Source: a virus
Taxonomy: Duplodnaviria > Heunggongvirae > Uroviricota > Caudoviricetes
Virus record (IMG/VR): IMGVR_UViG_2667527592_000002
Length of the DNA stretch: 64,000 nucleotides
Direction: 5' to 3' (one strand)
The notes beneath the pieces are model-generated. The model searched no databases. It worked only from the letters and a program-made list of their open reading frames with translations, and was not told the DNA's origin. Both the position numbers and the translations under genes were made by a program. This document shows positions 1 through 64,000 of this stretch, one piece after another (within the stretch, counting starts at the first letter, position 1; each line of letters opens with the position of its first letter).

Positions 1-280
1 AAGGGTAGCCATTGTTGTATGCCTCATACAGCTGAATCCCGGATGTCCCCTGCGCATTCGACGCCAGAGCAGTTACTCGACCGCGTGATACCAGAGTATT
101 GATATTAATGTCAGCCGAACCATCGAACCTGACGCCATTAATGTTTCTGGCTGTTTTCAATTTCGTCGCGGTATCGGCGTTCCCTGTCAGCGCCCCGGTG
201 ATCCCGCCGTTGAAAGTCTGGCGCGCACTCCATGTGTTAGCCGTGCTCAACAGGGGGATCTTTTCACCGCTGGTACCGAG
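1..280 (-). CDS. tail-fibre variable C-terminal segment, partial (runs off window), no own start codon
   Basis: minus-strand translation reads ...LSTANTWSARQTFNGGITGALTGNADTATKLKTARNINGVRFDGSADINI..., typical Mu/P1 S-type tail-fibre repeats; frame stays open through crossover site. Confidence 0.6.
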
Positions 281-306
281 TTCTCTTAAACCAAGGTTTA
301 GGATTG
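281..306. other. invertase crossover site (hix/gix/cix-like)
   Basis: TTCTCTTAAACCAAGGTTTAGGATTG: two half-sites around central AA, same pattern as hixL TTCTTGAAAACCAAGGTTTTTGATAA (recalled); overlaps invertase stop codon. Confidence 0.6.
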
Positions 307-858
307 AAATGATGACGCCGGAAACTTCTTATAAAGAGTGGAAACAGCCACATCATAGATGATTGCAACCTGCTTACGGGGGATGCCCTTCTCCAGCAAT
401 CGCCGCATTTGCTGCCATGTTTCTTCCTGGTATTTAGGCCGACGCCCACCTATTCGACCTTCTGCGCGAGCTGCATCAAGTCCAGCGCGTGTACGTTCAA
501 CAATAAGTTCACGTTCCATTTCTGCCAGCGCCCCCATTACGTGAAAGAAAAAGCGCCCCATTGGTGTACTGGTATCGATGGAGTCAGTGAGACTCCGGAA
601 GTTAATGCCTCTGTCACGCAGCTCTTCCACCAGCACAACTAAGTGACGCATGCTGCGCCCAAGACGATCTAACTTCCATACGACCAGGGTGTCGCCTCTG
701 GAAAGCATACGGAGAACCTTTTTTAACCCTGGGCGTTCAGCCTTTTTGCCGCTCGCCTTATCCTCAAAAATTAGCTCACATCCTGCGCTTTCAAGGGCGT
801 TTCGTTGTAAAGCGGTGTTTTGGTCATTAGTTGATACGCGAATGTATCCAATAAGCAT
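298..858 (-). CDS. serine DNA invertase (Hin/Gin/Cin/Pin family)
   Basis: MLIGYIRVSTNDQNTALQRNAL... N-terminal catalytic Ser motif, C-terminal HTH ...STLYKKFPAS; 186 aa. Confidence 0.9.
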   Translation of the reverse strand: MLIGYIRVSTNDQNTALQRNALESAGCELIFEDKASGKKAERPGLKKVLRMLSRGDTLVVWKLDRLGRSMRHLVVLVEELRDRGINFRSLTDSIDTSTPMGRFFFHVMGALAEMERELIVERTRAGLDAARAEGRIGGRRPKYQEETWQQMRRLLEKGIPRKQVAIIYDVAVSTLYKKFPASSFQS

Positions 859-963
859 ATGTCCCCCCTTGTATGTTAAGGGGGGAGATTTTAGAAGATG
901 TCCTGTAAGGAAATAACAAACTGACTAAGTTAGTGGCGCATTAGATGTTATTTCTGGAGGGGT

Positions 964-1290
964 ATGTTTGCAGATTATGAAAATCTGGCTGTAGTAGTCA
1001 TAACATCCCTACTAAGTGGAACCGGCGTATTCCTTCTCGGAGTTAGAGACGGGCGCATTTCTGCGTCCCTGCTCAATCTTGCGAGTGAATTGTTTACTGC
1101 GGTAACAGCCGGGCTTGCGGGGTATGGGGTGGCGGTTAGCCAAGAATGGCCTGAAGGTATCATTTTCTGCGTTGTTCTGATTGCCAGTAACAACGGTAGT
1201 GAAATTTTACAGGGCTTGAAGTCCAGAGCTAGTAACGTCTTGAATCTCTTAAGCGTAATAGCGAATGGGGGAAAAGGTGGAGAGAAATAA
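964..1290 (+). CDS. putative holin (LydA-like by position and size)
   Basis: 108 aa, about three hydrophobic helices, RBS GGAGGGG before ATG; first gene of operon next to invertase. Confidence 0.45.
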   Translation: MFADYENLAVVVITSLLSGTGVFLLGVRDGRISASLLNLASELFTAVTAGLAGYGVAVSQEWPEGIIFCVVLIASNNGSEILQGLKSRASNVLNLLSVIANGGKGGEK

Positions 1291-1736
1291 TGGGTAACTT
1301 TGGAAATTATTTCATTTTTATCATGGCATTTGTTGCCATCATTGACCGTTTCATTTTTCGTCGCAAGAGTGTTGAGATTTTGAGTATTGGTGACGCTGTA
1401 GTGAAAGAATCCGCTATAGCATTTCCTGTTTCGCTACGTGTTAAGCGAAGCTGGGTCAGCAATGCTCAAATCGAATATTGGTTGCAAGACCTGAAAAATC
1501 CATCTGTGGTTATTTCAGGGAAAACGCGACCAGTTGACGCCTCAAAACGCGGTGAGAGAGAAGAGTATTTGCTCATCGATACGAAATATCTTGAGCCAAC
1601 GAAGTGGGATCTGAAAGTCACATTGACTAACGGTAACTGTCGACTGAATCCGCTTTATCGCATTTTCCCTATCAATGACTGCATAGAGCGCCAGTTTACG
1701 ATCGAAAAGCGTGAAGGAGACTGGGATGTCAAATAA
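1290..1736 (+). CDS. hypothetical protein (LydB/antiholin position)
   Basis: 148 aa ORF, start overlaps upstream stop; no recognisable motif. Confidence 0.3.
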   Translation: MGNFGNYFIFIMAFVAIIDRFIFRRKSVEILSIGDAVVKESAIAFPVSLRVKRSWVSNAQIEYWLQDLKNPSVVISGKTRPVDASKRGEREEYLLIDTKYLEPTKWDLKVTLTNGNCRLNPLYRIFPINDCIERQFTIEKREGDWDVK

Positions 1737-2346
1737 GAATAATTATGTTCTTCTTAATTATGCTGAATTAAACGAAAAGGGGCTGGCAAAACTCGTCAAA
1801 GAAATCAGCAAAGGTGGTTACAAGATAGCGAGGGTGATCCCTGCAAGTAATGGCAGGAAGAAAGATGGGATCATGACGCGCACGTTTACCCTTATTGGTA
1901 TTGATGAACAGACAATGGAAGTTCAGGTTAACGATACCGGCGATATATCTGGGATCAAACTGAATGGTAAAACAGTACCGTTCAAGCCAGTAAAAACAAT
2001 GTCGGCTTTGGGGCAATCTCTTGCGGCTTTATTTAATCGCGGAGCAACTTCTTTCCAGAAGTCATTAGCTCGAAAACTTGCTCGTGCAGCAAAAAATATT
2101 GATGACGGAAATAAGAAGCGGCAGGGAGTTAAATCTAACGCTCAGAAATTAGCTGAAGCGAAAGAATCACGTGATGCACTCCGTGAAGATATCGCTAATG
2201 CTAACGACAAACTGTCTAAACTCCAGAGCAAGTCAGACAAAGTAATGCAAGATACGGGTAACGTTAAAGCTGCCTTGTCTCAGGAAGTAGCTAAGACACG
2301 TGCTCTTAAAGAAGAAATCGCGCGCCTGGAGGATGAGCATGATTAA
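1726..2346 (+). CDS. hypothetical coiled-coil protein (Hdf position)
   Basis: ORF track 1711..2346; ATG at 1726 preceded by AAGGAG; C-terminal heptad-rich region. Confidence 0.3.
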   Translation: MSNKNNYVLLNYAELNEKGLAKLVKEISKGGYKIARVIPASNGRKKDGIMTRTFTLIGIDEQTMEVQVNDTGDISGIKLNGKTVPFKPVKTMSALGQSLAALFNRGATSFQKSLARKLARAAKNIDDGNKKRQGVKSNAQKLAEAKESRDALREDIANANDKLSKLQSKSDKVMQDTGNVKAALSQEVAKTRALKEEIARLEDEHD

Positions 2347-4264
2347 CAATCCTTTACGAATTAATATTCAGTCTACTTTTGCTGATACGATCCCCGGCTA
2401 TATGCCAAGTCGCTGGTCTTCAGAAGAATTAAGCGAAGATGACCTGATTTTTGAGGCGGCGACCTTAGAAGATATTGAGCTTGCCTATATGGGCAATGAA
2501 ATTCTGGTTGTGTCTGACGAAGCTATGTTTGAGTCCATAACTACAACCAGAATTCGGTTAGCTCAAACAATGCGAGCTTTCGTCCGTGCGCTGAATCGTG
2601 GCCTGAATGGTACGAATATTATGGCAGGGACTGATGAAGCTGGGACCGATGAAAATGGACGTAATTGTATTGGTGGTGCGATTATCGGTCGTGTACGTCG
2701 GGTAGCTAATATCCCTGTTTTGACCGCGCAGATACCGCTTACTGACGGGCAGAGTACAAGCATAATTTTCCACTCTCCAACAGCTGACGGGGCAAAAATA
2801 AAGAGTAACGACGAGCTTGTTGCATTTCAGTTTTTACTTAATAAGCGTAACGTAACTCACGTTGTCGCCCCGATTGGTGGGAGAGATGTTTCTTTAAGCC
2901 AGGTATGCCAGGCGCTATCTAATTTGATTGAGCGTAACAGCGAAAAATTTAAGAAAGCAAAAGAGCGCCAGGACAAAATGAAGGCAGATATTGAGAGTTA
3001 TCTCAATGAAGCAGATAAACTGGCAGAAGAACGGTCAATAATGATTGATCAGGTGGAAGTTGCGCAACGTGGGCTGACTGAAAAGCGTGCTGCTCTTACG
3101 GAGATGCAAAAAAAACTTGATGCCCAGAAAGCCATCAACGAGGAATTACAAGCAAAACGCGATAAATTGTTGTCTGCTAAAGGTGAAAAAACGAAAGAAC
3201 GAGCGTTTAGTGACCAGCTGCGACATGTAAAACATAATCTTGCCATTGACGGAAAAACAGTGCTGGATAATGGCGCTGAAGTTAATTATGTCACGTCCGG
3301 CAGTGATAATTTCGTTACGATAGTAGCACCTGAAGGTAAATTCAGTATTGATGCCAGTGCTGTCAAAGGAGGCAGTTTGGCAGATGCTGCAACCAAATTA
3401 CTTAAAGCCTACCGAGAGCATAACGCAGATAAATATAAAGTTGATGTGTTACCAGGCCAGCTGGAAGACTCCGAACTACCACAGACAGACCCCGAAACGA
3501 ACCCAGTATTACAACCAGAGAGCCAAGATGTAGGTAAATACCACTATGCACTTCAATCTCGCCCGGCTGGTGTTGGTGCTGTTCCGGATGGAAATAAAGC
3601 CGTGCTTGATCGTCCTGACCAGGCTGATCAGTATTACGAATATGCTCGTCACGGTATCATTACGTATGACCGTAAACTGACAGATGAAGAAGTCAGCCAG
3701 TACGAGTTGCTTTATCTTCCTGATGAAGATGAGCTGAAAGATTTTGCAGGCCAATTGGTTGCGTCCAGCATGTCGAAACATATTGATGGCTATGTGGACC
3801 TGTTTGGCAGTGACCTGAAAACATTCAAGGCGCAAGTGAAAATTCTTTTCCGCAAAGCGTTTCCAAACGTGGCGTATCCACTTAGTGATGGGGAGAACCT
3901 TTTCATTATGGACGTGAATAACGCCCTTCAAAATCATTCAAGCGAAGTAAAAACAGAGCATGTGGTTGAGCCAGAATCACAACCACAACCAGCACCAGAA
4001 CAGGAGTCGGAGCCAGAAGAAGCGGGTGAATCAGCAAGTGAAGCTGATCAGGAAGCAGATAAAGCGCTGGAGTACCTGAAATCCGTGCCGGAGCAGTTTA
4101 CATCCCGCGATCTGACGGTCATCAGTGCTGAACTTGATCATGTGCAGGAAGCAGCGAACGCTCTAATCAGTGCAGGTCGATACGACGAGAACGAAGCCAC
4201 TGTGGGTGCAGCAGTTGACTACCTGATCAATATTCTGGCTGAAATTCAGCAGGGAGGTGTTTAA
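2333..4264 (+). CDS. DarA-like large protein (positional and size analogy only)
   Basis: about 640 aa, central coiled coil, acidic C-terminal region; sits in lyd-dar-like operon; start 2333 or 2339 uncertain. Confidence 0.35.
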   Translation: MSMINNPLRINIQSTFADTIPGYMPSRWSSEELSEDDLIFEAATLEDIELAYMGNEILVVSDEAMFESITTTRIRLAQTMRAFVRALNRGLNGTNIMAGTDEAGTDENGRNCIGGAIIGRVRRVANIPVLTAQIPLTDGQSTSIIFHSPTADGAKIKSNDELVAFQFLLNKRNVTHVVAPIGGRDVSLSQVCQALSNLIERNSEKFKKAKERQDKMKADIESYLNEADKLAEERSIMIDQVEVAQRGLTEKRAALTEMQKKLDAQKAINEELQAKRDKLLSAKGEKTKERAFSDQLRHVKHNLAIDGKTVLDNGAEVNYVTSGSDNFVTIVAPEGKFSIDASAVKGGSLADAATKLLKAYREHNADKYKVDVLPGQLEDSELPQTDPETNPVLQPESQDVGKYHYALQSRPAGVGAVPDGNKAVLDRPDQADQYYEYARHGIITYDRKLTDEEVSQYELLYLPDEDELKDFAGQLVASSMSKHIDGYVDLFGSDLKTFKAQVKILFRKAFPNVAYPLSDGENLFIMDVNNALQNHSSEVKTEHVVEPESQPQPAPEQESEPEEAGESASEADQEADKALEYLKSVPEQFTSRDLTVISAELDHVQEAANALISAGRYDENEATVGAAVDYLINILAEIQQGGV

Positions 4265-4632
4265 TGACCATCTCTGTTTTAGACCGCCTGAAATTAGGTA
4301 AAGAGCTATCAGATCTAATGCAGGCGCAGAAAACTGCGCCAGTATTGCAACGCGTCACCATTGGTAAGCAGATTGTTGATGTGATGCTGAAATTGGGCCT
4401 GGGGACTGCCGTGCAACCGGCAGCGGAACCGCAACAACAGGCTGATCCTGTTGTAGATGAAGTCCCTAAGATAGTGACTGACTTCCTGGGCGGTGTGTTC
4501 ACAAAGTCCACACAAATGGAATTTATTGATGCGCTGCGTGGGATCTCAAACTATGTTGGCGAGTTCCTTACGTTGGAGCAGGCTAAAGAGCAGACCATAA
4601 GCTGGGTGAAAGCTAACGGTTATGCCGGGTAA
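4264..4632 (+). CDS. hypothetical protein (DdrA position)
   Basis: 122 aa, ATGA start/stop overlap with upstream gene. Confidence 0.3.
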   Translation: MTISVLDRLKLGKELSDLMQAQKTAPVLQRVTIGKQIVDVMLKLGLGTAVQPAAEPQQQADPVVDEVPKIVTDFLGGVFTKSTQMEFIDALRGISNYVGEFLTLEQAKEQTISWVKANGYAG

Positions 4633-4714
4633 TCAAAAGGGGCTGAAATGCCCCTTTCACTTATCTGTTCTCACATAAATCACACACTTTTTACACTCAC
4701 AGCTTTCTCTATAG

Positions 4715-6112
4715 TTGGAGTGTATTTTGAACAAATCAGTTACTTCTGCGCTTTCCGAGGCCGCAGATATTAACAGCGTCATTGCTCTGGTTTCTTCATT
4801 AGAGAGGAAAGAAACACGCCTGGGGCGAAGTAGCTACGTAGTCACCAGCAAAGGTGCAGAGGTAAAGACGGCTTTTAAGGTCGTTGATGCCAGCAGTCTG
4901 ATCATTTCGAACAACCTTGACGGTACGATTAACCCGGCCTTCCCGGAAGAACTCCAACCACGAGATCGTACCCGGCTATCCAGCAAACTCCAGGTTAACC
5001 GTATTGCCTCCAATTTACGCCCGGCACAATTAACGGATTCCGGTATGAGCAGCCACGGAGCGCCTATAGTTGGTCCGGACAACGTTGTTGAATCCGGCAA
5101 CGGAAGGAGTATGGGTATCTGGCGTGCCTATGAGCAAGGACAGGCGGATGAGTATCGCCAGTACCTGATCGACCATGCGAAAGAGTTTGGTCTGAATCCT
5201 GACGAAATTTCGCAAATGTCTATGCCCGTACTGGTGCGAGAAAGACTCACAGATGTAGACCGCGCTCAATTTGCCCGCGATTCAAACATTAGTGATCTGC
5301 AAGAGATGGCAGCAAGTGAAAAAGCGTATGCGGATGCGCAATTTCTCACTGAGAGTGTCATGGCGCTATTTAATCCTTCAGATGATGGAAATCTGCTGGC
5401 GCGGTCCAATGATGCGTTTATTCGTGCGTTTTTGCGCGAAATTGGCGATACAGCGACGGCAGGCTTGCTTACTGCCGATGGGCGTCCCACGAAACAGCTT
5501 ATCGATCGCATCCAGAATGCAATTTTTGCCAAAGCGTACAAGGATGAAAGGCTTGTTAGGCTGGTGTCGGAAGAGCCAGATCCGGAAATGCGTAATATCC
5601 TGACCGCATTAAATACGGCAGCCAGCGATTTTGCGCAAATGCAGTCGCTGTCTGGCGACGCTCACCATGACGCAGTAACAGGCTTAGTGGACGGTATAGA
5701 GCAGGTTAATGGCCTGGATACACAGGCGATAGCAGCACTCCAAGAAGCAATTAATCTTGTACGTGAAGCCAAAGACAACGGTCAGGCCGTTGAAGAAGTG
5801 ATCGCCCAAAGGGGGTTATTCGGCGACAGTACACCGGAAGCTGAGGCATTGGCGTTATTCATCGTAGCAAATAATCGCAGTGCGAAGCGTATGGGGGCAG
5901 CATTCAAAAAAATGGCGCAAAAAATCAACGACGAGCTGACTCATAAACAACAGGCATTGGGCGATATGTTCGGCGGTGGCGATGTTGATCTGCGTCGTAT
6001 TTTGTCTGCTGTATCTGATGAAATTGAGGGTGAATTTGGCGAAGGGAAAGGTCTGAACTTTGCTATGTTTGAAAATTCTACAGATCTAAATAATTGCCGT
6101 ACGGAAAACTAA
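4715..6112 (+). CDS. ParB/Srx-like N-terminal domain protein (DdrB position)
   Basis: motifs ...EELQPRDR... and ...VESGNGRSMGIWRA... resemble ParB box I/II (QPR and GxxRxxA); alternative start likely. Confidence 0.4.
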   Translation: MECILNKSVTSALSEAADINSVIALVSSLERKETRLGRSSYVVTSKGAEVKTAFKVVDASSLIISNNLDGTINPAFPEELQPRDRTRLSSKLQVNRIASNLRPAQLTDSGMSSHGAPIVGPDNVVESGNGRSMGIWRAYEQGQADEYRQYLIDHAKEFGLNPDEISQMSMPVLVRERLTDVDRAQFARDSNISDLQEMAASEKAYADAQFLTESVMALFNPSDDGNLLARSNDAFIRAFLREIGDTATAGLLTADGRPTKQLIDRIQNAIFAKAYKDERLVRLVSEEPDPEMRNILTALNTAASDFAQMQSLSGDAHHDAVTGLVDGIEQVNGLDTQAIAALQEAINLVREAKDNGQAVEEVIAQRGLFGDSTPEAEALALFIVANNRSAKRMGAAFKKMAQKINDELTHKQQALGDMFGGGDVDLRRILSAVSDEIEGEFGEGKGLNFAMFENSTDLNNCRTEN

Positions 6113-6176
6113 ACCAACCGCTGAAATCACATACTGATTATGCTGCCGCAAAACTGGAAACAATTTGCGGTGATTC

Positions 6177-7859
6177 ATGGCAACGAAAGACAAAAACAAA
6201 GGCTTTCTGTCAGCATTGAAGAAAGCCTTCAACGGTGGTGATGTTACGCCCGCCGATCCGGTCGTTTTTACGAGCGGGCATAGTGTCGTTGCTCGTTCCG
6301 GCCTGTCTGCTTTACGTCCAGGTATACTGGGGAGCAACAGCGATGGCATGACGAGTGCAGCAGATTCAATTTCTTTATCCGCTGAACTGCCCGGCGAGCG
6401 CCTGCAAAAGTACAACATCCTGGAAACGATGGCTAAAAGCCCGACTATCTCGACGGCTTTAAATATTCACATTGCACATGCGCTTGCGCCTTCAAAAAAA
6501 ACCGGACAAGCATTCATCCTTTCGCCAAAGGATGGTTCCGATGCTGAGGCAGTAAGTAGATGTGAAGAGTTAACTGCTGATTTGGGGGCGATGATTAATG
6601 ACGGACTTCCTTCATGGGCCATGATTATGGCGATCTTTGGGGTGTCTTATGTCCGCCCTTATGCTGAACAGGGCAGGGGGATAACAGGCATTGAGTCCAG
6701 TTATTACACTCTGCCACACTTCGTCCAGGAGTTTTATCGTGGTAGCCAGCTGGTAGGTTTCAGTGGTGATTACATCCTGGATACGCATAGTTTGCGCAGA
6801 GTAATAACCGAACCGTGGAATCTGGTTTCCATGAAAAATCCCTATTGGACGCCGCAGCATAAAGTTATTCCGGTCAGCTACGGCACAAAAGGGTACTCAC
6901 TGTTAAGTGAGCAGGCTGATAAGCCGTTAATGGAGACGCAGAATTACGGAACTTCATTCCTTGAATACAGCTATGAACCTTACCTGAATTTATGTGCTGC
7001 GCTCGCCGCGCTGAAATCAACGCGAAATAATGCAGCCAAAATTGACCGCCTGATTGCTCTTACGACGAACACACTGGACCCGGTTAATGCGGCGAACTAT
7101 ACGCGTGGCGTCAGCCAGGCATTGAAGCGCCATAGTGACCTGGTGGCGCAAAGGTCGATTAATGCCAACGCTATTCCGACGGTGCTTAACCACCTGATAC
7201 CTGTTATGGGAGACGGGAAGAACGGTATCACTATTGATACGCAATCCATACCCGCAGATATCAGTGGTATCGAAGACGTTATGTTTCACCTCCGGCAGCT
7301 TGCTGCAAGCCTAGGCATTGACGCAACAATGCTTGGCTGGGCTGATCAGATGAGTGGTGGACTTGGGGAAGGCGGTTGGCAGCAAACAGCTATCCAGGCC
7401 GCATTACGTGCGAACTGGATCAGACAGGCCGCGCAGCGAACTATTTATCGGCTTCATGATATTCACCTCGCTTATAAATACGGGAAGGTTTACACCGAAA
7501 AAAACCGTCCTTATGACGTGCAATTCAACTCAATGAACACTGCTATCCAGGAAGAGGAAAACCGGGAACTGGATGCACGCGCCAACTTTGTTGCTGTCAT
7601 CTCCCAAATTATGGACCAGATCCAGAACAACCCGAAACTGGCTGGTAGTGACGCGTTTATGCGTTATCTGTTCACCGAGCAGTTGCACATCGACGATGAC
7701 ACTCTCAACACCATGATCAAAGAGTTTAAGGCGAATGAATCAGAGCAAAACAACGAGCATGGTATGTACGAATCCGCGCCGTTGTCGTCCGGTGACGATC
7801 CGGAAAACTGGACGCCAGAACAGTTAATAAACTTTGCAAAATTTGTGATGAGCAATTAA
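6177..7859 (+). CDS. putative portal / virion morphogenesis protein
   Basis: 560 aa, size and neighbourhood only; no diagnostic motif. Confidence 0.3.
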   Translation: MATKDKNKGFLSALKKAFNGGDVTPADPVVFTSGHSVVARSGLSALRPGILGSNSDGMTSAADSISLSAELPGERLQKYNILETMAKSPTISTALNIHIAHALAPSKKTGQAFILSPKDGSDAEAVSRCEELTADLGAMINDGLPSWAMIMAIFGVSYVRPYAEQGRGITGIESSYYTLPHFVQEFYRGSQLVGFSGDYILDTHSLRRVITEPWNLVSMKNPYWTPQHKVIPVSYGTKGYSLLSEQADKPLMETQNYGTSFLEYSYEPYLNLCAALAALKSTRNNAAKIDRLIALTTNTLDPVNAANYTRGVSQALKRHSDLVAQRSINANAIPTVLNHLIPVMGDGKNGITIDTQSIPADISGIEDVMFHLRQLAASLGIDATMLGWADQMSGGLGEGGWQQTAIQAALRANWIRQAAQRTIYRLHDIHLAYKYGKVYTEKNRPYDVQFNSMNTAIQEEENRELDARANFVAVISQIMDQIQNNPKLAGSDAFMRYLFTEQLHIDDDTLNTMIKEFKANESEQNNEHGMYESAPLSSGDDPENWTPEQLINFAKFVMSN

Positions 7860-7872
7860 CCGGAGGGAAATA

Positions 7873-8871
7873 ATGCAATCACTGAATACTGTTACGGATC
7901 GCTTCTCCCTGGTAGAGAAAATCCGCAAACACACACCGCAGAACAACCGAAATTACGTCATTCAGTCGGTACGAGACACATTCAACTCGCCAGAAACAAA
8001 AGAGCGTATCGCGCTGGGGGAGATGTATGGTTATTACGGTCATGGTCGCCGGGCGATGCACTATAACAAAACGAAAAGCCTGAACTTGCCGGAAGTCTCT
8101 GTTGTGATGGTAGATGGGAAGCCTGTTGTATTGGAGAATGTGCCGTCAAACAGGACTATCGACATTTCGATTGACGACAACGGCATTGTTACGCATACGC
8201 AGGAAATACTGGATACAGACACCGGGCGTATTGTTCAGGGCATGATTAATTCTGGTGCTGGTGGTTGGTCGTGGGCTACATCTGGTCCAGATTCATCGGT
8301 ATCCCTGGTAAAGTCTTTCCACGGCTTTGATTACGTAACTGTGCCTAACTATATCAGCCTCGACAAGAAAAGCCTGATGCTTGAATCAGCAGAAGAGCGC
8401 GATGCGGCTATTCATGCAGCACTTATCGAACAAGGTTTTACCGATAACGCTGCTACGGATCTGGTTCACCACTTTTCAGCAATGAAAAATCAGCAAGCCA
8501 TGCTCGAATCTGCACATCGTGAAGCCCTGGAATCAGAATTGATGCTCCTTGAAGTGGAAAACATACAGCTTCGAGATAAGCTGCGCGCTCAAACAGCGAT
8601 GATGGAAAGCCAGGGGGAAAATGCAAAGCAATGCCGCCGGATTTTGCGTGACGCTATCCAGGAAATGCCTGTTTTTATCAGCGCAGAACAGCGCCGGGCG
8701 CTCTGCCGTATGCAGTCTGAAGATGATGCCCGCATAGTGGCTGCGATGCTTGAATCTCTTGGGGCAAATGCTACTTATGGCTTACCGGTATCAGGCAAGA
8801 AAGAACCAGAGTTATCACCGAAGGAGAACAAAAACACCACCCCGTTACTCTTCGTTTCTAGAAGGGGGTAA
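7873..8871 (+). CDS. hypothetical protein (head protease/scaffold position)
   Basis: 332 aa, C-terminal coiled coil; position after portal-like gene. Confidence 0.25.
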   Translation: MQSLNTVTDRFSLVEKIRKHTPQNNRNYVIQSVRDTFNSPETKERIALGEMYGYYGHGRRAMHYNKTKSLNLPEVSVVMVDGKPVVLENVPSNRTIDISIDDNGIVTHTQEILDTDTGRIVQGMINSGAGGWSWATSGPDSSVSLVKSFHGFDYVTVPNYISLDKKSLMLESAEERDAAIHAALIEQGFTDNAATDLVHHFSAMKNQQAMLESAHREALESELMLLEVENIQLRDKLRAQTAMMESQGENAKQCRRILRDAIQEMPVFISAEQRRALCRMQSEDDARIVAAMLESLGANATYGLPVSGKKEPELSPKENKNTTPLLFVSRRG

Positions 8872-8889
8872 CCGCCTTGTTAAGTTAAA

Positions 8890-8899
8890 TTTCTAACAT
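8890..8899 (-). promoter_or_regulatory. TGTTAGAAAA-type recurrent motif (candidate operator)
   Basis: tttctaacat on + strand, followed by palindrome gtgtatttatatacac (8901..8916). Confidence 0.4.
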
Positions 8900-8984
8900 A
8901 GTGTATTTATATACACTGTTGATCCTGGTGGATGGGATCGAGTAGGATCGCGGTCACTGCTCCGGTAGCGACTGCCAAAAAAGC

Positions 8985-9009
8985 AAAAGCCGCTGAGAAG
9001 CGGCTTTTT
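8985..9009 (+). terminator. rho-independent terminator
   Basis: aaaagccgct-gaga-agcggctttt followed by T-run. Confidence 0.6.
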
Positions 9010-9071
9010 GGGTGTATAAATCCACTGCCATAGATTTATACGGTAGATAGATTTTTTCACGGAACTATCTG

Positions 9072-10034
9072 GTGAGTATTTTAAATTCAGTTTCAGTAAC
9101 TTTCAACACTTCTGAGTATAAAAACAACACTGAATACCACAAAAAAATCAAAGGTCATCAGTTGAGTTTTTTTGCTCGTCATAGCGGTCTTCTTTCCCCT
9201 TCACATAGCGCCATTATTGCCGAGTTCGCCAACCTGGCAGGGTCTACCGATGAATACATGATCCGTCGCTCATATGCTGATATGTCCGAGATTACAGGAC
9301 GCAGCATTTCTACTGTGCGCCGGGCATTTGCTGAAGCGACGAAGTGCGGAATGCTTGTTAAGCAACATCAGGTAGCGAATAACAATGCCCAGGTGTGTAA
9401 CGTATATCGGTTTACGACACAATTTCTCCACTTCATTCATGTAGCAATGGAGATAGGGGGTAAGCAGGGCATCAAATTTGCCAACGCCACAAAGCTGGTT
9501 AAGCAATTGATTTCAAAGGTACGTTATTTTTTTGAAACTGGGAACCCCCTGTTCAAATTGAACAAGTCCCCCCATGTTCAAAATGAACAGCCAATAGAAA
9601 ATAAGAGTCACTCTATAGCCAAAAGAAGAGAAAGATCATGCGCGGTTCAGCCAAAGGCTTCACTAGCAAATAGTTCTCAAGCGGATAATGGGTGGCTGGA
9701 TAAAAAACCAGTAATCAGGGAAGAACATACCAACCACTGCCTGGCGGCGGCAAAAGCGAGAGCTGCAAAGCGTCGTTCAGACGAGGGGCACGCAAAACGG
9801 CAGGCTCTGTATCGTACCGCTGAAAAGCTGGCAAAAAAATTTGCATGGATACGTAGTGCCGCTACCGCAGTGAATAAGCCTAAACAATCCAGCGCCCTGG
9901 ATTTCTCAATGGATTATTCTGGCTCCCAGGGGTGTGCAACCATTGGTGAAGCCTTTGACCTGATGAAACAGCGTGGCTATCGGTCTGAATTTGACCGTGA
10001 GGATTGGTCAATCCCTGCGGGATTTAGGGGATGA
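9072..10034 (+). CDS. HTH DNA-binding protein, possible lytic replication initiator (RepL-like; speculative)
   Basis: 320 aa; ...MSEITGRSISTVRRAFAEATKCGMLVK... HTH; two internal palindromes TGTTCAAATTGAACA / TGTTCAAAATGAACA at 9550..9589. Confidence 0.3.
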   Translation: MSILNSVSVTFNTSEYKNNTEYHKKIKGHQLSFFARHSGLLSPSHSAIIAEFANLAGSTDEYMIRRSYADMSEITGRSISTVRRAFAEATKCGMLVKQHQVANNNAQVCNVYRFTTQFLHFIHVAMEIGGKQGIKFANATKLVKQLISKVRYFFETGNPLFKLNKSPHVQNEQPIENKSHSIAKRRERSCAVQPKASLANSSQADNGWLDKKPVIREEHTNHCLAAAKARAAKRRSDEGHAKRQALYRTAEKLAKKFAWIRSAATAVNKPKQSSALDFSMDYSGSQGCATIGEAFDLMKQRGYRSEFDREDWSIPAGFRG

Positions 10035-10086
10035 CCTGTGTGTCTACAAAACATCCCAATGATCGGAAAATGCTCGCTCGATAATT

Positions 10087-10098
10087 TGTGTTAGAAAA
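10087..10098 (+). promoter_or_regulatory. TGTTAGAAAA-type recurrent motif
   Basis: tgtgttagaaaa; second partial copy tgtttctaaat about 10 nt downstream. Confidence 0.4.
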
Positions 10099-10447
10099 TT
10101 AATTTGCTGTTTCTAAATCGGAATGTATGATCTGCATCATCGACTGAAGTCATCCATTGCTGAAATTTTTAGTTGATCTTCCATGTTTTCAGGCTTATAT
10201 TCATGCCGTCGTAGCAAATTCTGCGACCGGGTTTGACAGCCTGAATACTTACGCGGACAACCGCACATTTCCGATATTGCGGTATTTTTGTGTCCGTAAA
10301 ACCACGTTACGCCCGAATTATGGTGGGGCGTGATGGGGAGGCTTCGGCCTGCTGGTTTCGTAAGTGCCAGTCTGTCAACCCTGTCACGTCCTGCCACCTG
10401 TTTGACAGCGGGTCGCAGGTTGTTTATCAACTTACGAGGCCGTAACT

Positions 10448-10672
10448 ATGGTTAATGCCAATCCTTGCTCACGTCCAGAATTCATCTGGCGTTTCCACTC
10501 CCTGCAAAAACACTGCGATCACTTCGCAATTGCCGCAACCGAAAAAGAAGCCCGTTCTCTGATCCCTGATCAGTATGGTGTTCTTACTGGTCGTTTCTCT
10601 ACTTCCCCACAACCAAACACTAATCCCTGGTATCGCAATATTACCAATCCCGGAATTGCGGAGGCACACTGA
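10448..10672 (+). CDS. Icd-like small protein (cell-division inhibitor family; copy 1)
   Basis: 74 aa, ...EFIWRFHSLQKH...AIAATEKEAR...; paralogue at 50569..50784; precedes Ant-like gene with ATGA overlap. Confidence 0.45.
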   Translation: MVNANPCSRPEFIWRFHSLQKHCDHFAIAATEKEARSLIPDQYGVLTGRFSTSPQPNTNPWYRNITNPGIAEAH

Positions 10673-11379
10673 TGGAAATCTGCATTCTTGAAAAGCCATC
10701 AATGACCAGCATTGAGATCGCGGAGCTGGTGGGAAGTCGCCCGGATAACGTTAAACGCACTATTGAACGCTTGAGTAAATCAGGTGTTATTCCACTTCCT
10801 CCAATGGAGGTTTCCGAAAATATCAATAACTTAGGATTTAAAGTTAAAAATTCACACTACGTCTTCGAAGGCGAGCAAGGCAAGCGTGACAGTATCATTG
10901 TCGTTGCGCAGCTTTCTCCCGAATTCACCGCCCGGCTGGTGGACCGCTGGCGCGAACTGGAAGAACAAGTACGCCAGCCGTTGACCGAAATAGAGATGAT
11001 CGCCGCAATGGCTGCAAATGCAGTTCAGCAGCAAAAGCGGCTTCATGTTGTTGAGTCAAAGGTTAGCCAGGTGGTAGAAACCGTCGAGCAAATCAAGAAG
11101 GGCAACATGCCGGAAGGTTACATTGGCTACCGCCAGCTGGCGGCGAAATGCGGCCTGACCGAAGCCAAATGCCGCAACCTTGTCAACGCTTACCGGATTC
11201 CCACCGATACGCATGAGTTTTTAACTCCAGAGGGGGTATTGTCGCGTCGTTCCATCGTCGCCTTATCTCCCTTCATGAATGCTTTTAACCGGATGATGTC
11301 GGAGGCTGAACACCGAGGAAAACGTTGGTATCACCCAAAAATGGGGCAATTCCAGGTGATCGGTTGGGGAGGTGAGTGA
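10672..11379 (+). CDS. Rha/Ant-family antirepressor (copy 1)
   Basis: N-terminal MTSIEIAELVGSRPDNVKRTIERL (phage Rha-type motif); paralogue of 50784..51725. Confidence 0.7.
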   Translation: MEICILEKPSMTSIEIAELVGSRPDNVKRTIERLSKSGVIPLPPMEVSENINNLGFKVKNSHYVFEGEQGKRDSIIVVAQLSPEFTARLVDRWRELEEQVRQPLTEIEMIAAMAANAVQQQKRLHVVESKVSQVVETVEQIKKGNMPEGYIGYRQLAAKCGLTEAKCRNLVNAYRIPTDTHEFLTPEGVLSRRSIVALSPFMNAFNRMMSEAEHRGKRWYHPKMGQFQVIGWGGE

Positions 11380-11576
11380 TGGACATCATGCAGGCGGTAA
11401 AAAAAATCAGGGAAGGACAGGCTGAAGTGTGCCGCCGTAAAGCATGGAGTGTTGGTGTATGGGCCTGGCCTGATAATTACTCTACTACCGGATGGTTTTG
11501 TATTAATGGACTCCAGATCCGGGAAGTTGATTTATCGACGGCTGATATAGTCGGTAATGATTGGATGGTGACTTGA
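11376..11576 (+). CDS. small DUF2829 (Tad2-type)-like protein
   Basis: 66 aa, ...KKIREGQAEVCRRKAW...DLSTADIVGNDWMVT; matches C-terminal extension of Ant copy 2. Confidence 0.4.
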   Translation: MMDIMQAVKKIREGQAEVCRRKAWSVGVWAWPDNYSTTGWFCINGLQIREVDLSTADIVGNDWMVT

Positions 11577-11584
11577 AGCGTGAT

Positions 11585-11609
11585 GCCCCGGCCTGGCCGG
11601 GGCTTTTTT
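11585..11609. terminator. bidirectional hairpin terminator
   Basis: gccccggcctggccggggc + TTTTTT between convergent genes. Confidence 0.6.
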
Positions 11610-12094
11610 CATGCCTCATTAGTTGAGGTTGCTGCGTCTCCGACTGGTAACAGCGCGGTATTGCGTGGTTCGCCAGCAGGCCAGCGATAGCCAGACACTC
11701 TTGATGTTGGGAATGCGCGAATATTAACCGCATCCCCCTGGTTCCCACCCAAGACAAGCAGATCGCCATTGGCGCGGCGTCCGACAACGAAGCCTACGTG
11801 CCCACCGCCTACGCGGGTAAATACAACGATACATCCGTATGCCGGTGTATCTAATTTCTCGCCCCAATCCAGATAGGATTTTGCCGACTCAAATCTTGTT
11901 GAGCGGATGCCTACACGTTCCAGCATTGCACCGACAAATGCTGCGCACCACGGCGTTTCATCGTCTTTAATTCCGCCGCGCTTGATGTCGCGCCAGAACT
12001 GAACGATTTCAGGGTTGTGTTTAGCGCCTTTTATTTCAGTCAGGCCAATGTGCTTACGGGCTTCAATTAGCCAGCGAGGTTCAATGTTTGCCAT
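11609..12094 (-). CDS. CHAP / NlpC-P60-like cell-wall peptidase
   Basis: ...TPWCAAFVGAML... Cys nucleophile context and ...GGGHVGFVVG... His motif; 161 aa. Confidence 0.55.
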   Translation of the reverse strand: MANIEPRWLIEARKHIGLTEIKGAKHNPEIVQFWRDIKRGGIKDDETPWCAAFVGAMLERVGIRSTRFESAKSYLDWGEKLDTPAYGCIVVFTRVGGGHVGFVVGRRANGDLLVLGGNQGDAVNIRAFPTSRVSGYRWPAGEPRNTALLPVGDAATSTNEA

Positions 12095-12244
12095 ATTTTT
12101 CTCCCGGTCATGGGTTAATAAGTAGGCAAACTATGGGGAGTATGTGATTTTGACGGTAGTATCGTCCCCCTGAAAATAACATTCTCCATACCCTCTCAAC
12201 CGTACCGCATAGCGGAATTTTTACGGTTTAGAGGGGGAAATCCT

Positions 12245-15200
12245 TTGGACAAACTACTTCATTCAATCAGTGAAGCCTCCAGCTTAGGCGAACTGATTGA
12301 AATTGTTAGTCGGTTGCATAAATTACGTGCTGTTGCGACCTTTGGCGTCAGGAAAGCCGATGGCGTCAGTATTCAGAAAACACGCCGGGCAGCAAACAAC
12401 GCCGCAGTAAATCTTCTTAATTCCCTTCCGCCCGGCTTCGATGGGGCGAAATTAACTGACGAACAACGTCAGATTCTTGCCGGGTATACCGGTGAAGGTG
12501 GCCTGACAGATGGTGAGGGCAGCCAATACGAATACTACACGCCACAGTTTATGGCTGAAGGTATATGGGATCTGTTTGCTGACTACGGTATTGATGGTGG
12601 GCACGTACTGGAACCATCAGCGGGCACAGGTATTTTCCAGGAGACAAAACGGCAGGGCATGATAATGACCAGCGCCGAACTGTCTCCGATTTCCGGTCGA
12701 ATAAACCAGCTTTTGCACCCGGAAGACGATGTGAATATCGGGGCGTTTGAGGCGCTGGCGGCGAAAGACGCAATGTATGACCACGCTGTTGGTAACGTAC
12801 CGTTTGGTGAAGGGCGTTCCGGCGTTGCCGGGCTTGATCCGGCATATGCAAACGAGAAGAACGTTGGCAATTACTTTGTGTTGCGCACGATCGACAAGGT
12901 TAAGCCTGGTGGACTAATTGTATTGGTGGTGCCGAATGGCATGACCGATGGTACGAAATACAAAAAATTGCGCGATAAAGTCAGCCGTAAAGCGGAATTT
13001 TTGGGCGCACATCGTATGCCTTCTGGTACGTTCAGCGAATCCGGTACAGATACCGTGGTGGACGTATGGGTATTGCGTAAACACCCGGAAACCTTCCTGG
13101 AGATGATCCCCGACACGGATGATGCAACGCTCAAATCGGCAAACGTCCTTTGGGATACCTTCCTCAAAGGGAAATGGTTTACAACCGAAGGGAAGCGATT
13201 TGTTTACGGCGACATGGAACGCACCAGCTTCCGCAATACCCTGGTGGTGAAAAAGGATGGTCGTGTATCCAATGAGTCGATGAAAACCGCGCTATCTCGT
13301 CGCTTTGATAGTCGCATCAATTGGGATTTGCTCGGCGTAACTACTCAGGCATGGCAGGGCGCGAAAGTGGGCGATAAACGCCTTGTAGGCGGTATCTGGC
13401 ATGAGTTTGATGGCCTGAAATGGGTTAAGGACACGACAACCAAATCCTCCGCGCTTGATGTAAGTCGATATGGTGTTTCGACGTTTGGCGATCTGCAGAT
13501 CGCGTTCCAGTCAACAAACGGGATTCTGGCTTTGTCATGGGACCAGATATCGGCGATCGCGTCCGACTATCCATCGGTTGTCAGTGATGAAGTGGCAGCA
13601 ATGATTCGCTTTGCTGGCAAGCAGCGAGAAAAAGACAGGGAGCGCGTTATGCGCGGTGCGCTGATAGGTCAGTTGATCAACAAGGCACTTGATTTGCGTA
13701 ACCTGGGTGTGAACGTTGATGACAAACTGGCAGATGCATCCCGCCTGGCGGCAGCAGAAGTTGCGAAGTATGGACCACCGCACGCGATTAAGCTGAATGG
13801 GCTTGCTGAAGCTGGCGCTAAAAACTGGATGACGTTCACTGGCAATGTGAAACAGGATGGTTCCACTTCTGACCTTCTGGCAGGGCGACTTGATGTAACG
13901 GATGGTGCTGCCGGTATTGACTTTACCCGTCCTGAACAAGTGATAGCACATCTTTTCAGTGATGTAGCCCTTAATCCTATAACGCTGGGAGACTTTCGTG
14001 AGGCGTTTGCTGGTGAACTGCCAGAGGACGACGACGCGGCCCTTGAATTCCTGGCGAAATTTGATGATATCGCTATTGATGGGTATGGCTGCCTGCTGCC
14101 GATGGACCGCGCCACCAGCGGCGATATTGCAACCAAAACAGCATTGCTGGTGGGCTGGCGTGATGCGTCAATAGGTGAGCAGAAAGCGAACTTTGAGCGT
14201 CAGTTGGCGAAAATCGAAGAGAAACGCATTTTCACGCCACTAAATAAAGTCACCGTTAATCTGAACGCCCGCTGGCTGGATCGCCGCTTGATAAAAGAGT
14301 TCCTGGCAGAGCAGGGCTATGACGAGTTTAAGTACACTGAACCTGATCTGAAGGTCGTCGATGGCATTCTGGTATCTCCGGACGATTACGAAGGTAAGGA
14401 CGGGGTATTTACCGGCTATCAGCTACGAACCGTAAACGGCAAAAACGGGAATGAGTTCAAGAAGGCCAACAATAAAGACGGCTTCCTGAACCAGTTAGAA
14501 AACTACCTGAACGGCGTCAAACCGCGCGGGCAGAACGCTAACGAGTACCTGGATAAGATTGCTCAACTTGAAGTTAGCTTTAACGACTGGTTACGCACTC
14601 ACCCGCAGGCTGATCAGATAGCCCGTGACTATAACGACGCATTCAATGGTTTCATTCCGTTCACGCATTCTGACGCACCGCTTGGCCTGGAAGGGCTTAG
14701 TGGAAAGCGCATTCCTCTTACTTATCAGAATGAAGAAGTTCGGCGCTTGTCAGAAGATGGGCGCGGCATCATGGGATTTGGTACCGGGCTGGGTAAAACC
14801 ACGACCGCGCTTGCGCTTGAGGCGTATAACTTCGAAACAGGTCGCACTAAACGCACGTGTATTGTTGTTCCGAAGGCGGTTTATCAGAACTGGTATCACG
14901 AGGCACAGAGTTTCTACAGTGCTGATGCCTTCGCCAATATGATGTTTATCGGTTTGGATGAAGTTCGTGATGACAGCGGAAATATTCTGACCGCGCCGGT
15001 GCTTGATGAAAATGGCGAACCACGCCTCGACAGTAACGGGCAGCCTCTTACCAGAAATGTTGTGAAAGAGTCCGCCAGCGCCGTTATCGTTCAGCGCATG
15101 AACATGATCCCGTCGTCAAATTGGCGAACGGTCATCATGACAAAAGAACAATTCGCGTCTATCCCGCTACGAGAAAAAACCATCGAGGAGAACTCACAGC

Positions 15201-18200
15201 AAGCTGTCTTTAATGCTGTGGAAATGGGGCGTCTTGACCTGGCGTCCGGTAAACACCGTGATGCGCAGAAGAAGAACAAGATTAAGGATCAGGCCGCGAA
15301 TACCGGTACAACGAAGAAGCAGAATATCCCGTACTTTGAGGATATGAACTTCGATAGCGTGATTGCCGACGAGGGGCATAACTACCGCAACTCCTTTAAT
15401 GCCGGGCGTGAAGCGGGACAACTGGCATATTTGCCTAATCCGGCAGTATCCAAGATGGCCCGCGACATGGCTGTAAAAGCTGCGTACATGATGAAACGCA
15501 ACAACGGGCGTGGTGTAGTCATGCTGACGGCAACTCCGCTGGTGAACAGTCCGATTGATGCCTTCAACATGCTGTCTACTGTCATTCCGCAGGAAGAGTG
15601 GATGCGCATGGGCATCATTACGCCTGATGATTTCGTTCGTGTGTTTGGCAAAACAGCCACAGTTCAGGTCCAGAAAATTTCCGGGGAAGTGGAAGAGAAG
15701 CAGGGGCTGGTGGGCTTCCAGAACCTTGACGGCCTGCGTGGTATTTTCCATCGTTGGACCACTCTGAAGACTGCTGCAGATGTCGGAGCGACGGTTAAAA
15801 TTCCCGACATCATTGAGAACACCTTGCAGATCCCGATGACAGGGGAGCAGGAGACTGCTTATGAAGAGCTTCGTAAGCGTGCTCAGGAGTTAAGTCGCAA
15901 TGATGAGCTGACAGTCGATGAAAACGGGCATATCACTAACGACAAACCAGATGATTTCATCTTCTCCATCATCCGTGACATGGACAAGGTTGCTATAGAC
16001 CCGGATCTGTATGCCAGTGCGATTACATTCCAGTTCCCCGTTGAGCTTGCAGACCAGGTAAAAGCTATTGCTGATGCCTTGCCAAAAGTAGCTGGCGGTA
16101 AAGTGGCAGATGATGTTGATGAGGCCGAGGAAGACGGCGCTGGCGGGCTGGTCAGTACGCGTACCAGCAAGGTAGTGAAGACCGCTTTTAGTGAACATCC
16201 GACGCATGTTGAAATACGTGCCAGCATTGAACTGGAAGCTGAAATACTGAAGGCCATTGCGGCTGCCGGTATTGATATGCAGCAGGTATCGCACCCCATC
16301 CCGCCGAAGTATGCCGCGCTGATCGAAAATCTTCGTGAAGGTCTGAAGAACGGTAAGCAGATCGTCTTTATTGATGAAAAAGCCCAGCACCAGAAGCTGC
16401 GCCGTATTATCGCCAGTGCACTGCAAATGCCGGAGCAGGAGATTGGCATTATCAATGCGACGACAGTTAGCCAGGCTGGCGGCATCAAGCTGAAGAAGGT
16501 GAATAAGCCGACCGAACCTACTCCAAACAAAAACGGTGAATACAAAGAAGGGGCATGGGAAACCTACTACAGCAAACTTGCACAATATGAGGATTATCTC
16601 TCAGCTAAAAATGATGCTGGCCTTGAGGGCATGGAAGGTATTGCCGCCGACTATAACGAAGGTCGCACGCGCATCATAATCTGTAACAAGAAGGCTGAAG
16701 TAGGTATTAACCTGCACATCGGGACAACCGATATCCATCACCTGACACTACCCTGGACACCAGCCAGTATCGACCAACGAAATGGGCGCGGTGCGCGCGT
16801 AGGTTCACCGCAAGAAAAGGTCAATGTTCACTACTATTGTGGCAAAGGCACATTCGATGACTTCCGTCTGGATACGCTGAAACGTAAGAAAGACTGGATC
16901 AAGATGGTGATGACATCCGACATGTCAGAGATCGCCAATGGTGATGCAGATGATGCTGATGAACGCGCCATTATGCTGGCGGCAAACCCGGAAGAACGCC
17001 GCGCAATCATGGCTCGCCAGGCGCAAGAGCGTGAAGAACGTCTGAAACTGAAAGCACAGCGCGAGGCCAACAATGCTCTCGATATCTACCTGAAAGCGGC
17101 AAACGCCGCCGGAAAAGATATCGGCATGATGGAGACAGAACTGAAAAGCGCGATGGAACAGATAGAGTATTACCAGCGCAATCTTGACGACCTGATAAAA
17201 GCGGGTACGAACAGGAATGGGCAAAAATACGCGCTTGAGCAGTTGAGTAGCTACAGAAAACGTGCGCGGGTGCTGCGGTTTGCGATCACCATGGCAAAAG
17301 ACGCGGATACCATAATGAAACGCTCTCGTGGTGATGTGGAGCGCGCTATTAAGTCTGGTGTGCTGGATATCAGTATCGATGTTATTCAGAACCCACAGGA
17401 ATATATGCGCACTGACAAGAATATCCTGTTGCATAAAGGTAGTTATTACCGTGCAGTCATTGATGATCGCGAAACAACAGCGATTGTCCGGGTGGAAAAA
17501 ATTGACGGTGAAAAAGCACAATACATCTGCCGTATCGCCTGGCTGGATAGAGCAAGTCGTTACGCTCGATCACCGGGGTCAATCGTTACATTGCCGTTTG
17601 ACTCTGTGATTGAAGCGGTAACTTTTGAAGAGGGGGTTGCTGAATCACGCGCAACGGCTGCGCGTGGTGTTCAGTGCCACCAGCTATCAACAATACTTAC
17701 TCGCGATCAGTTCTATGATGCTATTCGCAATGGGGTAATGAATGTTATTGCTGGTAAACCTGGTAATGCATGGGGCGGTGGATCAGCTATTAAATACTGG
17801 GCCTATCGCACAGATGATGGGCAGATCGCGCTGTCATCGACCTATGATGGCGTGATAGGCCAACAAATCGGGCGAGCATCGGATATAGCACCTGAACGAT
17901 GGATATATCCTGATGGCAACGACGAGGCGCTGAAGCGTGAAGTGGCAAAAATACAAGCCAGTGATAACCCGCTGAATATCGTGGACGGAGAGGGATTCCT
18001 CCAGGCATTGTATGGGTATGATTACATCCAGGGAATGCAGGCATGGGGCGCACAAGCGACGATGGATGATGTTGCCCAGGAGTTCGAAAACTGGATGGCT
18101 GGGCGTGGTCTGTCAGGTCGTTCGCTTAATAAAGTCACTTCTGAAGATATTCTTAGCTTGTTCCGTAAACCGTCCGGAGAAGGTCTGGAATCATTCTGGA

Positions 18201-19081
18201 GGACCGTGCTGGCATACCGTTTATTCCAGGGCAGGATGAAAGCCTTTAGCAATATCGATGATATTGAACGGATGTTTAATCAGGTCAAGATCGCGAAAAT
18301 TAAGGCGAAGATCGAAAAAACACGTTCTGCGCTGGTGGCCTGGCGCGATGCATTGTTTGAGCAATATAAATCACTCAGTGATGCAGATGGATGGGCGGCG
18401 CTGGAACAGTTGGCGAATAATGGGGTAGATGGAGCGAAACTCGCCATTGTCCAGGCTGATAACCCCCTGGAATCACCGGCAGCACAGTGGATTAAGGTGG
18501 GGGCTGTCATCAATGCATTTGATGAAAAACACATTAGTAAGGACGATTTTGCTGATGCTGTTTCTGTTAATCGCCTGGTAGAAATGGCTACCCGCCGCGC
18601 CCGTGAGTTGAAAGATGGCGACTATGTGAATGAGTTGCCGGATACGCTCAAATCGGCAACGTGGCAGGACTATGTATCGCTGAAAAACGGCGGGGCCACT
18701 GAATCAGAAATCGCGGAAAGGCTTGAGCAGGCTGAAAGCAAAAGAGAAGAGCAGGCGGCAGTGGCTGAAGCCAGAGCTGATGAAGCGGCAAATGATGACT
18801 ATATCATTGTGGTTAATGATAAGCCGATTCGCGCTAAGGCGCGTGTTCGCGGGCGCTGGTGGAGCGTCAGCGAGGACGTTGGCGCGGTTTATCTCATTGC
18901 CGACCAACCAGGTTCCTCGACAATAAGGAACGCCAAAGACGCGATTAAGAAGATTGGCGGGCGTTTCTGGAATTTTGAAGTGAATCCGGTCGCGGATGTG
19001 GACTTTGACCGTCCGGCGTGGATGGTATCTACGCGTTACTCGGTAGATGAACTGCGTAAAATAATCGCCGATGCGGCCTAA
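12245..19081 (+). CDS. darB: DarB-like giant antirestriction protein: N6-adenine methyltransferase + DExH/SNF2-type helicase
   Basis: 2278 aa; MTase motif I VLEPSAGTGIF and motif IV-like GNVPFG; helicase motifs GFGTGLGKTTTAL, VIADEGHNYRN, LTATPLVNS, IDQRNGRGARVG; TTG start. Confidence 0.8.
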   Translation: MDKLLHSISEASSLGELIEIVSRLHKLRAVATFGVRKADGVSIQKTRRAANNAAVNLLNSLPPGFDGAKLTDEQRQILAGYTGEGGLTDGEGSQYEYYTPQFMAEGIWDLFADYGIDGGHVLEPSAGTGIFQETKRQGMIMTSAELSPISGRINQLLHPEDDVNIGAFEALAAKDAMYDHAVGNVPFGEGRSGVAGLDPAYANEKNVGNYFVLRTIDKVKPGGLIVLVVPNGMTDGTKYKKLRDKVSRKAEFLGAHRMPSGTFSESGTDTVVDVWVLRKHPETFLEMIPDTDDATLKSANVLWDTFLKGKWFTTEGKRFVYGDMERTSFRNTLVVKKDGRVSNESMKTALSRRFDSRINWDLLGVTTQAWQGAKVGDKRLVGGIWHEFDGLKWVKDTTTKSSALDVSRYGVSTFGDLQIAFQSTNGILALSWDQISAIASDYPSVVSDEVAAMIRFAGKQREKDRERVMRGALIGQLINKALDLRNLGVNVDDKLADASRLAAAEVAKYGPPHAIKLNGLAEAGAKNWMTFTGNVKQDGSTSDLLAGRLDVTDGAAGIDFTRPEQVIAHLFSDVALNPITLGDFREAFAGELPEDDDAALEFLAKFDDIAIDGYGCLLPMDRATSGDIATKTALLVGWRDASIGEQKANFERQLAKIEEKRIFTPLNKVTVNLNARWLDRRLIKEFLAEQGYDEFKYTEPDLKVVDGILVSPDDYEGKDGVFTGYQLRTVNGKNGNEFKKANNKDGFLNQLENYLNGVKPRGQNANEYLDKIAQLEVSFNDWLRTHPQADQIARDYNDAFNGFIPFTHSDAPLGLEGLSGKRIPLTYQNEEVRRLSEDGRGIMGFGTGLGKTTTALALEAYNFETGRTKRTCIVVPKAVYQNWYHEAQSFYSADAFANMMFIGLDEVRDDSGNILTAPVLDENGEPRLDSNGQPLTRNVVKESASAVIVQRMNMIPSSNWRTVIMTKEQFASIPLREKTIEENSQQAVFNAVEMGRLDLASGKHRDAQKKNKIKDQAANTGTTKKQNIPYFEDMNFDSVIADEGHNYRNSFNAGREAGQLAYLPNPAVSKMARDMAVKAAYMMKRNNGRGVVMLTATPLVNSPIDAFNMLSTVIPQEEWMRMGIITPDDFVRVFGKTATVQVQKISGEVEEKQGLVGFQNLDGLRGIFHRWTTLKTAADVGATVKIPDIIENTLQIPMTGEQETAYEELRKRAQELSRNDELTVDENGHITNDKPDDFIFSIIRDMDKVAIDPDLYASAITFQFPVELADQVKAIADALPKVAGGKVADDVDEAEEDGAGGLVSTRTSKVVKTAFSEHPTHVEIRASIELEAEILKAIAAAGIDMQQVSHPIPPKYAALIENLREGLKNGKQIVFIDEKAQHQKLRRIIASALQMPEQEIGIINATTVSQAGGIKLKKVNKPTEPTPNKNGEYKEGAWETYYSKLAQYEDYLSAKNDAGLEGMEGIAADYNEGRTRIIICNKKAEVGINLHIGTTDIHHLTLPWTPASIDQRNGRGARVGSPQEKVNVHYYCGKGTFDDFRLDTLKRKKDWIKMVMTSDMSEIANGDADDADERAIMLAANPEERRAIMARQAQEREERLKLKAQREANNALDIYLKAANAAGKDIGMMETELKSAMEQIEYYQRNLDDLIKAGTNRNGQKYALEQLSSYRKRARVLRFAITMAKDADTIMKRSRGDVERAIKSGVLDISIDVIQNPQEYMRTDKNILLHKGSYYRAVIDDRETTAIVRVEKIDGEKAQYICRIAWLDRASRYARSPGSIVTLPFDSVIEAVTFEEGVAESRATAARGVQCHQLSTILTRDQFYDAIRNGVMNVIAGKPGNAWGGGSAIKYWAYRTDDGQIALSSTYDGVIGQQIGRASDIAPERWIYPDGNDEALKREVAKIQASDNPLNIVDGEGFLQALYGYDYIQGMQAWGAQATMDDVAQEFENWMAGRGLSGRSLNKVTSEDILSLFRKPSGEGLESFWRTVLAYRLFQGRMKAFSNIDDIERMFNQVKIAKIKAKIEKTRSALVAWRDALFEQYKSLSDADGWAALEQLANNGVDGAKLAIVQADNPLESPAAQWIKVGAVINAFDEKHISKDDFADAVSVNRLVEMATRRARELKDGDYVNELPDTLKSATWQDYVSLKNGGATESEIAERLEQAESKREEQAAVAEARADEAANDDYIIVVNDKPIRAKARVRGRWWSVSEDVGAVYLIADQPGSSTIRNAKDAIKKIGGRFWNFEVNPVADVDFDRPAWMVSTRYSVDELRKIIADAA

Positions 19082-19117
19082 CAGATAAGGAGCGGCCCCA
19101 ACCGGGGCCGAATTTGA

Positions 19118-19552
19118 ATGACGACATTAATTGACACTGTAAAACCGACGGAATCCTACCTTGAGGACATTTTGCCGCAGGCGCTCAATGGCAGGAGTGA
19201 AGAGGCGTTTCTGGATGCATATCTGAATGGCATGGTGGAAAGGCTGAAACGAGATCCACAGCTTTATCACCTTTATGGGCCGTGGTGGCCTGCGCTTAAA
19301 ACGTTATTGCTGGAGCGCGGCGACATATCATTTGGACAAGTTGTAGATAGTGATGTGGCAGAGATCTACAAAATGAGTCGCCCGGCGCTTACGGTTTTGG
19401 CTGGGCATCTGTATTCGAGCGATCGCCTGGAAAATGACGCGGTATACAATCCCGTTCATGCTCTGGAAGTCGCACCTTATGCTGATGATACAGAGCCATA
19501 CGTGTACACAAGTTACGACGAGTCTATAGAGAAATATCGAATCATGGGGTAG
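19118..19552 (+). CDS. hypothetical protein
   Basis: 144 aa ORF directly after DarB-like gene. Confidence 0.3.
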   Translation: MTTLIDTVKPTESYLEDILPQALNGRSEEAFLDAYLNGMVERLKRDPQLYHLYGPWWPALKTLLLERGDISFGQVVDSDVAEIYKMSRPALTVLAGHLYSSDRLENDAVYNPVHALEVAPYADDTEPYVYTSYDESIEKYRIMG

Positions 19553-19554
19553 CC

Positions 19555-19815
19555 ATGCGAAAGAATCGTAGGTTTACGGTCGAAGACCTAAAGGAATATT
19601 CCATATCGAAGGGGTATGTCCTTGAGTTCCACCGATACAAGAAGGTTTTTACGCTGCGAAAAGCAGAAAACCCCGCGAACTGGAGCTGGGTATACTTTCC
19701 TCACACCGATGATAAGTTGGTAGAACTTGTTGATGATTTAACCTATGAAGGTTGGTTGATCGCAATCGACAAGACAATCAGAGAATTATCCGAACAGGAT
19801 AAAATAACCCTTTAA
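19555..19815 (+). CDS. hypothetical protein
   Basis: 86 aa ORF, tight spacing. Confidence 0.3.
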   Translation: MRKNRRFTVEDLKEYSISKGYVLEFHRYKKVFTLRKAENPANWSWVYFPHTDDKLVELVDDLTYEGWLIAIDKTIRELSEQDKITL

Positions 19816-19951
19816 AAATAATAGGTTGGGTAAATGCCATGCGATTTACCCTCCTTGTTGATTAAGGTCACTCTTTACTCTAAAAGCAAATCCGACCTGT
19901 TGCATATAGACCATCCTTGAGTAGTATCTCTCTTGTTTTACAAATCTAACG

Positions 19952-20446
19952 TTGTTGTTATTATTTCGCATATTTACTATCAATAGGTATGTTAGAAAAA
20001 TATCGCGAAAGAGAAGGCGTCGCAGTGAATATTCTGAAACATCCCCACATGCCGCAGCTCTTAGAGAACTGGAGAAAAACCCAGATCTAATCAAAAGGAA
20101 CCATGAGCATTACGAGCAGGTTCGCGTCCTGGACTGGTTGTATCGCAATATGCGTTATGTGTATGAGCATACTCACGCCACTCCAAACGGTGGCCTGCGA
20201 GGCATAAGGACGGCAATAAAAATGGTGGCAGAGGGCCAAAAGAAGGGATATCCCGATCTTTCTATAGACCTTGCTTGTGGGGGATACCACGGAATGCGCA
20301 TTGAGATGAAACATGGGAGAAATCGCCTGACTCCCGAACAACTCGTCTGGATGACCCGCCTCACTGAAGCCGGTTACTACTGCTTTGAGGCGCGCAGTGC
20401 CGCTGAAGCCATAAAAGCTATCACGGAGTATGTTTGTCTTGATTAA
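19952..20446 (+). CDS. VRR-NUC domain nuclease (start uncertain)
   Basis: ...KKGYPDLSIDLACGGYHGMRIEMKHGRNRLTPEQLVWMTRLTEAGYYCF...; PD-(D/E)xK-type motif. Confidence 0.6.
   Translation: MLLLFRIFTINRYVRKISRKRRRRSEYSETSPHAAALRELEKNPDLIKRNHEHYEQVRVLDWLYRNMRYVYEHTHATPNGGLRGIRTAIKMVAEGQKKGYPDLSIDLACGGYHGMRIEMKHGRNRLTPEQLVWMTRLTEAGYYCFEARSAAEAIKAITEYVCLD
19988..20000 (+). promoter_or_regulatory. TGTTAGAAAA-type recurrent motif
   Basis: tatgttagaaaaa. Confidence 0.4.
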
Positions 20447-20460
20447 ACGGAGAAATCGTT

Positions 20461-20661
20461 TTGCGTTTACTTAACGTGGCAGAACTTATCCCTGCAGGAA
20501 CTAATGCTATCGCTCGTCGTCGCTCATGGCAGCAGGCTCTATGTATTGAGATCTCGAAACGTATCAATGGAAGTTTTGAAGCTCGCAATATTGTTACTGG
20601 CGATAAGGTTCACATAACCCCGGAAAGTGCAAGCGCTGATGATTGGGAGTTTGTACATTGA
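20461..20661 (+). CDS. hypothetical protein
   Basis: 66 aa ORF. Confidence 0.25.
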   Translation: MRLLNVAELIPAGTNAIARRRSWQQALCIEISKRINGSFEARNIVTGDKVHITPESASADDWEFVH

Positions 20662-20957
20662 GCAAAAAATATTATGTGAGTCTGGCGTTCGCTGACGATG
20701 CGGGGAGGACGCGGAGTATCACGTTGAGCACACCGGTTAAGGCTGTGACAGCGCCGTTAATCCGTGAAGCTCTCAGAGAGCTGGAATTGGGTGAAAACTC
20801 GGCACTGTTGTCGGTTAGTTGGTTAGGGAAAATGTCAGAGAAACAATACGTGGATGGAGTTACCCCAATAACAGTAATGAGGCTACTTTCATTGCTGCAA
20901 TGGGCCATCGTACCTGTATTTATCGCGTATCTTATTTATCAGGCTGCAACACAGTAA
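20643..20957 (+). CDS. hypothetical protein with C-terminal transmembrane helix
   Basis: 104 aa, C-terminal LLSLLQWAIVPVFIAYLIY; followed by terminator. Confidence 0.3.
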   Translation: MGVCTLSKKYYVSLAFADDAGRTRSITLSTPVKAVTAPLIREALRELELGENSALLSVSWLGKMSEKQYVDGVTPITVMRLLSLLQWAIVPVFIAYLIYQAATQ

Positions 20958-20965
20958 TTGCATAA

Positions 20966-20992
20966 AAACCCGCCAATTAGCGGGTTTTTTGT
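20966..20992 (+). terminator. rho-independent terminator
   Basis: cccgccaattagcggg + TTTTTT. Confidence 0.65.
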
Positions 20993-21030
20993 TTATTGCA
21001 TCTTCCGATACCGTCATCAAACTAATAAAA

Positions 21031-21043
21031 TATGTTAGAAAAC
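21031..21043 (+). promoter_or_regulatory. TGTTAGAAAA-type recurrent motif
   Basis: tatgttagaaaac about 30 nt upstream of 21071 start. Confidence 0.4.
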
Positions 21044-21070
21044 TAATTTAACAAAGTAACGGGAACAGCA

Positions 21071-22279
21071 ATGAGTCAACACACTGATACTTCTAATCTG
21101 GAAATTATCTCGACAGCAATTGAAACGCTGCGCACACAAATCGCTCTTATACAGAAACGGAATCCGGGTGATGACCTGTCAAAGCGACTGCACGAGAGTG
21201 TCATTGCCACTACAGATAACCTGGTGGCGGAAATCAACAAGCTGCTTGATGATGGGGCAGTTGATTACAATAAGCTGGTGGATCAGTTTGAGGAATACCA
21301 ACAAGCTGTTAATGATGGCTTGATCCGTTTTTCACAAGTCACAGGCGTATCAGCGACAGTTGAAAGCCTGGGTGATGCAGTTAATCAATTTGCCGCGAAT
21401 ATGCGTAATGAGATCGGCAATCTGGAAGCACGTCTTGAACAGGCAAATACACTGCGTAAATCTGCCGAAGCCGATTTGAACCGTTACAAAAAAGACTATC
21501 CGCCCAGCCTGACAAAGCGTCTGGATGTTGCGGAGAAGGATAACCGCGCGCTGAAAAGAGAGCGCCGGGAACTAAAAGAGCGTTTAACCAAGCTCAATCA
21601 GCAATGCATTGATTATCAAGGCGAAGGCGTCACACTGCGTAAAAAGTTAGCTACAGCGCAGAGCATTATCGAAACATTAAAGCGAGAGTGCTCACAGCTT
21701 GGTCACGATCTGAACCGTGCTTGTGGCATGGGACAAAGACCAGAGACATTTCCACTTATGTATGATGGAAGGGATGCCATTGCCTACATCCATGAGTATC
21801 CGCACGGCCTGGTTGCGGAAACTGGGCAGCGTGGCGAAGCACTGCTGACGGCTAATTACCATCAACAAATCAGAACCAATCGCCTGTTAACGATGGATGT
21901 GATCCCATCGGTATGGGGAACGCCGCTTTACTATCGCCTGCCGGGTTTCGAAAAGGACTGGAATACCGACATAGACGAATGTCTCGCAGATAAAATTATG
22001 GCGTACCTGGAGACGGATTTTCCGCGCTTATATCGCCGGATTATGGACTCTAAGGATGCGCCAATCGATGAATTAAAAATGCGTCCGGAGACGCTGGAGG
22101 CAATCAAGCAGACGGAGTTTGATACTGTATTCAGTGTGGCCTGCATTCCAAGCTGTTTCCATGAAAGCATCCCGTTCATGCAAGGAGATCGTCGTCAGGA
22201 AATCATTGACGCTTGCCGGGTATGGGCGAACGAATGGGATAAGAAGAATGGGGGTGTAGAAGATCTTTATGGGAAATAA
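21071..22279 (+). CDS. hypothetical protein, N-terminal coiled coil
   Basis: 402 aa ORF with RBS; no recognisable catalytic motif. Confidence 0.4.
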   Translation: MSQHTDTSNLEIISTAIETLRTQIALIQKRNPGDDLSKRLHESVIATTDNLVAEINKLLDDGAVDYNKLVDQFEEYQQAVNDGLIRFSQVTGVSATVESLGDAVNQFAANMRNEIGNLEARLEQANTLRKSAEADLNRYKKDYPPSLTKRLDVAEKDNRALKRERRELKERLTKLNQQCIDYQGEGVTLRKKLATAQSIIETLKRECSQLGHDLNRACGMGQRPETFPLMYDGRDAIAYIHEYPHGLVAETGQRGEALLTANYHQQIRTNRLLTMDVIPSVWGTPLYYRLPGFEKDWNTDIDECLADKIMAYLETDFPRLYRRIMDSKDAPIDELKMRPETLEAIKQTEFDTVFSVACIPSCFHESIPFMQGDRRQEIIDACRVWANEWDKKNGGVEDLYGK

Positions 22280-22290
22280 TGTGTTAGAAA
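22280..22290 (+). promoter_or_regulatory. TGTTAGAAAA-type recurrent motif
   Basis: tgtgttagaaa. Confidence 0.4.
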
Positions 22291-22436
22291 TCTAAAATCA
22301 CAATTCGAATGTATTGATTGTGGAGATAACTTAACATAGAATTTTCCTTGCTGGTGGGCGGTACCCACGTTTCGCTTGCTGGGCTTGATAGTCACTTATT
22401 GGTTATTGTTCGCCAACCAGCATTTAACAAATTAAA

Positions 22437-22448
22437 GTGTTAGAAAAG
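22437..22448 (+). promoter_or_regulatory. TGTTAGAAAA-type recurrent motif
   Basis: gtgttagaaaag. Confidence 0.4.
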
Positions 22449-23032
22449 TATGGTAATGCAAGAGCACGCTTTGGCACCGTGCAGGCCAAAGTTCAGCAGG
22501 TTTAGTGCGGAAAGTGGTTTCAGAGAGAGCACTTTGCGGAGTAAACGACAATACATGTTGAGCCACGGAAGGTCTTTTTAAGGTGTTCATTGATGATGGT
22601 CCGGCAGAGAGTAACGGTACATGCTGCATCTAATCATCAATGCACATCTTCAACATTAAGGAGGCATAGGGATTTTTGTGGCGGTTACCTTTTGCCCTGA
22701 GTCTCCTTAATGTTGCGGTAATGCACCTATGCGGATGTGGCCTTGCATTGTGTCTTGAAAGAATGGGGTAAGGCCGGGGATATCCCCAGGGGGAGGCACC
22801 CCCGCTGCAACGAACAGCCACAGACGGCAGTCGAGTGATGGAAACGTGTAAAGACTTTAAACCTCGTTACGGCTGGCGTGGCAAACGCGACAACCGAGAC
22901 AGAGCGGTGACGGGCGGAGAGAGTGCCGCATCAAGAAAGAAGCCGACTTGTGATCCCTTTCTGCGGGCATTTGAAAGTGAATCCAGCTCAGGCAGTCGGC
23001 TTCTTTCTTGTGTGAGATGTAGCGTATTTGCC

Positions 23033-23056
23033 CATCTTCGGGTGGGCTTTTTTAGG
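23033..23056 (+). terminator. hairpin with UUCG tetraloop plus T-run
   Basis: gcccatc-ttcg-ggtgggc + tttttt in ORF-free region upstream of tRNAs. Confidence 0.5.
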
Positions 23057-23513
23057 GTTTTCGTCATGGTTAGCGACTTTGCGGCGGTTTAGAAACCGAC
23101 CATTAAAGTAAATGCAAACGATGATCTGATGATGGTAGCGGCCTAAGAAGCCTGACGCCACGGGGTATGAGTCGTCCCCCGTCAAAAAATCGACCGCAGA
23201 GTGTCCCCGTCTGTGTATTAGGGAACGGGGAGGCATAACAGGCAAGGGCGCTGGTGTGATTAACCAGATGAATGAGAAGGGTCAGGTCTTTCTGGTCAGC
23301 GCCCTTACCTGTTACGTCCCTCCCGCGTAACAGCCATTGCTTGATGGTATATGGGAAAGTTTGTTGGTTACGGGTATATCCCGTCATGCTGAAGGCGCTA
23401 ATCACGCTGGAAGCCAGGGTTATGCATCCCCTGTTACTGAATTGCAGCCAGGGCGCGGTGCGCCGAAAAGCATACGGAGGTGGAAGCCCTCGCCGGAGAC
23501 GTACCCGGCAAGT

Positions 23514-23589
23514 GATGGTGTAGCTCAGCGGTTAGAGCGGTTGACTGTTAATCAACGGGTCGATGGTTCAAATCCATCCACCATCGCCA
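23514..23589 (+). tRNA. tRNA-Asn (anticodon GTT)
   Basis: 76 nt cloverleaf folded by hand; acceptor GATGGTG/CACCATC, T-loop TTCAAAT, anticodon loop CTGTTAA, encoded CCA. Confidence 0.9.
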
Positions 23590-23591
23590 AT

Positions 23592-23667
23592 GCCGGTTTA
23601 GCTCAGTTGGTAGAGCGCCTGCCTTGTAAGCAGGATGTCAGCGGTTCGAGTCCGTTAACCGGCACCA
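23592..23667 (+). tRNA. tRNA-Thr (anticodon TGT)
   Basis: 76 nt; acceptor GCCGGTT/AACCGGC, D-arm GCTCAGTTGGTAGAGC, anticodon loop CTTGTAA, CCA. Confidence 0.9.
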
Positions 23668-23677
23668 GCACAACAGG

Positions 23678-23757
23678 TAAGGGTATTTTGCGACGTCGGA
23701 GATCGCCGAGCTTGGCAGAGGGTTCGAATCCCTACGAAGTACCCTTACCGTTGTGAT
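23678..23757 (+). ncRNA. tRNA-like degenerate hairpin module (unit A)
   Basis: GGTAAGGGTA...GGTTCGAATCCC...TACCCTTACC: acceptor-like stem and T-loop-like element but no canonical cloverleaf and no CCA. Confidence 0.3.
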
Positions 23758-23889
23758 GAATGCGCAGGCTGATGCGCGAAAGACATTGCAGCTATTGCGG
23801 AAAAGAGCTGTCCGGCGGGGCAATTAAACGCCCGTGAGAGTCTGAAATAACCGCAAGCCGGAGATCAGCACCGGTCATCACAACACAAC

Positions 23890-23950
23890 AGGTAAGGGCA
23901 TTCTCCCTTATGGGGCTTGGCTTAAATGCATCGAGTGCTCTTACCGTTGT
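23890..23950 (+). ncRNA. hairpin module (unit B) sharing leader and trailer with unit A
   Basis: GGTAAGGGC...GCTCTTACC stem of about 9 bp; flanked by ggagatcagcacc leader and cgttgtgatgaa trailer. Confidence 0.25.
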
Positions 23951-24337
23951 GATGAAGTGCAGCTCTTTGAAGCAACCAGAAGATAAGCATCTGGCTTCAC
24001 AACATAAACCGCAGGAACGACCAATAAACGGTAGTCCGTATGGAGAACACCCCGTTGAGGAAGAGGCCTGGCCGGAACCGTAACCGGCACTACAACGTTG
24101 AGAACACTGGCGTAACGGGGTCATATCCCAATCTACGAATAAATGTTGCGTTGCAGCGTGACAACCAGTGTTCTCAACATTGTGGTGAATGCGTGTTGCT
24201 GGCGCGCAAGTCCGCCCTATGGCAACGAGGCGGCGTAGTAAATATCGATGCCTCAGTCATCAAGCGCACTGACCGGCCTTATGGGCTATGAAAAAAAGAG
24301 GCGCAGTCGGAGATCAGCACCGACCACCACAATCAAT

Positions 24338-24424
24338 GGAGAGTAGGGAGCATGGTGCTCAAGCGGTCTTGAAAACCGTCCCATTGCGCAAGCGATGATG
24401 GTTCGATTCCATTACTCTCCGCCA
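24338..24424 (+). tRNA. tRNA-Ser-like (anticodon TGA), long variable arm, atypical D-arm
   Basis: acceptor GGAGAGT/ACTCTCC, anticodon arm GCGGTCTTGAAAACCGT, T-loop TTCGATT, CCA; D-arm non-canonical. Confidence 0.6.
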
Positions 24425-24584
24425 TCGCAACGTTAAGAGTATTTGGCTAATTAAGCGAATGCCGGAAGCAGAACCGGATCACCAAATGCGTACAGGCGTC
24501 ATCGCCGCCCAGCCAGCCAAGTGCTCTTACCATTGCGGTGAATGCGGCTAAGCGCACGCGGAACAGTTAAAACAATCCTCCTTA

Positions 24585-24908
24585 GTGGTTAAGTCAAACA
24601 TCCCGGCGTTAATTGTTAACTGGTTAACGTCACCTGGAGGCACCAGGCACCGCAATCTAATAAAGTTTCAAGCAATGGGGTTTTTGTTGTCAGACTTCAG
24701 ATATAGATGGTTGTGGAAGGAGAGCCTGTACATAGTGCAGTTATTTCTTCCGCTATTTGTCTGCTTTGTCATGCTTCCTGAGCTGAAATACGCAATTTCA
24801 GACACTTTAAGCACTATCGTTACTTTTGTGTTTTATCTTTACTTTGATTACTTATTGAGCACTAAAATCAATGAATTATCCGAGGAAATGCAAGGTGGCT
24901 GTAAGTGA
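24585..24908 (+). CDS. small hydrophobic protein (start uncertain)
   Basis: ORF between tRNAs with two predicted TM helices. Confidence 0.25.
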   Translation: MVKSNIPALIVNWLTSPGGTRHRNLIKFQAMGFLLSDFRYRWLWKESLYIVQLFLPLFVCFVMLPELKYAISDTLSTIVTFVFYLYFDYLLSTKINELSEEMQGGCK

Positions 24909-24909
24909 T

Positions 24910-25038
24910 GGATTTTTGGGCGTTTGCCGATAAGAACCCTGGTTGGACATTTTTATTTTTGCTGGTGGTTGCATATGGGGTCGAGCAAGCGGCTAAAGCC
25001 TTACGCGGTTCTGGCAAAAAGCGTAAGCGGAATTAACA
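24910..25038 (+). CDS. small membrane protein (42 aa; below ORF-track cutoff)
   Basis: MDFWAFADKNPGWTFLFLLVVAYGVEQAAKALRGSGKKRKRN; one TM helix, basic tail. Confidence 0.25.
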
Positions 25039-25045
25039 GTAATCT

Positions 25046-25121
25046 GGCCCTTTAGCTCAGTGGTTAGAGCAGGCGACTCATAATCGCACGGTCACCGGTT
25101 CAAATCCGGTAGGGGCCACCA
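25046..25121 (+). tRNA. tRNA-Ile2-like (anticodon CAT, lysidine type) or tRNA-Met
   Basis: 76 nt; near-identical arms to E. coli ileX as recalled: GGCCCTTTAGCTCAGTGGTTAGAGCAGGCGACTCATAATCGC... Confidence 0.9.
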
Positions 25122-25575
25122 TATTTGGTTGTAACACGGCGTATGGCACATGCGTCGTTAGCGGTCTGGTGTAGCTGTTAGGTACCTTACTAACACTGCA
25201 TGGGCACATCAGGTAGCCGGAATGTGCAAGTCACCGCTGGAGGGATAGCGGACTCAGGGACTCACCATCCTGGCGATTCGGTGTGACAGCCGGAATAGCA
25301 CGGCGCACAACAGGAAAAGGCGTTTAATTAACGCGAGCGCCGTTTCCGTTGTGGTAATTGCGGCTATGCGCTCGTGACGAAGCCATTTTCATTCACTACG
25401 TTCTGATAAGTGACGTCGCCGGGAGTGGCTAACCTGGCAGGTGGAGGCACCACCGCCACAACTCCTTTCAATTCATCATATAGCCGCTCAGGCTGTACCC
25501 CTTAATTAATACGAAGTTACGACATCACTACCGGTACTTCCGGGGGATAGTCGCGCGTGTAAAAAAGGAGACGTT

Positions 25576-26151
25576 ATGTTAATGGCGAACGATAACGCAT
25601 ATGCAGAAGAAGATCTCATTTTGAGTGACTTCATAGGGAAGCGGGAACGCTGGACCCAAAAGCGAGAGGAACTTTACGCCTCATTAGTTCGCAAAGGCGT
25701 CAATATCGAAACCGCACAAAGCGGCGATATGACAGTGGTAAGCGTTGGATTGCACGGTGTAAGCGTGTCAGCAATCAATCATGAGCCATACGTTGCGTTA
25801 TCCGAGTCAATGGTAAGGTTAGTTAAGTTCCTGAAGTACACAGAAGCGAATAATGTAATCATTGGCAAAAAGAATATCCCTTTTTCCTCGGCTTTTTACT
25901 GGATGATGAAAGGGCTTGATGCCCGGCGGACATCATGGCCTAAAGGGAGCTATATATCGATGTTCCGTGGCAGCATTGGCAGCAAAGAAAAGCTCTTCGA
26001 ATTCTTGCCGGAAGAGGCATTCGATATTGTGGAAGGGTGCGATGTGATGGTGATGCCTCGCCTGGTAATGATGAATGGGGATTTACAGGCGCAGACAGAC
26101 TGGTTTGCAACTGGTGTGGATATTATCGCGACTGACTGGGAGGCTTTCTGA
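25576..26151 (+). CDS. hypothetical protein with DUF2829-like C-terminal region
   Basis: ...AFYWMMKGLDARRTSWPKGSYISM...QTDWFATGVDIIATDWEAF. Confidence 0.35.
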   Translation: MLMANDNAYAEEDLILSDFIGKRERWTQKREELYASLVRKGVNIETAQSGDMTVVSVGLHGVSVSAINHEPYVALSESMVRLVKFLKYTEANNVIIGKKNIPFSSAFYWMMKGLDARRTSWPKGSYISMFRGSIGSKEKLFEFLPEEAFDIVEGCDVMVMPRLVMMNGDLQAQTDWFATGVDIIATDWEAF

Positions 26152-26543
26152 TGTACGGGACTACCAAATTAAGCACTCAACAGGCCACCAATATGGAGTG
26201 GTCTATCGCTAACTGTAAGATTGTGTCATGCAATGCCACGCGTACTGATGTGGGCCATAAAAGCACTATAACAGGCTATCTAGTAATGACCACCAGGGGG
26301 ATGAGGGTTAGATTTCGCTGGAAAGCAGAGCAAGTAACGCCATTCAGAGAGCCATCAATGCCGCTGCAGGTTGAGCAGGATTATCTATGTTTACCAGAAA
26401 TAGATGGAGGAATGCTGGTGGAGTCTGATGGTAGTAAGGCTGATTTTGAAGCCAATTTGAAGCTGGCACAGGCCGTAATCAATAGTTATCGCGGAAAGTG
26501 GATCGCAAAAGTGAAACATGTTGTTCGTTTGTCTCGCTGGTAG
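26151..26543 (+). CDS. hypothetical protein
   Basis: 130 aa ORF, ATGA overlap with upstream gene. Confidence 0.3.
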   Translation: MYGTTKLSTQQATNMEWSIANCKIVSCNATRTDVGHKSTITGYLVMTTRGMRVRFRWKAEQVTPFREPSMPLQVEQDYLCLPEIDGGMLVESDGSKADFEANLKLAQAVINSYRGKWIAKVKHVVRLSRW

Positions 26544-26651
26544 CGTTAGGTATTTAATATTAGTTTTCTAATATAATCATCTTTTTACCAGTCTATACAG
26601 TTTTAACATTCTCATTATCATCCCCTCGGTCATTTCCTGCCCGGGGGATTA

Positions 26652-27044
26652 ATGGAACAAATCAGCAGCGCAGAAATTGCGGATATCATGATCAGGGCTG
26701 ACTGCTATCTGACAGTCACTGAAATTACCACTCTCGCCAAAGAAAAATACCCTCATCTCCATGTTTCACGAGTAAGTGTAACTAACATCATTCGTCATTT
26801 TGTTCGTTCAAGCAGGGCAATCTGTGAGCTGGATGATCGTGTGTATCCACGAAAATACTGGCTACATGGTCTGAACGGATATCAGTTCAAGGTGCGCGGG
26901 CGCACGCCTGAATACGGTAGCTTACTGGTTAAAAACTGTAGCAGGAAATCAGTCGAACAGGCGCGAAAAGAGCAACGAGAGCTGGTGGACATGGCGAATA
27001 AGCTGTGGAATGCCGCCGTTAAAAAGCGTGGTGTTGCTTTATGA
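26652..27044 (+). CDS. hypothetical protein (late-activator position upstream of terminase genes)
   Basis: 130 aa; position only. Confidence 0.3.
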   Translation: MEQISSAEIADIMIRADCYLTVTEITTLAKEKYPHLHVSRVSVTNIIRHFVRSSRAICELDDRVYPRKYWLHGLNGYQFKVRGRTPEYGSLLVKNCSRKSVEQARKEQRELVDMANKLWNAAVKKRGVAL

Positions 27045-28405
27045 GTCTGGTTAATTGGGAGGAGCACCGCGCCCGCTTTATAGCGTTGCGTGAAGAAAAA
27101 GGGATCACTGTAAAGGAATACTGTGAGGAGCATGGCCTTAGCTTCAATACAGCCAGAAAGCATCTCAATATGAAAAAAAATGAGGTGCGGTCGCAGGTAA
27201 AGACAACAAAAAAAAGCACCAAATCACCTGAAAAAAAACGGGCGGGAAGAGCAACAAAAAAGCTGGAAGAGGGTGCAGAAAAAACAAAATTTACAGAAAT
27301 TGACAATTCGCAGGGTGCAGGTTCTTTCCGAAGTATGCCAAGAAAGAAAACTTCGGATCATGAAAGTAATTCCAATAATAACAATGAGATAAAAGAATCT
27401 GTCAGGAGATCATTGCGCGAAAAAATGGCGAAAATGATCCCCGAAGAAGATAAAAGCGCCCCAAAAATTGAGGGATCTTCAGCAATGATCCCTGGCGGTG
27501 CTGTGCAACGTGCCACATTGCCCACTACGAATGTGGCTCGCGACATGATGAAGAACGGCGCAGAAGAACACCTGCGGTTAGCAATTCAAATGGCGCAAGA
27601 GCGCGCACTTCAGTATCAAAGCATTGTTGATCAGGAGGCCGAACGTCTACAGGCGGAAATAGACGCCTTGGGCGATAAAGAGCCAGAAGGAATGCACCCT
27701 GGGCAGCGCCTTCTCGGTCTAATCAGTGACGCGGCCTACTACATGAATGATTTTATCAGTAGGTTGGCAGCTATATATCAGTCCGAACAAAAGCTGCGAC
27801 AGGGGGATGAAAAGCTTCGTCAGAGCGCTCGCCAGCAAGCATTCAAAGAGGCTGAGGCCAGAGAAAAACTCGAATTAGCACGCCTACAGGCCGAACAGCG
27901 TGGCAAAGAGATTGAATATCGCATTGGCGCTGACGCACGCGCTGCCAGAGTTATCGCCGCCGCTATACGTATGCGTGAGCGCGAGGAACTGGATGATATC
28001 GGTGTTGCTGAATACATCGAGCGCCAGGGGGTCAGCGTCCCGGCTATCCTCGCGGCGCGCGCGGCGAAAGCTATCACTCTTCTCGAACCACCTGTTTCTG
28101 ACGTCAATGATGTTGATGATGAACAGCTGGACAAAGAGGCAAGGGAGTTTGCAACGCTTCAGGCTAACCATCCGCAATGGCTGGCAGAGCGCCGGGCGGA
28201 TGTGGCAACCATTGTTGAAGAATTGGGGTGCGGAGATTACGACCGCAATGGCGAGCGTAAAGCTGGAGAATTCGAGGCCAGCGACGAAGAGCTGGATATT
28301 GACCCTTCGGCAACGGCTGAAATTTACGGTGATTATGATGCATCTGATGCAGGGTATGACGCCGGAGATGATGATATCGCGATAGAACCGCCGGAGGATG
28401 ATTAA
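27041..28405 (+). CDS. terminase small subunit-like (PacA-like)
   Basis: 454 aa, N-terminal HTH-like region, basic linker, acidic C-terminus; directly upstream of large terminase. Confidence 0.45.
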   Translation: MSLVNWEEHRARFIALREEKGITVKEYCEEHGLSFNTARKHLNMKKNEVRSQVKTTKKSTKSPEKKRAGRATKKLEEGAEKTKFTEIDNSQGAGSFRSMPRKKTSDHESNSNNNNEIKESVRRSLREKMAKMIPEEDKSAPKIEGSSAMIPGGAVQRATLPTTNVARDMMKNGAEEHLRLAIQMAQERALQYQSIVDQEAERLQAEIDALGDKEPEGMHPGQRLLGLISDAAYYMNDFISRLAAIYQSEQKLRQGDEKLRQSARQQAFKEAEAREKLELARLQAEQRGKEIEYRIGADARAARVIAAAIRMREREELDDIGVAEYIERQGVSVPAILAARAAKAITLLEPPVSDVNDVDDEQLDKEAREFATLQANHPQWLAERRADVATIVEELGCGDYDRNGERKAGEFEASDEELDIDPSATAEIYGDYDASDAGYDAGDDDIAIEPPEDD

Positions 28406-29913
28406 TGGCTGGCGGGCGCAAGATTAAATGCGTCACCAGCGATCCACGCTGGCGCGATATGGTAATCAAATACCGCTACAACTTTACCCAGGCTGTTGTC
28501 GATATTTTTGGGATGTTCCCCTCCCACCAGCAGCAGCAGATCATTCAGTCAGTGCAGGAAACGGGGAGTAGGACGACCGTCACGTCCGGACACGGAACGG
28601 GGAAGTCGTCCCTTACCGCGATGTTGCTGTTGATTTTTATGATCCTGTTCCCCGATGCCCGTGTCATCATTGTTGCTAACAAGATAGGCCAGGTAAAAAC
28701 AGGCGTATTCAAATACGTTAAACAGTATTGGGCGAATGCAGTTAAGCGTCATGGGTGGTTGCAGACCTATTTTGTCCTCTCTGACACCATGTTTTATGAG
28801 CGCTCCCGTAAGGGGATTTGGGAAGTTCTCTGCAAAGGTTATCGACTCGGCAACGAAGAAGCGCTGGCGGGGGAACACGCGGCACATTTGCTTCTAATTC
28901 TGGACGAAGCATCTGGTATATCTGATAAGGCGATCGGCGTAATGACCGGTGCTCTTACTGAAGAAGATAACCGGATGTTGATGCTATCCCAGCCAACAAG
29001 GCCAAGTGGTTATTTCTACGATTCGCACCATTCTCAAGCAAAAACCCCAGACAACCCGAAAGGGATCTGGACAGCAATTGTTCTTAACTCGGAAGAATCA
29101 CCGTTCGTCACACCACAATTCATCAAGCAGAAGCTTCTGGAATATGGCGGGCGCGATTCTATTGAGTACATGGTCAAGGTGCTTGGTCAGTTCCCACGAG
29201 AAATTAACGGCTATTTGCTTGGTCGTGATGAATGCGATCGCGCTGCTCGCCGCAAGGTGTTGTTGGAGAAAAACTGGGGATGGGTGGCAACGGCTGACGT
29301 TGGTAATGGGCGAGATAAGTCGGTCCTCAACATCTGCAAAGTATCTGGTCACAGGGATAAGCGGCGCGTTGTTAACTTTAAGGTAATGGAGATGCCTGGC
29401 ACTATGGACCCATTGGCCTTTGCTGACTTCATATATAACGAATGTACGCCGGAAAAATACCCGAATATAACAATCGCGGTTGATGCTGATGGTTTTGGTT
29501 CTGATACGTGTGCGCAGTTGGTGCGTCGTGGTGCGAACCCGGTACGTATTCGGTGGGGAAAACCCATGTTTGCGAACAAAGACAGGGAGCGATTTGTTAA
29601 TCAGCGTGCCTACGCAAATATTATGGCGCGTGATGCCATAAAGTCAGGGCGTATGCGGATAGACAGTGACCCTAAAACGGCAGAGCAAGCGTCAAAAATC
29701 CCCTTTTTACTGAATGAAGAAGGGAAAATGGCGATGATGCGCAAAGAGCACATGCGGCAAAAGCTAAACATCAAATCGCCTGACCGATGGGATACCTACT
29801 GCTTCACTATGCTGGTGGACTATGTGCCTGCTAATGAAGATATTGGTGCCGAAATGGCAACTTTCCGAGATCAGGTTCTGGCGGATATCGAAATGCCGGA
29901 TCTGGATATATAA
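28405..29913 (+). CDS. terminase large subunit (PacB-like ATPase)
   Basis: Walker A TSGHGTGKSS, Walker B LLLILDEASG; 502 aa. Confidence 0.75.
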   Translation: MAGGRKIKCVTSDPRWRDMVIKYRYNFTQAVVDIFGMFPSHQQQQIIQSVQETGSRTTVTSGHGTGKSSLTAMLLLIFMILFPDARVIIVANKIGQVKTGVFKYVKQYWANAVKRHGWLQTYFVLSDTMFYERSRKGIWEVLCKGYRLGNEEALAGEHAAHLLLILDEASGISDKAIGVMTGALTEEDNRMLMLSQPTRPSGYFYDSHHSQAKTPDNPKGIWTAIVLNSEESPFVTPQFIKQKLLEYGGRDSIEYMVKVLGQFPREINGYLLGRDECDRAARRKVLLEKNWGWVATADVGNGRDKSVLNICKVSGHRDKRRVVNFKVMEMPGTMDPLAFADFIYNECTPEKYPNITIAVDADGFGSDTCAQLVRRGANPVRIRWGKPMFANKDRERFVNQRAYANIMARDAIKSGRMRIDSDPKTAEQASKIPFLLNEEGKMAMMRKEHMRQKLNIKSPDRWDTYCFTMLVDYVPANEDIGAEMATFRDQVLADIEMPDLDI

Positions 29914-29940
29914 AGCCCCGCGATGCGGGGCCGGTTGTGA

Positions 29941-30978
29941 TTACCAGAGCTTCGCGGCGTACTGCGTTTGGGGGAATGTGTATCCGTAACGTTCTTCGAT
30001 TGCTTTGCCGTATTTTTTACGAGCTTCATTCAGTTTAATGCCGGTCAGGTCGTCTCCAGAGGCCATCATTACCTCTAACAATTCCAGATCCATTTTATCC
30101 AGCCTTGCCATTGCTTCACGTGATGTACGTATCTTACGCTCAATGATATGGCGAATAGCCGGATCGGCATCCTCCAGCATCTTAGCGGATTTCTGCTTAA
30201 GGCTTTCATTGCGAATATCGATGTTCCTTAAGATGTACGACTTCGCAACGTAGCTTGGCTGGTGTTTTTCCAGGTCACGAACACGATATAAGTTAAAATC
30301 GCCGAGAAGGCTGCAAGGTACCGATTCGACGCCAGAATAAATTGTAATGCTCCGGCGTTCACCAACATTATTGACAACGGGGATCGTTGTCTTCGGTAGT
30401 CTTGCGAAAACCAATGCGCCATGTGCGCCAACTCTAAAGCGAGAAAGGGCATTGCTGCCTTCGATGTTTGTTGTCAGCACAACATCTGTATATGCCTCTT
30501 TACGCGCCCGGTAGATCTCGCCTTCAGGCTCAGCTTCAAAGAAGCGCTGTTCTTCTTCAAGAGCGCCTACGATTTGAGAAAAAACCCTATTTTTCAGGCT
30601 TTTCTTTATGATTTTGTCGTATTTTTTGAGCAATTGTTCACGTGTAAATGTACGTGTTGTTGTAGCGCTTTGCACAACAACATGCGTGCTTTGATTGGTG
30701 TCCTCAATGATGAATGGGATCGGAGAATATACAGACTCAACAATGTTCGACGCTTTGCCGTCGGCATCGCGGCACATGTCAACGAAGGCTTTCCATTCAG
30801 CAAGACATTTTTCAGCTTCTTCTAATATGTTTTGGTCATGCGTTAATGCAACATGGCGGAATTCCTCGCCAGCATAACTGGTATCATGGAAAACAGAGTT
30901 TGCGACCACCAGCTCTTTCCACCGTTCAGCGGTTTGCAGGAACCGTTTGTACTCTTTCTCGATCGACTTCTTACTCAT
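29941..30978 (-). CDS. hypothetical protein (occupies P1 c1-repressor position; unverified)
   Basis: 345 aa ORF with bidirectional hairpin after stop; motif site 19 nt upstream of start. Confidence 0.4.
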   Translation of the reverse strand: MSKKSIEKEYKRFLQTAERWKELVVANSVFHDTSYAGEEFRHVALTHDQNILEEAEKCLAEWKAFVDMCRDADGKASNIVESVYSPIPFIIEDTNQSTHVVVQSATTTRTFTREQLLKKYDKIIKKSLKNRVFSQIVGALEEEQRFFEAEPEGEIYRARKEAYTDVVLTTNIEGSNALSRFRVGAHGALVFARLPKTTIPVVNNVGERRSITIYSGVESVPCSLLGDFNLYRVRDLEKHQPSYVAKSYILRNIDIRNESLKQKSAKMLEDADPAIRHIIERKIRTSREAMARLDKMDLELLEVMMASGDDLTGIKLNEARKKYGKAIEERYGYTFPQTQYAAKLW

Positions 30979-30996
30979 TATTCCTACTCGATTTAG

Positions 30997-31007
30997 TTTT
31001 CTAACAT
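30997..31007 (-). promoter_or_regulatory. TGTTAGAAAA-type recurrent motif
   Basis: ttttctaacat on + strand. Confidence 0.4.
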
Positions 31008-31187
31008 AAAATTACTATGACAAATTTATGTCGAATAACAGAGTGAGTAAAGGATCGAACTGTGATTTTTTGTCATCAATTTTAGAAAACCAACCGTAGA
31101 AACCACACTTCGCAAATTAAAGACCATGAAGGCAACGTGTTACTGGTCATCATCAATCTATGATGGATTTAAAAAAATCGGCATTTT

Positions 31188-31221
31188 ATAACTTTAAATA
31201 ATTGGCATTATTTAAAGTTAG
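31188..31221. other. lox-like recombination site (13-8-13)
   Basis: ATAACTTTAAATA-ATTGGCAT-TATTTAAAGTTAG; arms inverted 12/13; first 7 nt identical to loxP arm ATAACTT; about 150 bp upstream of cre. Confidence 0.75.
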
Positions 31222-31372
31222 GCTATAATCATGTGTAGATGAACAGTGTTGACATCACTGAAAATACGTGCCTCGAATCAAAGGCTTGTATTTTGAAAAT
31301 TAACTTATAGCTACCCTGTCATTTTTATATTTTTCGCGTAGCGTCATCTGTATATAGAGGTGTAATAGTTTC

Positions 31373-32401
31373 ATGGGTGAATTAATTATCTCTGGCAGTT
31401 CCGGTGGTTTTCTGCGCAACATTGGCAAAGAGTACCAGGAAGCCGCAGAAAACTTTATGCGGTTCATGAATGACCAGGGGGCTTATGCGCCGAATACTCT
31501 GCGCGACCTCCGGTTGGTGTTTCATTCCTGGGCGCGCTGGTGTCACGCTCGCCAGCTTGCCTGGTTTCCGATCTCACCAGAAATGGCCCGCGAGTATTTT
31601 CTTCAGCTGCATGATGCCGATCTGGCTTCGACCACCATTGATAAGCACTACGCCATGCTGAACATGCTGCTTTCGCATTGTGGCCTTCCGCCACTTTCGG
31701 ATGATAAAAGTGTTTCTCTGGCTATGCGGCGCATCCGGCGCGAAGCAGCAACTGAAAAAGGCGAACGAACAGGCCAGGCTATACCGCTGCGGTGGGACGA
31801 TCTGAAACTGCTCGACGTCCTGTTGTCCAGGTCAGAACGGCTGGTGGACCTGCGCAACCGGGCTTTTCTCTTTGTTGCATACAATACGCTGATGCGTATG
31901 TCGGAAATCTCGCGTATTCGTGTAGGAGATCTGGACCAGACAGGTGACACTGTCACGCTACATATTTCACACACGAAGACAATAACGACCGCCGCCGGGC
32001 TTGATAAGGTGCTTTCCCGTCGCACTACCGCTGTGCTGAATGACTGGCTGGATGTTTCCGGGCTTCGCGAACATCCTGACGCAGTGCTGTTCCCGCCGAT
32101 ACACCGTAGCAATAAGGCCAGGATCACGACAACGCCCCTTACTGCACCTGCAATGGAGAAAATATTCAGCGACGCCTGGGTGTTGCTGAATAAAAGAGAT
32201 GCTACGCCAAACAAAGGAAGATACCGGACGTGGACCGGGCATAGTGCACGCGTCGGGGCCGCTATTGATATGGCTGAAAAGCAGGTGTCTATGGTGGAGA
32301 TCATGCAGGAAGGAACCTGGAAGAAACCGGAAACACTTATGCGGTATCTTCGCCGTGGCGGCGTGTCTGTGGGGGCTAATAGCCGCCTGATGGATTCGTA
32401 A
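31373..32401 (+). CDS. cre: Cre-like tyrosine recombinase
   Basis: colinear with P1 Cre as recalled: ...SLAMRRIRRE..., ...AYNTLMRMSEISRIRV..., ...GHSARVGAAIDMA..., ...EIMQEGTWKKPETLMRYLR (catalytic R-H-R-W-Y positions conserved). Confidence 0.92.
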   Translation: MGELIISGSSGGFLRNIGKEYQEAAENFMRFMNDQGAYAPNTLRDLRLVFHSWARWCHARQLAWFPISPEMAREYFLQLHDADLASTTIDKHYAMLNMLLSHCGLPPLSDDKSVSLAMRRIRREAATEKGERTGQAIPLRWDDLKLLDVLLSRSERLVDLRNRAFLFVAYNTLMRMSEISRIRVGDLDQTGDTVTLHISHTKTITTAAGLDKVLSRRTTAVLNDWLDVSGLREHPDAVLFPPIHRSNKARITTTPLTAPAMEKIFSDAWVLLNKRDATPNKGRYRTWTGHSARVGAAIDMAEKQVSMVEIMQEGTWKKPETLMRYLRRGGVSVGANSRLMDS

Positions 32402-32407
32402 ATTAAA

Positions 32408-32418
32408 TTTCTAACACA
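32408..32418 (-). promoter_or_regulatory. TGTTAGAAAA-type recurrent motif
   Basis: tttctaacaca. Confidence 0.4.
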
Positions 32419-32474
32419 TCTTTTTAGATTAACGCCTTTGCTGTAAAGTACCCTCGCCTATTTAGGAGGGTGCT

Positions 32475-32819
32475 TTGCAGAGTCAAATCACGGAATCAAG
32501 ACGCTTCAAGGTGGATGGTTACACCGTAACCTTCGCCGCTGGTGTTAAGAACAGTCATGCTGTCGTTGTGTTCGGCATCATGACCGGGCTTGAGGCCGTC
32601 CCTGTGTTTACCCTCGAAAAAAACTGGCGAAATCTGGAGGAAGCAGAAAGCTACGTCCGGAAAGTAACCATCATTGCCGCCGAAAAACTCCTGGCCCACT
32701 ATCAGGAAAATTATCGCACTATGGTCGAGAAGATTAATCTCGCTTTCACTCGCCCCACTACCGGCTTTATTGCACCGGATACTAATGCAGGTCGATATCC
32801 TGCAAGGGGGCGTCGGTGA
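32475..32819 (+). CDS. hypothetical protein
   Basis: 114 aa ORF after cre. Confidence 0.3.
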   Translation: MQSQITESRRFKVDGYTVTFAAGVKNSHAVVVFGIMTGLEAVPVFTLEKNWRNLEEAESYVRKVTIIAAEKLLAHYQENYRTMVEKINLAFTRPTTGFIAPDTNAGRYPARGRR

Positions 32820-33292
32820 AAACTTATTACCCATCTCTGAATTGTTACCCGTCTTCCTATCCAGAATTATCCGGGAAGCTGTTAGCTCTATTAGCTAAAG
32901 CACCTACGGAATGGTTTAAGCCAGTCGTTATCAATCCACACTTCCTGGATTACGGATCTGTTCGCACTCGTAACGAACTCAAAAACCTACTGGCGCATGG
33001 ATTCATTCGACACCGTGCCGGGAAAGGCTATCAGTTAGCGATTGCGCCAGAAGAGGCCATGCGGCTATTCGCATATCGTGACAGCCAGACAAAAGCTCGG
33101 GTAATAGCTCAAATACTTCATAACGGCAGCACCTATGCCCGCCAGTTTGGCGGCGACACGTCGCAGTTCTTGCGGGCGGTGCGATCGCTGGAGGAGCAAG
33201 GAGTTATTGAAAGTTCCTGTCTTCCTGTTCCTACCGTTCCACATATCAAACGTCGGGTTTACACCTTCACGCAGAGAGCTAAAAAACAATGA
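32816..33292 (+). CDS. hypothetical protein
   Basis: 158 aa ORF, overlapping stop/start. Confidence 0.3.
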   Translation: MKTYYPSLNCYPSSYPELSGKLLALLAKAPTEWFKPVVINPHFLDYGSVRTRNELKNLLAHGFIRHRAGKGYQLAIAPEEAMRLFAYRDSQTKARVIAQILHNGSTYARQFGGDTSQFLRAVRSLEEQGVIESSCLPVPTVPHIKRRVYTFTQRAKKQ

Positions 33293-33783
33293 TTTACGTA
33301 AAAGTGAAACGCCTACATCCGGCAGCAAAACTTCCAGCTTATGCCACCTCCGGATCGGCGGCGATGGATTTTGAGGCTGTTGAAATAACACCATGCGTCG
33401 ATAGCAATGGTGAAATTTCCTCAAGCTGGTGGGTGCATACCGGACTGGCTATGGAGATCCCGCCCGGCTGGTGTCTGAAACTCTATCCGCGATCCGGATT
33501 GGGCTGCAAAAAACATACTCGCCTGGCTAACTGCGTAGGAATTATCGACTCCGATTATCGCGGTGAAATCATGGCAAAACTGATTACTGATCCCGGCGGG
33601 GAAGGCGTTTGTCTCAAGCCTGGAATGGCTGTCATGCAAGGCATTTTTGAGCGTGTTGAACAAGTCTCACTAGTCGAGGTTGAGGAACTCAACGAAACGG
33701 AACGTGGTGCTGGTGGCTTTGGTAGCACATCGGAAGGCCACTTTGAAATTAAGCGTTCACCGCTTCAGTACGAAAAGTTATAA
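33289..33783 (+). CDS. dut: dUTPase
   Basis: motifs ...GIIDSDYRGE... and C-terminal ...RGAGGFGSTS... Confidence 0.85.
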   Translation: MIYVKVKRLHPAAKLPAYATSGSAAMDFEAVEITPCVDSNGEISSSWWVHTGLAMEIPPGWCLKLYPRSGLGCKKHTRLANCVGIIDSDYRGEIMAKLITDPGGEGVCLKPGMAVMQGIFERVEQVSLVEVEELNETERGAGGFGSTSEGHFEIKRSPLQYEKL

Positions 33784-33797
33784 GCAGAGAAAAGACT

Positions 33798-34475
33798 ATG
33801 AATAACATGACAACGAAAGAGCTTTTGACGGCACTTCCAAAATACAAAAGCCATAAAACAGTTCGTGCCTCAAAAATCAAAGATATCGAAATTATCGCCC
33901 TAATGGATGTGGTCCTTCTTTGCAACATCGAAGTCGTTGAGCCAGAAGGGGTAAAAGTCCATGTTGATAAAATGTTTTTGCAAAAACACCGACCAGAAAT
34001 TGGCGGATATCTGGTCGCTTATGAGGACGGATCTCTGTCCTATTCACCAGAAAAAACATTTGAAGAAGGCTTTAGTCGGACTAACGACTTCTTCGAAAAT
34101 GGGGCATTGCTCAGCATTGAAGGTCACAATGGGGTGACATTCATTACAGCCAGGGACGTAACTATTTCTGCTGGCGGTATCGCTACTCTACAAGAAGAAA
34201 TCGACCTTGAAGCAGCCGACTTTTCTGACGCGCTGATGTGGCTGAAGGATGGCAAGAAAGTTGCTCGACGCGGGTGGAACGGCGAAAACCAATTCTGCTG
34301 GCTGGTTCCTGAAGGACAGTACCCGGCACGAATGGAAGCCATTAAGGGATATTTCCCCGGCGACCTCGTTCCGTATGGTGCTTATTTCGCCTTAAAAAAT
34401 GCACAAGGTGTAGTTGTTCCGTGGGTTCCTTCTGTAGGCGACTTACTGGCATGTGACTGGTTTGTAGTGGAGTAA
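33798..34475 (+). CDS. two-domain protein with C-terminal DUF2829 (Tad2-type)-like domain
   Basis: ...DALMWLKDGKKVARRGWNGENQFCWLVPEG...VVPWVPSVGDLLACDWFVVE. Confidence 0.5.
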   Translation: MNNMTTKELLTALPKYKSHKTVRASKIKDIEIIALMDVVLLCNIEVVEPEGVKVHVDKMFLQKHRPEIGGYLVAYEDGSLSYSPEKTFEEGFSRTNDFFENGALLSIEGHNGVTFITARDVTISAGGIATLQEEIDLEAADFSDALMWLKDGKKVARRGWNGENQFCWLVPEGQYPARMEAIKGYFPGDLVPYGAYFALKNAQGVVVPWVPSVGDLLACDWFVVE

Positions 34476-34481
34476 TTTGAC

Positions 34482-35288
34482 ATGGAAAGCACCAAAACAA
34501 TTCAATACCGCTTGCGTAATGGCCTGCTGGTGGCTGTTAACGCCGACATGTCACTGCCGTTTGACACGATTGAACGCACTATCATGACGTATCTCGGCTT
34601 TAATGAAGAACTGAATGAAGAGCATGGCGTAGCTATATGGAGTGATGCAGACAGCGGCGTTCGTCGTTACATCACCGCCAGGGGCAAAGACTACTCTCTG
34701 GAAGAACTGTTTGCCCTTGCGCAGTCTTTCGAATGTGTAGCATTAGACCTGTTTAATGATCCTGCTATAGCGCAACGACTTATACGCGAGCTTGGGCTAT
34801 CCGTTACACCAATTATCTTTAAAAATGGCAGCCTGACTGGCACATGGCGCGTAGAACGCATCTCAAACTACCTTCCATATAACCGACAGTTAAATGGAGT
34901 AATCTCCGGCGTTAATCAGCCCGTAGCGTGTGAAAATGTAAATCTGGTTGTCGCTGTTTTGGCAACCGCATGTCGTGTTATCGGTTTGGCTAAACAGGCA
35001 TTTATTCATTTCCCAAATGGTGCAGAAGGTAGCGCAGAGATTATCGCGTGTGATTTCGAATTTACCTGGATGCTACGCGAATATCTGGACCAAACAGTGT
35101 TCCGCGCCGAAGAACTGGATATGTATATCACGTCAACGATTCCTGATGATGTGCGTGCTGAAGCAATCGCCACAGCAAGGGCCAAATGCCGTGCGGCGAT
35201 TGCAGAACAGGCCAAAGAAGAACAGTCCGATGAAGTCGCGGCAGATGTGGAGGCAGAGGTAGCGGAGGATGCTGATGCTGACGCCTAA
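34482..35288 (+). CDS. hypothetical protein with acidic C-terminal tail
   Basis: 268 aa; C-terminus ...EEQSDEVAADVEAEVAEDADADA. Confidence 0.35.
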   Translation: MESTKTIQYRLRNGLLVAVNADMSLPFDTIERTIMTYLGFNEELNEEHGVAIWSDADSGVRRYITARGKDYSLEELFALAQSFECVALDLFNDPAIAQRLIRELGLSVTPIIFKNGSLTGTWRVERISNYLPYNRQLNGVISGVNQPVACENVNLVVAVLATACRVIGLAKQAFIHFPNGAEGSAEIIACDFEFTWMLREYLDQTVFRAEELDMYITSTIPDDVRAEAIATARAKCRAAIAEQAKEEQSDEVAADVEAEVAEDADADA

Positions 35289-36375
35289 AAACATCACCGA
35301 ATTACCAGAGTGGAGAGAGCTGGTAAGCAAATATAGCCATGACTGGGCATTAGCAGCAGAAGAGTTGATGGGTGTTAAGTTAACCCACCAGCAAAAGCTA
35401 ATTGTTGAGGCGATTCAACAAAAAGGTTCAGCAGTCAGCGTCACCACTCCTGAAGGGATAGGCCAAAAGACGGTTATCGCTATAATTAGTATTCTTTATA
35501 CAATCCTGATGCCTGAGTCTAAAACGGTTATTGTTTCCCCAAAGTTCTATAATTGTCGCAGGCAAGTTATCCAATACATAAGTACGTATTGGGATAGAGT
35601 CAGTAACAGAATCCCATTGCTGGGAGAATATTTTAAAGTCGATGGAAACGGCATCAATCATCGTTACCGGGAATATTGGGGCTGCGAAATTAAGCCATAT
35701 CACCGAAATTATGAGGAAGGTTTCGGTGGATATTATGCTGAACATCTTTTAATCATTGTTACGGAGGCGGCTCTTGCTGGCGATCGGCTATTCAGCATGT
35801 TAAGAGCATCGTTAGTAAGTGACGATTCACGTATACTTTTAATGTCCGCTCCTTCAGAGGAGGAGCATGGACACTTTTACGATTCCCATCATGGTCGTGC
35901 TAAATCAGAAGAAAATCCATGTGGTATTTATACAGCCATCAAGCTGAACGCAGAAGATACCCCCATTATTTCTCAAGGTTATCTTGATAACATTGCAGAA
36001 ATATATGGTGGTAAAAACAGCGATTACTACCGTCGTATGGTTCTTGGTGAGTTTCCTGGTATTAGGGGGGCTGTTCTTGAATCAGATATGCCGAAGACAA
36101 TGCGCTTTTCGATGCCTGATGGTAGTGAATGGATAATGCCATTACGAGTGATAGCCCGGCATCATGCACAGCACCACGCCAAAAAACATGGCGTTACAAC
36201 ATTGGAGTGGTTGAAATCGCACACCATTCCACTCTTCACTGCAGATCACAATGCTATCGTTGAGTGGGCAAAAACAATTCCGTGGGAGAATGTTGCTGAA
36301 TACGCCCACATGCTAAAACCGCCGAAAGACAGGCAAGAAATTAGCTGGCTGACAGCAGAAAAAATCATTGAGTGA
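35269..36375 (+). CDS. terminase-large-subunit-like ATPase-domain paralogue, degenerate Walker motifs
   Basis: shares ...HFYDSHHG.AK...NP.GI.TAI.LN.E..P...QG.L...AEIYGG... with PacB-like 28405..29913; Walker A TPEGIGQKT, Walker B LLIIVTEAA (DE replaced by TE). Confidence 0.5.
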   Translation: MLMLTPKNITELPEWRELVSKYSHDWALAAEELMGVKLTHQQKLIVEAIQQKGSAVSVTTPEGIGQKTVIAIISILYTILMPESKTVIVSPKFYNCRRQVIQYISTYWDRVSNRIPLLGEYFKVDGNGINHRYREYWGCEIKPYHRNYEEGFGGYYAEHLLIIVTEAALAGDRLFSMLRASLVSDDSRILLMSAPSEEEHGHFYDSHHGRAKSEENPCGIYTAIKLNAEDTPIISQGYLDNIAEIYGGKNSDYYRRMVLGEFPGIRGAVLESDMPKTMRFSMPDGSEWIMPLRVIARHHAQHHAKKHGVTTLEWLKSHTIPLFTADHNAIVEWAKTIPWENVAEYAHMLKPPKDRQEISWLTAEKIIE

Positions 36376-36381
36376 TAGTAG

Positions 36382-36412
36382 GAAGCCCGCCTGGTTGAGC
36401 GGGCTTCTTTTC
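36382..36412. terminator. bidirectional hairpin terminator
   Basis: gaagcccgc-ctggttga-gcgggcttc + ttttc between convergent genes. Confidence 0.55.
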
Positions 36413-36791
36413 AAATATTGGAACCATATAGTTCACGTAGTTTTTCCGCTACTGAAGATACGGGGATTTCACCAGTTGCAGCCCCCACCGCAAGTTCCAC
36501 CAGCACGGGAGAATCATATACCTGTATACCGTTACGGCGTAGAAATAGCAGCGCACTGTTTAGCGCGGTACGCTTATTGGCATCATTGAATATATGCCCT
36601 CTCGCAGTAGCCACCAGGTAGGTTGCGGAGACTTCGAAAAGGTCGGTGATCTCTTCGTAGGCAACTCTGGCCTGAACTCTCCCGATAATGGCCTCTGCCC
36701 TACCCGGATCTGACATTCCCGGCAGGCCGCCGTAGCGGCTTATATTCGCATCATGAAGCGCAATAAGTTCTTCCGGTGATATATGCCTCAT
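36411..36791 (-). CDS. doc: Doc toxin (Fic-fold kinase)
   Basis: [40 protein letters not shown]... near-identical to P1 Doc as recalled. Confidence 0.95.
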
Positions 36792-37018
36792 TATCGGTTA
36801 ACCAGTTCCTTGTTGGTGGAGTCCAGGGTGTCAAACAGGGATGCAAATTCAGCATCCAGCGCCGCCTTTTTGTAGGCTTCGAAAGTAGCCTTGCTGACAA
36901 TTACTGCTGGTTCACGGCCTCTGCGGGTGATTTCAACCTCTTCCCCGGCTTCAACATTGTTGAGCAATTCAGAAAGGTTGCCGCGCGCGGTACGGAAGTT
37001 AATGGACTGCATAAACAC
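36791..37018 (-). CDS. phd: Phd antitoxin
   Basis: ...[49 protein letters not shown]...; likely true start at ATG 37012; stop overlaps doc start. Confidence 0.95.
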
Positions 37019-37084
37019 CTCGTGTACTCGTTATGTGTACACAATCATAAACTTCACAGGCATAAAGCACCAGCACTTTGCAGC

Positions 37085-37474
37085 TTAAATGACCGGACAA
37101 TCATCAAACTCCCCACTTCGGGCATCATTGATGACATGAGTGATCACACCAAAAACAGCATTACTACCCGTGTAACCATCGTCATCTACTGGTAACGCCT
37201 CTTTCTTCCCGGTGCTTAAATCCTCCAGGTGCTGGCGCGGATACTTTCGGTATCTCTTTATGCGATATTCACCCTCCATAGCGCACACAAGCAGCGAACC
37301 ATCAACTGGAGTAAGCGAAGAATCAACCACCAGCAAAGCACCCTGCAATATTCCCTCACGGTGATGGCTGTCTGCCGCCCGCATGAAGTATGTCGCTGAT
37401 GGATGCCTGATTAGTTGCTGATCAAGAGAAATTCTGCTTTCAACATAGTCCGCCGCAGGAGAAGGGAAGCCCAT
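37085..37474 (-). CDS. humD: HumD (UmuD'-like SOS mutagenesis subunit homologue)
   Basis: MGFPSPAADYVESRISLDQQLIRHPSATYFMRA... colinear with UmuD from GFPSPAADY onward. Confidence 0.85.
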   Translation of the reverse strand: MGFPSPAADYVESRISLDQQLIRHPSATYFMRAADSHHREGILQGALLVVDSSLTPVDGSLLVCAMEGEYRIKRYRKYPRQHLEDLSTGKKEALPVDDDGYTGSNAVFGVITHVINDARSGEFDDCPVI

Positions 37475-37561
37475 AGCGTTTTCACCTCAATAATACTGTT
37501 CATTTATACAGTATACATTAAAGAGACACCTTTGGTGCAAACGCGTTATCGCCGGTCATCA

Positions 37562-37846
37562 TTAACTCCTACATTCAGGGCAAGAGTTCCCTTCCGCAAA
37601 ATAGGGGAAACTGCTATCAAGCTCATCACACCATCTGCGATGGTCGTAGCACCAAAACGCCTCCCACGGTGCACGGAAATACTTCATCCACCAGGACACT
37701 CGATCAGGTATATCTGCTGGTGGCAGCTCTTCTGGCAATAATTTGCCTGATAATTCCCTTTCCGCCCGCGCCAGCATTCCTTTTAGACTCGCATTCTCTT
37801 TTTCAAGAATCTCTATGCGCGCCTGTAACTCAGCTTTCGTTGGCAT
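37562..37846 (-). CDS. hypothetical protein (start trimmed to MPTKAELQ...)
   Basis: ORF track 37562..37918 overlaps upstream gene; internal Met resolves overlap; coiled-coil. Confidence 0.3.
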   Translation of the reverse strand: MPTKAELQARIEILEKENASLKGMLARAERELSGKLLPEELPPADIPDRVSWWMKYFRAPWEAFWCYDHRRWCDELDSSFPYFAEGNSCPECRS

Positions 37847-38597
37847 GGTCCGCCTCATGTTTATCAGCCACCAGCGGCAATAAAGCCTTCGCCATTTCAT
37901 GAACCAACATGGCATCAATGACGCCTAGCGTATGGCCCGGCTTAATCTTTAATGCGGCCTCAAGATAGCCTCTTTCCAGAGTGGTTTTTACGCTTTTCCT
38001 GGGCGCTTGTTGGGAACTATCCGGAAAATCCGGATGGTTCCCAGCCTCATAAGCTACCCGCAACCAGTGCATGAATGTTTCCGCAGACACACAACCGCAG
38101 TCCACATCGATTTTCCCGCGTTGCTGTTCCAGCCATTGCTCAAAATCTAACTTGTAAGCCTTACTTTCAGACTTAACTTTCTGAGACGCTATGCGAGCTG
38201 CTTCATACTGTTCACGAGTGACAACCGATGTAAACGCACTGCGATCAAGGTCACTGATATCGCAAATAATGCCATCAATGGAATAATTCTTTGATGATTG
38301 GTAATTTTTATGGCGCGTACCAAAAAGAACCGTAGCGCGACTACTACCTGGCATCGTAATGGATAGATGGCAAAAATCTTTTCCATCAGGCCATCCACGC
38401 CCCTTAGATAATTCCTTCACTAACAAGTCAATCAGTGTCATAGCTTTACCATCCTTGCAAGGCGCTAAAGCTATTTTGGCAAGCTCCAATACTTCATCTG
38501 CTGTGTATCCAGCACCGTGACCATACATTTCGATACGGGAAATAATATCTGAAATACGCTCTTTAGTGATTCTTGTCATAGTTTTATTTCCTTGCAT
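37830..38597 (-). CDS. hypothetical protein
   Basis: 255 aa ORF. Confidence 0.35.
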   Translation of the reverse strand: MQGNKTMTRITKERISDIISRIEMYGHGAGYTADEVLELAKIALAPCKDGKAMTLIDLLVKELSKGRGWPDGKDFCHLSITMPGSSRATVLFGTRHKNYQSSKNYSIDGIICDISDLDRSAFTSVVTREQYEAARIASQKVKSESKAYKLDFEQWLEQQRGKIDVDCGCVSAETFMHWLRVAYEAGNHPDFPDSSQQAPRKSVKTTLERGYLEAALKIKPGHTLGVIDAMLVHEMAKALLPLVADKHEADHANES

Positions 38598-38785
38598 GGT
38601 TCGCCTTTACGGCAAACAGCTACACGGTCATTTCTTACATTAACCACAGTCACCGTTCCGTCATCGCATTGAATAACGATGAAAGAGTGTTCATTCTCTT
38701 TTGTGCAATGTTGCTGTTCCCCTGCTGTAACAGTGAGGGGAATTAATAAAATAATAATTACTGCGAATTTACTAAATGTTGCCAT
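38576..38785 (-). CDS. small secreted protein / putative lipoprotein
   Basis: N-terminal signal-like MATFSKFAVIIILLIPLTVTAG, four Cys. Confidence 0.3.
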   Translation of the reverse strand: MATFSKFAVIIILLIPLTVTAGEQQHCTKENEHSFIVIQCDDGTVTVVNVRNDRVAVCRKGEPCKEIKL

Positions 38786-38809
38786 AGCAATCTTTCTTTC
38801 TGTTTTTCA

Positions 38810-39103
38810 TTATGGTTGAATCCAGTTATCTTCAATAGCAATGCTCAATCTTTGTAACCATTCTGCTAATTTCAGCATTGCTTCTCTTTCGCTTAAACCA
38901 CGAGGAAAATCATCAAGCGATATTGTTGGCTTGAAGTTTCCCAAATTATCCATTTCAACGGTCAGATTTTGCTCCAGCACGGTATTCCTTACGCGGCTAT
39001 TGTGCCGAAGCAAATATACTGAACGTGATTTATTGGTTTTGTGGTCGAACGTATATTCGGTAAGTATCATCTGGCTTCCGCCATGATTATTACCGCGCCA
39101 CAT
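38810..39103 (-). CDS. hypothetical protein
   Basis: 97 aa ORF. Confidence 0.3.
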   Translation of the reverse strand: MWRGNNHGGSQMILTEYTFDHKTNKSRSVYLLRHNSRVRNTVLEQNLTVEMDNLGNFKPTISLDDFPRGLSEREAMLKLAEWLQRLSIAIEDNWIQP

Positions 39104-39410
39104 AATTACTCCGTGTTAATTTTACCTTTATCGCGAACACCTTTACCGGTTTATCGCCGAAGTGCGGGTGTGTGATTATCTTGATTTCATAGCCGTCATA
39201 CGGAACATCAATTCTGCGGCTGGAATCGTCGCGCTTCGGATATCCCTTTGTGATAATCAGGCGGTCATACTTACGGTTAACGAGGCGCTTATTCCAGTAG
39301 TCATTACACAGGCGATACTCTTCCGTTTTCTCCCCGCGAATCATGGCATCGAAGTATTCACCTTTAACGGCAAGTTGCAGGTTAGCCATTACCTCACCTC
39401 CAGTCTCCAT
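39090..39410 (-). CDS. hypothetical protein
   Basis: 106 aa ORF. Confidence 0.3.
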   Translation of the reverse strand: METGGEVMANLQLAVKGEYFDAMIRGEKTEEYRLCNDYWNKRLVNRKYDRLIITKGYPKRDDSSRRIDVPYDGYEIKIITHPHFGDKPVKVFAIKVKLTRSNYVAR

Positions 39411-39649
39411 ACCGCCTGACCAATCCGGCTGGCATGGGTATCTTTGGATACTGTTCCGTCTTTAGCCAGCTCCATAAGAATTTTGCGCAAATCTGCCGAA
39501 CGCCATTCTTCATCAGGAAATTCCTTCTCCATTGCCAACCGCAGATTCCAGGTTGCCATCCTGAATGGATATTCCCCGCCGAGAGCTTTATCTTGCAGGG
39601 CAGCCCGGGAACGCATCACCTGCAAAACCTTCTCTTTTACATCCATCAT
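39389..39649 (-). CDS. hypothetical protein
   Basis: 86 aa ORF. Confidence 0.3.
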   Translation of the reverse strand: MMDVKEKVLQVMRSRAALQDKALGGEYPFRMATWNLRLAMEKEFPDEEWRSADLRKILMELAKDGTVSKDTHASRIGQAVWRLEVR

Positions 39650-40659
39650 TTCGCCTCCTGCGGCGGTTCTGGTAGCGGCATCCAGTGAGTTACTTTCGAT
39701 GCCGGTTCTTCCCCATCGTCAGTAACTGCCCACCATTTGTTTCTCGACCAATCGTAATACCCTTCGAAGGTATTGCACTCAGTCCAGCCGTAAGACTTAC
39801 CCCAACACCAAACATACTGTTTATCGTTCGGCATTCGCTCACTACAGCTTATCCAACTATCCGGAATGACCGGAGAGTTGCCAGTCAGTCTACGCAAAAT
39901 AGCCTTAACAGCCTCAATACGGTCATCATCGCAACTTTCCAGCGTATCTATGCGATCGAGCATGATGATGGCGTTATCAATATCAGGATTGCCGGTCCAC
40001 TCATTACCGCGATTGGATTCGGCAGTCTGGTTGCCGCGTACTGGTTGATTCTCGGCTTTACCCTGTCTGTCGTTGCTGCATGAATGCCCTTCCAGCCAGG
40101 CCAATGCTTGTCGCATGAAATACGCAATATGTTTGCCGTGGTAATCGTCTTCATTGATGTGAAAAGCGATACTGCGGATGTATTCAATTGCGTTTTCAAT
40201 GGCCTCCGGCGTTATCGGCGCTGACATATTTTGATTTTGGAGTGCCAAGACGCGGCTGGCATCCTCAACACCTTTAACGGCATCTGCGCAGTAGTTATAG
40301 CGATTGCATTCCACTAACTTTTGCTTTAGGTTTTCAATTGCTTGCGCGACATCAGCCTGTATTACCGGCGCTGGCGGTGCGGTATAAAACTTCGTCCCCA
40401 ACGGCAACAACTTCATCGCTTTTTCTCCCTTAATGATGCGATAAGTTGATTTCCCGCCAAGGTCTACCGTTCCATCCATAACAAGGCCATATCGCTTCTC
40501 TGAAACTTCACCAATAGGCTCTGCTTCCAGCGATGCCAGTGCGATACGAAACACATTGGCAAGCAGGCTGTCTGAAGATTGGTTATCGTGCGCCGGGTCG
40601 CTCAGGAAACCAGTGATGAATGATTTAATCTCCGCGTTTTCTCTGGTAATAGTGATCAT
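39646..40659 (-). CDS. hypothetical protein with DUF551-like C-terminus
   Basis: C-terminal ...DKQYVWCWG...VTHWMPLPEPP. Confidence 0.4.
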   Translation of the reverse strand: MITITRENAEIKSFITGFLSDPAHDNQSSDSLLANVFRIALASLEAEPIGEVSEKRYGLVMDGTVDLGGKSTYRIIKGEKAMKLLPLGTKFYTAPPAPVIQADVAQAIENLKQKLVECNRYNYCADAVKGVEDASRVLALQNQNMSAPITPEAIENAIEYIRSIAFHINEDDYHGKHIAYFMRQALAWLEGHSCSNDRQGKAENQPVRGNQTAESNRGNEWTGNPDIDNAIIMLDRIDTLESCDDDRIEAVKAILRRLTGNSPVIPDSWISCSERMPNDKQYVWCWGKSYGWTECNTFEGYYDWSRNKWWAVTDDGEEPASKVTHWMPLPEPPQEAK

Positions 40660-40865
40660 TTGTTAATCCTTAAAACTTTATGCCCTGGCGCAAAAGCACG
40701 TGTTTTGTCTTTGCTTATTCGCCACCCGTCTTTACGGGCCTCTTTTGCACAACCAGACCATGACGTACCGATATACTCACCGAAGTCTGGCACTGGATAT
40801 ACACCTTCCGTACACTGGCGGCAGTCACAATAGAGATGCATGGTGTAACTTGCGGCAATAGCCAT
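40656..40865 (-). CDS. hypothetical Cys-rich small protein
   Basis: 69 aa; CDCRQC...C pattern. Confidence 0.3.
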   Translation of the reverse strand: MAIAASYTMHLYCDCRQCTEGVYPVPDFGEYIGTSWSGCAKEARKDGWRISKDKTRAFAPGHKVLRINK

Positions 40866-40866
40866 A

Positions 40867-41058
40867 TCAGTCTCCTTTAGTGCGCAGGTGGTTTTTCCAG
40901 CGGTTTTGCGCCGCGCTGCGCTTATCTTTTACTCCCTCTCTGGCAATTCCAGAATATAAGTACAACACCACACGGCGATTGCTAACTCTCAACCACTGGC
41001 TGGGATAGCAACGTCTGTATACACGGGAAATAAGCATCTTTGCTTTACGGTTTTTCAT
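40867..41058 (-). CDS. small basic protein (paralogue 1)
   Basis: MKNRKAKMLISRVYRR...; 63 aa. Confidence 0.3.
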   Translation of the reverse strand: MKNRKAKMLISRVYRRCYPSQWLRVSNRRVVLYLYSGIAREGVKDKRSAAQNRWKNHLRTKGD

Positions 41059-41231
41059 CTTACTGCGTACCCTTTCTTCCGCCTGTTCTGTGACGCGCTA
41101 GGCTTACGCTTTGCGGCAAAAGCCACCTGACCAAATGGATGGAGTACCGCTATCTTATGGTTGCTGATAACCAGCTCCACCACACGCACAGGTCGCTGTA
41201 AAAAAAGTCGTTTTGCTTTACGGTTTTTCAT
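41055..41231 (-). CDS. small basic protein (paralogue 2; 58 aa, below ORF-track cutoff)
   Basis: hand translation MKNRKAKRLFLQRPVRVVELV...; same start context tgctttacggtttttcat; ATGA overlap with paralogue 1. Confidence 0.25.
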   Translation of the reverse strand: MKNRKAKRLFLQRPVRVVELVISNHKIAVLHPFGQVAFAAKRKPSASQNRRKKGYAVR

Positions 41232-41403
41232 CGTTTTGCTCTCCTGCGTTTCTTTGCTGCTCGTCGTGCCGCCGCAATACCTGTATGGCGGCGCTTTGGT
41301 GCCGGGATGATGTTGTCAGCCATCAGGACATGCGGCTTTGTAATTAGCGCAGAAGCCCAAAAACGAGTCGGATACGGTAACAAGCCGATACATGCCACAC
41401 GCA

Positions 41404-41883
41404 TTACTCACCTTCTTTGATGCGAATGCCTGCGGCGCGTGGCACATTAACTTCCACGATGCGCACTGTTGGTTTGTACATCTCAATCGCTGTCAGCCAG
41501 TCAGCGCCGGTCATACGCTTTTCTGCATCGCCATTAGTCCACTTAACCGGTACACCAATAGCCTTCATCGCAATTTCTATTTCCCCGGCAATGGCGCTTT
41601 TCCCGCAACCAGTAAAACCAGATACAACGACAAGAACTTCGCCTTTTGCTGGTTTTATTTCCCGCGCCTCCACCTCTGCAATTCGGCACATAGCATCGAT
41701 ATTTGTGTCTTCCTGGCGTTTAACTTCATCCAATAATGCCAACGCGATATCTGGCGAAAAGTGCTTCATAAAATCGTTAAGCGCATTAATTCGCTGATCG
41801 AAAGGCATTACAGGCGCTTCACCAGCAATTTTTGTTTTTTCAGCAATTTCACGAAGCTTTTGATAGTCAATTTTGTTTGTCAT
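41404..41883 (-). CDS. P-loop protein
   Basis: ...VVVSGFTGCGKSAIAGE... Walker A-like. Confidence 0.35.
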   Translation of the reverse strand: MTNKIDYQKLREIAEKTKIAGEAPVMPFDQRINALNDFMKHFSPDIALALLDEVKRQEDTNIDAMCRIAEVEAREIKPAKGEVLVVVSGFTGCGKSAIAGEIEIAMKAIGVPVKWTNGDAEKRMTGADWLTAIEMYKPTVRIVEVNVPRAAGIRIKEGE

Positions 41884-42758
41884 GCCACTACCTCTTCGAA
41901 TTTCAACTCCAATTGGTCACCCCAGATTTCACATGATTCGGAACACGAACCAGTATCAAACCGCTTGGCCTGCACCATCGCCTGATACAAATTTCTGTAG
42001 TCGCTGTCGGCATACATTCTGGCAATCCCGTCAAGCGTCAGGTGACCACGGTACATAACGTCTTTACCTGTTCTGCGATGACCATCCCTGACGTGTTTGC
42101 CTGTAACCAGTTCATTAAAAACCCGCATCAGACCTGGTTCGTCTTTACATGCAAGCCCCAGCTTTTGCGTTGACTTTTTGATGCAAAAAACACAGTTCCC
42201 GAGGTGCTCCGGGATTTGCAAATCAAAAGGTTGTTTTCGCCACCACCGGATAACATCCGACTTATCAAAATCTGACAGCTCGGCAAGATACCGGACGCCC
42301 GGTTTCGGTTTCAGCCTACGGGGTTCGTCCGCACGAATACCCAGCCATGTGATGTAATTCCCTCGCCCAAAATGGTCATCGCAATATTTCGTGAAAGGGG
42401 TGAGTTTTAGCCTGTCAGTACAGAACGCGCCGCCGATGTATGGCGTACCGTACTTTTTAACCATGTCCATAAACGGTTTAAGCACCGGCATTCGCGTCTG
42501 AATATCCTTTGGTTCCCATTCCGTATAACCATTTGGCTGCCCAAGTTCTGGATTTATATCGACCTGCAACACCGTTAGCGGTACATTCCAGAACTTCACA
42601 ACCTCACGAATAAAGCGATACGTCAGAGGATGTTCACAGCCGGTATCCATAAAAATGAAATGGACGCTAGCGCCAGCTTTTCGCTGTGCTTCCATCAGAT
42701 GAACGAGATAAGCCGATGTTCGTCCACCTGAAAAGCTGACGACTTGATGCATACTCAC
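41880..42758 (-). CDS. pap: PAPS-reductase-like / PP-loop ATP pyrophosphatase family (Pap-like)
   Basis: N-terminal VVSFSGGRTSAYL PP-loop motif; 292 aa; near phd-doc as in P1. Confidence 0.75.
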   Translation of the reverse strand: MSMHQVVSFSGGRTSAYLVHLMEAQRKAGASVHFIFMDTGCEHPLTYRFIREVVKFWNVPLTVLQVDINPELGQPNGYTEWEPKDIQTRMPVLKPFMDMVKKYGTPYIGGAFCTDRLKLTPFTKYCDDHFGRGNYITWLGIRADEPRRLKPKPGVRYLAELSDFDKSDVIRWWRKQPFDLQIPEHLGNCVFCIKKSTQKLGLACKDEPGLMRVFNELVTGKHVRDGHRRTGKDVMYRGHLTLDGIARMYADSDYRNLYQAMVQAKRFDTGSCSESCEIWGDQLELKFEEVVA

Positions 42759-42761
42759 GGT

Positions 42762-43454
42762 TTATTCCTGAACGCGCTTAAACTCGATTACCCATACCCA
42801 CGGGTTAGATAGCCAGTTATCCTGCCCGTAAATACTGCGCCAGATATCACCAAAACCAACGCGATAAACAGCTTCCGGCGGCGTAATTTTGTACATCGCC
42901 GGAGATGCGCCTTCTGCTTTAGCATCTGCCTCGCTCATATCACGCAGCCGTTCCACACGCACGTCGGTAATTTCCAGCAAAATGCGCGATGCCCAGCGCG
43001 GCATGTGAATTGATGGACGCCACCCGCCATCAAATTTTTCATTCACAGTGTGAGGTTTCCAGTCGGCATCATCGGGTATCGACCACAAGCCGTAATCACC
43101 CGGCTTTTGCTCACAACTGGCCCGATAAATCCTTGCTGCGTTCTTCTCATCGCCACGACAAAGGTTGTCGTTCCAGTCCACACTGCAACCATCCTCATTG
43201 CCTAATATCGCCCACGCCTCACGGACCCATATGCGATCACCAACGTTACCGAACGGGCATAAACCATGTTCAGGTGCATCCATAACGTGGGTATAGACAC
43301 CATTGCGTTTCTTGGTCGGTTTACGGATAACCAGGCAGTTATCGGCCCTGACATTTTTTACAGGTCGGCGAGTCTGCGTCTTCCTTCCTTCGAGGATGGC
43401 CCTGACCATCTCATCGTTAAAAATCATCCCGCGTTCTTTCATTTTTTGATCCAC
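42762..43454 (-). CDS. hypothetical protein (ASCH-like N-terminus?)
   Basis: ...MIFNDEMVRAILEGRKTQTRR... Confidence 0.35.
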   Translation of the reverse strand: MDQKMKERGMIFNDEMVRAILEGRKTQTRRPVKNVRADNCLVIRKPTKKRNGVYTHVMDAPEHGLCPFGNVGDRIWVREAWAILGNEDGCSVDWNDNLCRGDEKNAARIYRASCEQKPGDYGLWSIPDDADWKPHTVNEKFDGGWRPSIHMPRWASRILLEITDVRVERLRDMSEADAKAEGASPAMYKITPPEAVYRVGFGDIWRSIYGQDNWLSNPWVWVIEFKRVQE

Positions 43455-43458
43455 CTCA

Positions 43459-44454
43459 TCAGTTATTGAACGTGATCACTCCGCGCTCGATGGCGAAGTC
43501 GAAAAGCTGGTTAGCTGCTACGTAAAGGCGTATGCCATGTGCTTTTTCCCATGCCCGGACATCGTTTTCTGCGCTTCTGGCGCAGTCATCGCAAAGAGGA
43601 ACAGCCCAGCGGTCGTGTTCGTTTAACGAGCGGGCGCGGTACATGAATGGGTGATTAACCTTGCCGCCGCAGCCTACACACGGGCGAGACACCACAAACC
43701 GGAGATAAGCCGGGCTTTTTCCGAGTAAGGTTTTTGGACGGCGCATATATAGGAGGCCAGAATCTTCATCGACGGACAGATTGACGATCTGCTCTGCGGA
43801 AATATCCACCAGCTCGCGGGTACTATGCTCCCAGGTAATATCCGACTCTTTCAGAGTGCCGGTAGGGATTTCAGTTTTTGGCTGACAAAATGCAATGCGA
43901 CCAGCTTCATCAGGCAGTTCGTCTTTAAGATTCCGGCGAATGGCCCAAAAGGTGAGTTCAACCATGCTCAGATCGCGATCTGGCGGAAGTTTTAACTCGC
44001 TGGCAGCCCAGTTCATAATCCAGTTGGCGCGATTCAGTGACAGTTGGTCTTCCAGCTTGCCGTATCCCTTCATCATGTATTCCGCATCATGCTTCCAGCA
44101 CAGGCGAACGGCAGAACCGTTATAGAAATGGGTGGTTAACTGGTGGCTGCAATCGCGCTTATCATGCGCCTGGCAATCGTGAATGTTGGTGCTAACCCAG
44201 TGAACGAGAGAATCCTCACCACCTAACGCGTTAAATACGCGCTCACTTTGAAAAAAGGGTGCCAGTGACTGGTTGGTAACCAGTGAATAATTCAGGTCAA
44301 CGACACCATCAGGGGTGTTTTCAGCCTGTTCACGCGGCAATGGGGATATAAGAAAACGACGTCCTGCGCCGATGTAATTGCTGGTGGGCTTATCTACAGG
44401 AAAGACAGCCACACCAGTTTCATTTACGACATATGGGGTGATTATTGCACTCAT
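43459..44454 (-). CDS. hypothetical protein with C-terminal Cys-rich motif
   Basis: ...RPCVGCGGKVNHPFMY...AVPLCDDCARS... Confidence 0.35.
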   Translation of the reverse strand: MSAIITPYVVNETGVAVFPVDKPTSNYIGAGRRFLISPLPREQAENTPDGVVDLNYSLVTNQSLAPFFQSERVFNALGGEDSLVHWVSTNIHDCQAHDKRDCSHQLTTHFYNGSAVRLCWKHDAEYMMKGYGKLEDQLSLNRANWIMNWAASELKLPPDRDLSMVELTFWAIRRNLKDELPDEAGRIAFCQPKTEIPTGTLKESDITWEHSTRELVDISAEQIVNLSVDEDSGLLYMRRPKTLLGKSPAYLRFVVSRPCVGCGGKVNHPFMYRARSLNEHDRWAVPLCDDCARSAENDVRAWEKAHGIRLYVAANQLFDFAIERGVITFNN

Positions 44455-44494
44455 AATGCATACCGACTCTGTTTTGTTCCGAGTGGTAAAATAA

Positions 44495-44507
44495 TATGTT
44501 AGAAAAC
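44495..44507 (+). promoter_or_regulatory. TGTTAGAAAA-type recurrent motif
   Basis: tatgttagaaaac, with degenerate inverted copy tgttctaacgca at 44517..44528. Confidence 0.4.
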
Positions 44508-44551
44508 TAAAATCAATGTTCTAACGCATTTTGAGTGCGTAAATGATTTGA

Positions 44552-45232
44552 TCAGACTTTAAGCTGCCCTCCCTTCACATGCATTAGCGTCAGATTTCCG
44601 CAAAAAACCGCGCCCGTGTCTATGTAGTGCTGATTCCAGTATGCTTTTGGTCTTCGTACCGGTGTGTGCCCAAAGATAAAGCGATCTGCGCCTGTGATTT
44701 CTCCACCAATGCCATCTATCGAATCACCGACGCGACTGCGCGACCAGACAACATCAAAAAGCGACACATCCTTACCGAACTGGTACTCTCCACCTGGATA
44801 GTCGGCATGGGCTATAACGATAGTTTCATGCCCGGTGTTCAACTCAATGATATAGGGCAGACGTCTTACCAGCTCCACCAGCGCCCTGGCTAATATTTCC
44901 CGATCAGCGTCCAGCATGAAGAACCATTGACCACCATTCATTAGCCAGTTATTCACGTTGCCTGCGGGACTTAACGCATCGATCATTAATCGCTCGTGGT
45001 TTCCCATAACCGACCGAAACCAGGGCATCTGCAATAGCTCCAGGCATTCAACATTTTCGGTGCCGCGATCGATAAGGTCGCCAACCGATATCAGTAAATC
45101 CTGCGCCGGGTCAAAATCCACACGATGGAGTTCGGACATCAGTCTGGTGTAGCAACCATGCAGATCACCAACAACCCATATGTTTCTGTAGCCAGAACCA
45201 TCAATACGGCTATATAAATTCACTTCATGCAT
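44552..45232 (-). CDS. ppp: Ser/Thr protein phosphatase (lambda PPase family; Ppp-like)
   Basis: ...[13 protein letters not shown]..., ...[11 protein letters not shown]..., ...GNHE...; ORF track start 45274, likely true start at internal Met. Confidence 0.85.
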
Positions 45233-45240
45233 AGCCTGGA

Positions 45241-45552
45241 TCATGCGGCAACCTTCTCCCGCAGCCAGATACAAACTGGACCATCTTCAGTGTCATGGAT
45301 AGAGCCAACAAACCAGCCTTCACCCTCTGGTCGCTCCGGTTCCCAGGCGGCAATATCGGGTCCATCTGCGTCCAGATCAAAATCATCTTCATCCATACTG
45401 CGAATAGTCCACTGAAGATTATTTTCCTTCATCCAGGCGTCAAATTCCTCAGTGGAAATATATTCACGACCTGCGCAAAACTTCTCATACTCCGGATGTG
45501 TCCAGCAGCCATATTCATCACGTTCTACCGGCATTTTTTTAATGATGCTCAC
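45241..45552 (-). CDS. hypothetical protein
   Basis: 103 aa ORF. Confidence 0.3.
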
Positions 45553-45773
45553 TCTTCATCCTCCAAGTCGGCAACGGCCTCCATCACATCAGAACCGCGA
45601 ATAACCTCAAAAGCACGGCAGGCCATTTCAAACACCTGTTGTTCTTGCGGATGCGGTGACTCCCAATACTTAAAACCAGGTCGATGCTCGTAACCCATCA
45701 TGGAATAAAAATCGCCAGCAAGTTCAATCGCGGCATCAACAAGTTCGCGATTTGTCATCGTCTGTTCTGTCAT
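45549..45773 (-). CDS. hypothetical protein
   Basis: 74 aa ORF. Confidence 0.3.
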   Translation of the reverse strand: MTEQTMTNRELVDAAIELAGDFYSMMGYEHRPGFKYWESPHPQEQQVFEMACRAFEVIRGSDVMEAVADLEDEE

Positions 45774-46045
45774 TTGGTTTTCTCCTGTCTGAACATCACT
45801 ATCATCAGGTCGCCTTTTGTCGCTATCCTGGCTGTTGTGCCTGGTTCAATGCGGCTAAGTTCAAATGCGTCATAGAACGCTTCTAATGCCTTCTGGCGTA
45901 GTTCCTGTTTGCGCCGTTTTTTCCACTCTTTTAGGAAAATGGAACCCAGCCATCGCCAGGTACGGGACATGATGTAAAGCCAACCGAAAAGTGCCAGACC
46001 GGTATTTAGGGCCGTATCGATTGTTATCGTGGTGTCGATATTCAC
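45770..46045 (-). CDS. hypothetical membrane protein
   Basis: 91 aa; hydrophobic N-terminal half. Confidence 0.3.
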   Translation of the reverse strand: MNIDTTITIDTALNTGLALFGWLYIMSRTWRWLGSIFLKEWKKRRKQELRQKALEAFYDAFELSRIEPGTTARIATKGDLMIVMFRQEKTK

Positions 46046-46290
46046 TGTGGTGGCTCCTGCTTTTCTGCCTTCAATACCATGCGCGAACCATCATCCAGCT
46101 CCCAATTAATTTCACCGCCTTCAGCCATGACTAGATGCCAAACGAGTTGTGCGGCCTCGTTGGTTACATCACGACCGCGATCATTGCCGACACGACGTTT
46201 TGTTCCATCCCCTAAGTCACGCATTTTTGCCAACACGATGGTTTTTGATAGCGGTGAAAAACCAAGCTGTAGTCGTGCGGTATTACTCAC
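46042..46290 (-). CDS. hypothetical protein
   Basis: 82 aa ORF. Confidence 0.3.
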   Translation of the reverse strand: MSNTARLQLGFSPLSKTIVLAKMRDLGDGTKRRVGNDRGRDVTNEAAQLVWHLVMAEGGEINWELDDGSRMVLKAEKQEPPQ

Positions 46291-47084
46291 TGTTTACCTC
46301 CTTTTCGAAGCTGTTCGGCGATATCTTCGAGAACGCCATCAGAGAATGAGCGGTCAAAATCGCCTTCCCGCGCATTAGCCATAAACTCAGTAGAGGTAAG
46401 AATCATCCGGGCAATATCCGCGGCGTTCTTCGCAGTATCATCAATAAAACCAGCTTCCCAAGCAGCCAGCATCCTGTTCGCCACAAAGTAAGCGCCCTCC
46501 TTGCGTGCTTCAGTCTTCACTTCATCCAGGAAAGTGTCGGTCGCAGGAGTGGTTTTTTGTGGTGATAGGGCGATACGAATTGTTTCAAGAGCTGGATCTA
46601 TTTCCACTGTTGGCACCTTGATAAAACCAAGCTGCACGCCATTCATAATGAACGTGCGGCGATCCTCACATATCGCCTTCAGTCTCGCATTCTCCGCAGC
46701 CAGCGCCGCGCGATTACCCTCCAGCTCTGCAATGCGCTGTTTTGCGGCATCAAGTTCAATCGATAATTTTTCCAACTGCTCTTTATGCTTCTTGTATTCC
46801 TGATATGCGTGCCAAGACTGACCTTTGCGCACACTATCAGTAATATCAGTAATCTGTTCTGGTGTTAGCGTGGTCAGTGGCTGTGCTGGGAAAATCAGCA
46901 CTTTCCCGGAATCCCAATCAAAACCAGCGTGAATTGACTGAACCTCAACTGAGGGTGTTGAACCAATGCTGCCAGGCGAATGAACAACGATCGTTACATC
47001 CATATCGCGACGATGGCTGTGGTTATTGGACAAAATACGATTCACCAACTCAGAAAATTTGGAGAATTTCATGCGGAGCCTCAA
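46287..47084 (-). CDS. coiled-coil protein, paralogue of 47488..47991
   Basis: shared C-terminal block ...FL.E...EAR.EG......R.LAA...GFI......R..DV.RMIL...E..AN... Confidence 0.35.
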   Translation of the reverse strand: MRLRMKFSKFSELVNRILSNNHSHRRDMDVTIVVHSPGSIGSTPSVEVQSIHAGFDWDSGKVLIFPAQPLTTLTPEQITDITDSVRKGQSWHAYQEYKKHKEQLEKLSIELDAAKQRIAELEGNRAALAAENARLKAICEDRRTFIMNGVQLGFIKVPTVEIDPALETIRIALSPQKTTPATDTFLDEVKTEARKEGAYFVANRMLAAWEAGFIDDTAKNAADIARMILTSTEFMANAREGDFDRSFSDGVLEDIAEQLRKGGKQ

Positions 47085-47491
47085 TATGCAAAATAGACAG
47101 TTGCCACACCGTTATAGTGATCAAACGATACGGCGTTTACTTCATAGCTGGCAGGAAGCTTCGAGCCGAGAACGTATCCGGGCCACGTTTTCCATGGAAT
47201 TTCTCTACTCTCACTATCCCCATATACCGTACATCCAAGCGAACCTACAGCCTCGTCAGAACGTTTGCCGCATGTTATGAAACCTATATTTTTCTTGCTG
47301 GCCTTAATGGCGATTGGGTGAACACTGGCTGATGCATTGGCAGCACGCTGTGACTGTTGGTTTGCGATATTCGCAGAGTTCGCAGCAGCTACAGCAGCCG
47401 TGGTCGCGGCGGTAGATGCCACAATAACTGCTGAAGCCTGCGCCTGTTGGGTAATGGTCAGCAATGCCGCCACAAAAATCATCTTCTTCAC
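47081..47491 (-). CDS. secreted protein with signal peptide
   Basis: MKKMIFVAALLTITQQAQA signal-like N-terminus. Confidence 0.35.
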   Translation of the reverse strand: MKKMIFVAALLTITQQAQASAVIVASTAATTAAVAAANSANIANQQSQRAANASASVHPIAIKASKKNIGFITCGKRSDEAVGSLGCTVYGDSESREIPWKTWPGYVLGSKLPASYEVNAVSFDHYNGVATVYFAY

Positions 47492-47991
47492 TTGTCAGCT
47501 CCTTTGCGAATCTGTTCCGCCCATTCTTCAAGGGATTTCTCCGCATATTCACCGGACAGGCCATCAATCGGGTGCGATTCATTAGCCAACTCTTCTTTCG
47601 CTGACAGAATCATGCGCGTAACGTCGAAAACTTCACGTAAAGACTTATTGATAAATCCGTGGTTGAAAGCAGCAGCAAGACGGCTTGCGGTATAGTTAAT
47701 CCCCTCGTTGCGAGCCTCCGCACGAATTTCAGCCAGGAAAGCATCGGTGACTGGCATATTTCCTGTTGCCTTCATGGCCTCCAAAATAACCAGAACGCCA
47801 TCTCTCCCTACCACCTCGCAGATAACCTCGGTGTTGTCGCCAACAACATCGCAGAATGCCTGAACTGCTTTACGAGCAAGTGCATTCTCCGCCGCTAGCG
47901 CAGCACACGCTTTCTCAAGTCGGGAAATTTCCGTTACATACTCAGCGTTACGCTCTGCCAGTTGCGCGGGCGTTAAACCTTCAGACTTCAT
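47488..47991 (-). CDS. coiled-coil protein, paralogue of 46287..47084
   Basis: 167 aa; shared C-terminal domain. Confidence 0.35.
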   Translation of the reverse strand: MKSEGLTPAQLAERNAEYVTEISRLEKACAALAAENALARKAVQAFCDVVGDNTEVICEVVGRDGVLVILEAMKATGNMPVTDAFLAEIRAEARNEGINYTASRLAAAFNHGFINKSLREVFDVTRMILSAKEELANESHPIDGLSGEYAEKSLEEWAEQIRKGADK

Positions 47992-48298
47992 ACACTCTCC
48001 TTTCGAAATAAACGTACTGATTAATCATGCCCAGGGGCATTTCGAGTTTTTCCGCGATCTCACGGCGGGGAACGCCACACTGATGAAGCTGCCGCGCCAG
48101 CTCTATATCGCTCTGCCGGTATTTGGCTGACTGGTGAAAGTCACCTTTCAGAATCATGCTGATCCCAAGCTCTCGCGCTTTAGTCCTGACGGCATCACCG
48201 GTACGACCGATCAGCTTCCCAATACTCTCGACCGTCATAGTTCCGGCGCACTGGCGGAGTATCATGACTTCTGCCCTTCCCCATCCCCGCCAGCTCAC
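47981..48298 (-). CDS. putative DNA-binding protein
   Basis: 105 aa; HTH-like ...TVESIGKLIGRTGDAVRTKAREL... Confidence 0.3.
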   Translation of the reverse strand: MSWRGWGRAEVMILRQCAGTMTVESIGKLIGRTGDAVRTKARELGISMILKGDFHQSAKYRQSDIELARQLHQCGVPRREIAEKLEMPLGMINQYVYFERRVYEV

Positions 48299-48933
48299 GC
48301 AGAACTCCTTCTAACCAAAAGAACGCCATCTTCAGAAACAACGTTGCAGGACTTCAGGTAATTCATTGCCTCTTTCGGTAATGGATTCTTTGGATCGGCG
48401 TTTGCCAGGGATTTCGATAACCTCATGATAAATTTGATCATTACCTTCTGGCGGAGCTTGTGCTCATGAGATAAAGAAAGGTAATAGGAAATGGTATGGG
48501 CTAAACGCTCACGAAGCTGTTCTGTGCCGTGATATACAGCAGCGATATCACGCAGTGCATTGACCAGTTCCCGGTAAATATGTGGAGCAACCTGGCATTC
48601 AATGTTGGTTGGTGACTCATAAATTACAGTCAGCCCCAGCTTTTCAGCCAGCGCGTGCTCTGCACGAGCACCAACCGATTCTTCCCATCGATTGAGCAAA
48701 TAGATCGCATCAGCAGAACGCACCATTGCCAGGCAAATATCCATGTATTCACTCTGGCAAAGGCCACCAGGTAACACCGCTGGATTCAGAACGATATGCC
48801 CTTCAGCCATCAGCTCGCTCGCTTTCGCATTAAACGCCGCACGGTTGTAATCTGGATAACCAGTCATCGGCCCCGCGATGTAAATTTTCAAAACACGTTT
48901 CACCATCAAAATTTCCCCAAAATCGTGACGCAA
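48295..48933 (-). CDS. DUF4406 / nucleoside 2-deoxyribosyltransferase-like N-terminal domain protein
   Basis: ...KIYIAGPMTGYPDYNRAAFNAKASELMAEGHIVLNPA... Confidence 0.35.
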   Translation of the reverse strand: MRHDFGEILMVKRVLKIYIAGPMTGYPDYNRAAFNAKASELMAEGHIVLNPAVLPGGLCQSEYMDICLAMVRSADAIYLLNRWEESVGARAEHALAEKLGLTVIYESPTNIECQVAPHIYRELVNALRDIAAVYHGTEQLRERLAHTISYYLSLSHEHKLRQKVMIKFIMRLSKSLANADPKNPLPKEAMNYLKSCNVVSEDGVLLVRRSSA

Positions 48934-49098
48934 AACATAAGCACTGCGAAAAGCTCAATACCAAGCTCAAGTAGCGCCAACGCCCCGAAAAACAACACAT
49001 AGAACAGGCCAATCTCATTCACAGATGGCTGGTGGATCGCACTTAAAGCTATAAGCATCATGTCCTCCAAACAGTTATCAGGAATGATATTAATGTTT

Positions 49099-49110
49099 TG
49101 TGTTAGAAAA
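49099..49110 (+). promoter_or_regulatory. TGTTAGAAAA-type recurrent motif
   Basis: tgtgttagaaaa, about 70 nt upstream of 49179 start. Confidence 0.4.
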
Positions 49111-49178
49111 TCAATTTTGAATATCTAACTATTTTGATCAATCATAGAAAAATCGCTGAAAAGTAAGAGGCAGCCATC

Positions 49179-49757
49179 ATGCAGAAACAGAGCTATTGGG
49201 AGAAACAGAGACAAAAAGCCATGCAAAAATTGGCTGACCCGGCCTGGCGAGAGGAACAAAGGGCAAAGCGCCTTCAACAAGCTCAACGCCAGCAGCAGCG
49301 AGCGAGAGAAAAAGCCGCATCGCCTGAATATCGGCAAAAAAAAATTGAAAAAGCAAAGCAATATGACCAGCGGAGAAAAGAGAAAGCTGTATCCGCTCCG
49401 TCCAAAAAAACACGCACGTCACGCGGCCTGAAGGGCAGATCACTCACAGCCGATGAGCGCCGGATACAGACCGCTATCGGTACTCTCCCCTGCATTGCCT
49501 GCCATATTCACGGGCAACATAGCCCAGTAGTATCCCTGCACCATATCTTCGGGAGAACGGCAGAGAACGCGCATAAATATGTCCTCCCTTTGTGTAAATG
49601 GCACCACCAGTACGCAGCGCCAGCCGAGGTCCGAGAACAATATCCCTGGCTGGTCCCTGTTCATGCTGATGGAAAAATAGGCGGAAAAGCAGATTTCATA
49701 CGGCACAATGCCGATGAAATGGCGTTGTATCAGATGGCAATTGAATTGATAAATTAG
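49179..49757 (+). CDS. ref: HNH endonuclease with highly charged N-terminal region (Ref-like)
   Basis: N-terminal about 80 aa K/R/Q/E-rich; C-terminal ...LPCIACHIHG...HHIFGR...LPLCKWHH... HNH-type Cys/His pattern. Confidence 0.55.
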   Translation: MQKQSYWEKQRQKAMQKLADPAWREEQRAKRLQQAQRQQQRAREKAASPEYRQKKIEKAKQYDQRRKEKAVSAPSKKTRTSRGLKGRSLTADERRIQTAIGTLPCIACHIHGQHSPVVSLHHIFGRTAENAHKYVLPLCKWHHQYAAPAEVREQYPWLVPVHADGKIGGKADFIRHNADEMALYQMAIELIN

Positions 49758-49768
49758 TTTTCTAACAT
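49758..49768 (-). promoter_or_regulatory. TGTTAGAAAA-type recurrent motif
   Basis: ttttctaacat. Confidence 0.4.
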
Positions 49769-50087
49769 TTTAAGTTGAATTGAAAATTTCTCCGATGTAC
49801 ATTCACTACCGATTGGCACACCGGTCAACTTTTTGAGACAAACTATTTAGTTTTTCGTATTATTGCCGCCGCCATACCTATGGCGGTGCAATATAGGTGG
49901 CTGAAAAGCCCCCGTTGACTCACGGTGTTCCAGCCTTTATTGCGCCGCCACCAGACCGTGGAACAGTCGATGGCGGCTCCGAAAGCAAGGAGTCACTACA
50001 CTATGAACAACTACAGTCTTTTCCCATCACTCGTCGTCCACCACTCACGCGATAATCTGCATTCTTTACTCGCGCTGGGGGTGTCAA

Positions 50088-50255
50088 AATGACTGTTCGC
50101 TACCTCAACTTTCAAATCAAGAACATTACTGGCGGTTGCTATGACTGGTTTGTCACTCTCGGAAAAGAAGTGATCACCGGGAAGCTGGATGAAGTGAAAG
50201 CTAAAGCAATGGCCTACGCCTGCAAGCAAGCCCGGAAAAAATCCGCCAAAGCATA
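50088..50255 (+). CDS. small hypothetical protein (55 aa; below ORF-track cutoff)
   Basis: hand translation MTVRYLNFQIKNITGGCYDWFVTLGKEVITGKLDEVKAKAMAYACKQARKKSAKA; RBS present. Confidence 0.3.
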
Positions 50256-50353
50256 AAATACTGACTGTTGCGCCCTGGCATTATCGTGGGGTATATTTCT
50301 ACGGCACCTTAGAAAAACGGGTGCCGGGATTGGAACCCCGGATAATGCAAAAG

Positions 50354-50376
50354 GCGACACAGACGCCGAAAGCGTC
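50354..50376 (+). terminator. rho-independent terminator
   Basis: gacgccgaaagcgtc + ttttttt. Confidence 0.6.
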
Positions 50377-50568
50377 TTTTTTTGTGTCATGCCATCGCAC
50401 AGCCATACGTAGCGTTTAGCTCAGAGATCAATGGTAGTGCTGGCTGGGCTGCCGAAAGGCAGGCCGGTTCCCTTTTGCGCCGGTAGTTCCAACCCAGTCA
50501 GTGCTACCGCCATTGAGATTGGAACCTCACGCGGTAGCTCCTTAAATTAGCAAAAGGAGGCTGCCAAT

Positions 50569-50784
50569 ATGGCTACTATCCCTACCCCAACTCATTCTGA
50601 ATTTATCTGGCGTTTCTATTCCTGCCAAAAACACCTGTATATCTGCGTAATGGCTGCTACCGAAGCAGAAGCTCGTTCATACCTTCCTGAAGAACCCTGC
50701 ATTTTTGCCGCACGCTTCACTCTTGATGCGATGGAGATCCTCAATTACTGGAATCTGCCGATGAACTGCGTGGAGGTGCACTGA
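50569..50784 (+). CDS. Icd-like small protein (copy 2)
   Basis: ...EFIWRFYSCQKH...VMAATEAEAR...; paralogue of 10448..10672. Confidence 0.45.
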   Translation: MATIPTPTHSEFIWRFYSCQKHLYICVMAATEAEARSYLPEEPCIFAARFTLDAMEILNYWNLPMNCVEVH

Positions 50785-51725
50785 TGAATCTGCCCATCTC
50801 TCGCAAAGCGACAATGACCAGTATTGAGATCGCGAAACTGGTGGGAAGTCGTCACTCTGATGTTAAACGCAGCATCGAAAGACTTGTTGCTAAAGGTGTT
50901 ATCCAACATACGCCATTGGCTACAGTTGAGAATAATCAATCACTTAGCCCTAATAAATACACAAAAGCCTATGTCTTCGAAGGCGAACAAGGCAAACGAG
51001 ACAGTATCATTGTCGTCGCACAGCTCTCTCCGGAATTCACCGCCCGGCTGGTGGACCGCTGGCGCGAACTGGAGAATGCCAGGGGACCGTTAAAATCAAA
51101 AGCCGAAATCCTGGCTGAAATGGCGCAAATGCATCTTGAGCATGAACGCCGGATCAACGCCGTAAATGCCCAGGTAGCCGAGGTATCAGCACAAGTATCG
51201 ATGGTTGCTGAAACACTCGAGCAAATAAAGAAAGGCAATATTCCGGAAGGCTACATTGGCTACCGCCAGCTGGCGGCGAAATGCGGCCTGACTGAAGCCA
51301 AATGCCGAAACCTGGTCAACGCTTACCGGATTCCCACCGATACGCATGAGTTTTTAACTCCAGATGGTTTGCTTGCGCGACGCTCCATTGTGGCCCTGGC
51401 CCCCTTCCGGAAAGCCTTTAAGCAGGTGATGTCGGAGGCAGAACCACGCAATAAACGCTGGTATCATCCAAAGATGGGGATGTTTCAGGCAATCCACCAT
51501 CCTGTGCCTGAAAGCCCAAAGGATAATCTGTCACTACATACCGCCAGAGAGAAGATCAGGACTGGATACGCAACAGTGTGTCGTCGTTCTTCCTGGCCTG
51601 AAGGTGTATGGGTATGGCCCGAAGGTGGATCACGAAAGCACTGGCGCACCATCCGGGACGGAAAAATCCATGCTATTGATTTAGCTCCAAAGGATGTTAT
51701 TGCTATGGACTGGATTGTTAGTTAA
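50784..51725 (+). CDS. Rha/Ant-family antirepressor (copy 2) with DUF2829-like C-terminal extension
   Basis: MTSIEIAKLVGSRHSDVKRSIERL; C-terminal ...KIRTGYATVCRRSSWPEGVWVWP...IHAIDLAPKDVIAMDWIVS aligns with standalone 11376..11576. Confidence 0.7.
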   Translation: MNLPISRKATMTSIEIAKLVGSRHSDVKRSIERLVAKGVIQHTPLATVENNQSLSPNKYTKAYVFEGEQGKRDSIIVVAQLSPEFTARLVDRWRELENARGPLKSKAEILAEMAQMHLEHERRINAVNAQVAEVSAQVSMVAETLEQIKKGNIPEGYIGYRQLAAKCGLTEAKCRNLVNAYRIPTDTHEFLTPDGLLARRSIVALAPFRKAFKQVMSEAEPRNKRWYHPKMGMFQAIHHPVPESPKDNLSLHTAREKIRTGYATVCRRSSWPEGVWVWPEGGSRKHWRTIRDGKIHAIDLAPKDVIAMDWIVS

Positions 51726-51784
51726 ATGCTGCATCCCCGGCGACTCCGGGGATTTAACTGCCAAATAATCGGATTATCCGCACG

Positions 51785-52096
51785 ATGAAAAAAATAGATT
51801 TCACTTATTCTGCCGCCACAATCCAGCGACGTTTCAGTCTCATAAGGGAAGTGGAACTATCAAAAAACTTGTATCAAATTCTACTGGATGAAGAGTTTTC
51901 ACTGATGGTTATAGCAGAAAAATTAGCTATGCCGAACGACCGGCACAAGGTCATAGCCAGCCTCGATCTGGTGACAAACAGATACTGGGAGAAAGAGGAA
52001 CTACATGAGGCGGGAGTAATTCGTGACCTGATGGAGAATTCCGTTCCCCGCCGCTATCGTGCAGGGAACGGCATCTCCGTGGTTAAAGGTGTTTAA
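51785..52096 (+). CDS. hypothetical protein
   Basis: 103 aa ORF. Confidence 0.3.
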   Translation: MKKIDFTYSAATIQRRFSLIREVELSKNLYQILLDEEFSLMVIAEKLAMPNDRHKVIASLDLVTNRYWEKEELHEAGVIRDLMENSVPRRYRAGNGISVVKGV

Positions 52097-52485
52097 AGCT
52101 CACCTGCGCGCTGTTTTTCAAGCACAGATTTAACATTTGGCGCTTTCCCTTTAAAAGAATGGAAAGTGCCACATTTTTCTGTTTTAACCTCGCGCAGAGC
52201 TTCGCCATCGGCGTTCTGCCATTGATGGGATAATGTCATATCACCGCGAGAAGGAACATCCAGCGAGTACAGCGTGTAAGTTCCCCCCATCTCCGCATAC
52301 TCCTGGAACACATAGCTCATTACGTCAGATTCAGTTTTTCGGTGTGCGTTATCAACCTTATTCCCATTCAGAAATATGGCATCTGGATAGATTTTTATAT
52401 CAAACCGACCGCACTTAACTTGTAAATTTCCGGCGCTCGCGATCAAAGGGAAAGACGCCAGTAAAGCAATAGCCAATCTTTTCAA
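52093..52485 (-). CDS. secreted / periplasmic protein
   Basis: signal-like MKRLAIALLASFPLIASA. Confidence 0.35.
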   Translation of the reverse strand: MKRLAIALLASFPLIASAGNLQVKCGRFDIKIYPDAIFLNGNKVDNAHRKTESDVMSYVFQEYAEMGGTYTLYSLDVPSRGDMTLSHQWQNADGEALREVKTEKCGTFHSFKGKAPNVKSVLEKQRAGEL

Positions 52486-52505
52486 TTCTGCCTCCGCTGC
52501 GTAAC

Positions 52506-53129
52506 TTATTGCCCGTATTTTTTACACCATTGCTCTGCCATTTGTTTGGCTAAAGGCCCGGCTACTGCACTGTATTCTGCTGTTTTACTTTGCACACATG
52601 AAGCAGATGGTTTTTTATTTCGCTGCTCGGTTAGTTTGCGCTCATAAGCCATCATGCTATCGAACCCGGCAATATCACTTTGGCGAAGCATTCCCTTTTT
52701 AACCAAAAATTGCTGCCCCTCTGGCACCAACGCAAGCATAAAAAGTGGTTGCAATAACTCACCTAATCCTTGCTGGCGATACACTTCGAATTGCTGCCAT
52801 CCCTGACTTAATCTGGAAAGAGTATCTTTGGTTGAATAACCTGTTTTTGTTATAGCTTTGTCCGTCAGATATGCTGTATATGCAAAAACGCAAAAGTCAG
52901 TTTTACCAATAAACTGAGTTCCAACAGGCCGTAATGGAATGCCCTCCCTCTTGCAAAAGTCCATAATTGCCGCTTGTGAATGATCCCCACCAGCGTTATT
53001 CATAACCTGCTGCCCTGCCCTGAATTGTGCAGGTAACGCAGTTGCATTGGCAGTATTAACAGATACGCATCCCAACATAGCCGCGAGCGCGGCCCCTAAA
53101 ACCCTTAACTTCACTACACCATCCTTCAT
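52506..53129 (-). CDS. secreted / periplasmic protein (possible superinfection-exclusion type; speculative)
   Basis: N-terminal signal-like region, 207 aa; position near immI-like module. Confidence 0.35.
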   Translation of the reverse strand: MKDGVVKLRVLGAALAAMLGCVSVNTANATALPAQFRAGQQVMNNAGGDHSQAAIMDFCKREGIPLRPVGTQFIGKTDFCVFAYTAYLTDKAITKTGYSTKDTLSRLSQGWQQFEVYRQQGLGELLQPLFMLALVPEGQQFLVKKGMLRQSDIAGFDSMMAYERKLTEQRNKKPSASCVQSKTAEYSAVAGPLAKQMAEQWCKKYGQ

Positions 53130-53345
53130 GTAAACAAAATGAAGTTTTATGTTATAAAAACAATTAACTACATCAACATGATTTAGGCCAAATTTCGGTC
53201 AAAAAATAAAATCCACAAAAAGTGGTTGACACTATTTTGGAAATCACAAACTACACATAATCCATCGCGCTAACGGCTCCCGTTGAAGGTTCTTTTGACG
53301 ATTAACTTTCAGCCGAAGCGCGGTAGGGAGTCATAACGCCAAAGC

Positions 53346-53370
53346 AGGCCGCCATGTGCGGCCTTTTTTT
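53346..53370 (+). terminator. hairpin + T-run (terminator or attenuator) just upstream of 53398 gene
   Basis: aggccgc-catgt-gcggcct + tttttt. Confidence 0.5.
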
Positions 53371-53397
53371 GTATCCGTCATCCGTGAAGGAAGGACA

Positions 53398-54051
53398 ATG
53401 GAAAAGATCGCAATATTCAGCCTGACCACCAGCAAGCCTCAAATGCTCACTGCAATACTGAAAGACGGTGCTCTCATTATTAACGAAGTAAAACCCCTTC
53501 CCGCGTCAGCATTGGAGCAAAAGCAAAAAATTCCTCCAGCTATAGCAGCCCTGCGGAAAAGCAAATTTAAGGTACTGGTAGACGAAATTACGCCAACGAT
53601 CTCCGCTGGCACCGGAGCAAGCCAGGTGACTCTCAAGACCCGTCATGCCGATGGCAGAGCAGCAATCATCGTCGGGATGGAAAGATACAGAGAGTTAAAA
53701 CTCCAGAAGCTATTATCCCTGCCGCAAAATAACAAAGGTGCTTTCGAAATCCCCGACTCTATCGTTGATACCGAATACAACGGTAACGGAGAAGAAGTCT
53801 ACAGGGTGAACTGGCAGGATATCAGGCCGGAGCATATTCTGATGATCCTGTGTTGCTACGCGACCGTATACCAAAACGTTGCCAGTGCAGATTACGTAGA
53901 GCAGATGACCGGGACAGTCGAGAAAGAGCAAAAAACAAGCATACTCGCTTCGTTCCTTTCCATTATTGGGCATGAAAAAGTTAAAGCAGGCACCTCCCAG
54001 CCAAAGTCACTGGCTGGGAAAGAAGTTGATGAAGATACCGTGATACTTTGA
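53398..54051 (+). CDS. hypothetical protein
   Basis: ATG at 53398 preceded by GAAGGAAGG; ORF track starts earlier inside the hairpin. Confidence 0.35.
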   Translation: MEKIAIFSLTTSKPQMLTAILKDGALIINEVKPLPASALEQKQKIPPAIAALRKSKFKVLVDEITPTISAGTGASQVTLKTRHADGRAAIIVGMERYRELKLQKLLSLPQNNKGAFEIPDSIVDTEYNGNGEEVYRVNWQDIRPEHILMILCCYATVYQNVASADYVEQMTGTVEKEQKTSILASFLSIIGHEKVKAGTSQPKSLAGKEVDEDTVIL

Positions 54052-54379
54052 TCACATTAGTAGCTTTGTTAACTCCCTCAATACCAGGTAGAAGAGTAAC
54101 AAAAATATTGACGCGAGTATTTGAGTGGTCAATGAAGCGTTCATAAACAGATCAATTAGCATTAATAATTCGAAGATAACATCCATGTCATTCACTCCGT
54201 TTAATTTTTAATCTAATGCCAGCAAAGGAAGCTGGCCCCCGCATAAAGATTAATGAAAGTCACTTGTCACCAGTGAGGGGATTTATGAACCACATCCCCC
54301 TGAACTGGTGGCCTGTCTGTTTCTCGCATTTCACACCCTGCATACAGTTTCCCCCAGGTTATGACTGAGAGGCTTTGTT

Positions 54380-54709
54380 ATGGGCTATAGCAGACTCGAC
54401 GATAGGTACATTGAAGACGATATTTTTCGTGCGCTGTTTCACCAGGAAATGATTAAGCGGGTATCGGAGTATCACTCTGATAATTTCCAGTACACGATAA
54501 AGATTGATGAAGTATATCGTTCAGACCTTGCAGCCTACAGGGCGTATGGCAATGCAGATTTGCGCTGGGTATTCCGGGTGCTGGTGGGCCATGAGTCAGA
54601 AATGGAAGAAATGCCCGCCGGGACCACGTTAACTCTTCCTGATGTGGCATGGCTGAGGAACAAGATCCGTGATTACGCGAGCGCGGAACCGGAGATAGAA
54701 AATGCCTGA
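54380..54709 (+). CDS. hypothetical protein
   Basis: 109 aa ORF. Confidence 0.3.
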   Translation: MGYSRLDDRYIEDDIFRALFHQEMIKRVSEYHSDNFQYTIKIDEVYRSDLAAYRAYGNADLRWVFRVLVGHESEMEEMPAGTTLTLPDVAWLRNKIRDYASAEPEIENA

Positions 54710-55895
54710 TTTCCTGAAAAACCAGGACGGGCGCTATATCACTGACGGCCTGTCCTCTAAGGACTTCACGCGTTTATTCGACCTTATCAGGAAAGAACAA
54801 ACCCGTAAGCGCCGACAAGCTCACCGGACGCTGACGCCAGGCAGACTTAGGAACAAATCCGCCGAAGATATTCTCAAGTTAGGGAAGAAAAAAGGCGGCA
54901 CGTTCTTCACGCGAGACGACCTGAAAGGTTTCGAAAAGCTACGGAGTAAAACGCGCGAAAAATATGACAGCAAGACGGCTGGCATCACATACGCCCAGCT
55001 GGTGGCATCCAGCCAGGCAATCGATATTAAGCGTGCAAATAACGCCGTGGATGACGGATCTGGTATCAAAAGAGCTACACCCGTATCTCTTCGCCACAAT
55101 GTGATTAATATCCGCGTAGAAGCATCGGATATATCCGTCCACCAGCACCATATCGTCCGGATACGCTTTGAAGAATGGGATCAGATGGTTGATGACATCG
55201 CAGAAGACGATAAATCAGCTCTCAAAATAACTAAATCACTGTGCGCCGGGCGAGTGTCTTTCGATTGTGACTGTGGTCGCCATCAATACTGGTATCGCTA
55301 CATCGCCACTGCGGGTAACTTTGCCCTGGCACCGCCAAAAGAATACGCCTATCCAAAAGTTCGCAACCCTAAGCTGCAAGGTGTCGCCTGTAAACACGTG
55401 ATTCACGCAATGACGCGGTTACAGTCCGCCAGTTGGCAAATGAGTATTGCTCGTGCGCTACAAAAGGCTGCAACGCAAATTGCATTTGGTGACGATCGCC
55501 GCCGTACAACCAAACACTTCTCAAAAGAAGACGAGAAGGAGTTTAATCGCAATCGTAGCAGTAAAACGAACGTTGAAGCCGCCAAACGCGAATGGAGGCT
55601 CTATCAGAAGCGCCAGGCAGCTTTAAGTACAAAACTGGCAAAGGACAACGGCAAGATCGACAAACTACGTGACCAATTGACCAAGGCCAGAAAGTTGTCA
55701 GACGCACAGAAAAAACGGGCGGCAGCAAAAGAAGCGGCCTTGCAACGTGAGAAACAGAAAAACAAGGAGCTTCAGCAACGCCTTGCCGATCAGTTCGCAC
55801 TGAAGAAGCAGGCGTTCATTGATGCGCTTGTCATGGCTGGAACACCACCAGCACAAGCTGAAAAAATGTTCATGGAGTATGTAAAAAAAGCATAA
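54702..55895 (+). CDS. hypothetical protein with SWIM-like zinc-finger motif and basic coiled-coil tail
   Basis: ...SFDCDCGRH...GVACKHVIHA... (CxC...CxH). Confidence 0.35.
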   Translation: MPDFLKNQDGRYITDGLSSKDFTRLFDLIRKEQTRKRRQAHRTLTPGRLRNKSAEDILKLGKKKGGTFFTRDDLKGFEKLRSKTREKYDSKTAGITYAQLVASSQAIDIKRANNAVDDGSGIKRATPVSLRHNVINIRVEASDISVHQHHIVRIRFEEWDQMVDDIAEDDKSALKITKSLCAGRVSFDCDCGRHQYWYRYIATAGNFALAPPKEYAYPKVRNPKLQGVACKHVIHAMTRLQSASWQMSIARALQKAATQIAFGDDRRRTTKHFSKEDEKEFNRNRSSKTNVEAAKREWRLYQKRQAALSTKLAKDNGKIDKLRDQLTKARKLSDAQKKRAAAKEAALQREKQKNKELQQRLADQFALKKQAFIDALVMAGTPPAQAEKMFMEYVKKA

Positions 55896-55928
55896 ACCAC
55901 ACATAGCCTAGCTGCCTAGGCTAGGCTT

Positions 55929-56657
55929 TCATCTTTTTGAAAAATCAATTTCCGTTTTATCAAATAAATTTGAAATATCAGCAACCAATTTATTAAAATC
56001 ATGATCGCCATTATAAAGCGAAGTCTTCTTTATTGCCATTACAAAATCATATAACTTTTCTGGGGAGTCAATACCAACCCCTCTACTTTTAAAAAGCTCA
56101 ATGATAACTCCAACATCATCATATAATAACTTTATTGCCGCTATAATCTCTTTTTGCTGCCTAAGAAATCTCTCAAGTTCATTTTTATTTTCATCCATAA
56201 TTCTTTTGTTGAATTGTGTATCATTAATACTTTTTATTATTTCAGTCTCTTTTATTTGCAACGCCTTTCTTTTATTTTGATCCATGTCGGCATCCAAATA
56301 CCTTATCTCTGTATATATTTTACTTGTTAGCTTTGATACGCAAAGAGTGACAATCGGAGCTGCAATTGATGCAATAATTCCAAAAATAAATGGCAAGCCA
56401 AAATGATAAAACCAAGGAGACAAAACGCCTTCATAAACTAGAGGAATCTTACCTCCAACAAATGTTACAGATAAAGTATATAGGATATCATCCTTTGACT
56501 TCATCAATATTAGTATATCTTTCCAATTAATAATTAAAAAAGAAATGAATATATATGCAAACACTTTATTAAAAAGCTTGTCTTTTATGGCATCTCCAAA
56601 AGATACTTTGATTAGATCATTTTCAGTCAATTTTTCTGTTGATGAATCTGTATTCAT
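55929..56657 (-). CDS. membrane protein encoded by strongly AT-rich DNA
   Basis: 242 aa; two predicted TM helices then K/E-rich helical domain; base composition visibly more AT-rich than flanks. Confidence 0.5.
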   Translation of the reverse strand: MNTDSSTEKLTENDLIKVSFGDAIKDKLFNKVFAYIFISFLIINWKDILILMKSKDDILYTLSVTFVGGKIPLVYEGVLSPWFYHFGLPFIFGIIASIAAPIVTLCVSKLTSKIYTEIRYLDADMDQNKRKALQIKETEIIKSINDTQFNKRIMDENKNELERFLRQQKEIIAAIKLLYDDVGVIIELFKSRGVGIDSPEKLYDFVMAIKKTSLYNGDHDFNKLVADISNLFDKTEIDFSKR

Positions 56658-56719
56658 ATAAACTACCGGGATTACTAATATCTATTTTATGAAAATAGCG
56701 GTCATCCAGACCGCCAAAC

Positions 56720-57079
56720 TCAAATACCAACCAAGCTTTCAAGAGGAATGCCAAACTGGGAATGTAAACGGCGAATCATAGGTAACGTCAAATTTCGTGT
56801 CCCATTTAGCACTTCGTAAACACGATTTGACTTACCAATCGCCGGTTCCAGATCCTTCACGGTCAGCCCTTGCTGTTCCATACGGAATTTAATGGCCTCA
56901 ATAGGTGATGGTGGCTCAATTGGGTAATGTTTTTTCTCGTACTCCTCAATGAGAAGACACATGACCTCAAAGAAATCACCTTCCGGGGTGTTCATTTCCG
57001 GTTCGTTATCGAACATCGGTTCGACCGCACGCAGTGCGGCCTCATAATCTTGTTCTGTACGGATAGGTTTAATGTTCAT
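56720..57079 (-). CDS. higA: HigA-family antitoxin (HTH)
   Basis: ...LTVKDLEPAIGKSNRVYEVLNGTRNLTLPMIRRLHSQFGIPLESL...; downstream of toxin (hig order). Confidence 0.75.
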   Translation of the reverse strand: MNIKPIRTEQDYEAALRAVEPMFDNEPEMNTPEGDFFEVMCLLIEEYEKKHYPIEPPSPIEAIKFRMEQQGLTVKDLEPAIGKSNRVYEVLNGTRNLTLPMIRRLHSQFGIPLESLVGI

Positions 57080-57082
57080 GAT

Positions 57083-57388
57083 TTACTCCAGTTCTATTGT
57101 ATCCGCGTCAATGGCATCGTATTCCTTGTGTGTTCCAATAAATTTAACGAACATCCATCCTCGCTGATAAGCAATTGCGACAATTAACCTGTAATCATTT
57201 CCCTTAATATTGAACACCACGCGCCTGTTTTTAAGGATGCTGGCTGTCCGGTACTGTTCTTTGATCTCAGCCGGATTTTTCCAGTCAGCCTTTGTTGCTT
57301 CATCAACCCATGCCTTTAATGGCTGTTCTGCATCGGGATTCTTCGCCCAGAAATCCCTTAGTGTCTTTACCGAAATTATTTTCATCAC
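57083..57388 (-). CDS. higB: HigB-family toxin (RelE/ParE superfamily)
   Basis: ...RRVVFNIKGNDYRLIVAIAYQRGWMFVKFIGTHKEYDAI... Confidence 0.75.
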   Translation of the reverse strand: MMKIISVKTLRDFWAKNPDAEQPLKAWVDEATKADWKNPAEIKEQYRTASILKNRRVVFNIKGNDYRLIVAIAYQRGWMFVKFIGTHKEYDAIDADTIELE

Positions 57389-57415
57389 AGATTCCTTCTT
57401 TCTGAAAGTATAGTA

Positions 57416-57460
57416 GTCCCAATATGGGACAATGTAAAGTACTTTAGTCCCATGCTGGGA
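57416..57460. promoter_or_regulatory. paired palindromes upstream of higB (candidate HigA operator)
   Basis: GTCCCAATATGGGAC (57416..57430) and TCCCATGCTGGGA (57448..57460). Confidence 0.4.
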
Positions 57461-57530
57461 TATGAATTGAAATCACAATCTCCAGACAATGCACCCTCGA
57501 TACCTGATAAATCGACCTTTGAGGATGCTT

Positions 57531-58322
57531 ATGGGCCGTTTTGACGAATGGTTTGCTGACGATGCAAACCTGGCAAGTAAGGAGTCAGAACATGACAGCA
57601 CGCAGAGAGAAACGCCAGCGGCGGTTGAAGCGGATGCAGGAAGCGCGCCGGAACATGGCAATGCCGGACCGGATTCATTCAGCATTCTGGAAGAGCAATC
57701 CACCGCCGAAGCTGATAGCCATGATAATTTTGCTGATAGCAACGGTGGCCTTACTCCGGACGCTGGCGAATCAAATATAGCCATACTTCCACCTTCCCTG
57801 GCTGGCAGAGAACCGACTCCACAGCTAAAAGCACGCTATAACGGGCATAAAGCCTTTAACGACCAAATCCGCGCAGACTGGATGCTGATTATTGAATCCA
57901 GCCCAGACGCGTTTCAGGCTCTCTTATATCGACCAGATGTTGGCACATATGGGGTAGTCAGCGACGAAACAGGAGAAGAGTCATTCACTGAACTGGATAA
58001 CAACCAACGCGAACTGACTTACCAGGAACCTGAAATCGTTTATGTGCTGGATAACCCGGACGGGCGTGACTCTTTCCATGCGATTGACGCAGACGGTGAG
58101 CAGGATGGCTTAACCGATGATGTTCTGATTCTGCGTATTGCAGCAAATAACGTCCCCGTCGGATCAATTCTTGAATGGAATGAAGAGATGGTAAACGGCG
58201 TAGCCCGCCGCTGGTTGTACGTGCACCGTATTTTTAGCTACGGCACACAGCATGTTGGTTCGCTTTACTACTGCATACCGGCCAGGAATTTTGATACGAC
58301 TCAAAACGGAGTGATCGAATGA
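57531..58322 (+). CDS. hypothetical protein, acidic N-terminal half
   Basis: ATG at 57531 with GAGGA RBS; ORF track starts earlier. Confidence 0.35.
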   Translation: MGRFDEWFADDANLASKESEHDSTQRETPAAVEADAGSAPEHGNAGPDSFSILEEQSTAEADSHDNFADSNGGLTPDAGESNIAILPPSLAGREPTPQLKARYNGHKAFNDQIRADWMLIIESSPDAFQALLYRPDVGTYGVVSDETGEESFTELDNNQRELTYQEPEIVYVLDNPDGRDSFHAIDADGEQDGLTDDVLILRIAANNVPVGSILEWNEEMVNGVARRWLYVHRIFSYGTQHVGSLYYCIPARNFDTTQNGVIE

Positions 58323-59086
58323 CTTCAAATAAAACCCTCCTGGCGCGAACAGGTGAATGGCAAACCTCACGCACAGGAAAATTCCAGACCACGGGCTTTG
58401 AAAGCGTGGATAACGCGTTTGCTACGCTAATCAGCAATATCTTTTCTGATATCTTACTGGTGGCCCCCGCGCCGGAAGAAAAACGCTTTGCGTCATTCCT
58501 GAATCGTCCACCAGCAGAGCGTGTCTATGTGGCCCGTTTCGACAATGCGATCGAGTTTCTTAAAGCAGTTCGTCGCGCAAATGCCGGGCAAGGGAGAAAA
58601 CCTGAAAACCAGAACATTAACCGGGATGCTCTCCCCCTGGTCAATATCTCACGCACTATGGATATCAATTATATCAACGATGATCAGCAGATTGACCGCA
58701 AAAAAGTAGCCAGTTTTTGCGAACCGGATACCGGAATGCCTTTAGCAGAACTGGAATACACCCAGGCCATTCTGACGTATGACGTTACGTTAATGGCAAC
58801 TGATAAAGCGACCATGAGTCTGATGTGTAATTCGCTGGGCGCACGGCTTCGCCTGATGACAGGTACACAATTTGAAGCAACCACTCACCTTGTTCGTGTC
58901 CCGGTCCCGCTGATTTGCTCGATACAGGATGCCAAAGAAGTCGGCTTTACGGATGTTTCAGCACCAATTGGAGAAGAGCGTATTTATGCCACACAAGCGC
59001 CGATAAGTGTGATTGCAGACGTGATCACAGCATGGGAGTTGGACGCAAAACGTATTATTACCGAAACCTCGATATCTATGGGGTGA
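58319..59086 (+). CDS. hypothetical protein (possible virion component)
   Basis: 255 aa, overlapping start; same operon as gpV-like gene. Confidence 0.3.
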   Translation: MTSNKTLLARTGEWQTSRTGKFQTTGFESVDNAFATLISNIFSDILLVAPAPEEKRFASFLNRPPAERVYVARFDNAIEFLKAVRRANAGQGRKPENQNINRDALPLVNISRTMDINYINDDQQIDRKKVASFCEPDTGMPLAELEYTQAILTYDVTLMATDKATMSLMCNSLGARLRLMTGTQFEATTHLVRVPVPLICSIQDAKEVGFTDVSAPIGEERIYATQAPISVIADVITAWELDAKRIITETSISMG

Positions 59087-59089
59087 TAA

Positions 59090-60070
59090 GTGGCCCAGGA
59101 GTTACAACAATATTTTCTACAGTCAGTGCTCATTAACGATAACAAAGTGCCACGAGACTGGATTTTTACCGCAGTATATGTAGAAAAAACCAGCCTCAAA
59201 GCCCCTTTGCTAAAACTGGAAATTCATGACGCTACCGGCACCGTAATTGATGACTGGAAAGCCAAATACGGTGCATCGCTGGTGGCTGAAATGGGCGATC
59301 CAAACGGTAATGCAGGCACTTTTAAAACAGATTTCTTTGTTACGTCTGCAATGCTGGCTGGTGATGTTGTTACCGTTATTGCTGTCAGTGAAGACGTGCG
59401 CAGGTTTAAGATCCCCTCCCCGCGCACAAATTTACATACCAACAAAACACCAGACGCTATATTCAAGGCATATTCCGGCAAGCTTAAAATTACCAGCAGC
59501 GTGCTAAAACGCGCAGTTACATATCATCTGAATGCTGGTGACAAACCGTCAAAAATGCTTTCGGAGATAGCGCGAGACAAAGGTGCATTGTGTTGGGTAT
59601 GTCGGGGGGAATTTAACTTTTACACCCTGGCTGATCTGATGAAGCAAACGCCATCATTTACCTACGAGGGGAATAACCCTAAAGCAGAATACACTTTGTC
59701 AAAAATGCGCCTACTCCAACAGGAACATGCGTCAACAGCAAAGAATCAATATCGTTTTGTTGGGTATTCCATGACCGATGGCTACGTCGAATATGGCGAT
59801 AGCTCACTCCCAGTGCGTTATATATCCGACTCTGATATGGAAACTCTTCGCAATATGCAGCTGTCTCTCGTCCCCAAAATGGATATAGAAGTCGCAGGCA
59901 ATCCTGATATAAAACCGGGGATGGTAATAGAGATTATCGTATACCGCTATGACCAGGAAAACCGCATTGATGAATCAATGCCCCGTAAGCTGATAGTAAA
60001 AAATGTTGCGCACTTTGAGGACCGCGTAGGCTACACAACACGAATGATATTGGGAGTGCCGAACAAATGA
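59090..60070 (+). CDS. hypothetical protein (possible baseplate component)
   Basis: 326 aa, immediately upstream of gpV-like gene. Confidence 0.3.
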   Translation: MAQELQQYFLQSVLINDNKVPRDWIFTAVYVEKTSLKAPLLKLEIHDATGTVIDDWKAKYGASLVAEMGDPNGNAGTFKTDFFVTSAMLAGDVVTVIAVSEDVRRFKIPSPRTNLHTNKTPDAIFKAYSGKLKITSSVLKRAVTYHLNAGDKPSKMLSEIARDKGALCWVCRGEFNFYTLADLMKQTPSFTYEGNNPKAEYTLSKMRLLQQEHASTAKNQYRFVGYSMTDGYVEYGDSSLPVRYISDSDMETLRNMQLSLVPKMDIEVAGNPDIKPGMVIEIIVYRYDQENRIDESMPRKLIVKNVAHFEDRVGYTTRMILGVPNK

Positions 60071-60720
60071 AGCGTAGAGCGCAAATTGTTGGAACTGTGC
60101 ACCCGGCAGGGCTTATGCGTGCTCAAGTCCGTGTTTTACCTGACTGGAATGGCGTTCCTGATGACGATCTCCCATGGGCAGAATACCTGTTACCCATAGG
60201 TAACGCGTTTGTACCTACAGTAAAAGGCGACCTAGTATGGGTAGAGTTTCCTTATCTGGATGTTAATGGTCGAATTGATACCAGACGCCCAATGATAGTT
60301 GGCGCGGCTCAGGATGCGCCAGGCGGAATTCCAAACGTTGCACCAGAAGCATCTGGCAAAGGCAACGGCTGGACGCCGCCGGAAGTAGATGGAGCACCTC
60401 CCCGCCCCCAAATCTCAGCAACGAAAGACTTCGTTATTCACCGCAACAATATTCTTGAAGTACGAACTGCTGGTGGCGGCTATGAAATTGCCAATACGGC
60501 AGCTGGCTCAAGGATTGGCATGAATGAGTCCGGGCAGATATATATCATTGGTCCGGCTGATGTAATCGTGAATGCAGGAGGGAGTGTTAACGTCAAATCA
60601 GCCAACAACATCAATGTTAATGGGGAAAATATAGCTGTCACCGCTAACGGGGACATAGCTTTCAAGGCAGGAGGAACCTTTCAGGCCACTGCTGGCAACT
60701 TCGATTTCAAGAAAGGATAG
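60067..60720 (+). CDS. baseplate spike/hub protein (P2 gpV-like)
   Basis: N-terminal OB-fold pattern ...GTVHPAGLMRAQVRVLPDWNGVPDDDLPWAEYLLPIGN...VKGDLVWVEF..., Gly-rich beta-helix-like C-terminus. Confidence 0.5.
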   Translation: MKRRAQIVGTVHPAGLMRAQVRVLPDWNGVPDDDLPWAEYLLPIGNAFVPTVKGDLVWVEFPYLDVNGRIDTRRPMIVGAAQDAPGGIPNVAPEASGKGNGWTPPEVDGAPPRPQISATKDFVIHRNNILEVRTAGGGYEIANTAAGSRIGMNESGQIYIIGPADVIVNAGGSVNVKSANNINVNGENIAVTANGDIAFKAGGTFQATAGNFDFKKG

Positions 60721-60730
60721 AAAACGCACC

Positions 60731-60773
60731 CATTTGTGTTAGATAATTAACATGCATTTTCTAACACAAATGG
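60731..60773. promoter_or_regulatory. perfect 12-bp inverted repeat pair containing the TGTTAGA motif (candidate operator)
   Basis: catttgtgttag...ctaacacaaatg separated by about 19 bp, immediately upstream of rdgC-like start. Confidence 0.5.
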
Positions 60774-60779
60774 TGAGAC

Positions 60780-61685
60780 ATGAGATCAGTCGCTTTCAAA
60801 AATATCTTCATCTATCGTCTTTCACGCGAAGTTAACTGGGATACCGCAGAAGTAAATGCTGCCCTTAGCAAGTTTGTGTTTACCCCATGCGGTTCTCAGG
60901 ATATTGCTAAAGCTGGTTGGACCCCCGTCCTTGGCGACAACCTCACCCATGAATACAAGGGTTTTCTTCTGATACAGCATAAACGAGAGGAAAAAATCCT
61001 ACCTTCTCAAGTGCTCAAAGAAGAGCTACAGAAAAAAATCCTGAAACTTGAAGAAGAACAAGACAGAAAGCTGAAGAAGACCGAAAAAGATTCGCTGAAG
61101 GATGAAGTGCTTCACTCTCTTCTTCCTCGTGCTTTCACGAGAAAATCAGTCGCTAAAATCCTGATAGACCGAAGCAATCATCTGGTTTTTGTCGAGGCGA
61201 GCAGTGCTAAAAAAGCAGAGGATCAGCTGGCTTTGTTACGGAAATCTCTTGGCAGCTTGCCCGTTGTCCCCTTCTCTCCGAAAGACCCATTAGAACTGAC
61301 CATCACTGGCTGGATTAAAAATGGCTTCCCGAACGGTTTCCGTGCCGGTGAGGAAGCGACCTTAAAAGCATTGCTTGATGATGGCGGCGCGGTCCGCTGC
61401 AAAAAAGTGGACCTGCTATCCGACGAGATCATGAGTCATATAGAAGCTGGTAAGGTTGCAACCACAGTTGCGGTTAACTGGCAAGACCGTGCATTTTTCA
61501 GACTGAATGACGATATGAGTATCAAGGCTTTGTCGTTCAGCGACGAATTGTACGACCAGAACGACGATATTGATCGAGAGGATGTTGCTCAACGATTTGA
61601 CGCTGACTTTATCCTGTTTACTGCTGAATTATCAGCGATGTTCACTTCGCTGGTGGAGGCCGTTGGTGGTGAAGCAGAACGTTAA
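60780..61685 (+). CDS. rdgC: RdgC-like recombination-associated protein
   Basis: ...[12 protein letters not shown]..., ...FTPCGSQD..., ...[21 protein letters not shown]..., ...[16 protein letters not shown]... colinear with E. coli RdgC as recalled. Confidence 0.85.
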
Positions 61686-61698
61686 CAATAGACCTCTT

Positions 61699-62349
61699 AT
61701 GGTGAGTCTTTGTGATTTCACGGGGAAAATGGTCGCCCCCTGGCTGGAGCATGGTATAGATGCTGTTATCGTCGATCCACAACACGCAAAGACCACAGAT
61801 GAGCTGATGCAATCAGGCGCAGTTCTGACACGTATCAGTGCGATTATCGATAGTGATGAAGTTTATGCTTTTCTCCGAAATAATTTACAACGTATTGTGT
61901 TTTTAGCTGGTTTTCCGCCGTGCACGGACCTTGCTGTTTCCGGTGCGCGCTGGTTTGCACATAAGGCTGACAAAGATCCGGTTTTCCAGTTCAAAGCGAT
62001 GCAAGTCGTCTGGCAGTGTTACGACATTGCAAAGATGATTGGTTGCCCGTACATGATTGAAAACCCGGTCAGCCAAATATCGACATTCTGGCGTAAACCT
62101 GATCACATCTTCCATCCTTACCACTTCACTGCATATTGCAAGGAAGACAATTACACCAAAAAAACATGCCTCTGGAGCGGGCAGGGCTTTGTCATGCCTG
62201 ATGCCCTAATGGACGAATCATTAGGCAAGCCAGATAACAGAATCCATACCGCGCCACCTGGGCCTGAAAGGGCTAATTTTCGAAGTGCTACTCCGAATGG
62301 ATTCGCAAAAGCAGTTTTCGAAGCAAATAAGGGGGTGCTCTATGAGTAA
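61699..62349 (+). CDS. short C5-cytosine methyltransferase-like protein (atypical motifs)
   Basis: ...LAGFPPCTDLAVSGARW... (PC motif IV-like) and ...MIENPVSQ... (ENV-like motif VI); only 216 aa; motif I degenerate. Confidence 0.4.
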   Translation: MVSLCDFTGKMVAPWLEHGIDAVIVDPQHAKTTDELMQSGAVLTRISAIIDSDEVYAFLRNNLQRIVFLAGFPPCTDLAVSGARWFAHKADKDPVFQFKAMQVVWQCYDIAKMIGCPYMIENPVSQISTFWRKPDHIFHPYHFTAYCKEDNYTKKTCLWSGQGFVMPDALMDESLGKPDNRIHTAPPGPERANFRSATPNGFAKAVFEANKGVLYE

Positions 62350-63247
62350 ATCTCTAGTAAGCACAGCCATAGAAAGACATGATTCGATGGCGGAAATTAG
62401 CTATATGCGCACCATTCGGACTCCGGATGAATACGAGCGTCCGATCTTCAAATGGGTAGGCGGTAAATTTTCAGAGTTGCCTATAGTGCTTGAGCATCTA
62501 CCACACGGTAAGCGGTTAATAGAACCATTCGTTGGTGGCGGTTCCGTATTTACGAATGCAGGATTTCGCCACAACCTGCTTAATGATATTAACGGTGACT
62601 TGATTAACTTCTATCAGACATTGCAGCGAGAAAGACATTCTCTAGTCACGCTGTCATATAGTTTTTTCCAAAATTACAACAACGCTGACGCTTACCTCGA
62701 AGTGCGTGAGGCATTTAACAGAGGAAAGTATGACCAACTACATCATGCTGCTGCCTTTTTGTACCTTAATCGGCACTGTTTTAATGGCGTAACACGGTAC
62801 AACCAAAATGGCGAGTTCAACGTAGGGTATGGTAAATACAAAGCGCCCTACTTCCCACATGCAGAGATGGAGGCATTTTTGGCTGATGACGTACTCAAAA
62901 ACACTTCCTTTGTATCAGGTGACTTTGCTGGCGTCATCGAGGCGGCTGGTGAAGGCGATGTGATTTTTTGCGATCCGCCGTATGAACCGCTGCCGGATAC
63001 AGAAGGGTTTACCAGTTATTCAGGAAATAGCTTCCGTTTCGACGAACAGAAACGGCTGGTATCTCTATTGGTGGAAGCCCACCAGCGCGGCGCTAAGGTA
63101 GTGATTACAAATAGTGGTGCTCCAAACATCCGTGAACTATATGAAGGAAACGGGTTTAAAGTACATCATATGGCAGCCAGACGGTCGGTTTCCTGCAAGG
63201 CGTCAACACGTGTAGTTGCTAACGATATAATTGCAATAATGAAGTAA
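62342..63247 (+). CDS. Dam-like N6-adenine DNA methyltransferase
   Basis: ...IFKWVGGKF..., ...EPFVGGGSV..., ...FCDPPYEP...; start overlaps upstream gene. Confidence 0.8.
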   Translation: MSKSLVSTAIERHDSMAEISYMRTIRTPDEYERPIFKWVGGKFSELPIVLEHLPHGKRLIEPFVGGGSVFTNAGFRHNLLNDINGDLINFYQTLQRERHSLVTLSYSFFQNYNNADAYLEVREAFNRGKYDQLHHAAAFLYLNRHCFNGVTRYNQNGEFNVGYGKYKAPYFPHAEMEAFLADDVLKNTSFVSGDFAGVIEAAGEGDVIFCDPPYEPLPDTEGFTSYSGNSFRFDEQKRLVSLLVEAHQRGAKVVITNSGAPNIRELYEGNGFKVHHMAARRSVSCKASTRVVANDIIAIMK

Positions 63248-63249
63248 AA

Positions 63250-63277
63250 AACGCCGCAGTAGCGGCGTTTACTTTTT
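63250..63277. terminator. bidirectional hairpin terminator between Dam-like gene and glnS
   Basis: aacgccgc-agta-gcggcgtt flanked by A-run and T-run. Confidence 0.6.
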
Positions 63278-63295
63278 CATGTGGCGAAATACCTA

Positions 63296-64000
63296 TTAAC
63301 CTAACTTCGCCCAGGTATCACGCAGCCCAACGGTGCGGTTAAATACCGGTTTTTCCGCCGTAGAATGGCGGCTGTCGAGGCAGAAATAACCTTCACGCTC
63401 AAACTGGAATGCTTTACCCGCTACCGCTTCTTTCAGCGACGGTTCAGCAAAGCCTTGTTTGATCACCAGCGATTCCGGGTTAATCACCGACAGGAAATCA
63501 TCCGCAGCACCTGGGTTCGGTACACTGAACAGACGGTCGTACAGGCGAATTTCAACCGGCAGCGCATGTGCCGCGCTCACCCAGTGAATAACGCCTTTCA
63601 CTTTACGACCATCTGCCGGATCTTTGCTTAAGGTGTCGGCGTCATAAGTACAGAAGATGGTGGTGATATTGCCTTCGGCATCTTTCTCCACGCGTTCAGC
63701 CTTAATGACGTAAGCATTACGCAGACGCACTTCTTTACCCAGCACCAGACGTTTGTACTGCTTGTTAGCTTCTTCGCGGAAATCGGCGCGGTCGATCCAA
63801 ATCTCACCGCTAAACGGCACCTGACGGCTACCCATTTCCGGTTTGTTTGGATGGTTCGGCATGGTGACCATTTCGCCTTCGCCCTGGTAGTTTTCGATAA
63901 CCAGTTTCACCGGATCGATAACCGCCATTGCGCGCGGGGCATTTTCGTTGAGATCTTCACGGATGCAGGATTCCAGCGACGCCATCTCAATGGTGTTGTC
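63296..64000 (-). CDS. glnS: glutaminyl-tRNA synthetase, C-terminal part (gene continues beyond window)
   Basis: ...[46 protein letters not shown]...[15 protein letters not shown] matches E. coli GlnS C-terminus as recalled. Confidence 0.9.

Follow-up and report, generated by a model that had tools for sequence, protein, structure and literature searches.

A small C5-methyltransferase-like gene upstream of dam in a D6-like phage-plasmid, a likely stand-in for the C5 domain of P1 Dmt

In a 64,000-nucleotide stretch of phage DNA, referred to here as the window, a small gene related to C5-cytosine methyltransferases (C5-MTases) overlaps the start of a dam gene. Judging from sequence and gene order, we consider it likely that the small gene encodes a stand-alone, minimal C5-cytosine methyltransferase which takes the place of the C5 domain of P1 Dmt, with a P1-type Dam encoded immediately downstream. 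The pair is an ordinary one, and what attaches to it is a real annotation gap. By its sequence, the small gene seems to be a functional member of a phage family that is widespread and poorly annotated, and not the decayed half of a P1-type fusion.

The window is a plasmid-prophage, a D6-like element of the P1-related phage-plasmids. It shares 90% nucleotide identity with phage D6 and 99.9% with many E. coli plasmids, and every E. coli match was plasmid-borne. On the plus strand, rdgC, the small methylase gene and dam form a tightly packed block with two overlapping junctions, the first of 17 nt if the small methylase starts at GTG, the second of 8 nt (Table 1). The block ends at the terminator that lies between dam and glnS. 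The slot taken by rdgC upstream of the methylase pair is that of hrdC upstream of dmt in P1, and the D6 annotation of the corresponding gene, orf65, reads 'similar to P1 hrdC'; the whole block is the counterpart of P1 hrdC-dmt. As for control of the block, no site in the window matched the P1 C1 operator with 3 mismatches or fewer, and a promoter scan returned sites no more numerous than in shuffled sequence.

Table 1. Features of the rdgC-small methylase-dam block and its surroundings (positions in the window)
Feature	Position	Strand	Remarks
rdgC/hrdC	60780..61685	+	First of the three-gene block; Pfam RdgC, E 1.4e-101
GGAGG Shine-Dalgarno (61655-61659) with GTG 61669	61655..61671	+	Conserved in 8/8 D6-like copies
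216-aa ORF, C5-MTase-like, minimal, without target-recognition domain (TRD); phrog_757, phage 'Dcm-like'	61699..62349	+	ATG 61699, TAA 62347-62349
Motif I position, SLCDFTG	61705..61725	+	Clade-specific C-D-x-T-G variant of the FxGxG / DNMT3A SLFDGIATG loop
Motif IV, FPPC (F72-C75)	61912..61923	+	Predicted nucleophile C75; P73, P74 and C75 invariant, 199/199
Motif VI, ENP (E121-P123), ENV equivalent	62059..62067	+	E121 and P123 invariant; N in 197/199
Motif VIII-like, YTKKTCLW (Y152-W159)	62152..62175	+	K154 and K155; K154 invariant in 199 sequences
Motif X-like, RSATPNGFAKAV	62281..62316	+	Resembles DNMT3A GRSWSVPV
Overlap ATGAGTAA, 8 nt	62342..62349	+	dam start codon over small-methylase stop codon; read from sequence
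Dam adenine methyltransferase, D12-class, 301 aa	62342..63247	+	ATG 62342; PF02086, TIGR00571
Bidirectional intrinsic terminator, dam (+) / glnS (-)	63249..63270		9-bp stem, T run on both strands

A sequence-only reading of this DNA had described a 216-aa ORF with PC and ENV-like motifs, followed directly by a Dam-like DPPY gene in an overlapping frame. This description was borne out, as FPPC and ENP are read from the sequence and the 301-aa dam ORF overlaps the small gene by 8 nt. The two ORFs lie in different frames and specify two separate polypeptides, where P1 Dmt is one. An AAGGGGG ribosome-binding site is present just 5' of ATGAGTAA, and this site together with the overlap would imply translational coupling of the small methylase and dam.

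The true start of the small methylase is probably not ATG 61699 but GTG 61669, which would give a protein of 226 aa and accounts for the 17-nt overlap with the end of rdgC. This GTG stands 9 nt downstream of a GGAGG, and each of the eight D6-like copies has both elements; ATG 61699 is not kept among them, being GTT in D6 and GCG in L012. PGAP, like the sequence-only reading, uses ATG 61699; the D6 copy is annotated from the upstream GTG, and the D6 annotation and the gene-called cluster P0001 both have 226 aa.

In its sequence, the Dam of the window is an orthologue of the C-terminal half of P1 Dmt, with 66% identity over 295 residues to Dmt 462-753. It matched PF02086 (E 2.5e-56; 191.7 bits, cut-off 22) and TIGR00571 (248.3 bits, cut-off 114.85), scored under the cut-off of the E. 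coli Dam equivalog (239 vs 441), and carries FVGGG (62528-62542) followed by DPPY (62972-62983). An in-frame GTG at 62285 is an alternative to ATG 62342 of dam. The dN/dS of dam was 0.10-0.17. Since a GenBank note on P1 Dam states that it methylates GATC, the orthology indicates that GATC adenines are most likely the target here as well. By analogy with P1, this Dam may serve in packaging, replication and anti-restriction.

In P1, both activities are fused in one bifunctional polypeptide of 754 aa, as the sequence-only reading had stated: Dmt residues 1-460 match the PF00145 C5 domain (E 1.3e-35) and residues 462-753 form the Dam domain. That reading had also placed the two functions of the window in the opposite order, and this was mistaken, since in both elements the cytosine function comes first and Dam second, downstream of hrdC/rdgC. 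Its description of the pair as a split P1-type enzyme does not hold either. With 460 aa, a PF00145 match and a TRD, the C5 half of P1 is a canonical enzyme; the window protein has neither the match nor the TRD. BLASTP of the 216-aa protein against that half gave a best E of 0.9, over 13 residues, and the protein falls instead into a separate family, phrog_757. On this sequence evidence the small gene is a non-orthologous replacement of the P1 C5 half and not a fragment split from it, so that a different gene would fill the slot of P1's canonical, Pfam-type C5 domain.

Phage D6 (MF356679) carries direct orthologues of the pair in orf64 and orf63 (91% and 97% amino-acid identity, respectively). 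Order and 8-nt type overlap are as in the window, and so are the neighbours, with rdgC upstream and, on the opposite strand, glnS downstream; the D6 pair differs by sequence drift only, and its small gene is without an equivalent of ATG 61699. In the D6 annotation orf64 is a 'putative DNA-cytosine methylase' and orf63 a site-specific DNA-adenine methylase, 'similar to C-term half of P1 dmt only'.

The small protein matched phrog_757 over residues 2-214 with an E value of 8.3e-78, and homologues of this type were matched in 1,589 phage genomes; the family comprises at least 6,930 cluster representatives (90%-identity clusters) of 206-258 aa. The same length range holds for most of 120 listed relatives, the exceptions being two short fragments of 179 and 183 aa and a call of 305 aa that contains RdgC. 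At 216 aa, or 226 aa if the GTG is used, the window protein is of single-domain size (~210-250 aa). The HMM search that had been suggested for it succeeded with phrog_757 but not with Pfam or NCBIfam, whose models gave no match to the small protein. PF00145 matched neither it nor any of 46 relatives at E <= 10, and these 46 had no match to any other Pfam model either. The PGAP/RefSeq label of the window copy is hypothetical protein. Our literature search found no measured target specificities for phrog_757-type proteins.

By sequence, neither the protein nor a 46-sequence profile led to any C5-MTase, and a profile search of the PDB found no MTase. The absence of an MTase fold had been named as the result that would overturn the assignment; the 216-aa protein has a class I AdoMet-MTase fold, closest to the catalytic domains of C5-MTases, though Foldseek returned nothing from the PDB at E <= 0.001. 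Enzymes of the DNMT3 type are its nearest match in fold and in the style of the motifs. Compared with the catalytic domains of DNMT3A and DNMT3B and with M.HhaI, M.HaeIII and 3g7u, identity was 7-16%, with no significant sequence match, and the window protein is ~70-110 residues shorter than the DNMT3 domains and the bacterial C5-MTases. The recognition domain or loop that these enzymes have between motifs VIII and IX corresponds to ~16 residues in the window protein. Weak collinear motif matches to CmoX and DNMT3A were obtained with hhalign (pairwise E 0.007-0.04, probability <6%); these local and segment runs, made with a 199-sequence family alignment, serve for motif register only and are no proof of homology.

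The protein retains a Rossmann-type catalytic core (motifs I-VI, VIII and X) and is essentially without a TRD. The predicted nucleophile C75 aligns to C98 of CmoX (SPPC) and to the SPC of DNMT3A. The motif X-like region keeps R195, S196, T198, P199, G201 and F202 without exception (199/199 sequences); the C-terminal sequence of DNMT3A used in this comparison was checked against PDB 5yx2/6f57. The earlier remark that there is no room for a TRD agrees with the ~16 residues (162-177) which separate YTKKTCLW from a motif IX-like PDN. It was likewise right that motif I is non-canonical: in place of the FxGxG AdoMet loop stands C5-D-F-T-G9, in which Cys replaces the adenine-stacking Phe and a bulky residue the first Gly. 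By hhalign this position falls on SLFDG of DNMT3A. Among 199 family sequences C5 is found in 189, D6 in 186, T8 in 193 and G9 in 185, with L, I, Y, F or V at position 7, and the CDxTG variant is itself conserved across the clade.

An experimental precedent comes from phage K42, a KarlJaspers-like phage with 95.4% genome identity to KarlJaspers (bioRxiv 10.1101/2023.08.16.553469). The KarlJaspers (Bas06) gene bas06_0055, of 711 bp, encodes a 'Dcm-like C5 cytosine methyltransferase' that is 37% identical to the window protein over its full length (BLASTP E 2e-42), and it fits the K42 Dcm gene by length and residue numbering. According to the preprint, expression of K42 Dcm led to more 5mC in the msDNA of retron Ec86 and triggered the retron, and a C82A/E128A/K175A/K176A mutant had no such effect; the evidence for 5mC is one LC-MS comparison in a host strain that is itself dcm+, and CCWGG was presumed as the target by reference to E. 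coli Dcm (bioRxiv 10.1101/2023.08.16.553469). In the BLASTP alignment these four residues map to C75, E121, K154 and K155 of the window protein, respectively. The two proteins share family, size class, catalytic residues and the lack of a TRD. They differ in that K42 Dcm has a near-canonical motif I, FDGSG, which K42-type relatives also have and which in KarlJaspers stands within SLFDGSG. K42 Dcm shows a weak, sub-threshold match to PF00145 (E 0.27) where the window clade has none in Pfam, and it carries 14 additional residues ahead of motif VIII and a few ahead of motif X. Its gene belongs to a virulent T1-like phage and does not adjoin Dam.

Because the CDFTG of the window is unlike both the canonical FxGxG and the FDGSG of K42 Dcm, binding of SAM is not assured. 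It is conceivable, if rather unlikely, that proteins of the CDxTG clade are not ordinary sequence-specific SAM methylases, and that they instead modify cytosines with low or no specificity, use an altered cofactor in the way that CmoX uses Cx-SAM, or rely on the co-translated Dam as a targeting subunit. Were Dam to target the small protein, the pair would be a two-piece analogue of P1 Dmt.

The sequence-only reading had gone further and suggested that the cytosine part might have lost its activity or taken on another role. Such a remnant, no longer catalytic or turned into something like a regulatory or DNA-binding subunit, would be in keeping with a motif I that lacks the Phe and the first Gly, with the missing TRD, and with a protein that no Pfam or NCBIfam model recognises and that PGAP calls hypothetical. 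We nevertheless regard it as unlikely. The dN/dS of the small gene was 0.06-0.15, with dS up to 1.4, and the nucleophilic Cys, the Glu of ENP, K154 and the RS pair of motif X that begins with R195 are invariant in 199 sequences; by these sequence measures the gene is under purifying selection and shows no decay. The variant of motif I, too, is conserved and not decayed, and the homologue K42 Dcm is reported to be active in dependence on the matching residues.

A further possibility is that the small protein works only with the adjacent Dam, which would bind or target the DNA for it, the two together corresponding to P1 Dmt as separate subunits. The translational coupling suggested by the 8-nt overlap and the position of the pair, which is that of the fused P1 Dmt, point in this direction. 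So does the recurrence of C5-Dam fusions, as in Citrobacter phage Omnitron, where a 610-aa fusion has the order of P1 Dmt. A T1-type Dam lies immediately upstream of the small methylase in five related loci, and the Dam of the window has ~30 extra residues at its N-terminus, which can be loosely aligned to the inter-domain linker of P1. Against such a dependence, of 80 related viral loci 73 lack a D12 Dam within 4 kb, the small methylase and Dam genes of KarlJaspers are 6 kb apart on opposite strands, and K42 Dcm produced its phenotype when expressed alone. Neighbour clustering of the 80 viral loci revealed no conserved partner gene for DNA recognition, the commonest real neighbour being a helicase (21 loci). 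An obligatory partnership with Dam is improbable in our estimate.

The PPC motif and the invariant Arg also led us to consider a CmoX-like carboxymethyltransferase. CmoX of Synechococcus phage S-B43 (PDB 8YF3), a DNA cytosine C5-carboxymethyltransferase, has 372 aa and passes PF00145, neither of which is true of the window protein. The motif that defines CmoX is SPPC (PMC12783734); the window protein has FPPC. In CmoX, R350 takes the place of the Asn of motif X; R195 was placed by hhalign on G349 or R350 of CmoX with zero confidence, a register ambiguity of one residue. The CmoX gene adjoins cmoA and cmoY, and tblastn with S-B43 CmoA and CmoY against the window gave nothing below E 0.09. This reading was down-weighted because DNMT3A has GRS at the same motif X and the window is without cmoA and cmoY. 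PPC is common in ordinary C5-MTases. Transfer of a non-methyl group, such as carboxymethyl from Cx-SAM, or action on tRNA (as for Dnmt2), single-stranded DNA or some other substrate that is not duplex DNA, is highly unlikely, given in addition that DNMT3A, a top fold match, is a true SAM-dependent 5mC enzyme and that the relative K42 Dcm is reported to yield 5mC.

Returning to a stand-alone minimal C5-cytosine methyltransferase, we infer its activity, cofactor, target and role in the window clade along the following lines. C75 would attack C6 of cytosine and E121 would protonate N3, with SAM providing the methyl group, and 5mC would be formed on phage or plasmid DNA. This modification may mask the DNA from cytosine-sensitive restriction, and as a side-effect it could trigger sensors of the retron Ec86 type.

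For this known lineage of phage-plasmids, the pair is ordinary equipment for anti-restriction and housekeeping. P1-like and D6-like elements have unrelated cytosine-methylase genes in one and the same slot, which argues that paired cytosine and adenine methylation is selected. The annotation gap concerns a very large family that has a C5-methyltransferase core and, for one member, experimental support, and for which there is no model in Pfam or NCBIfam. This family illustrates how compact a cytosine methyltransferase may be, and its target specificity bears on phage methylomes, on restriction evasion and on the activation of defences of the retron Ec86 type.

Three tightly packed genes occupy the plus strand of the window at 60780-63270. 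The overlapping methylase pair described in the sequence-only reading is present as claimed: the small protein carries PC- and ENV-like motifs (FPPC at residues 72-75, ENP at 121-123), with SLCDFTG in the motif I position, the Dam protein carries DPPY, and at ATGAGTAA (62342-62349) the Dam start codon overlaps the stop codon of the small ORF. The Dam frame is open for 57 nt 5' of its ATG (62285-62341) and contains a GTG codon at 62285. Frameshifting by +1 within the overlap would give a P1-Dmt-like fusion; no slippery site for such a shift was found there. The glutaminyl-tRNA synthetase gene beyond the block, full-length as orf62 in phage D6, is reported to occur in every D6-like element, where it may aid maintenance or fitness.

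Features of the methylase block and its flank (window positions)
Feature	Position	Strand	Remarks
rdgC	60780-61685	+	Pfam RdgC, E 1.4e-101
Small ORF	61699 (ATG) to 62349	+	216 aa, as in the sequence-only reading
Dam gene	62342-63247	+	PF02086, E 2.5e-56; TIGR00571, 248 bits (cut-off 115)
Bidirectional terminator	63249-63270		9-bp stem; closes the block
Glutaminyl-tRNA synthetase gene	63296-64000, past window end	-	Directly beyond the methylase block

The ATG at 61699 is the start chosen both by the sequence-only reading and by PGAP. Across eight D6-like copies this codon is ATG in the closest relatives only, being GTT in D6 and GCG in one compared locus (L012). GGAGG (61655-61659), followed after nine bases by GTG at 61669, is kept in all eight; this start, used in the D6 annotation and in the gene-called cluster P0001, yields a 226-aa protein. 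With this start the small gene shares 17 nt with the end of rdgC, and rdgC, the small methylase and dam then all look translationally linked.

The region shows 90% DNA identity to D6 and 99.9% identity to many E. coli plasmids of 75-96 kb, and all 101 of the E. coli matches lie on plasmids. By these matches, the window is a phage-plasmid of the D6-like, P1-related kind. In the D6 record, orf64 is already named a 'putative DNA-cytosine methylase' and orf63 a 'site-specific DNA-adenine methylase ... similar to C-term half of P1 dmt only'. RefSeq/PGAP labels the small gene 'hypothetical protein' (WP_032153356.1) and flags Dam as a pseudogene, 'incomplete; missing N-terminus' (NZ_CP027309.1 52899-53717, locus L088). 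Since the Dam ORF of the window is uninterrupted and shows purifying selection (dN/dS 0.10-0.17), the flag looks like an artefact of an N-terminal extension of about 30 residues.

The small protein matches PHROG 757 ('DNA methyltransferase') over its whole length (E 8e-78). Pfam and NCBIfam gave no match, and PF00145 matched none of 46 relatives even at E <= 10. Its family comprises at least 6,930 cluster representatives, the 120 best-scoring of which are mostly 206-258 aa and nearly all unnamed or 'hypothetical'. Using tblastn, matches were found in 1,589 phage genomes (T1-like, Dhillonvirus, Webervirus and rV5-like phages among them), under labels ranging from 'DNA methyltransferase', 'Dcm' and 'Dcm-like C5 cytosine methyltransferase' to hypothetical. 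Links at the sequence level to the canonical enzymes DNMT3A, DNMT1, ZMET2 and M.HhaI are weak: a PDB profile search did not find canonical enzymes, and hhalign gave only collinear low-probability matches, which line up motif I, PPC and ENP with their counterparts in CmoX and DNMT3A. In style the motifs SL(C/F)D, PC(T/N)DL and (E/Q)RxxxRS resemble those of DNMT3, by comparison with a DNMT3A catalytic-domain sequence verified residue for residue (PDB 5yx2/6f57). Only about 16 residues separate the motif VIII-like YTKKTCLW from the motif IX-like PDN. This bears out the earlier remark that there is no room for a normal target-recognition domain (TRD), which the protein, as read from its sequence, does without. 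Fusions of the minimal methylase domain to large helicase-type proteins occur in some uncultured phages (BFVD A0A6J5NPY6, 1126 aa; A0A6J5SE15, 1397 aa, 'Helicase/UvrB, N-terminal'; loci such as L065:2779-4677), and among the real neighbours of stand-alone copies a helicase is the most frequent (21/80 loci).

It had been proposed that motif I is degenerate and the protein possibly inactive or repurposed. Motif I is indeed odd, but among 199 family sequences its residues are conserved (C5 in 189, D6 in 186, T8 in 193, G9 in 185), which points to a variant fixed in the clade and not to decay. Residues D26, P73, P74, C75, E121, P123, K154, R195, S196, T198, P199, G201 and F202 are invariant in the same set. 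Against the D6-like copies, in which no stop codons were found, the small gene gave dN/dS of 0.06-0.15, with dS up to 1.36. A precedent comes from phage K42, a KarlJaspers-like phage whose mutants escaping retron Ec86 all mapped within a 711-bp 'Dcm' gene (bioRxiv 10.1101/2023.08.16.553469). When that gene was expressed, LC-MS showed more 5mC in retron msDNA, in a single comparison and with CCWGG assumed as the target from E. coli Dcm; expression was toxic only with the retron present, and a C82A/E128A/K175A/K176A mutant was inert (same preprint). KarlJaspers (MZ501090) bas06_0055, also 711 bp, has C82, E128, K175 and K176 at exactly those positions; it aligns over its full length with the window protein (37% identity, E 2e-42), placing them on C75, E121, K154 and K155. 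K42 Dcm has a near-canonical motif I, FDGSG, whereas the window clade has the variant. Taken together, the invariant residues (C75 and E121 among them), low dN/dS, conserved motif I and K42 precedent argue for an active enzyme and against loss or change of function.

The invariant FPPC and R195 prompted comparison with CmoX, which transfers a carboxymethyl group from Cx-SAM and is defined by SPPC and a motif X with Arg where Asn is usual (PMC12783734). We give a CmoX-like carboxymethyltransferase a low probability: the alignment leaves a one-residue ambiguity over whether R195 corresponds to CmoX R350, the ordinary methyltransferase DNMT3A has G-R-S in the same motif, cmoA and cmoY are absent from the window, and the tested relative, K42 Dcm, gave 5mC.

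The P1 gene dmt, encoding 754 aa, comes after hrdC. Residues 1-460 of Dmt form a canonical C5-methyltransferase (PF00145 E 1.3e-35; GTPCQ, ENVPG, QRRRR and GNS motifs) and residues 462-753 are 66% identical to the window Dam. The two activities are thus fused in Dmt, as the sequence-only reading had it, but the supposed opposite order was mistaken: P1 too places C5 ahead of Dam, both of them after hrdC. Nor does 'split' apply, since similarity of the 216-aa protein to the P1 C5 half is undetectable (best BLASTP E 0.9, over 13 residues), and the pair is therefore no fission product of Dmt. The arrangement is that of P1, but by sequence comparison a different, non-orthologous cytosine-methylase gene fills the slot of the C5 half. 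Citrobacter phage Omnitron (L089, CP115737.1; unannotated) encodes at 531-2363, minus strand, a single 610-aa fusion shorter than Dmt, with a P1-type canonical C5 methylase N-terminal and Dam C-terminal, in the P1 order. P1 hrdC-dmt is controlled from a C1 operator; as the consensus ATTGCTCTAATAAATTT is absent from the whole 64 kb window at up to three mismatches, the block is probably regulated differently here.

Among 80 related viral loci, rdgC-methylase-Dam was observed only in the seven D6-like ones. Five others (L075, L078-L081; relatives of ~43-45% identity) have at about 3372-3986 a T1-type Dam, of an adenine methylase family other than D12, immediately upstream of the small cytosine methylase. 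Association with adenine methylases therefore arose on more than one occasion; the partners differ, and in the T1-type loci the gene order is the reverse. In the remaining loci no adenine methylase was found within 4 kb, and no other conserved neighbour emerged among the 80; in KarlJaspers the two methylase genes lie 6 kb apart on opposite strands. This distribution indicates that the family works as a stand-alone module. Coupling to Dam in the window is lineage-specific and parallels P1.

The pair is a real and largely known feature, a P1-type Dam beside a stand-alone minimal C5-methyltransferase-like enzyme of a widespread phage family. We think it likely that the small protein is an active 5mC methylase that acts alone and would be expressed together with Dam to protect DNA and to serve functions of the phage-plasmid. 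The interest of the finding lies in the annotation gap and in the specificity of TRD-less cytosine methylases.

Follow-up and report, generated by a model that had tools for sequence, protein, structure and literature searches.

We found that the DNA analysed here, a stretch of 64,000 nucleotides referred to below as the window, is very probably a 64-kb part of a P1-related phage-plasmid of the D6 type, with a captured host glnS transcription unit as cargo, and that the junction between phage genes and glnS at the end of the window is internal to this element. That glnS is cargo of phage D6 and its relatives is already known, from the D6 genome record (Gilcrease & Casjens 2018) and from a 2019 paper. 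To this our analysis adds the limits of the glnS cassette, the origin of its terminator, an upstream junction common to its alleles, sister plasmids without glnS, the finding of zero chromosomal copies of the element, evidence for gene conversion, and a presumably Dam-sensitive promoter kept beside a phage Dam gene. These additions make the picture easier to test and leave it, as a whole, unchanged.

The window is colinear over its full length (1-64000) with the circular genome of D6, running from D6 position 32441 through 1/91159 to 60882; 54.2 kb were aligned, at 85-98% identity and mostly at 92-98%. When the last 10 kb of the window were compared with the phage collection, Escherichia phage D6 was the sole match, with 96% coverage and 96% identity. 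The D6-aligned stretch crosses the rox/cre region, and the D6 annotation lists genes similar to P1 c1, pacAB, darB, repL, tail and baseplate genes; the P1-type modules that it places in the aligned segments are the c1 repressor, a Cre-type recombinase and its site, the pacAB terminase, DarB, RepL, tail/baseplate genes and tRNA genes. Over D6 as a whole, cre/lox, head genes and dmt are also annotated as P1-like. The window itself contains an ORF of DarB size. Several segments in the early/accessory region of the window do not correspond to D6. Because phage D6, according to its annotation, belongs to the P1 group, the element is P1-related, in agreement with the sequence-only reading of the window, which had called it P1-type.

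The features to which we refer below are the following.

12245-19081: ORF of DarB size, 2,278 aa (ORF list of the window)
61669-62349, plus strand: homologue of D6 orf64, a putative DNA-cytosine methylase according to the D6 annotation (ORF list)
62342-63247, plus strand: predicted Dam-type (D12 class) N6-adenine DNA methyltransferase, 301 aa (PF02086, E=2.5e-56; D6 annotation)
63230-63242, no strand assigned: one copy of a direct repeat, ATTGCAATAATGA, matching its partner at 12/13 positions (repeat search)
63248-63295, no strand assigned: spacer of exactly 48 bp that separates the methylase gene from glnS, which converge on it
63249-63270, both strands: predicted bidirectional intrinsic-terminator hairpin, AAACGCCGC-AGTA-GCGGCGTTT, G+C-rich, with a 9-bp stem
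63296-64000, minus strand: 3' 705 nt of glnS, encoding GlnRS residues 320-553 and the stop codon, anticodon-binding domains (translation, identity to plasmids)
10759-10771 of plasmid NZ_CP027309.1 (L001), outside the window: repeat partner, ATTTCAATAATGA, about 12 nt past the other end of the cassette

The Dam-type methylase gene, which likely starts with the ATG at 62342 and stops with the TAA at 63245-63247, is homologous to D6 orf63 and to part of P1 Dmt; it ends the run of backbone genes, the cargo cassette coming next. The orf64 homologue overlaps its start by 8 nt and gave no match in a Pfam search. In some D6-like plasmids the two genes are fused; in one of them, pPSS-10_3 (L004), the fusion encodes an 854-aa Dmt-like protein. 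The layout described by the sequence-only reading, a phage gene running up to a shared terminator with the glnS C-terminus 48 bp beyond, was borne out: the methylase stops at 63247, the hairpin occupies 63249-63270, and the glnS stop codon lies at 63296-63298. A terminator scan scored the hairpin as terminator-like on both strands (L001 8950-8971), and its predicted folding energy is -17.8 kcal/mol on the plus strand and -19.2 kcal/mol on the minus strand, with z of about -3 relative to shuffled sequences. On the glnS strand the hairpin is followed by a run of six T residues, the T-tract running into the methylase stop codon. The minus-strand glnS frame is open from position 64000 for 235 codons, free of internal stops, and ends ...RDTWAKLG*. 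As that reading had also noted, there is no integrase ORF near the junction in the ORF list of the window. A repeat search for direct repeats found no convincing att-type repeat at the junction; the sole bracketing pair is the 12/13 13-mer listed above, which encloses the glnS cassette and not the phage.

The junction recurs widely. Among complete E. coli assemblies, 73 records matched window positions 62300-64000 over the full length, six being 100% identical, and all the matches listed (30 of the 73) were plasmids, of about 75-216 kb and mostly about 90 kb. The same junction was present in 99 PLSDB plasmids of E. coli, Salmonella and Shigella, and in phage D6 itself (MF356679 / NC_050154), where orf63 (“site-specific DNA-adenine methylase”) is convergent with orf62 (“glutaminyl-tRNA synthetase, similar to E. 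coli GlnS”). A search of 5,426 complete E. coli genomes with the methylase region (window 61700-63290) returned 101 matches, every one on a plasmid and none on a chromosome. Over 62300-64000 the window is identical to one plasmid, NZ_CP027309.1 (L001), in which glnS is complete (1,662 bp, 553 aa) and has a predicted promoter of its own; this arrangement is shared by four more plasmids, found in E. coli, E. fergusonii and Salmonella. Five fetched records of relatives, among them L001 and the two glnS-less plasmids described below, are circular. In all loci examined, full-length glnS is followed by orf61, the ParA-like ATPase and StbB/ParM genes, and then by tail and head genes. The window ends inside glnS, and its own continuation into phage-plasmid DNA is taken from these identical and near-identical records. 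The recurrence of the junction, the full-length glnS with phage-plasmid genes beyond it in relatives, and the zero chromosomal matches therefore place the end of the window inside a cargo gene of the phage-plasmid, short of the host chromosome. Thus, what the sequence-only reading had taken for a boundary between phage DNA and host chromosome is not one, since phage-plasmid genes resume after glnS in the relatives.

To delimit the cassette, we compared L001 with two plasmids that lack glnS, pCUVET20-PYO4.3 (L003) and pPSS-10_3 (L004), and with the K-12 chromosome (L005). Homology between the backbones of L001 and the glnS-less plasmids breaks just past the methylase stop codon and returns at the 3' end of orf61, while homology to the chromosome covers positions 9001-10746 of L001, that is, the glnS coding sequence and about 87 bp upstream of it. 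Both glnS-less plasmids are D6-like, belong to the same replicon cluster and have an empty site, in which the methylase gene is followed by about 140 bp and then by orf61. They carry a different terminator downstream of the methylase gene, and glnS-positive and empty-site plasmids do not agree in the final three methylase codons. The existence of D6-like sister plasmids without glnS qualifies the statement, made in PMC6799933 with citation of the D6 genome paper, that glnS is a moron in all D6-like genomes. In roughly 550 other plasmids, mostly of E. coli and of about 90-100 kb, only the methylase part matched, at about 69% identity; we presume these to be P1-type plasmids, and the glnS cassette is unmatched in them.

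Both ends of the cassette resemble the ends of a chromosomal glnS unit. The predicted promoter of plasmid glnS (TTGTCA-17-GATCAT, L001 10725-10697) has hexamers identical to those of chromosomal glnS, and these hexamers, together with the GATC in the -10 box, are conserved in 6/6 plasmid alleles. In the same six alleles chromosomal homology breaks off at a common position, about 12 bp before the -35 box, and gives way to the same plasmid-specific sequence; an upstream junction common to all six argues for one capture event. At the other end, a hairpin of the form AACGCCGC-N(3-7)-GCGGCGTT follows chromosomal glnS at a distance of 12-30 nt in 17 of the enterobacterial species genomes that we fetched, including Salmonella, Citrobacter, Kluyvera, Enterobacter, Atlantibacter and Pseudescherichia. 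The idea that E. coli lacks a glnS terminator of the plasmid type proved wrong: in E. coli and E. ruysiae it lies 68 or about 198-199 nt downstream of chromosomal glnS, behind at least one REP-like palindrome. On the plasmid it lies 26 nt past the glnS stop codon, with no REP between. Judged from these comparisons, the window hairpin is the native enterobacterial glnS terminator, captured together with the gene. Since native promoter, coding sequence and native terminator are all present, the insert is one complete transcription unit of about 1.8 kb. Lying between convergent backbone units, with its own predicted promoter, its own terminator and an empty site in relatives, the glnS cassette has the organization of a textbook phage moron.

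A search for IS remnants or flanking repeats around the cassette returned only the 12/13 13-mer. We roughly estimate the chance of such a repeat placement at 0.01-0.02; the repeat may be capture microhomology or a trace of recombination, or it may be due to chance. Apart from the terminator, the 180-bp and 44-bp flanks of the cassette had no match in the other loci fetched. As to the donor, E. ruysiae gave the top protein match (99% at the amino-acid level), but its nucleotide identity is 95.0%, compared with 95.6-97.0% for E. coli, and in the tree described below the main plasmid clade lies beside E. coli; E. ruysiae was therefore rejected as the specific donor.

The GlnRS encoded by L001 is identical to that of E. 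coli K-12 at 548 of 553 positions over the full length (99%). The earlier attribution of glnS to a host stands, the origin being Escherichia. The five substitutions (I97, K106, V112, E510 and L552) are all conservative, and the last residue is lost, so that the plasmid type of C-terminus reads ...AKLG* where chromosomal copies read ...AKVGE*. The GlnRS signatures are intact (HIGH at 41-44, VMSKR at 268-272), and the protein matches the Pfam domains PF00749 (E=6e-130), PF03950 and PF20974. Plasmid glnS thus probably encodes an ordinary, catalytically competent GlnRS, and aminoacylation of tRNA-Gln is to be expected of it from its 99% identity to the characterised enzyme. Altered specificity was considered and found no support, given that the only changes are the five conservative substitutions and the missing last residue; presumably, none of the substitutions falls at the position of a known mischarging mutant.

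We then compared glnS alleles. In nucleotide sequence, every chromosomal E. coli allele shown or counted shares 95.6-97.0% identity with that of the window, and none more. The distance from the window allele is 1.2-4.4% for four sampled plasmid alleles and 5.2% for the allele of E. fergusonii pEF-4. A neighbour-joining tree placed the main plasmid clade beside the E. coli chromosomal alleles, and pTB423 and pEF-4 deeper within Escherichia. Several of the alleles are mosaic. That of D6 is of the plasmid type over its first ~900 nt, of the O157/K-12 type from nt ~1050 to ~1650, and again of the plasmid type over its last few nucleotides, while the 3' half of the window allele is like the chromosome of strain 3059. 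Runs tests gave 0/20,000 permutations for the D6 and window comparisons and p=0.0012 for pTB423. We take this pattern as a sign that the plasmid copy has repeatedly undergone gene conversion by the glnS of host chromosomes, in tracts that end short of the 3' end of the gene, where the REP insertion breaks homology. Between plasmid alleles dN/dS was 0.02-0.03 (with dS up to 0.3), which is consistent with purifying selection on plasmid glnS, although this ratio is weaker as proof of selection on the plasmid copy since imported chromosomal segments may contribute to it in mosaic alleles.

Such clear mosaicism, with chromosomal-type 3' halves in both D6 and the window and significant runs tests, would also be seen if glnS were a neutral hitch-hiker, kept intact-looking only by conversion from the chromosomal copy. 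We regard this as quite unlikely, because the 5' half of the gene (nt 1-900) keeps a plasmid-specific haplotype, and over this half dN/dS is 0.03-0.05 relative to chromosomes and 0.02 between divergent plasmid alleles. Furthermore, in Salmonella the plasmids retain an allele of the E. coli type intact, and there the host glnS, only about 84% identical, is a poor conversion donor; no pseudogene annotation of plasmid glnS occurs among the listed records. The dN/dS of the 5' half, the intactness in Salmonella and the lack of pseudogene annotation favour, instead, a glnS that is maintained and functional.

We propose that an ancestor of the D6-type lineage captured one host glnS unit of about 1.8 kb, extending from the promoter (starting about 12 bp upstream of the -35 box) to the terminator. 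The unit would have been inserted where the phage Dam-type methylase gene and the orf60-orf61 (ParA-like) operon converge, in the gap that separates their 3' ends. The hairpin is predicted to end both the methylase and the glnS transcripts now, and glnS would be transcribed from its own, presumably Dam-sensitive, promoter. Lysogens, and probably infected cells too, would gain a second GlnRS gene, which should double glnS dosage in lysogens and raise it still higher during phage replication. We infer that the additional GlnRS is of advantage to the element or to its host; an essential enzyme could be supplied at higher dosage or backed up during lysogeny or the lytic cycle, or plasmid retention could be aided. 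A rationale based on glutamine demand was rejected: the Gln content of the E. coli proteome is about 4.4%, and that of the D6 proteome, at 3.8%, is not elevated. A literature search found no paper testing the function of D6 glnS.

Retention has been raised for D6-like glnS in PMC6799933, by analogy with a plasmid-encoded cysS. In its strict form, essential-gene retention or “addiction”, the cell depends on the plasmid copy for GlnRS after silencing or loss of the chromosomal one, which makes loss of the plasmid lethal. The gene is indeed essential, intact and of low dN/dS, and the cassette adjoins the partition genes. Our analysis nevertheless makes this explanation rather improbable, as a glnS copy (at least 80% of the gene) was found in 5,425 of the 5,426 complete E. 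coli genomes, with 5,428 chromosomal compared with 81 plasmid places; by this aggregate count over all the genomes, carriers would keep their chromosomal glnS. In addition, two or three toxin-antitoxin systems (HigB/HigA; Phd/Doc) are already present on the D6-like element.

The cassette keeps a GATC-containing -10 box and adjoins the phage Dam-type methylase gene, so that glnS expression could track methylation of the phage DNA, a lead only. Chromosomal glnS is derepressed in dam mutants, as reported by Plumbridge and Soll in 1987; RNA-seq confirmed this, with an effect of about two-fold (PMC12369378). The 1.7 kb of near-identity with an essential chromosomal gene, for its part, appears to mediate recombination with the host chromosome. 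Taken jointly, and tentatively, these two properties would make glnS more than a spare copy: GlnRS output would be tied to the methylation or replication state of the phage DNA, and the gene would at the same time act as a portable region of homology. As to the first part, output could rise on unmethylated DNA, either newly injected or fast replicating; as to the second, the near-identity could serve transient integration, chromosome mobilisation or essential-gene retention. We consider it unlikely that this joint reading holds.

The same homology bears on the possibility that the junction is a true prophage/host boundary, left by a P1-like element that integrated beside glnS or by homologous recombination within it. 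The 1.7 kb of near-identity (95.6-97.0%) between plasmid and chromosomal glnS would permit RecA-mediated single crossovers, the mosaic alleles point to past plasmid-chromosome recombination, and the far side of glnS lies beyond the end of the window. This is, however, very improbable. The glnS fragment of the window is the plasmid allele, being 100% identical to plasmid records, with the ...AKLG* end and the REP-less, 26-nt terminator spacing, whereas chromosomal E. coli copies are at most 97.0% identical, have the ...AKVGE* end and carry REP-like palindromes after the stop codon. Moreover, the D6 methylase region has no chromosomal match in the 5,426 complete genomes, and the site has neither an integrase nor an att repeat. 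Hence, of the earlier suggestion of an “integrated or chimeric P1-like element”, the second term stands, loosely, in the sense of a phage with a captured host gene, and the first does not. The other suggestion of that reading, an assembly artefact in which a phage-plasmid contig was wrongly joined to a chromosomal glnS region, had in its favour only the a priori oddity of a housekeeping gene beside phage genes, and is scarcely credible, as the junction is present in a deposited phage genome, in the 73 complete-assembly E. coli records and in the 99 PLSDB plasmids, which come from many laboratories, hosts and countries, and the glnS allele at it is unlike every chromosomal allele. More generally, a housekeeping gene beside phage genes is not by itself a sign of a prophage boundary or of misassembly; D6-type phage-plasmids carry glnS.

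Of the known systems, phage D6 is alike in gene order, convergent junction, terminator and upstream junction of the cassette, and the stretch from the methylase to the ParA-like gene is 98.2% identical; the glnS alleles of the two, however, are 2.0% apart and have different chromosomal-type tracts in their 3' halves. With P1 and P1-type plasmids, D6 shares the P1-like gene architecture, and the lifestyle of a circular plasmid prophage is common to them, but the partition module of D6 is of the StbA/ParM type, and the presumed P1-type plasmids have no match to the glnS cassette. Chromosomal E. coli glnS (b0680) is like the plasmid gene in its promoter hexamers with GATC in the -10 box, its 5' UTR, its 99% identical protein and its type of terminator hairpin. 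The plasmid gene differs from b0680 in having no REP-like palindromes before the terminator, in its ...KLG* rather than ...KVGE* end and in lacking the sequence above about -50; its divergence is 3-4.4%, whichever chromosomal E. coli allele it is compared with.

An essential aminoacyl-tRNA synthetase gene borne by a phage is an uncommon kind of moron. A comparable duplication of such a gene onto a plasmid is that of cysS in Salmonella Typhimurium ST313, for which, in the account that PMC6799933 gives of Canals et al. (2019), a role in maintenance was proposed and silencing of the chromosomal copy was measured. It differs from the case described here, in which the carrier is a phage-plasmid. 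Closer to the window are the D6-like plasmid prophages of Salmonella Typhimurium ST213 (pYU39_89; PMC6799933), which reside in a different host species and have the glnS moron and the same four tRNA genes; in the window, ARAGORN identified these as genes for tRNAs Asn, Thr, Ser and Met. ACA, UCA, AUA and AAU codons are enriched in D6, which fits the phage-encoded tRNAs.

The glnS genes carried by plasmids were found to differ in ancestry along their length. Two of them are set out here:

L001 (plasmid NZ_CP027309.1, identical to the window over 62300-64000), 8997-10658: plasmid glnS gene, shared with L002 and L086-L089; of this gene, only 63296-64000 falls within the window
L086 (E. fergusonii plasmid pEF-4), 3484-5148: divergent glnS allele, 554 aa, with the same insertion site and upstream junction as the other glnS plasmids

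The 5′ part of the plasmid alleles is plasmid-specific, and their 3′ tracts match differing chromosomal E. coli lineages. Because the alleles are mosaic, with support from runs tests (0/20,000 permutations for the D6 allele and likewise for the window allele; p=0.0012 for pTB423), comparison of the sequences points to recurrent gene conversion of glnS between plasmid and chromosome, which would proceed via the shared 1.7 kb. The pEF-4 allele differs from that of the window by 5.2%, its GlnRS ends in ...AKVEG*, and the spacer between glnS and the terminator is shorter. This allele may have been converted by an E. fergusonii chromosomal copy.

Codon compensation fits the tRNA genes of the window, but not the GlnRS gene:

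23514-25121: tRNA genes Asn-GTT, Thr-TGT and Ser-TGA, and a fourth that has a CAT anticodon

The last was called as Met, and could be of the Ile2 type instead. The codons that the four tRNAs are predicted to read, AAT, ACA, TCA and ATA, occur at 26, 16, 14 and 13.5 per 1000 codons, respectively, in the D6 ORF set; E. coli averages for these codons are well below those frequencies.

Immediately 3′ of the ParA-like operon, between orf61 and the glnS promoter, lies a repeat-rich segment:

L001, 10819-10887 (not part of the window): recurring TGGTACAC motifs, together with a palindrome of 13 nt, AAAGGTGCACCAA / TTGGTACACCTTT

Plasmids with an empty site have motifs (GGTACAC/GGCACCAC) resembling these repeats. 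The segment could be a partition site, an operator site or a terminator.

Alignment to D6 revealed further differences, and the Pfam matches in the segments absent from D6 include three proteins:

35254-36420, 37979-39854, 41060-43456, 46048-47881 and 52056-53071: segments absent from D6
39646-40659 (-): DUF551 protein
41404-41883 (-): Ead/Ea22-like protein
41880-42758 (-): PAPS-reductase-domain protein
56657-57784: toxin-antitoxin region, with a RelE/HigB-type toxin and HigA antitoxins in D6 and L001

The five D6-absent segments hold accessory early-region genes, several ORFs of which had no match in the Pfam search. The toxin-antitoxin region differs between the window and D6 over 57087-57469, where the alignment found no D6 homology.

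The methylase next to glnS also varies in form:

61669-63247: Dmt-like methylase region, divided between a 226-aa ORF and a 301-aa ORF, which overlap

Where the window has these two ORFs, the D6-like plasmid pPSS-10_3 has, in contrast, one 854-aa 'Dam family' protein. In the identical plasmid L001, PGAP labels the 301-aa gene a pseudogene with a 'missing N-terminus'.
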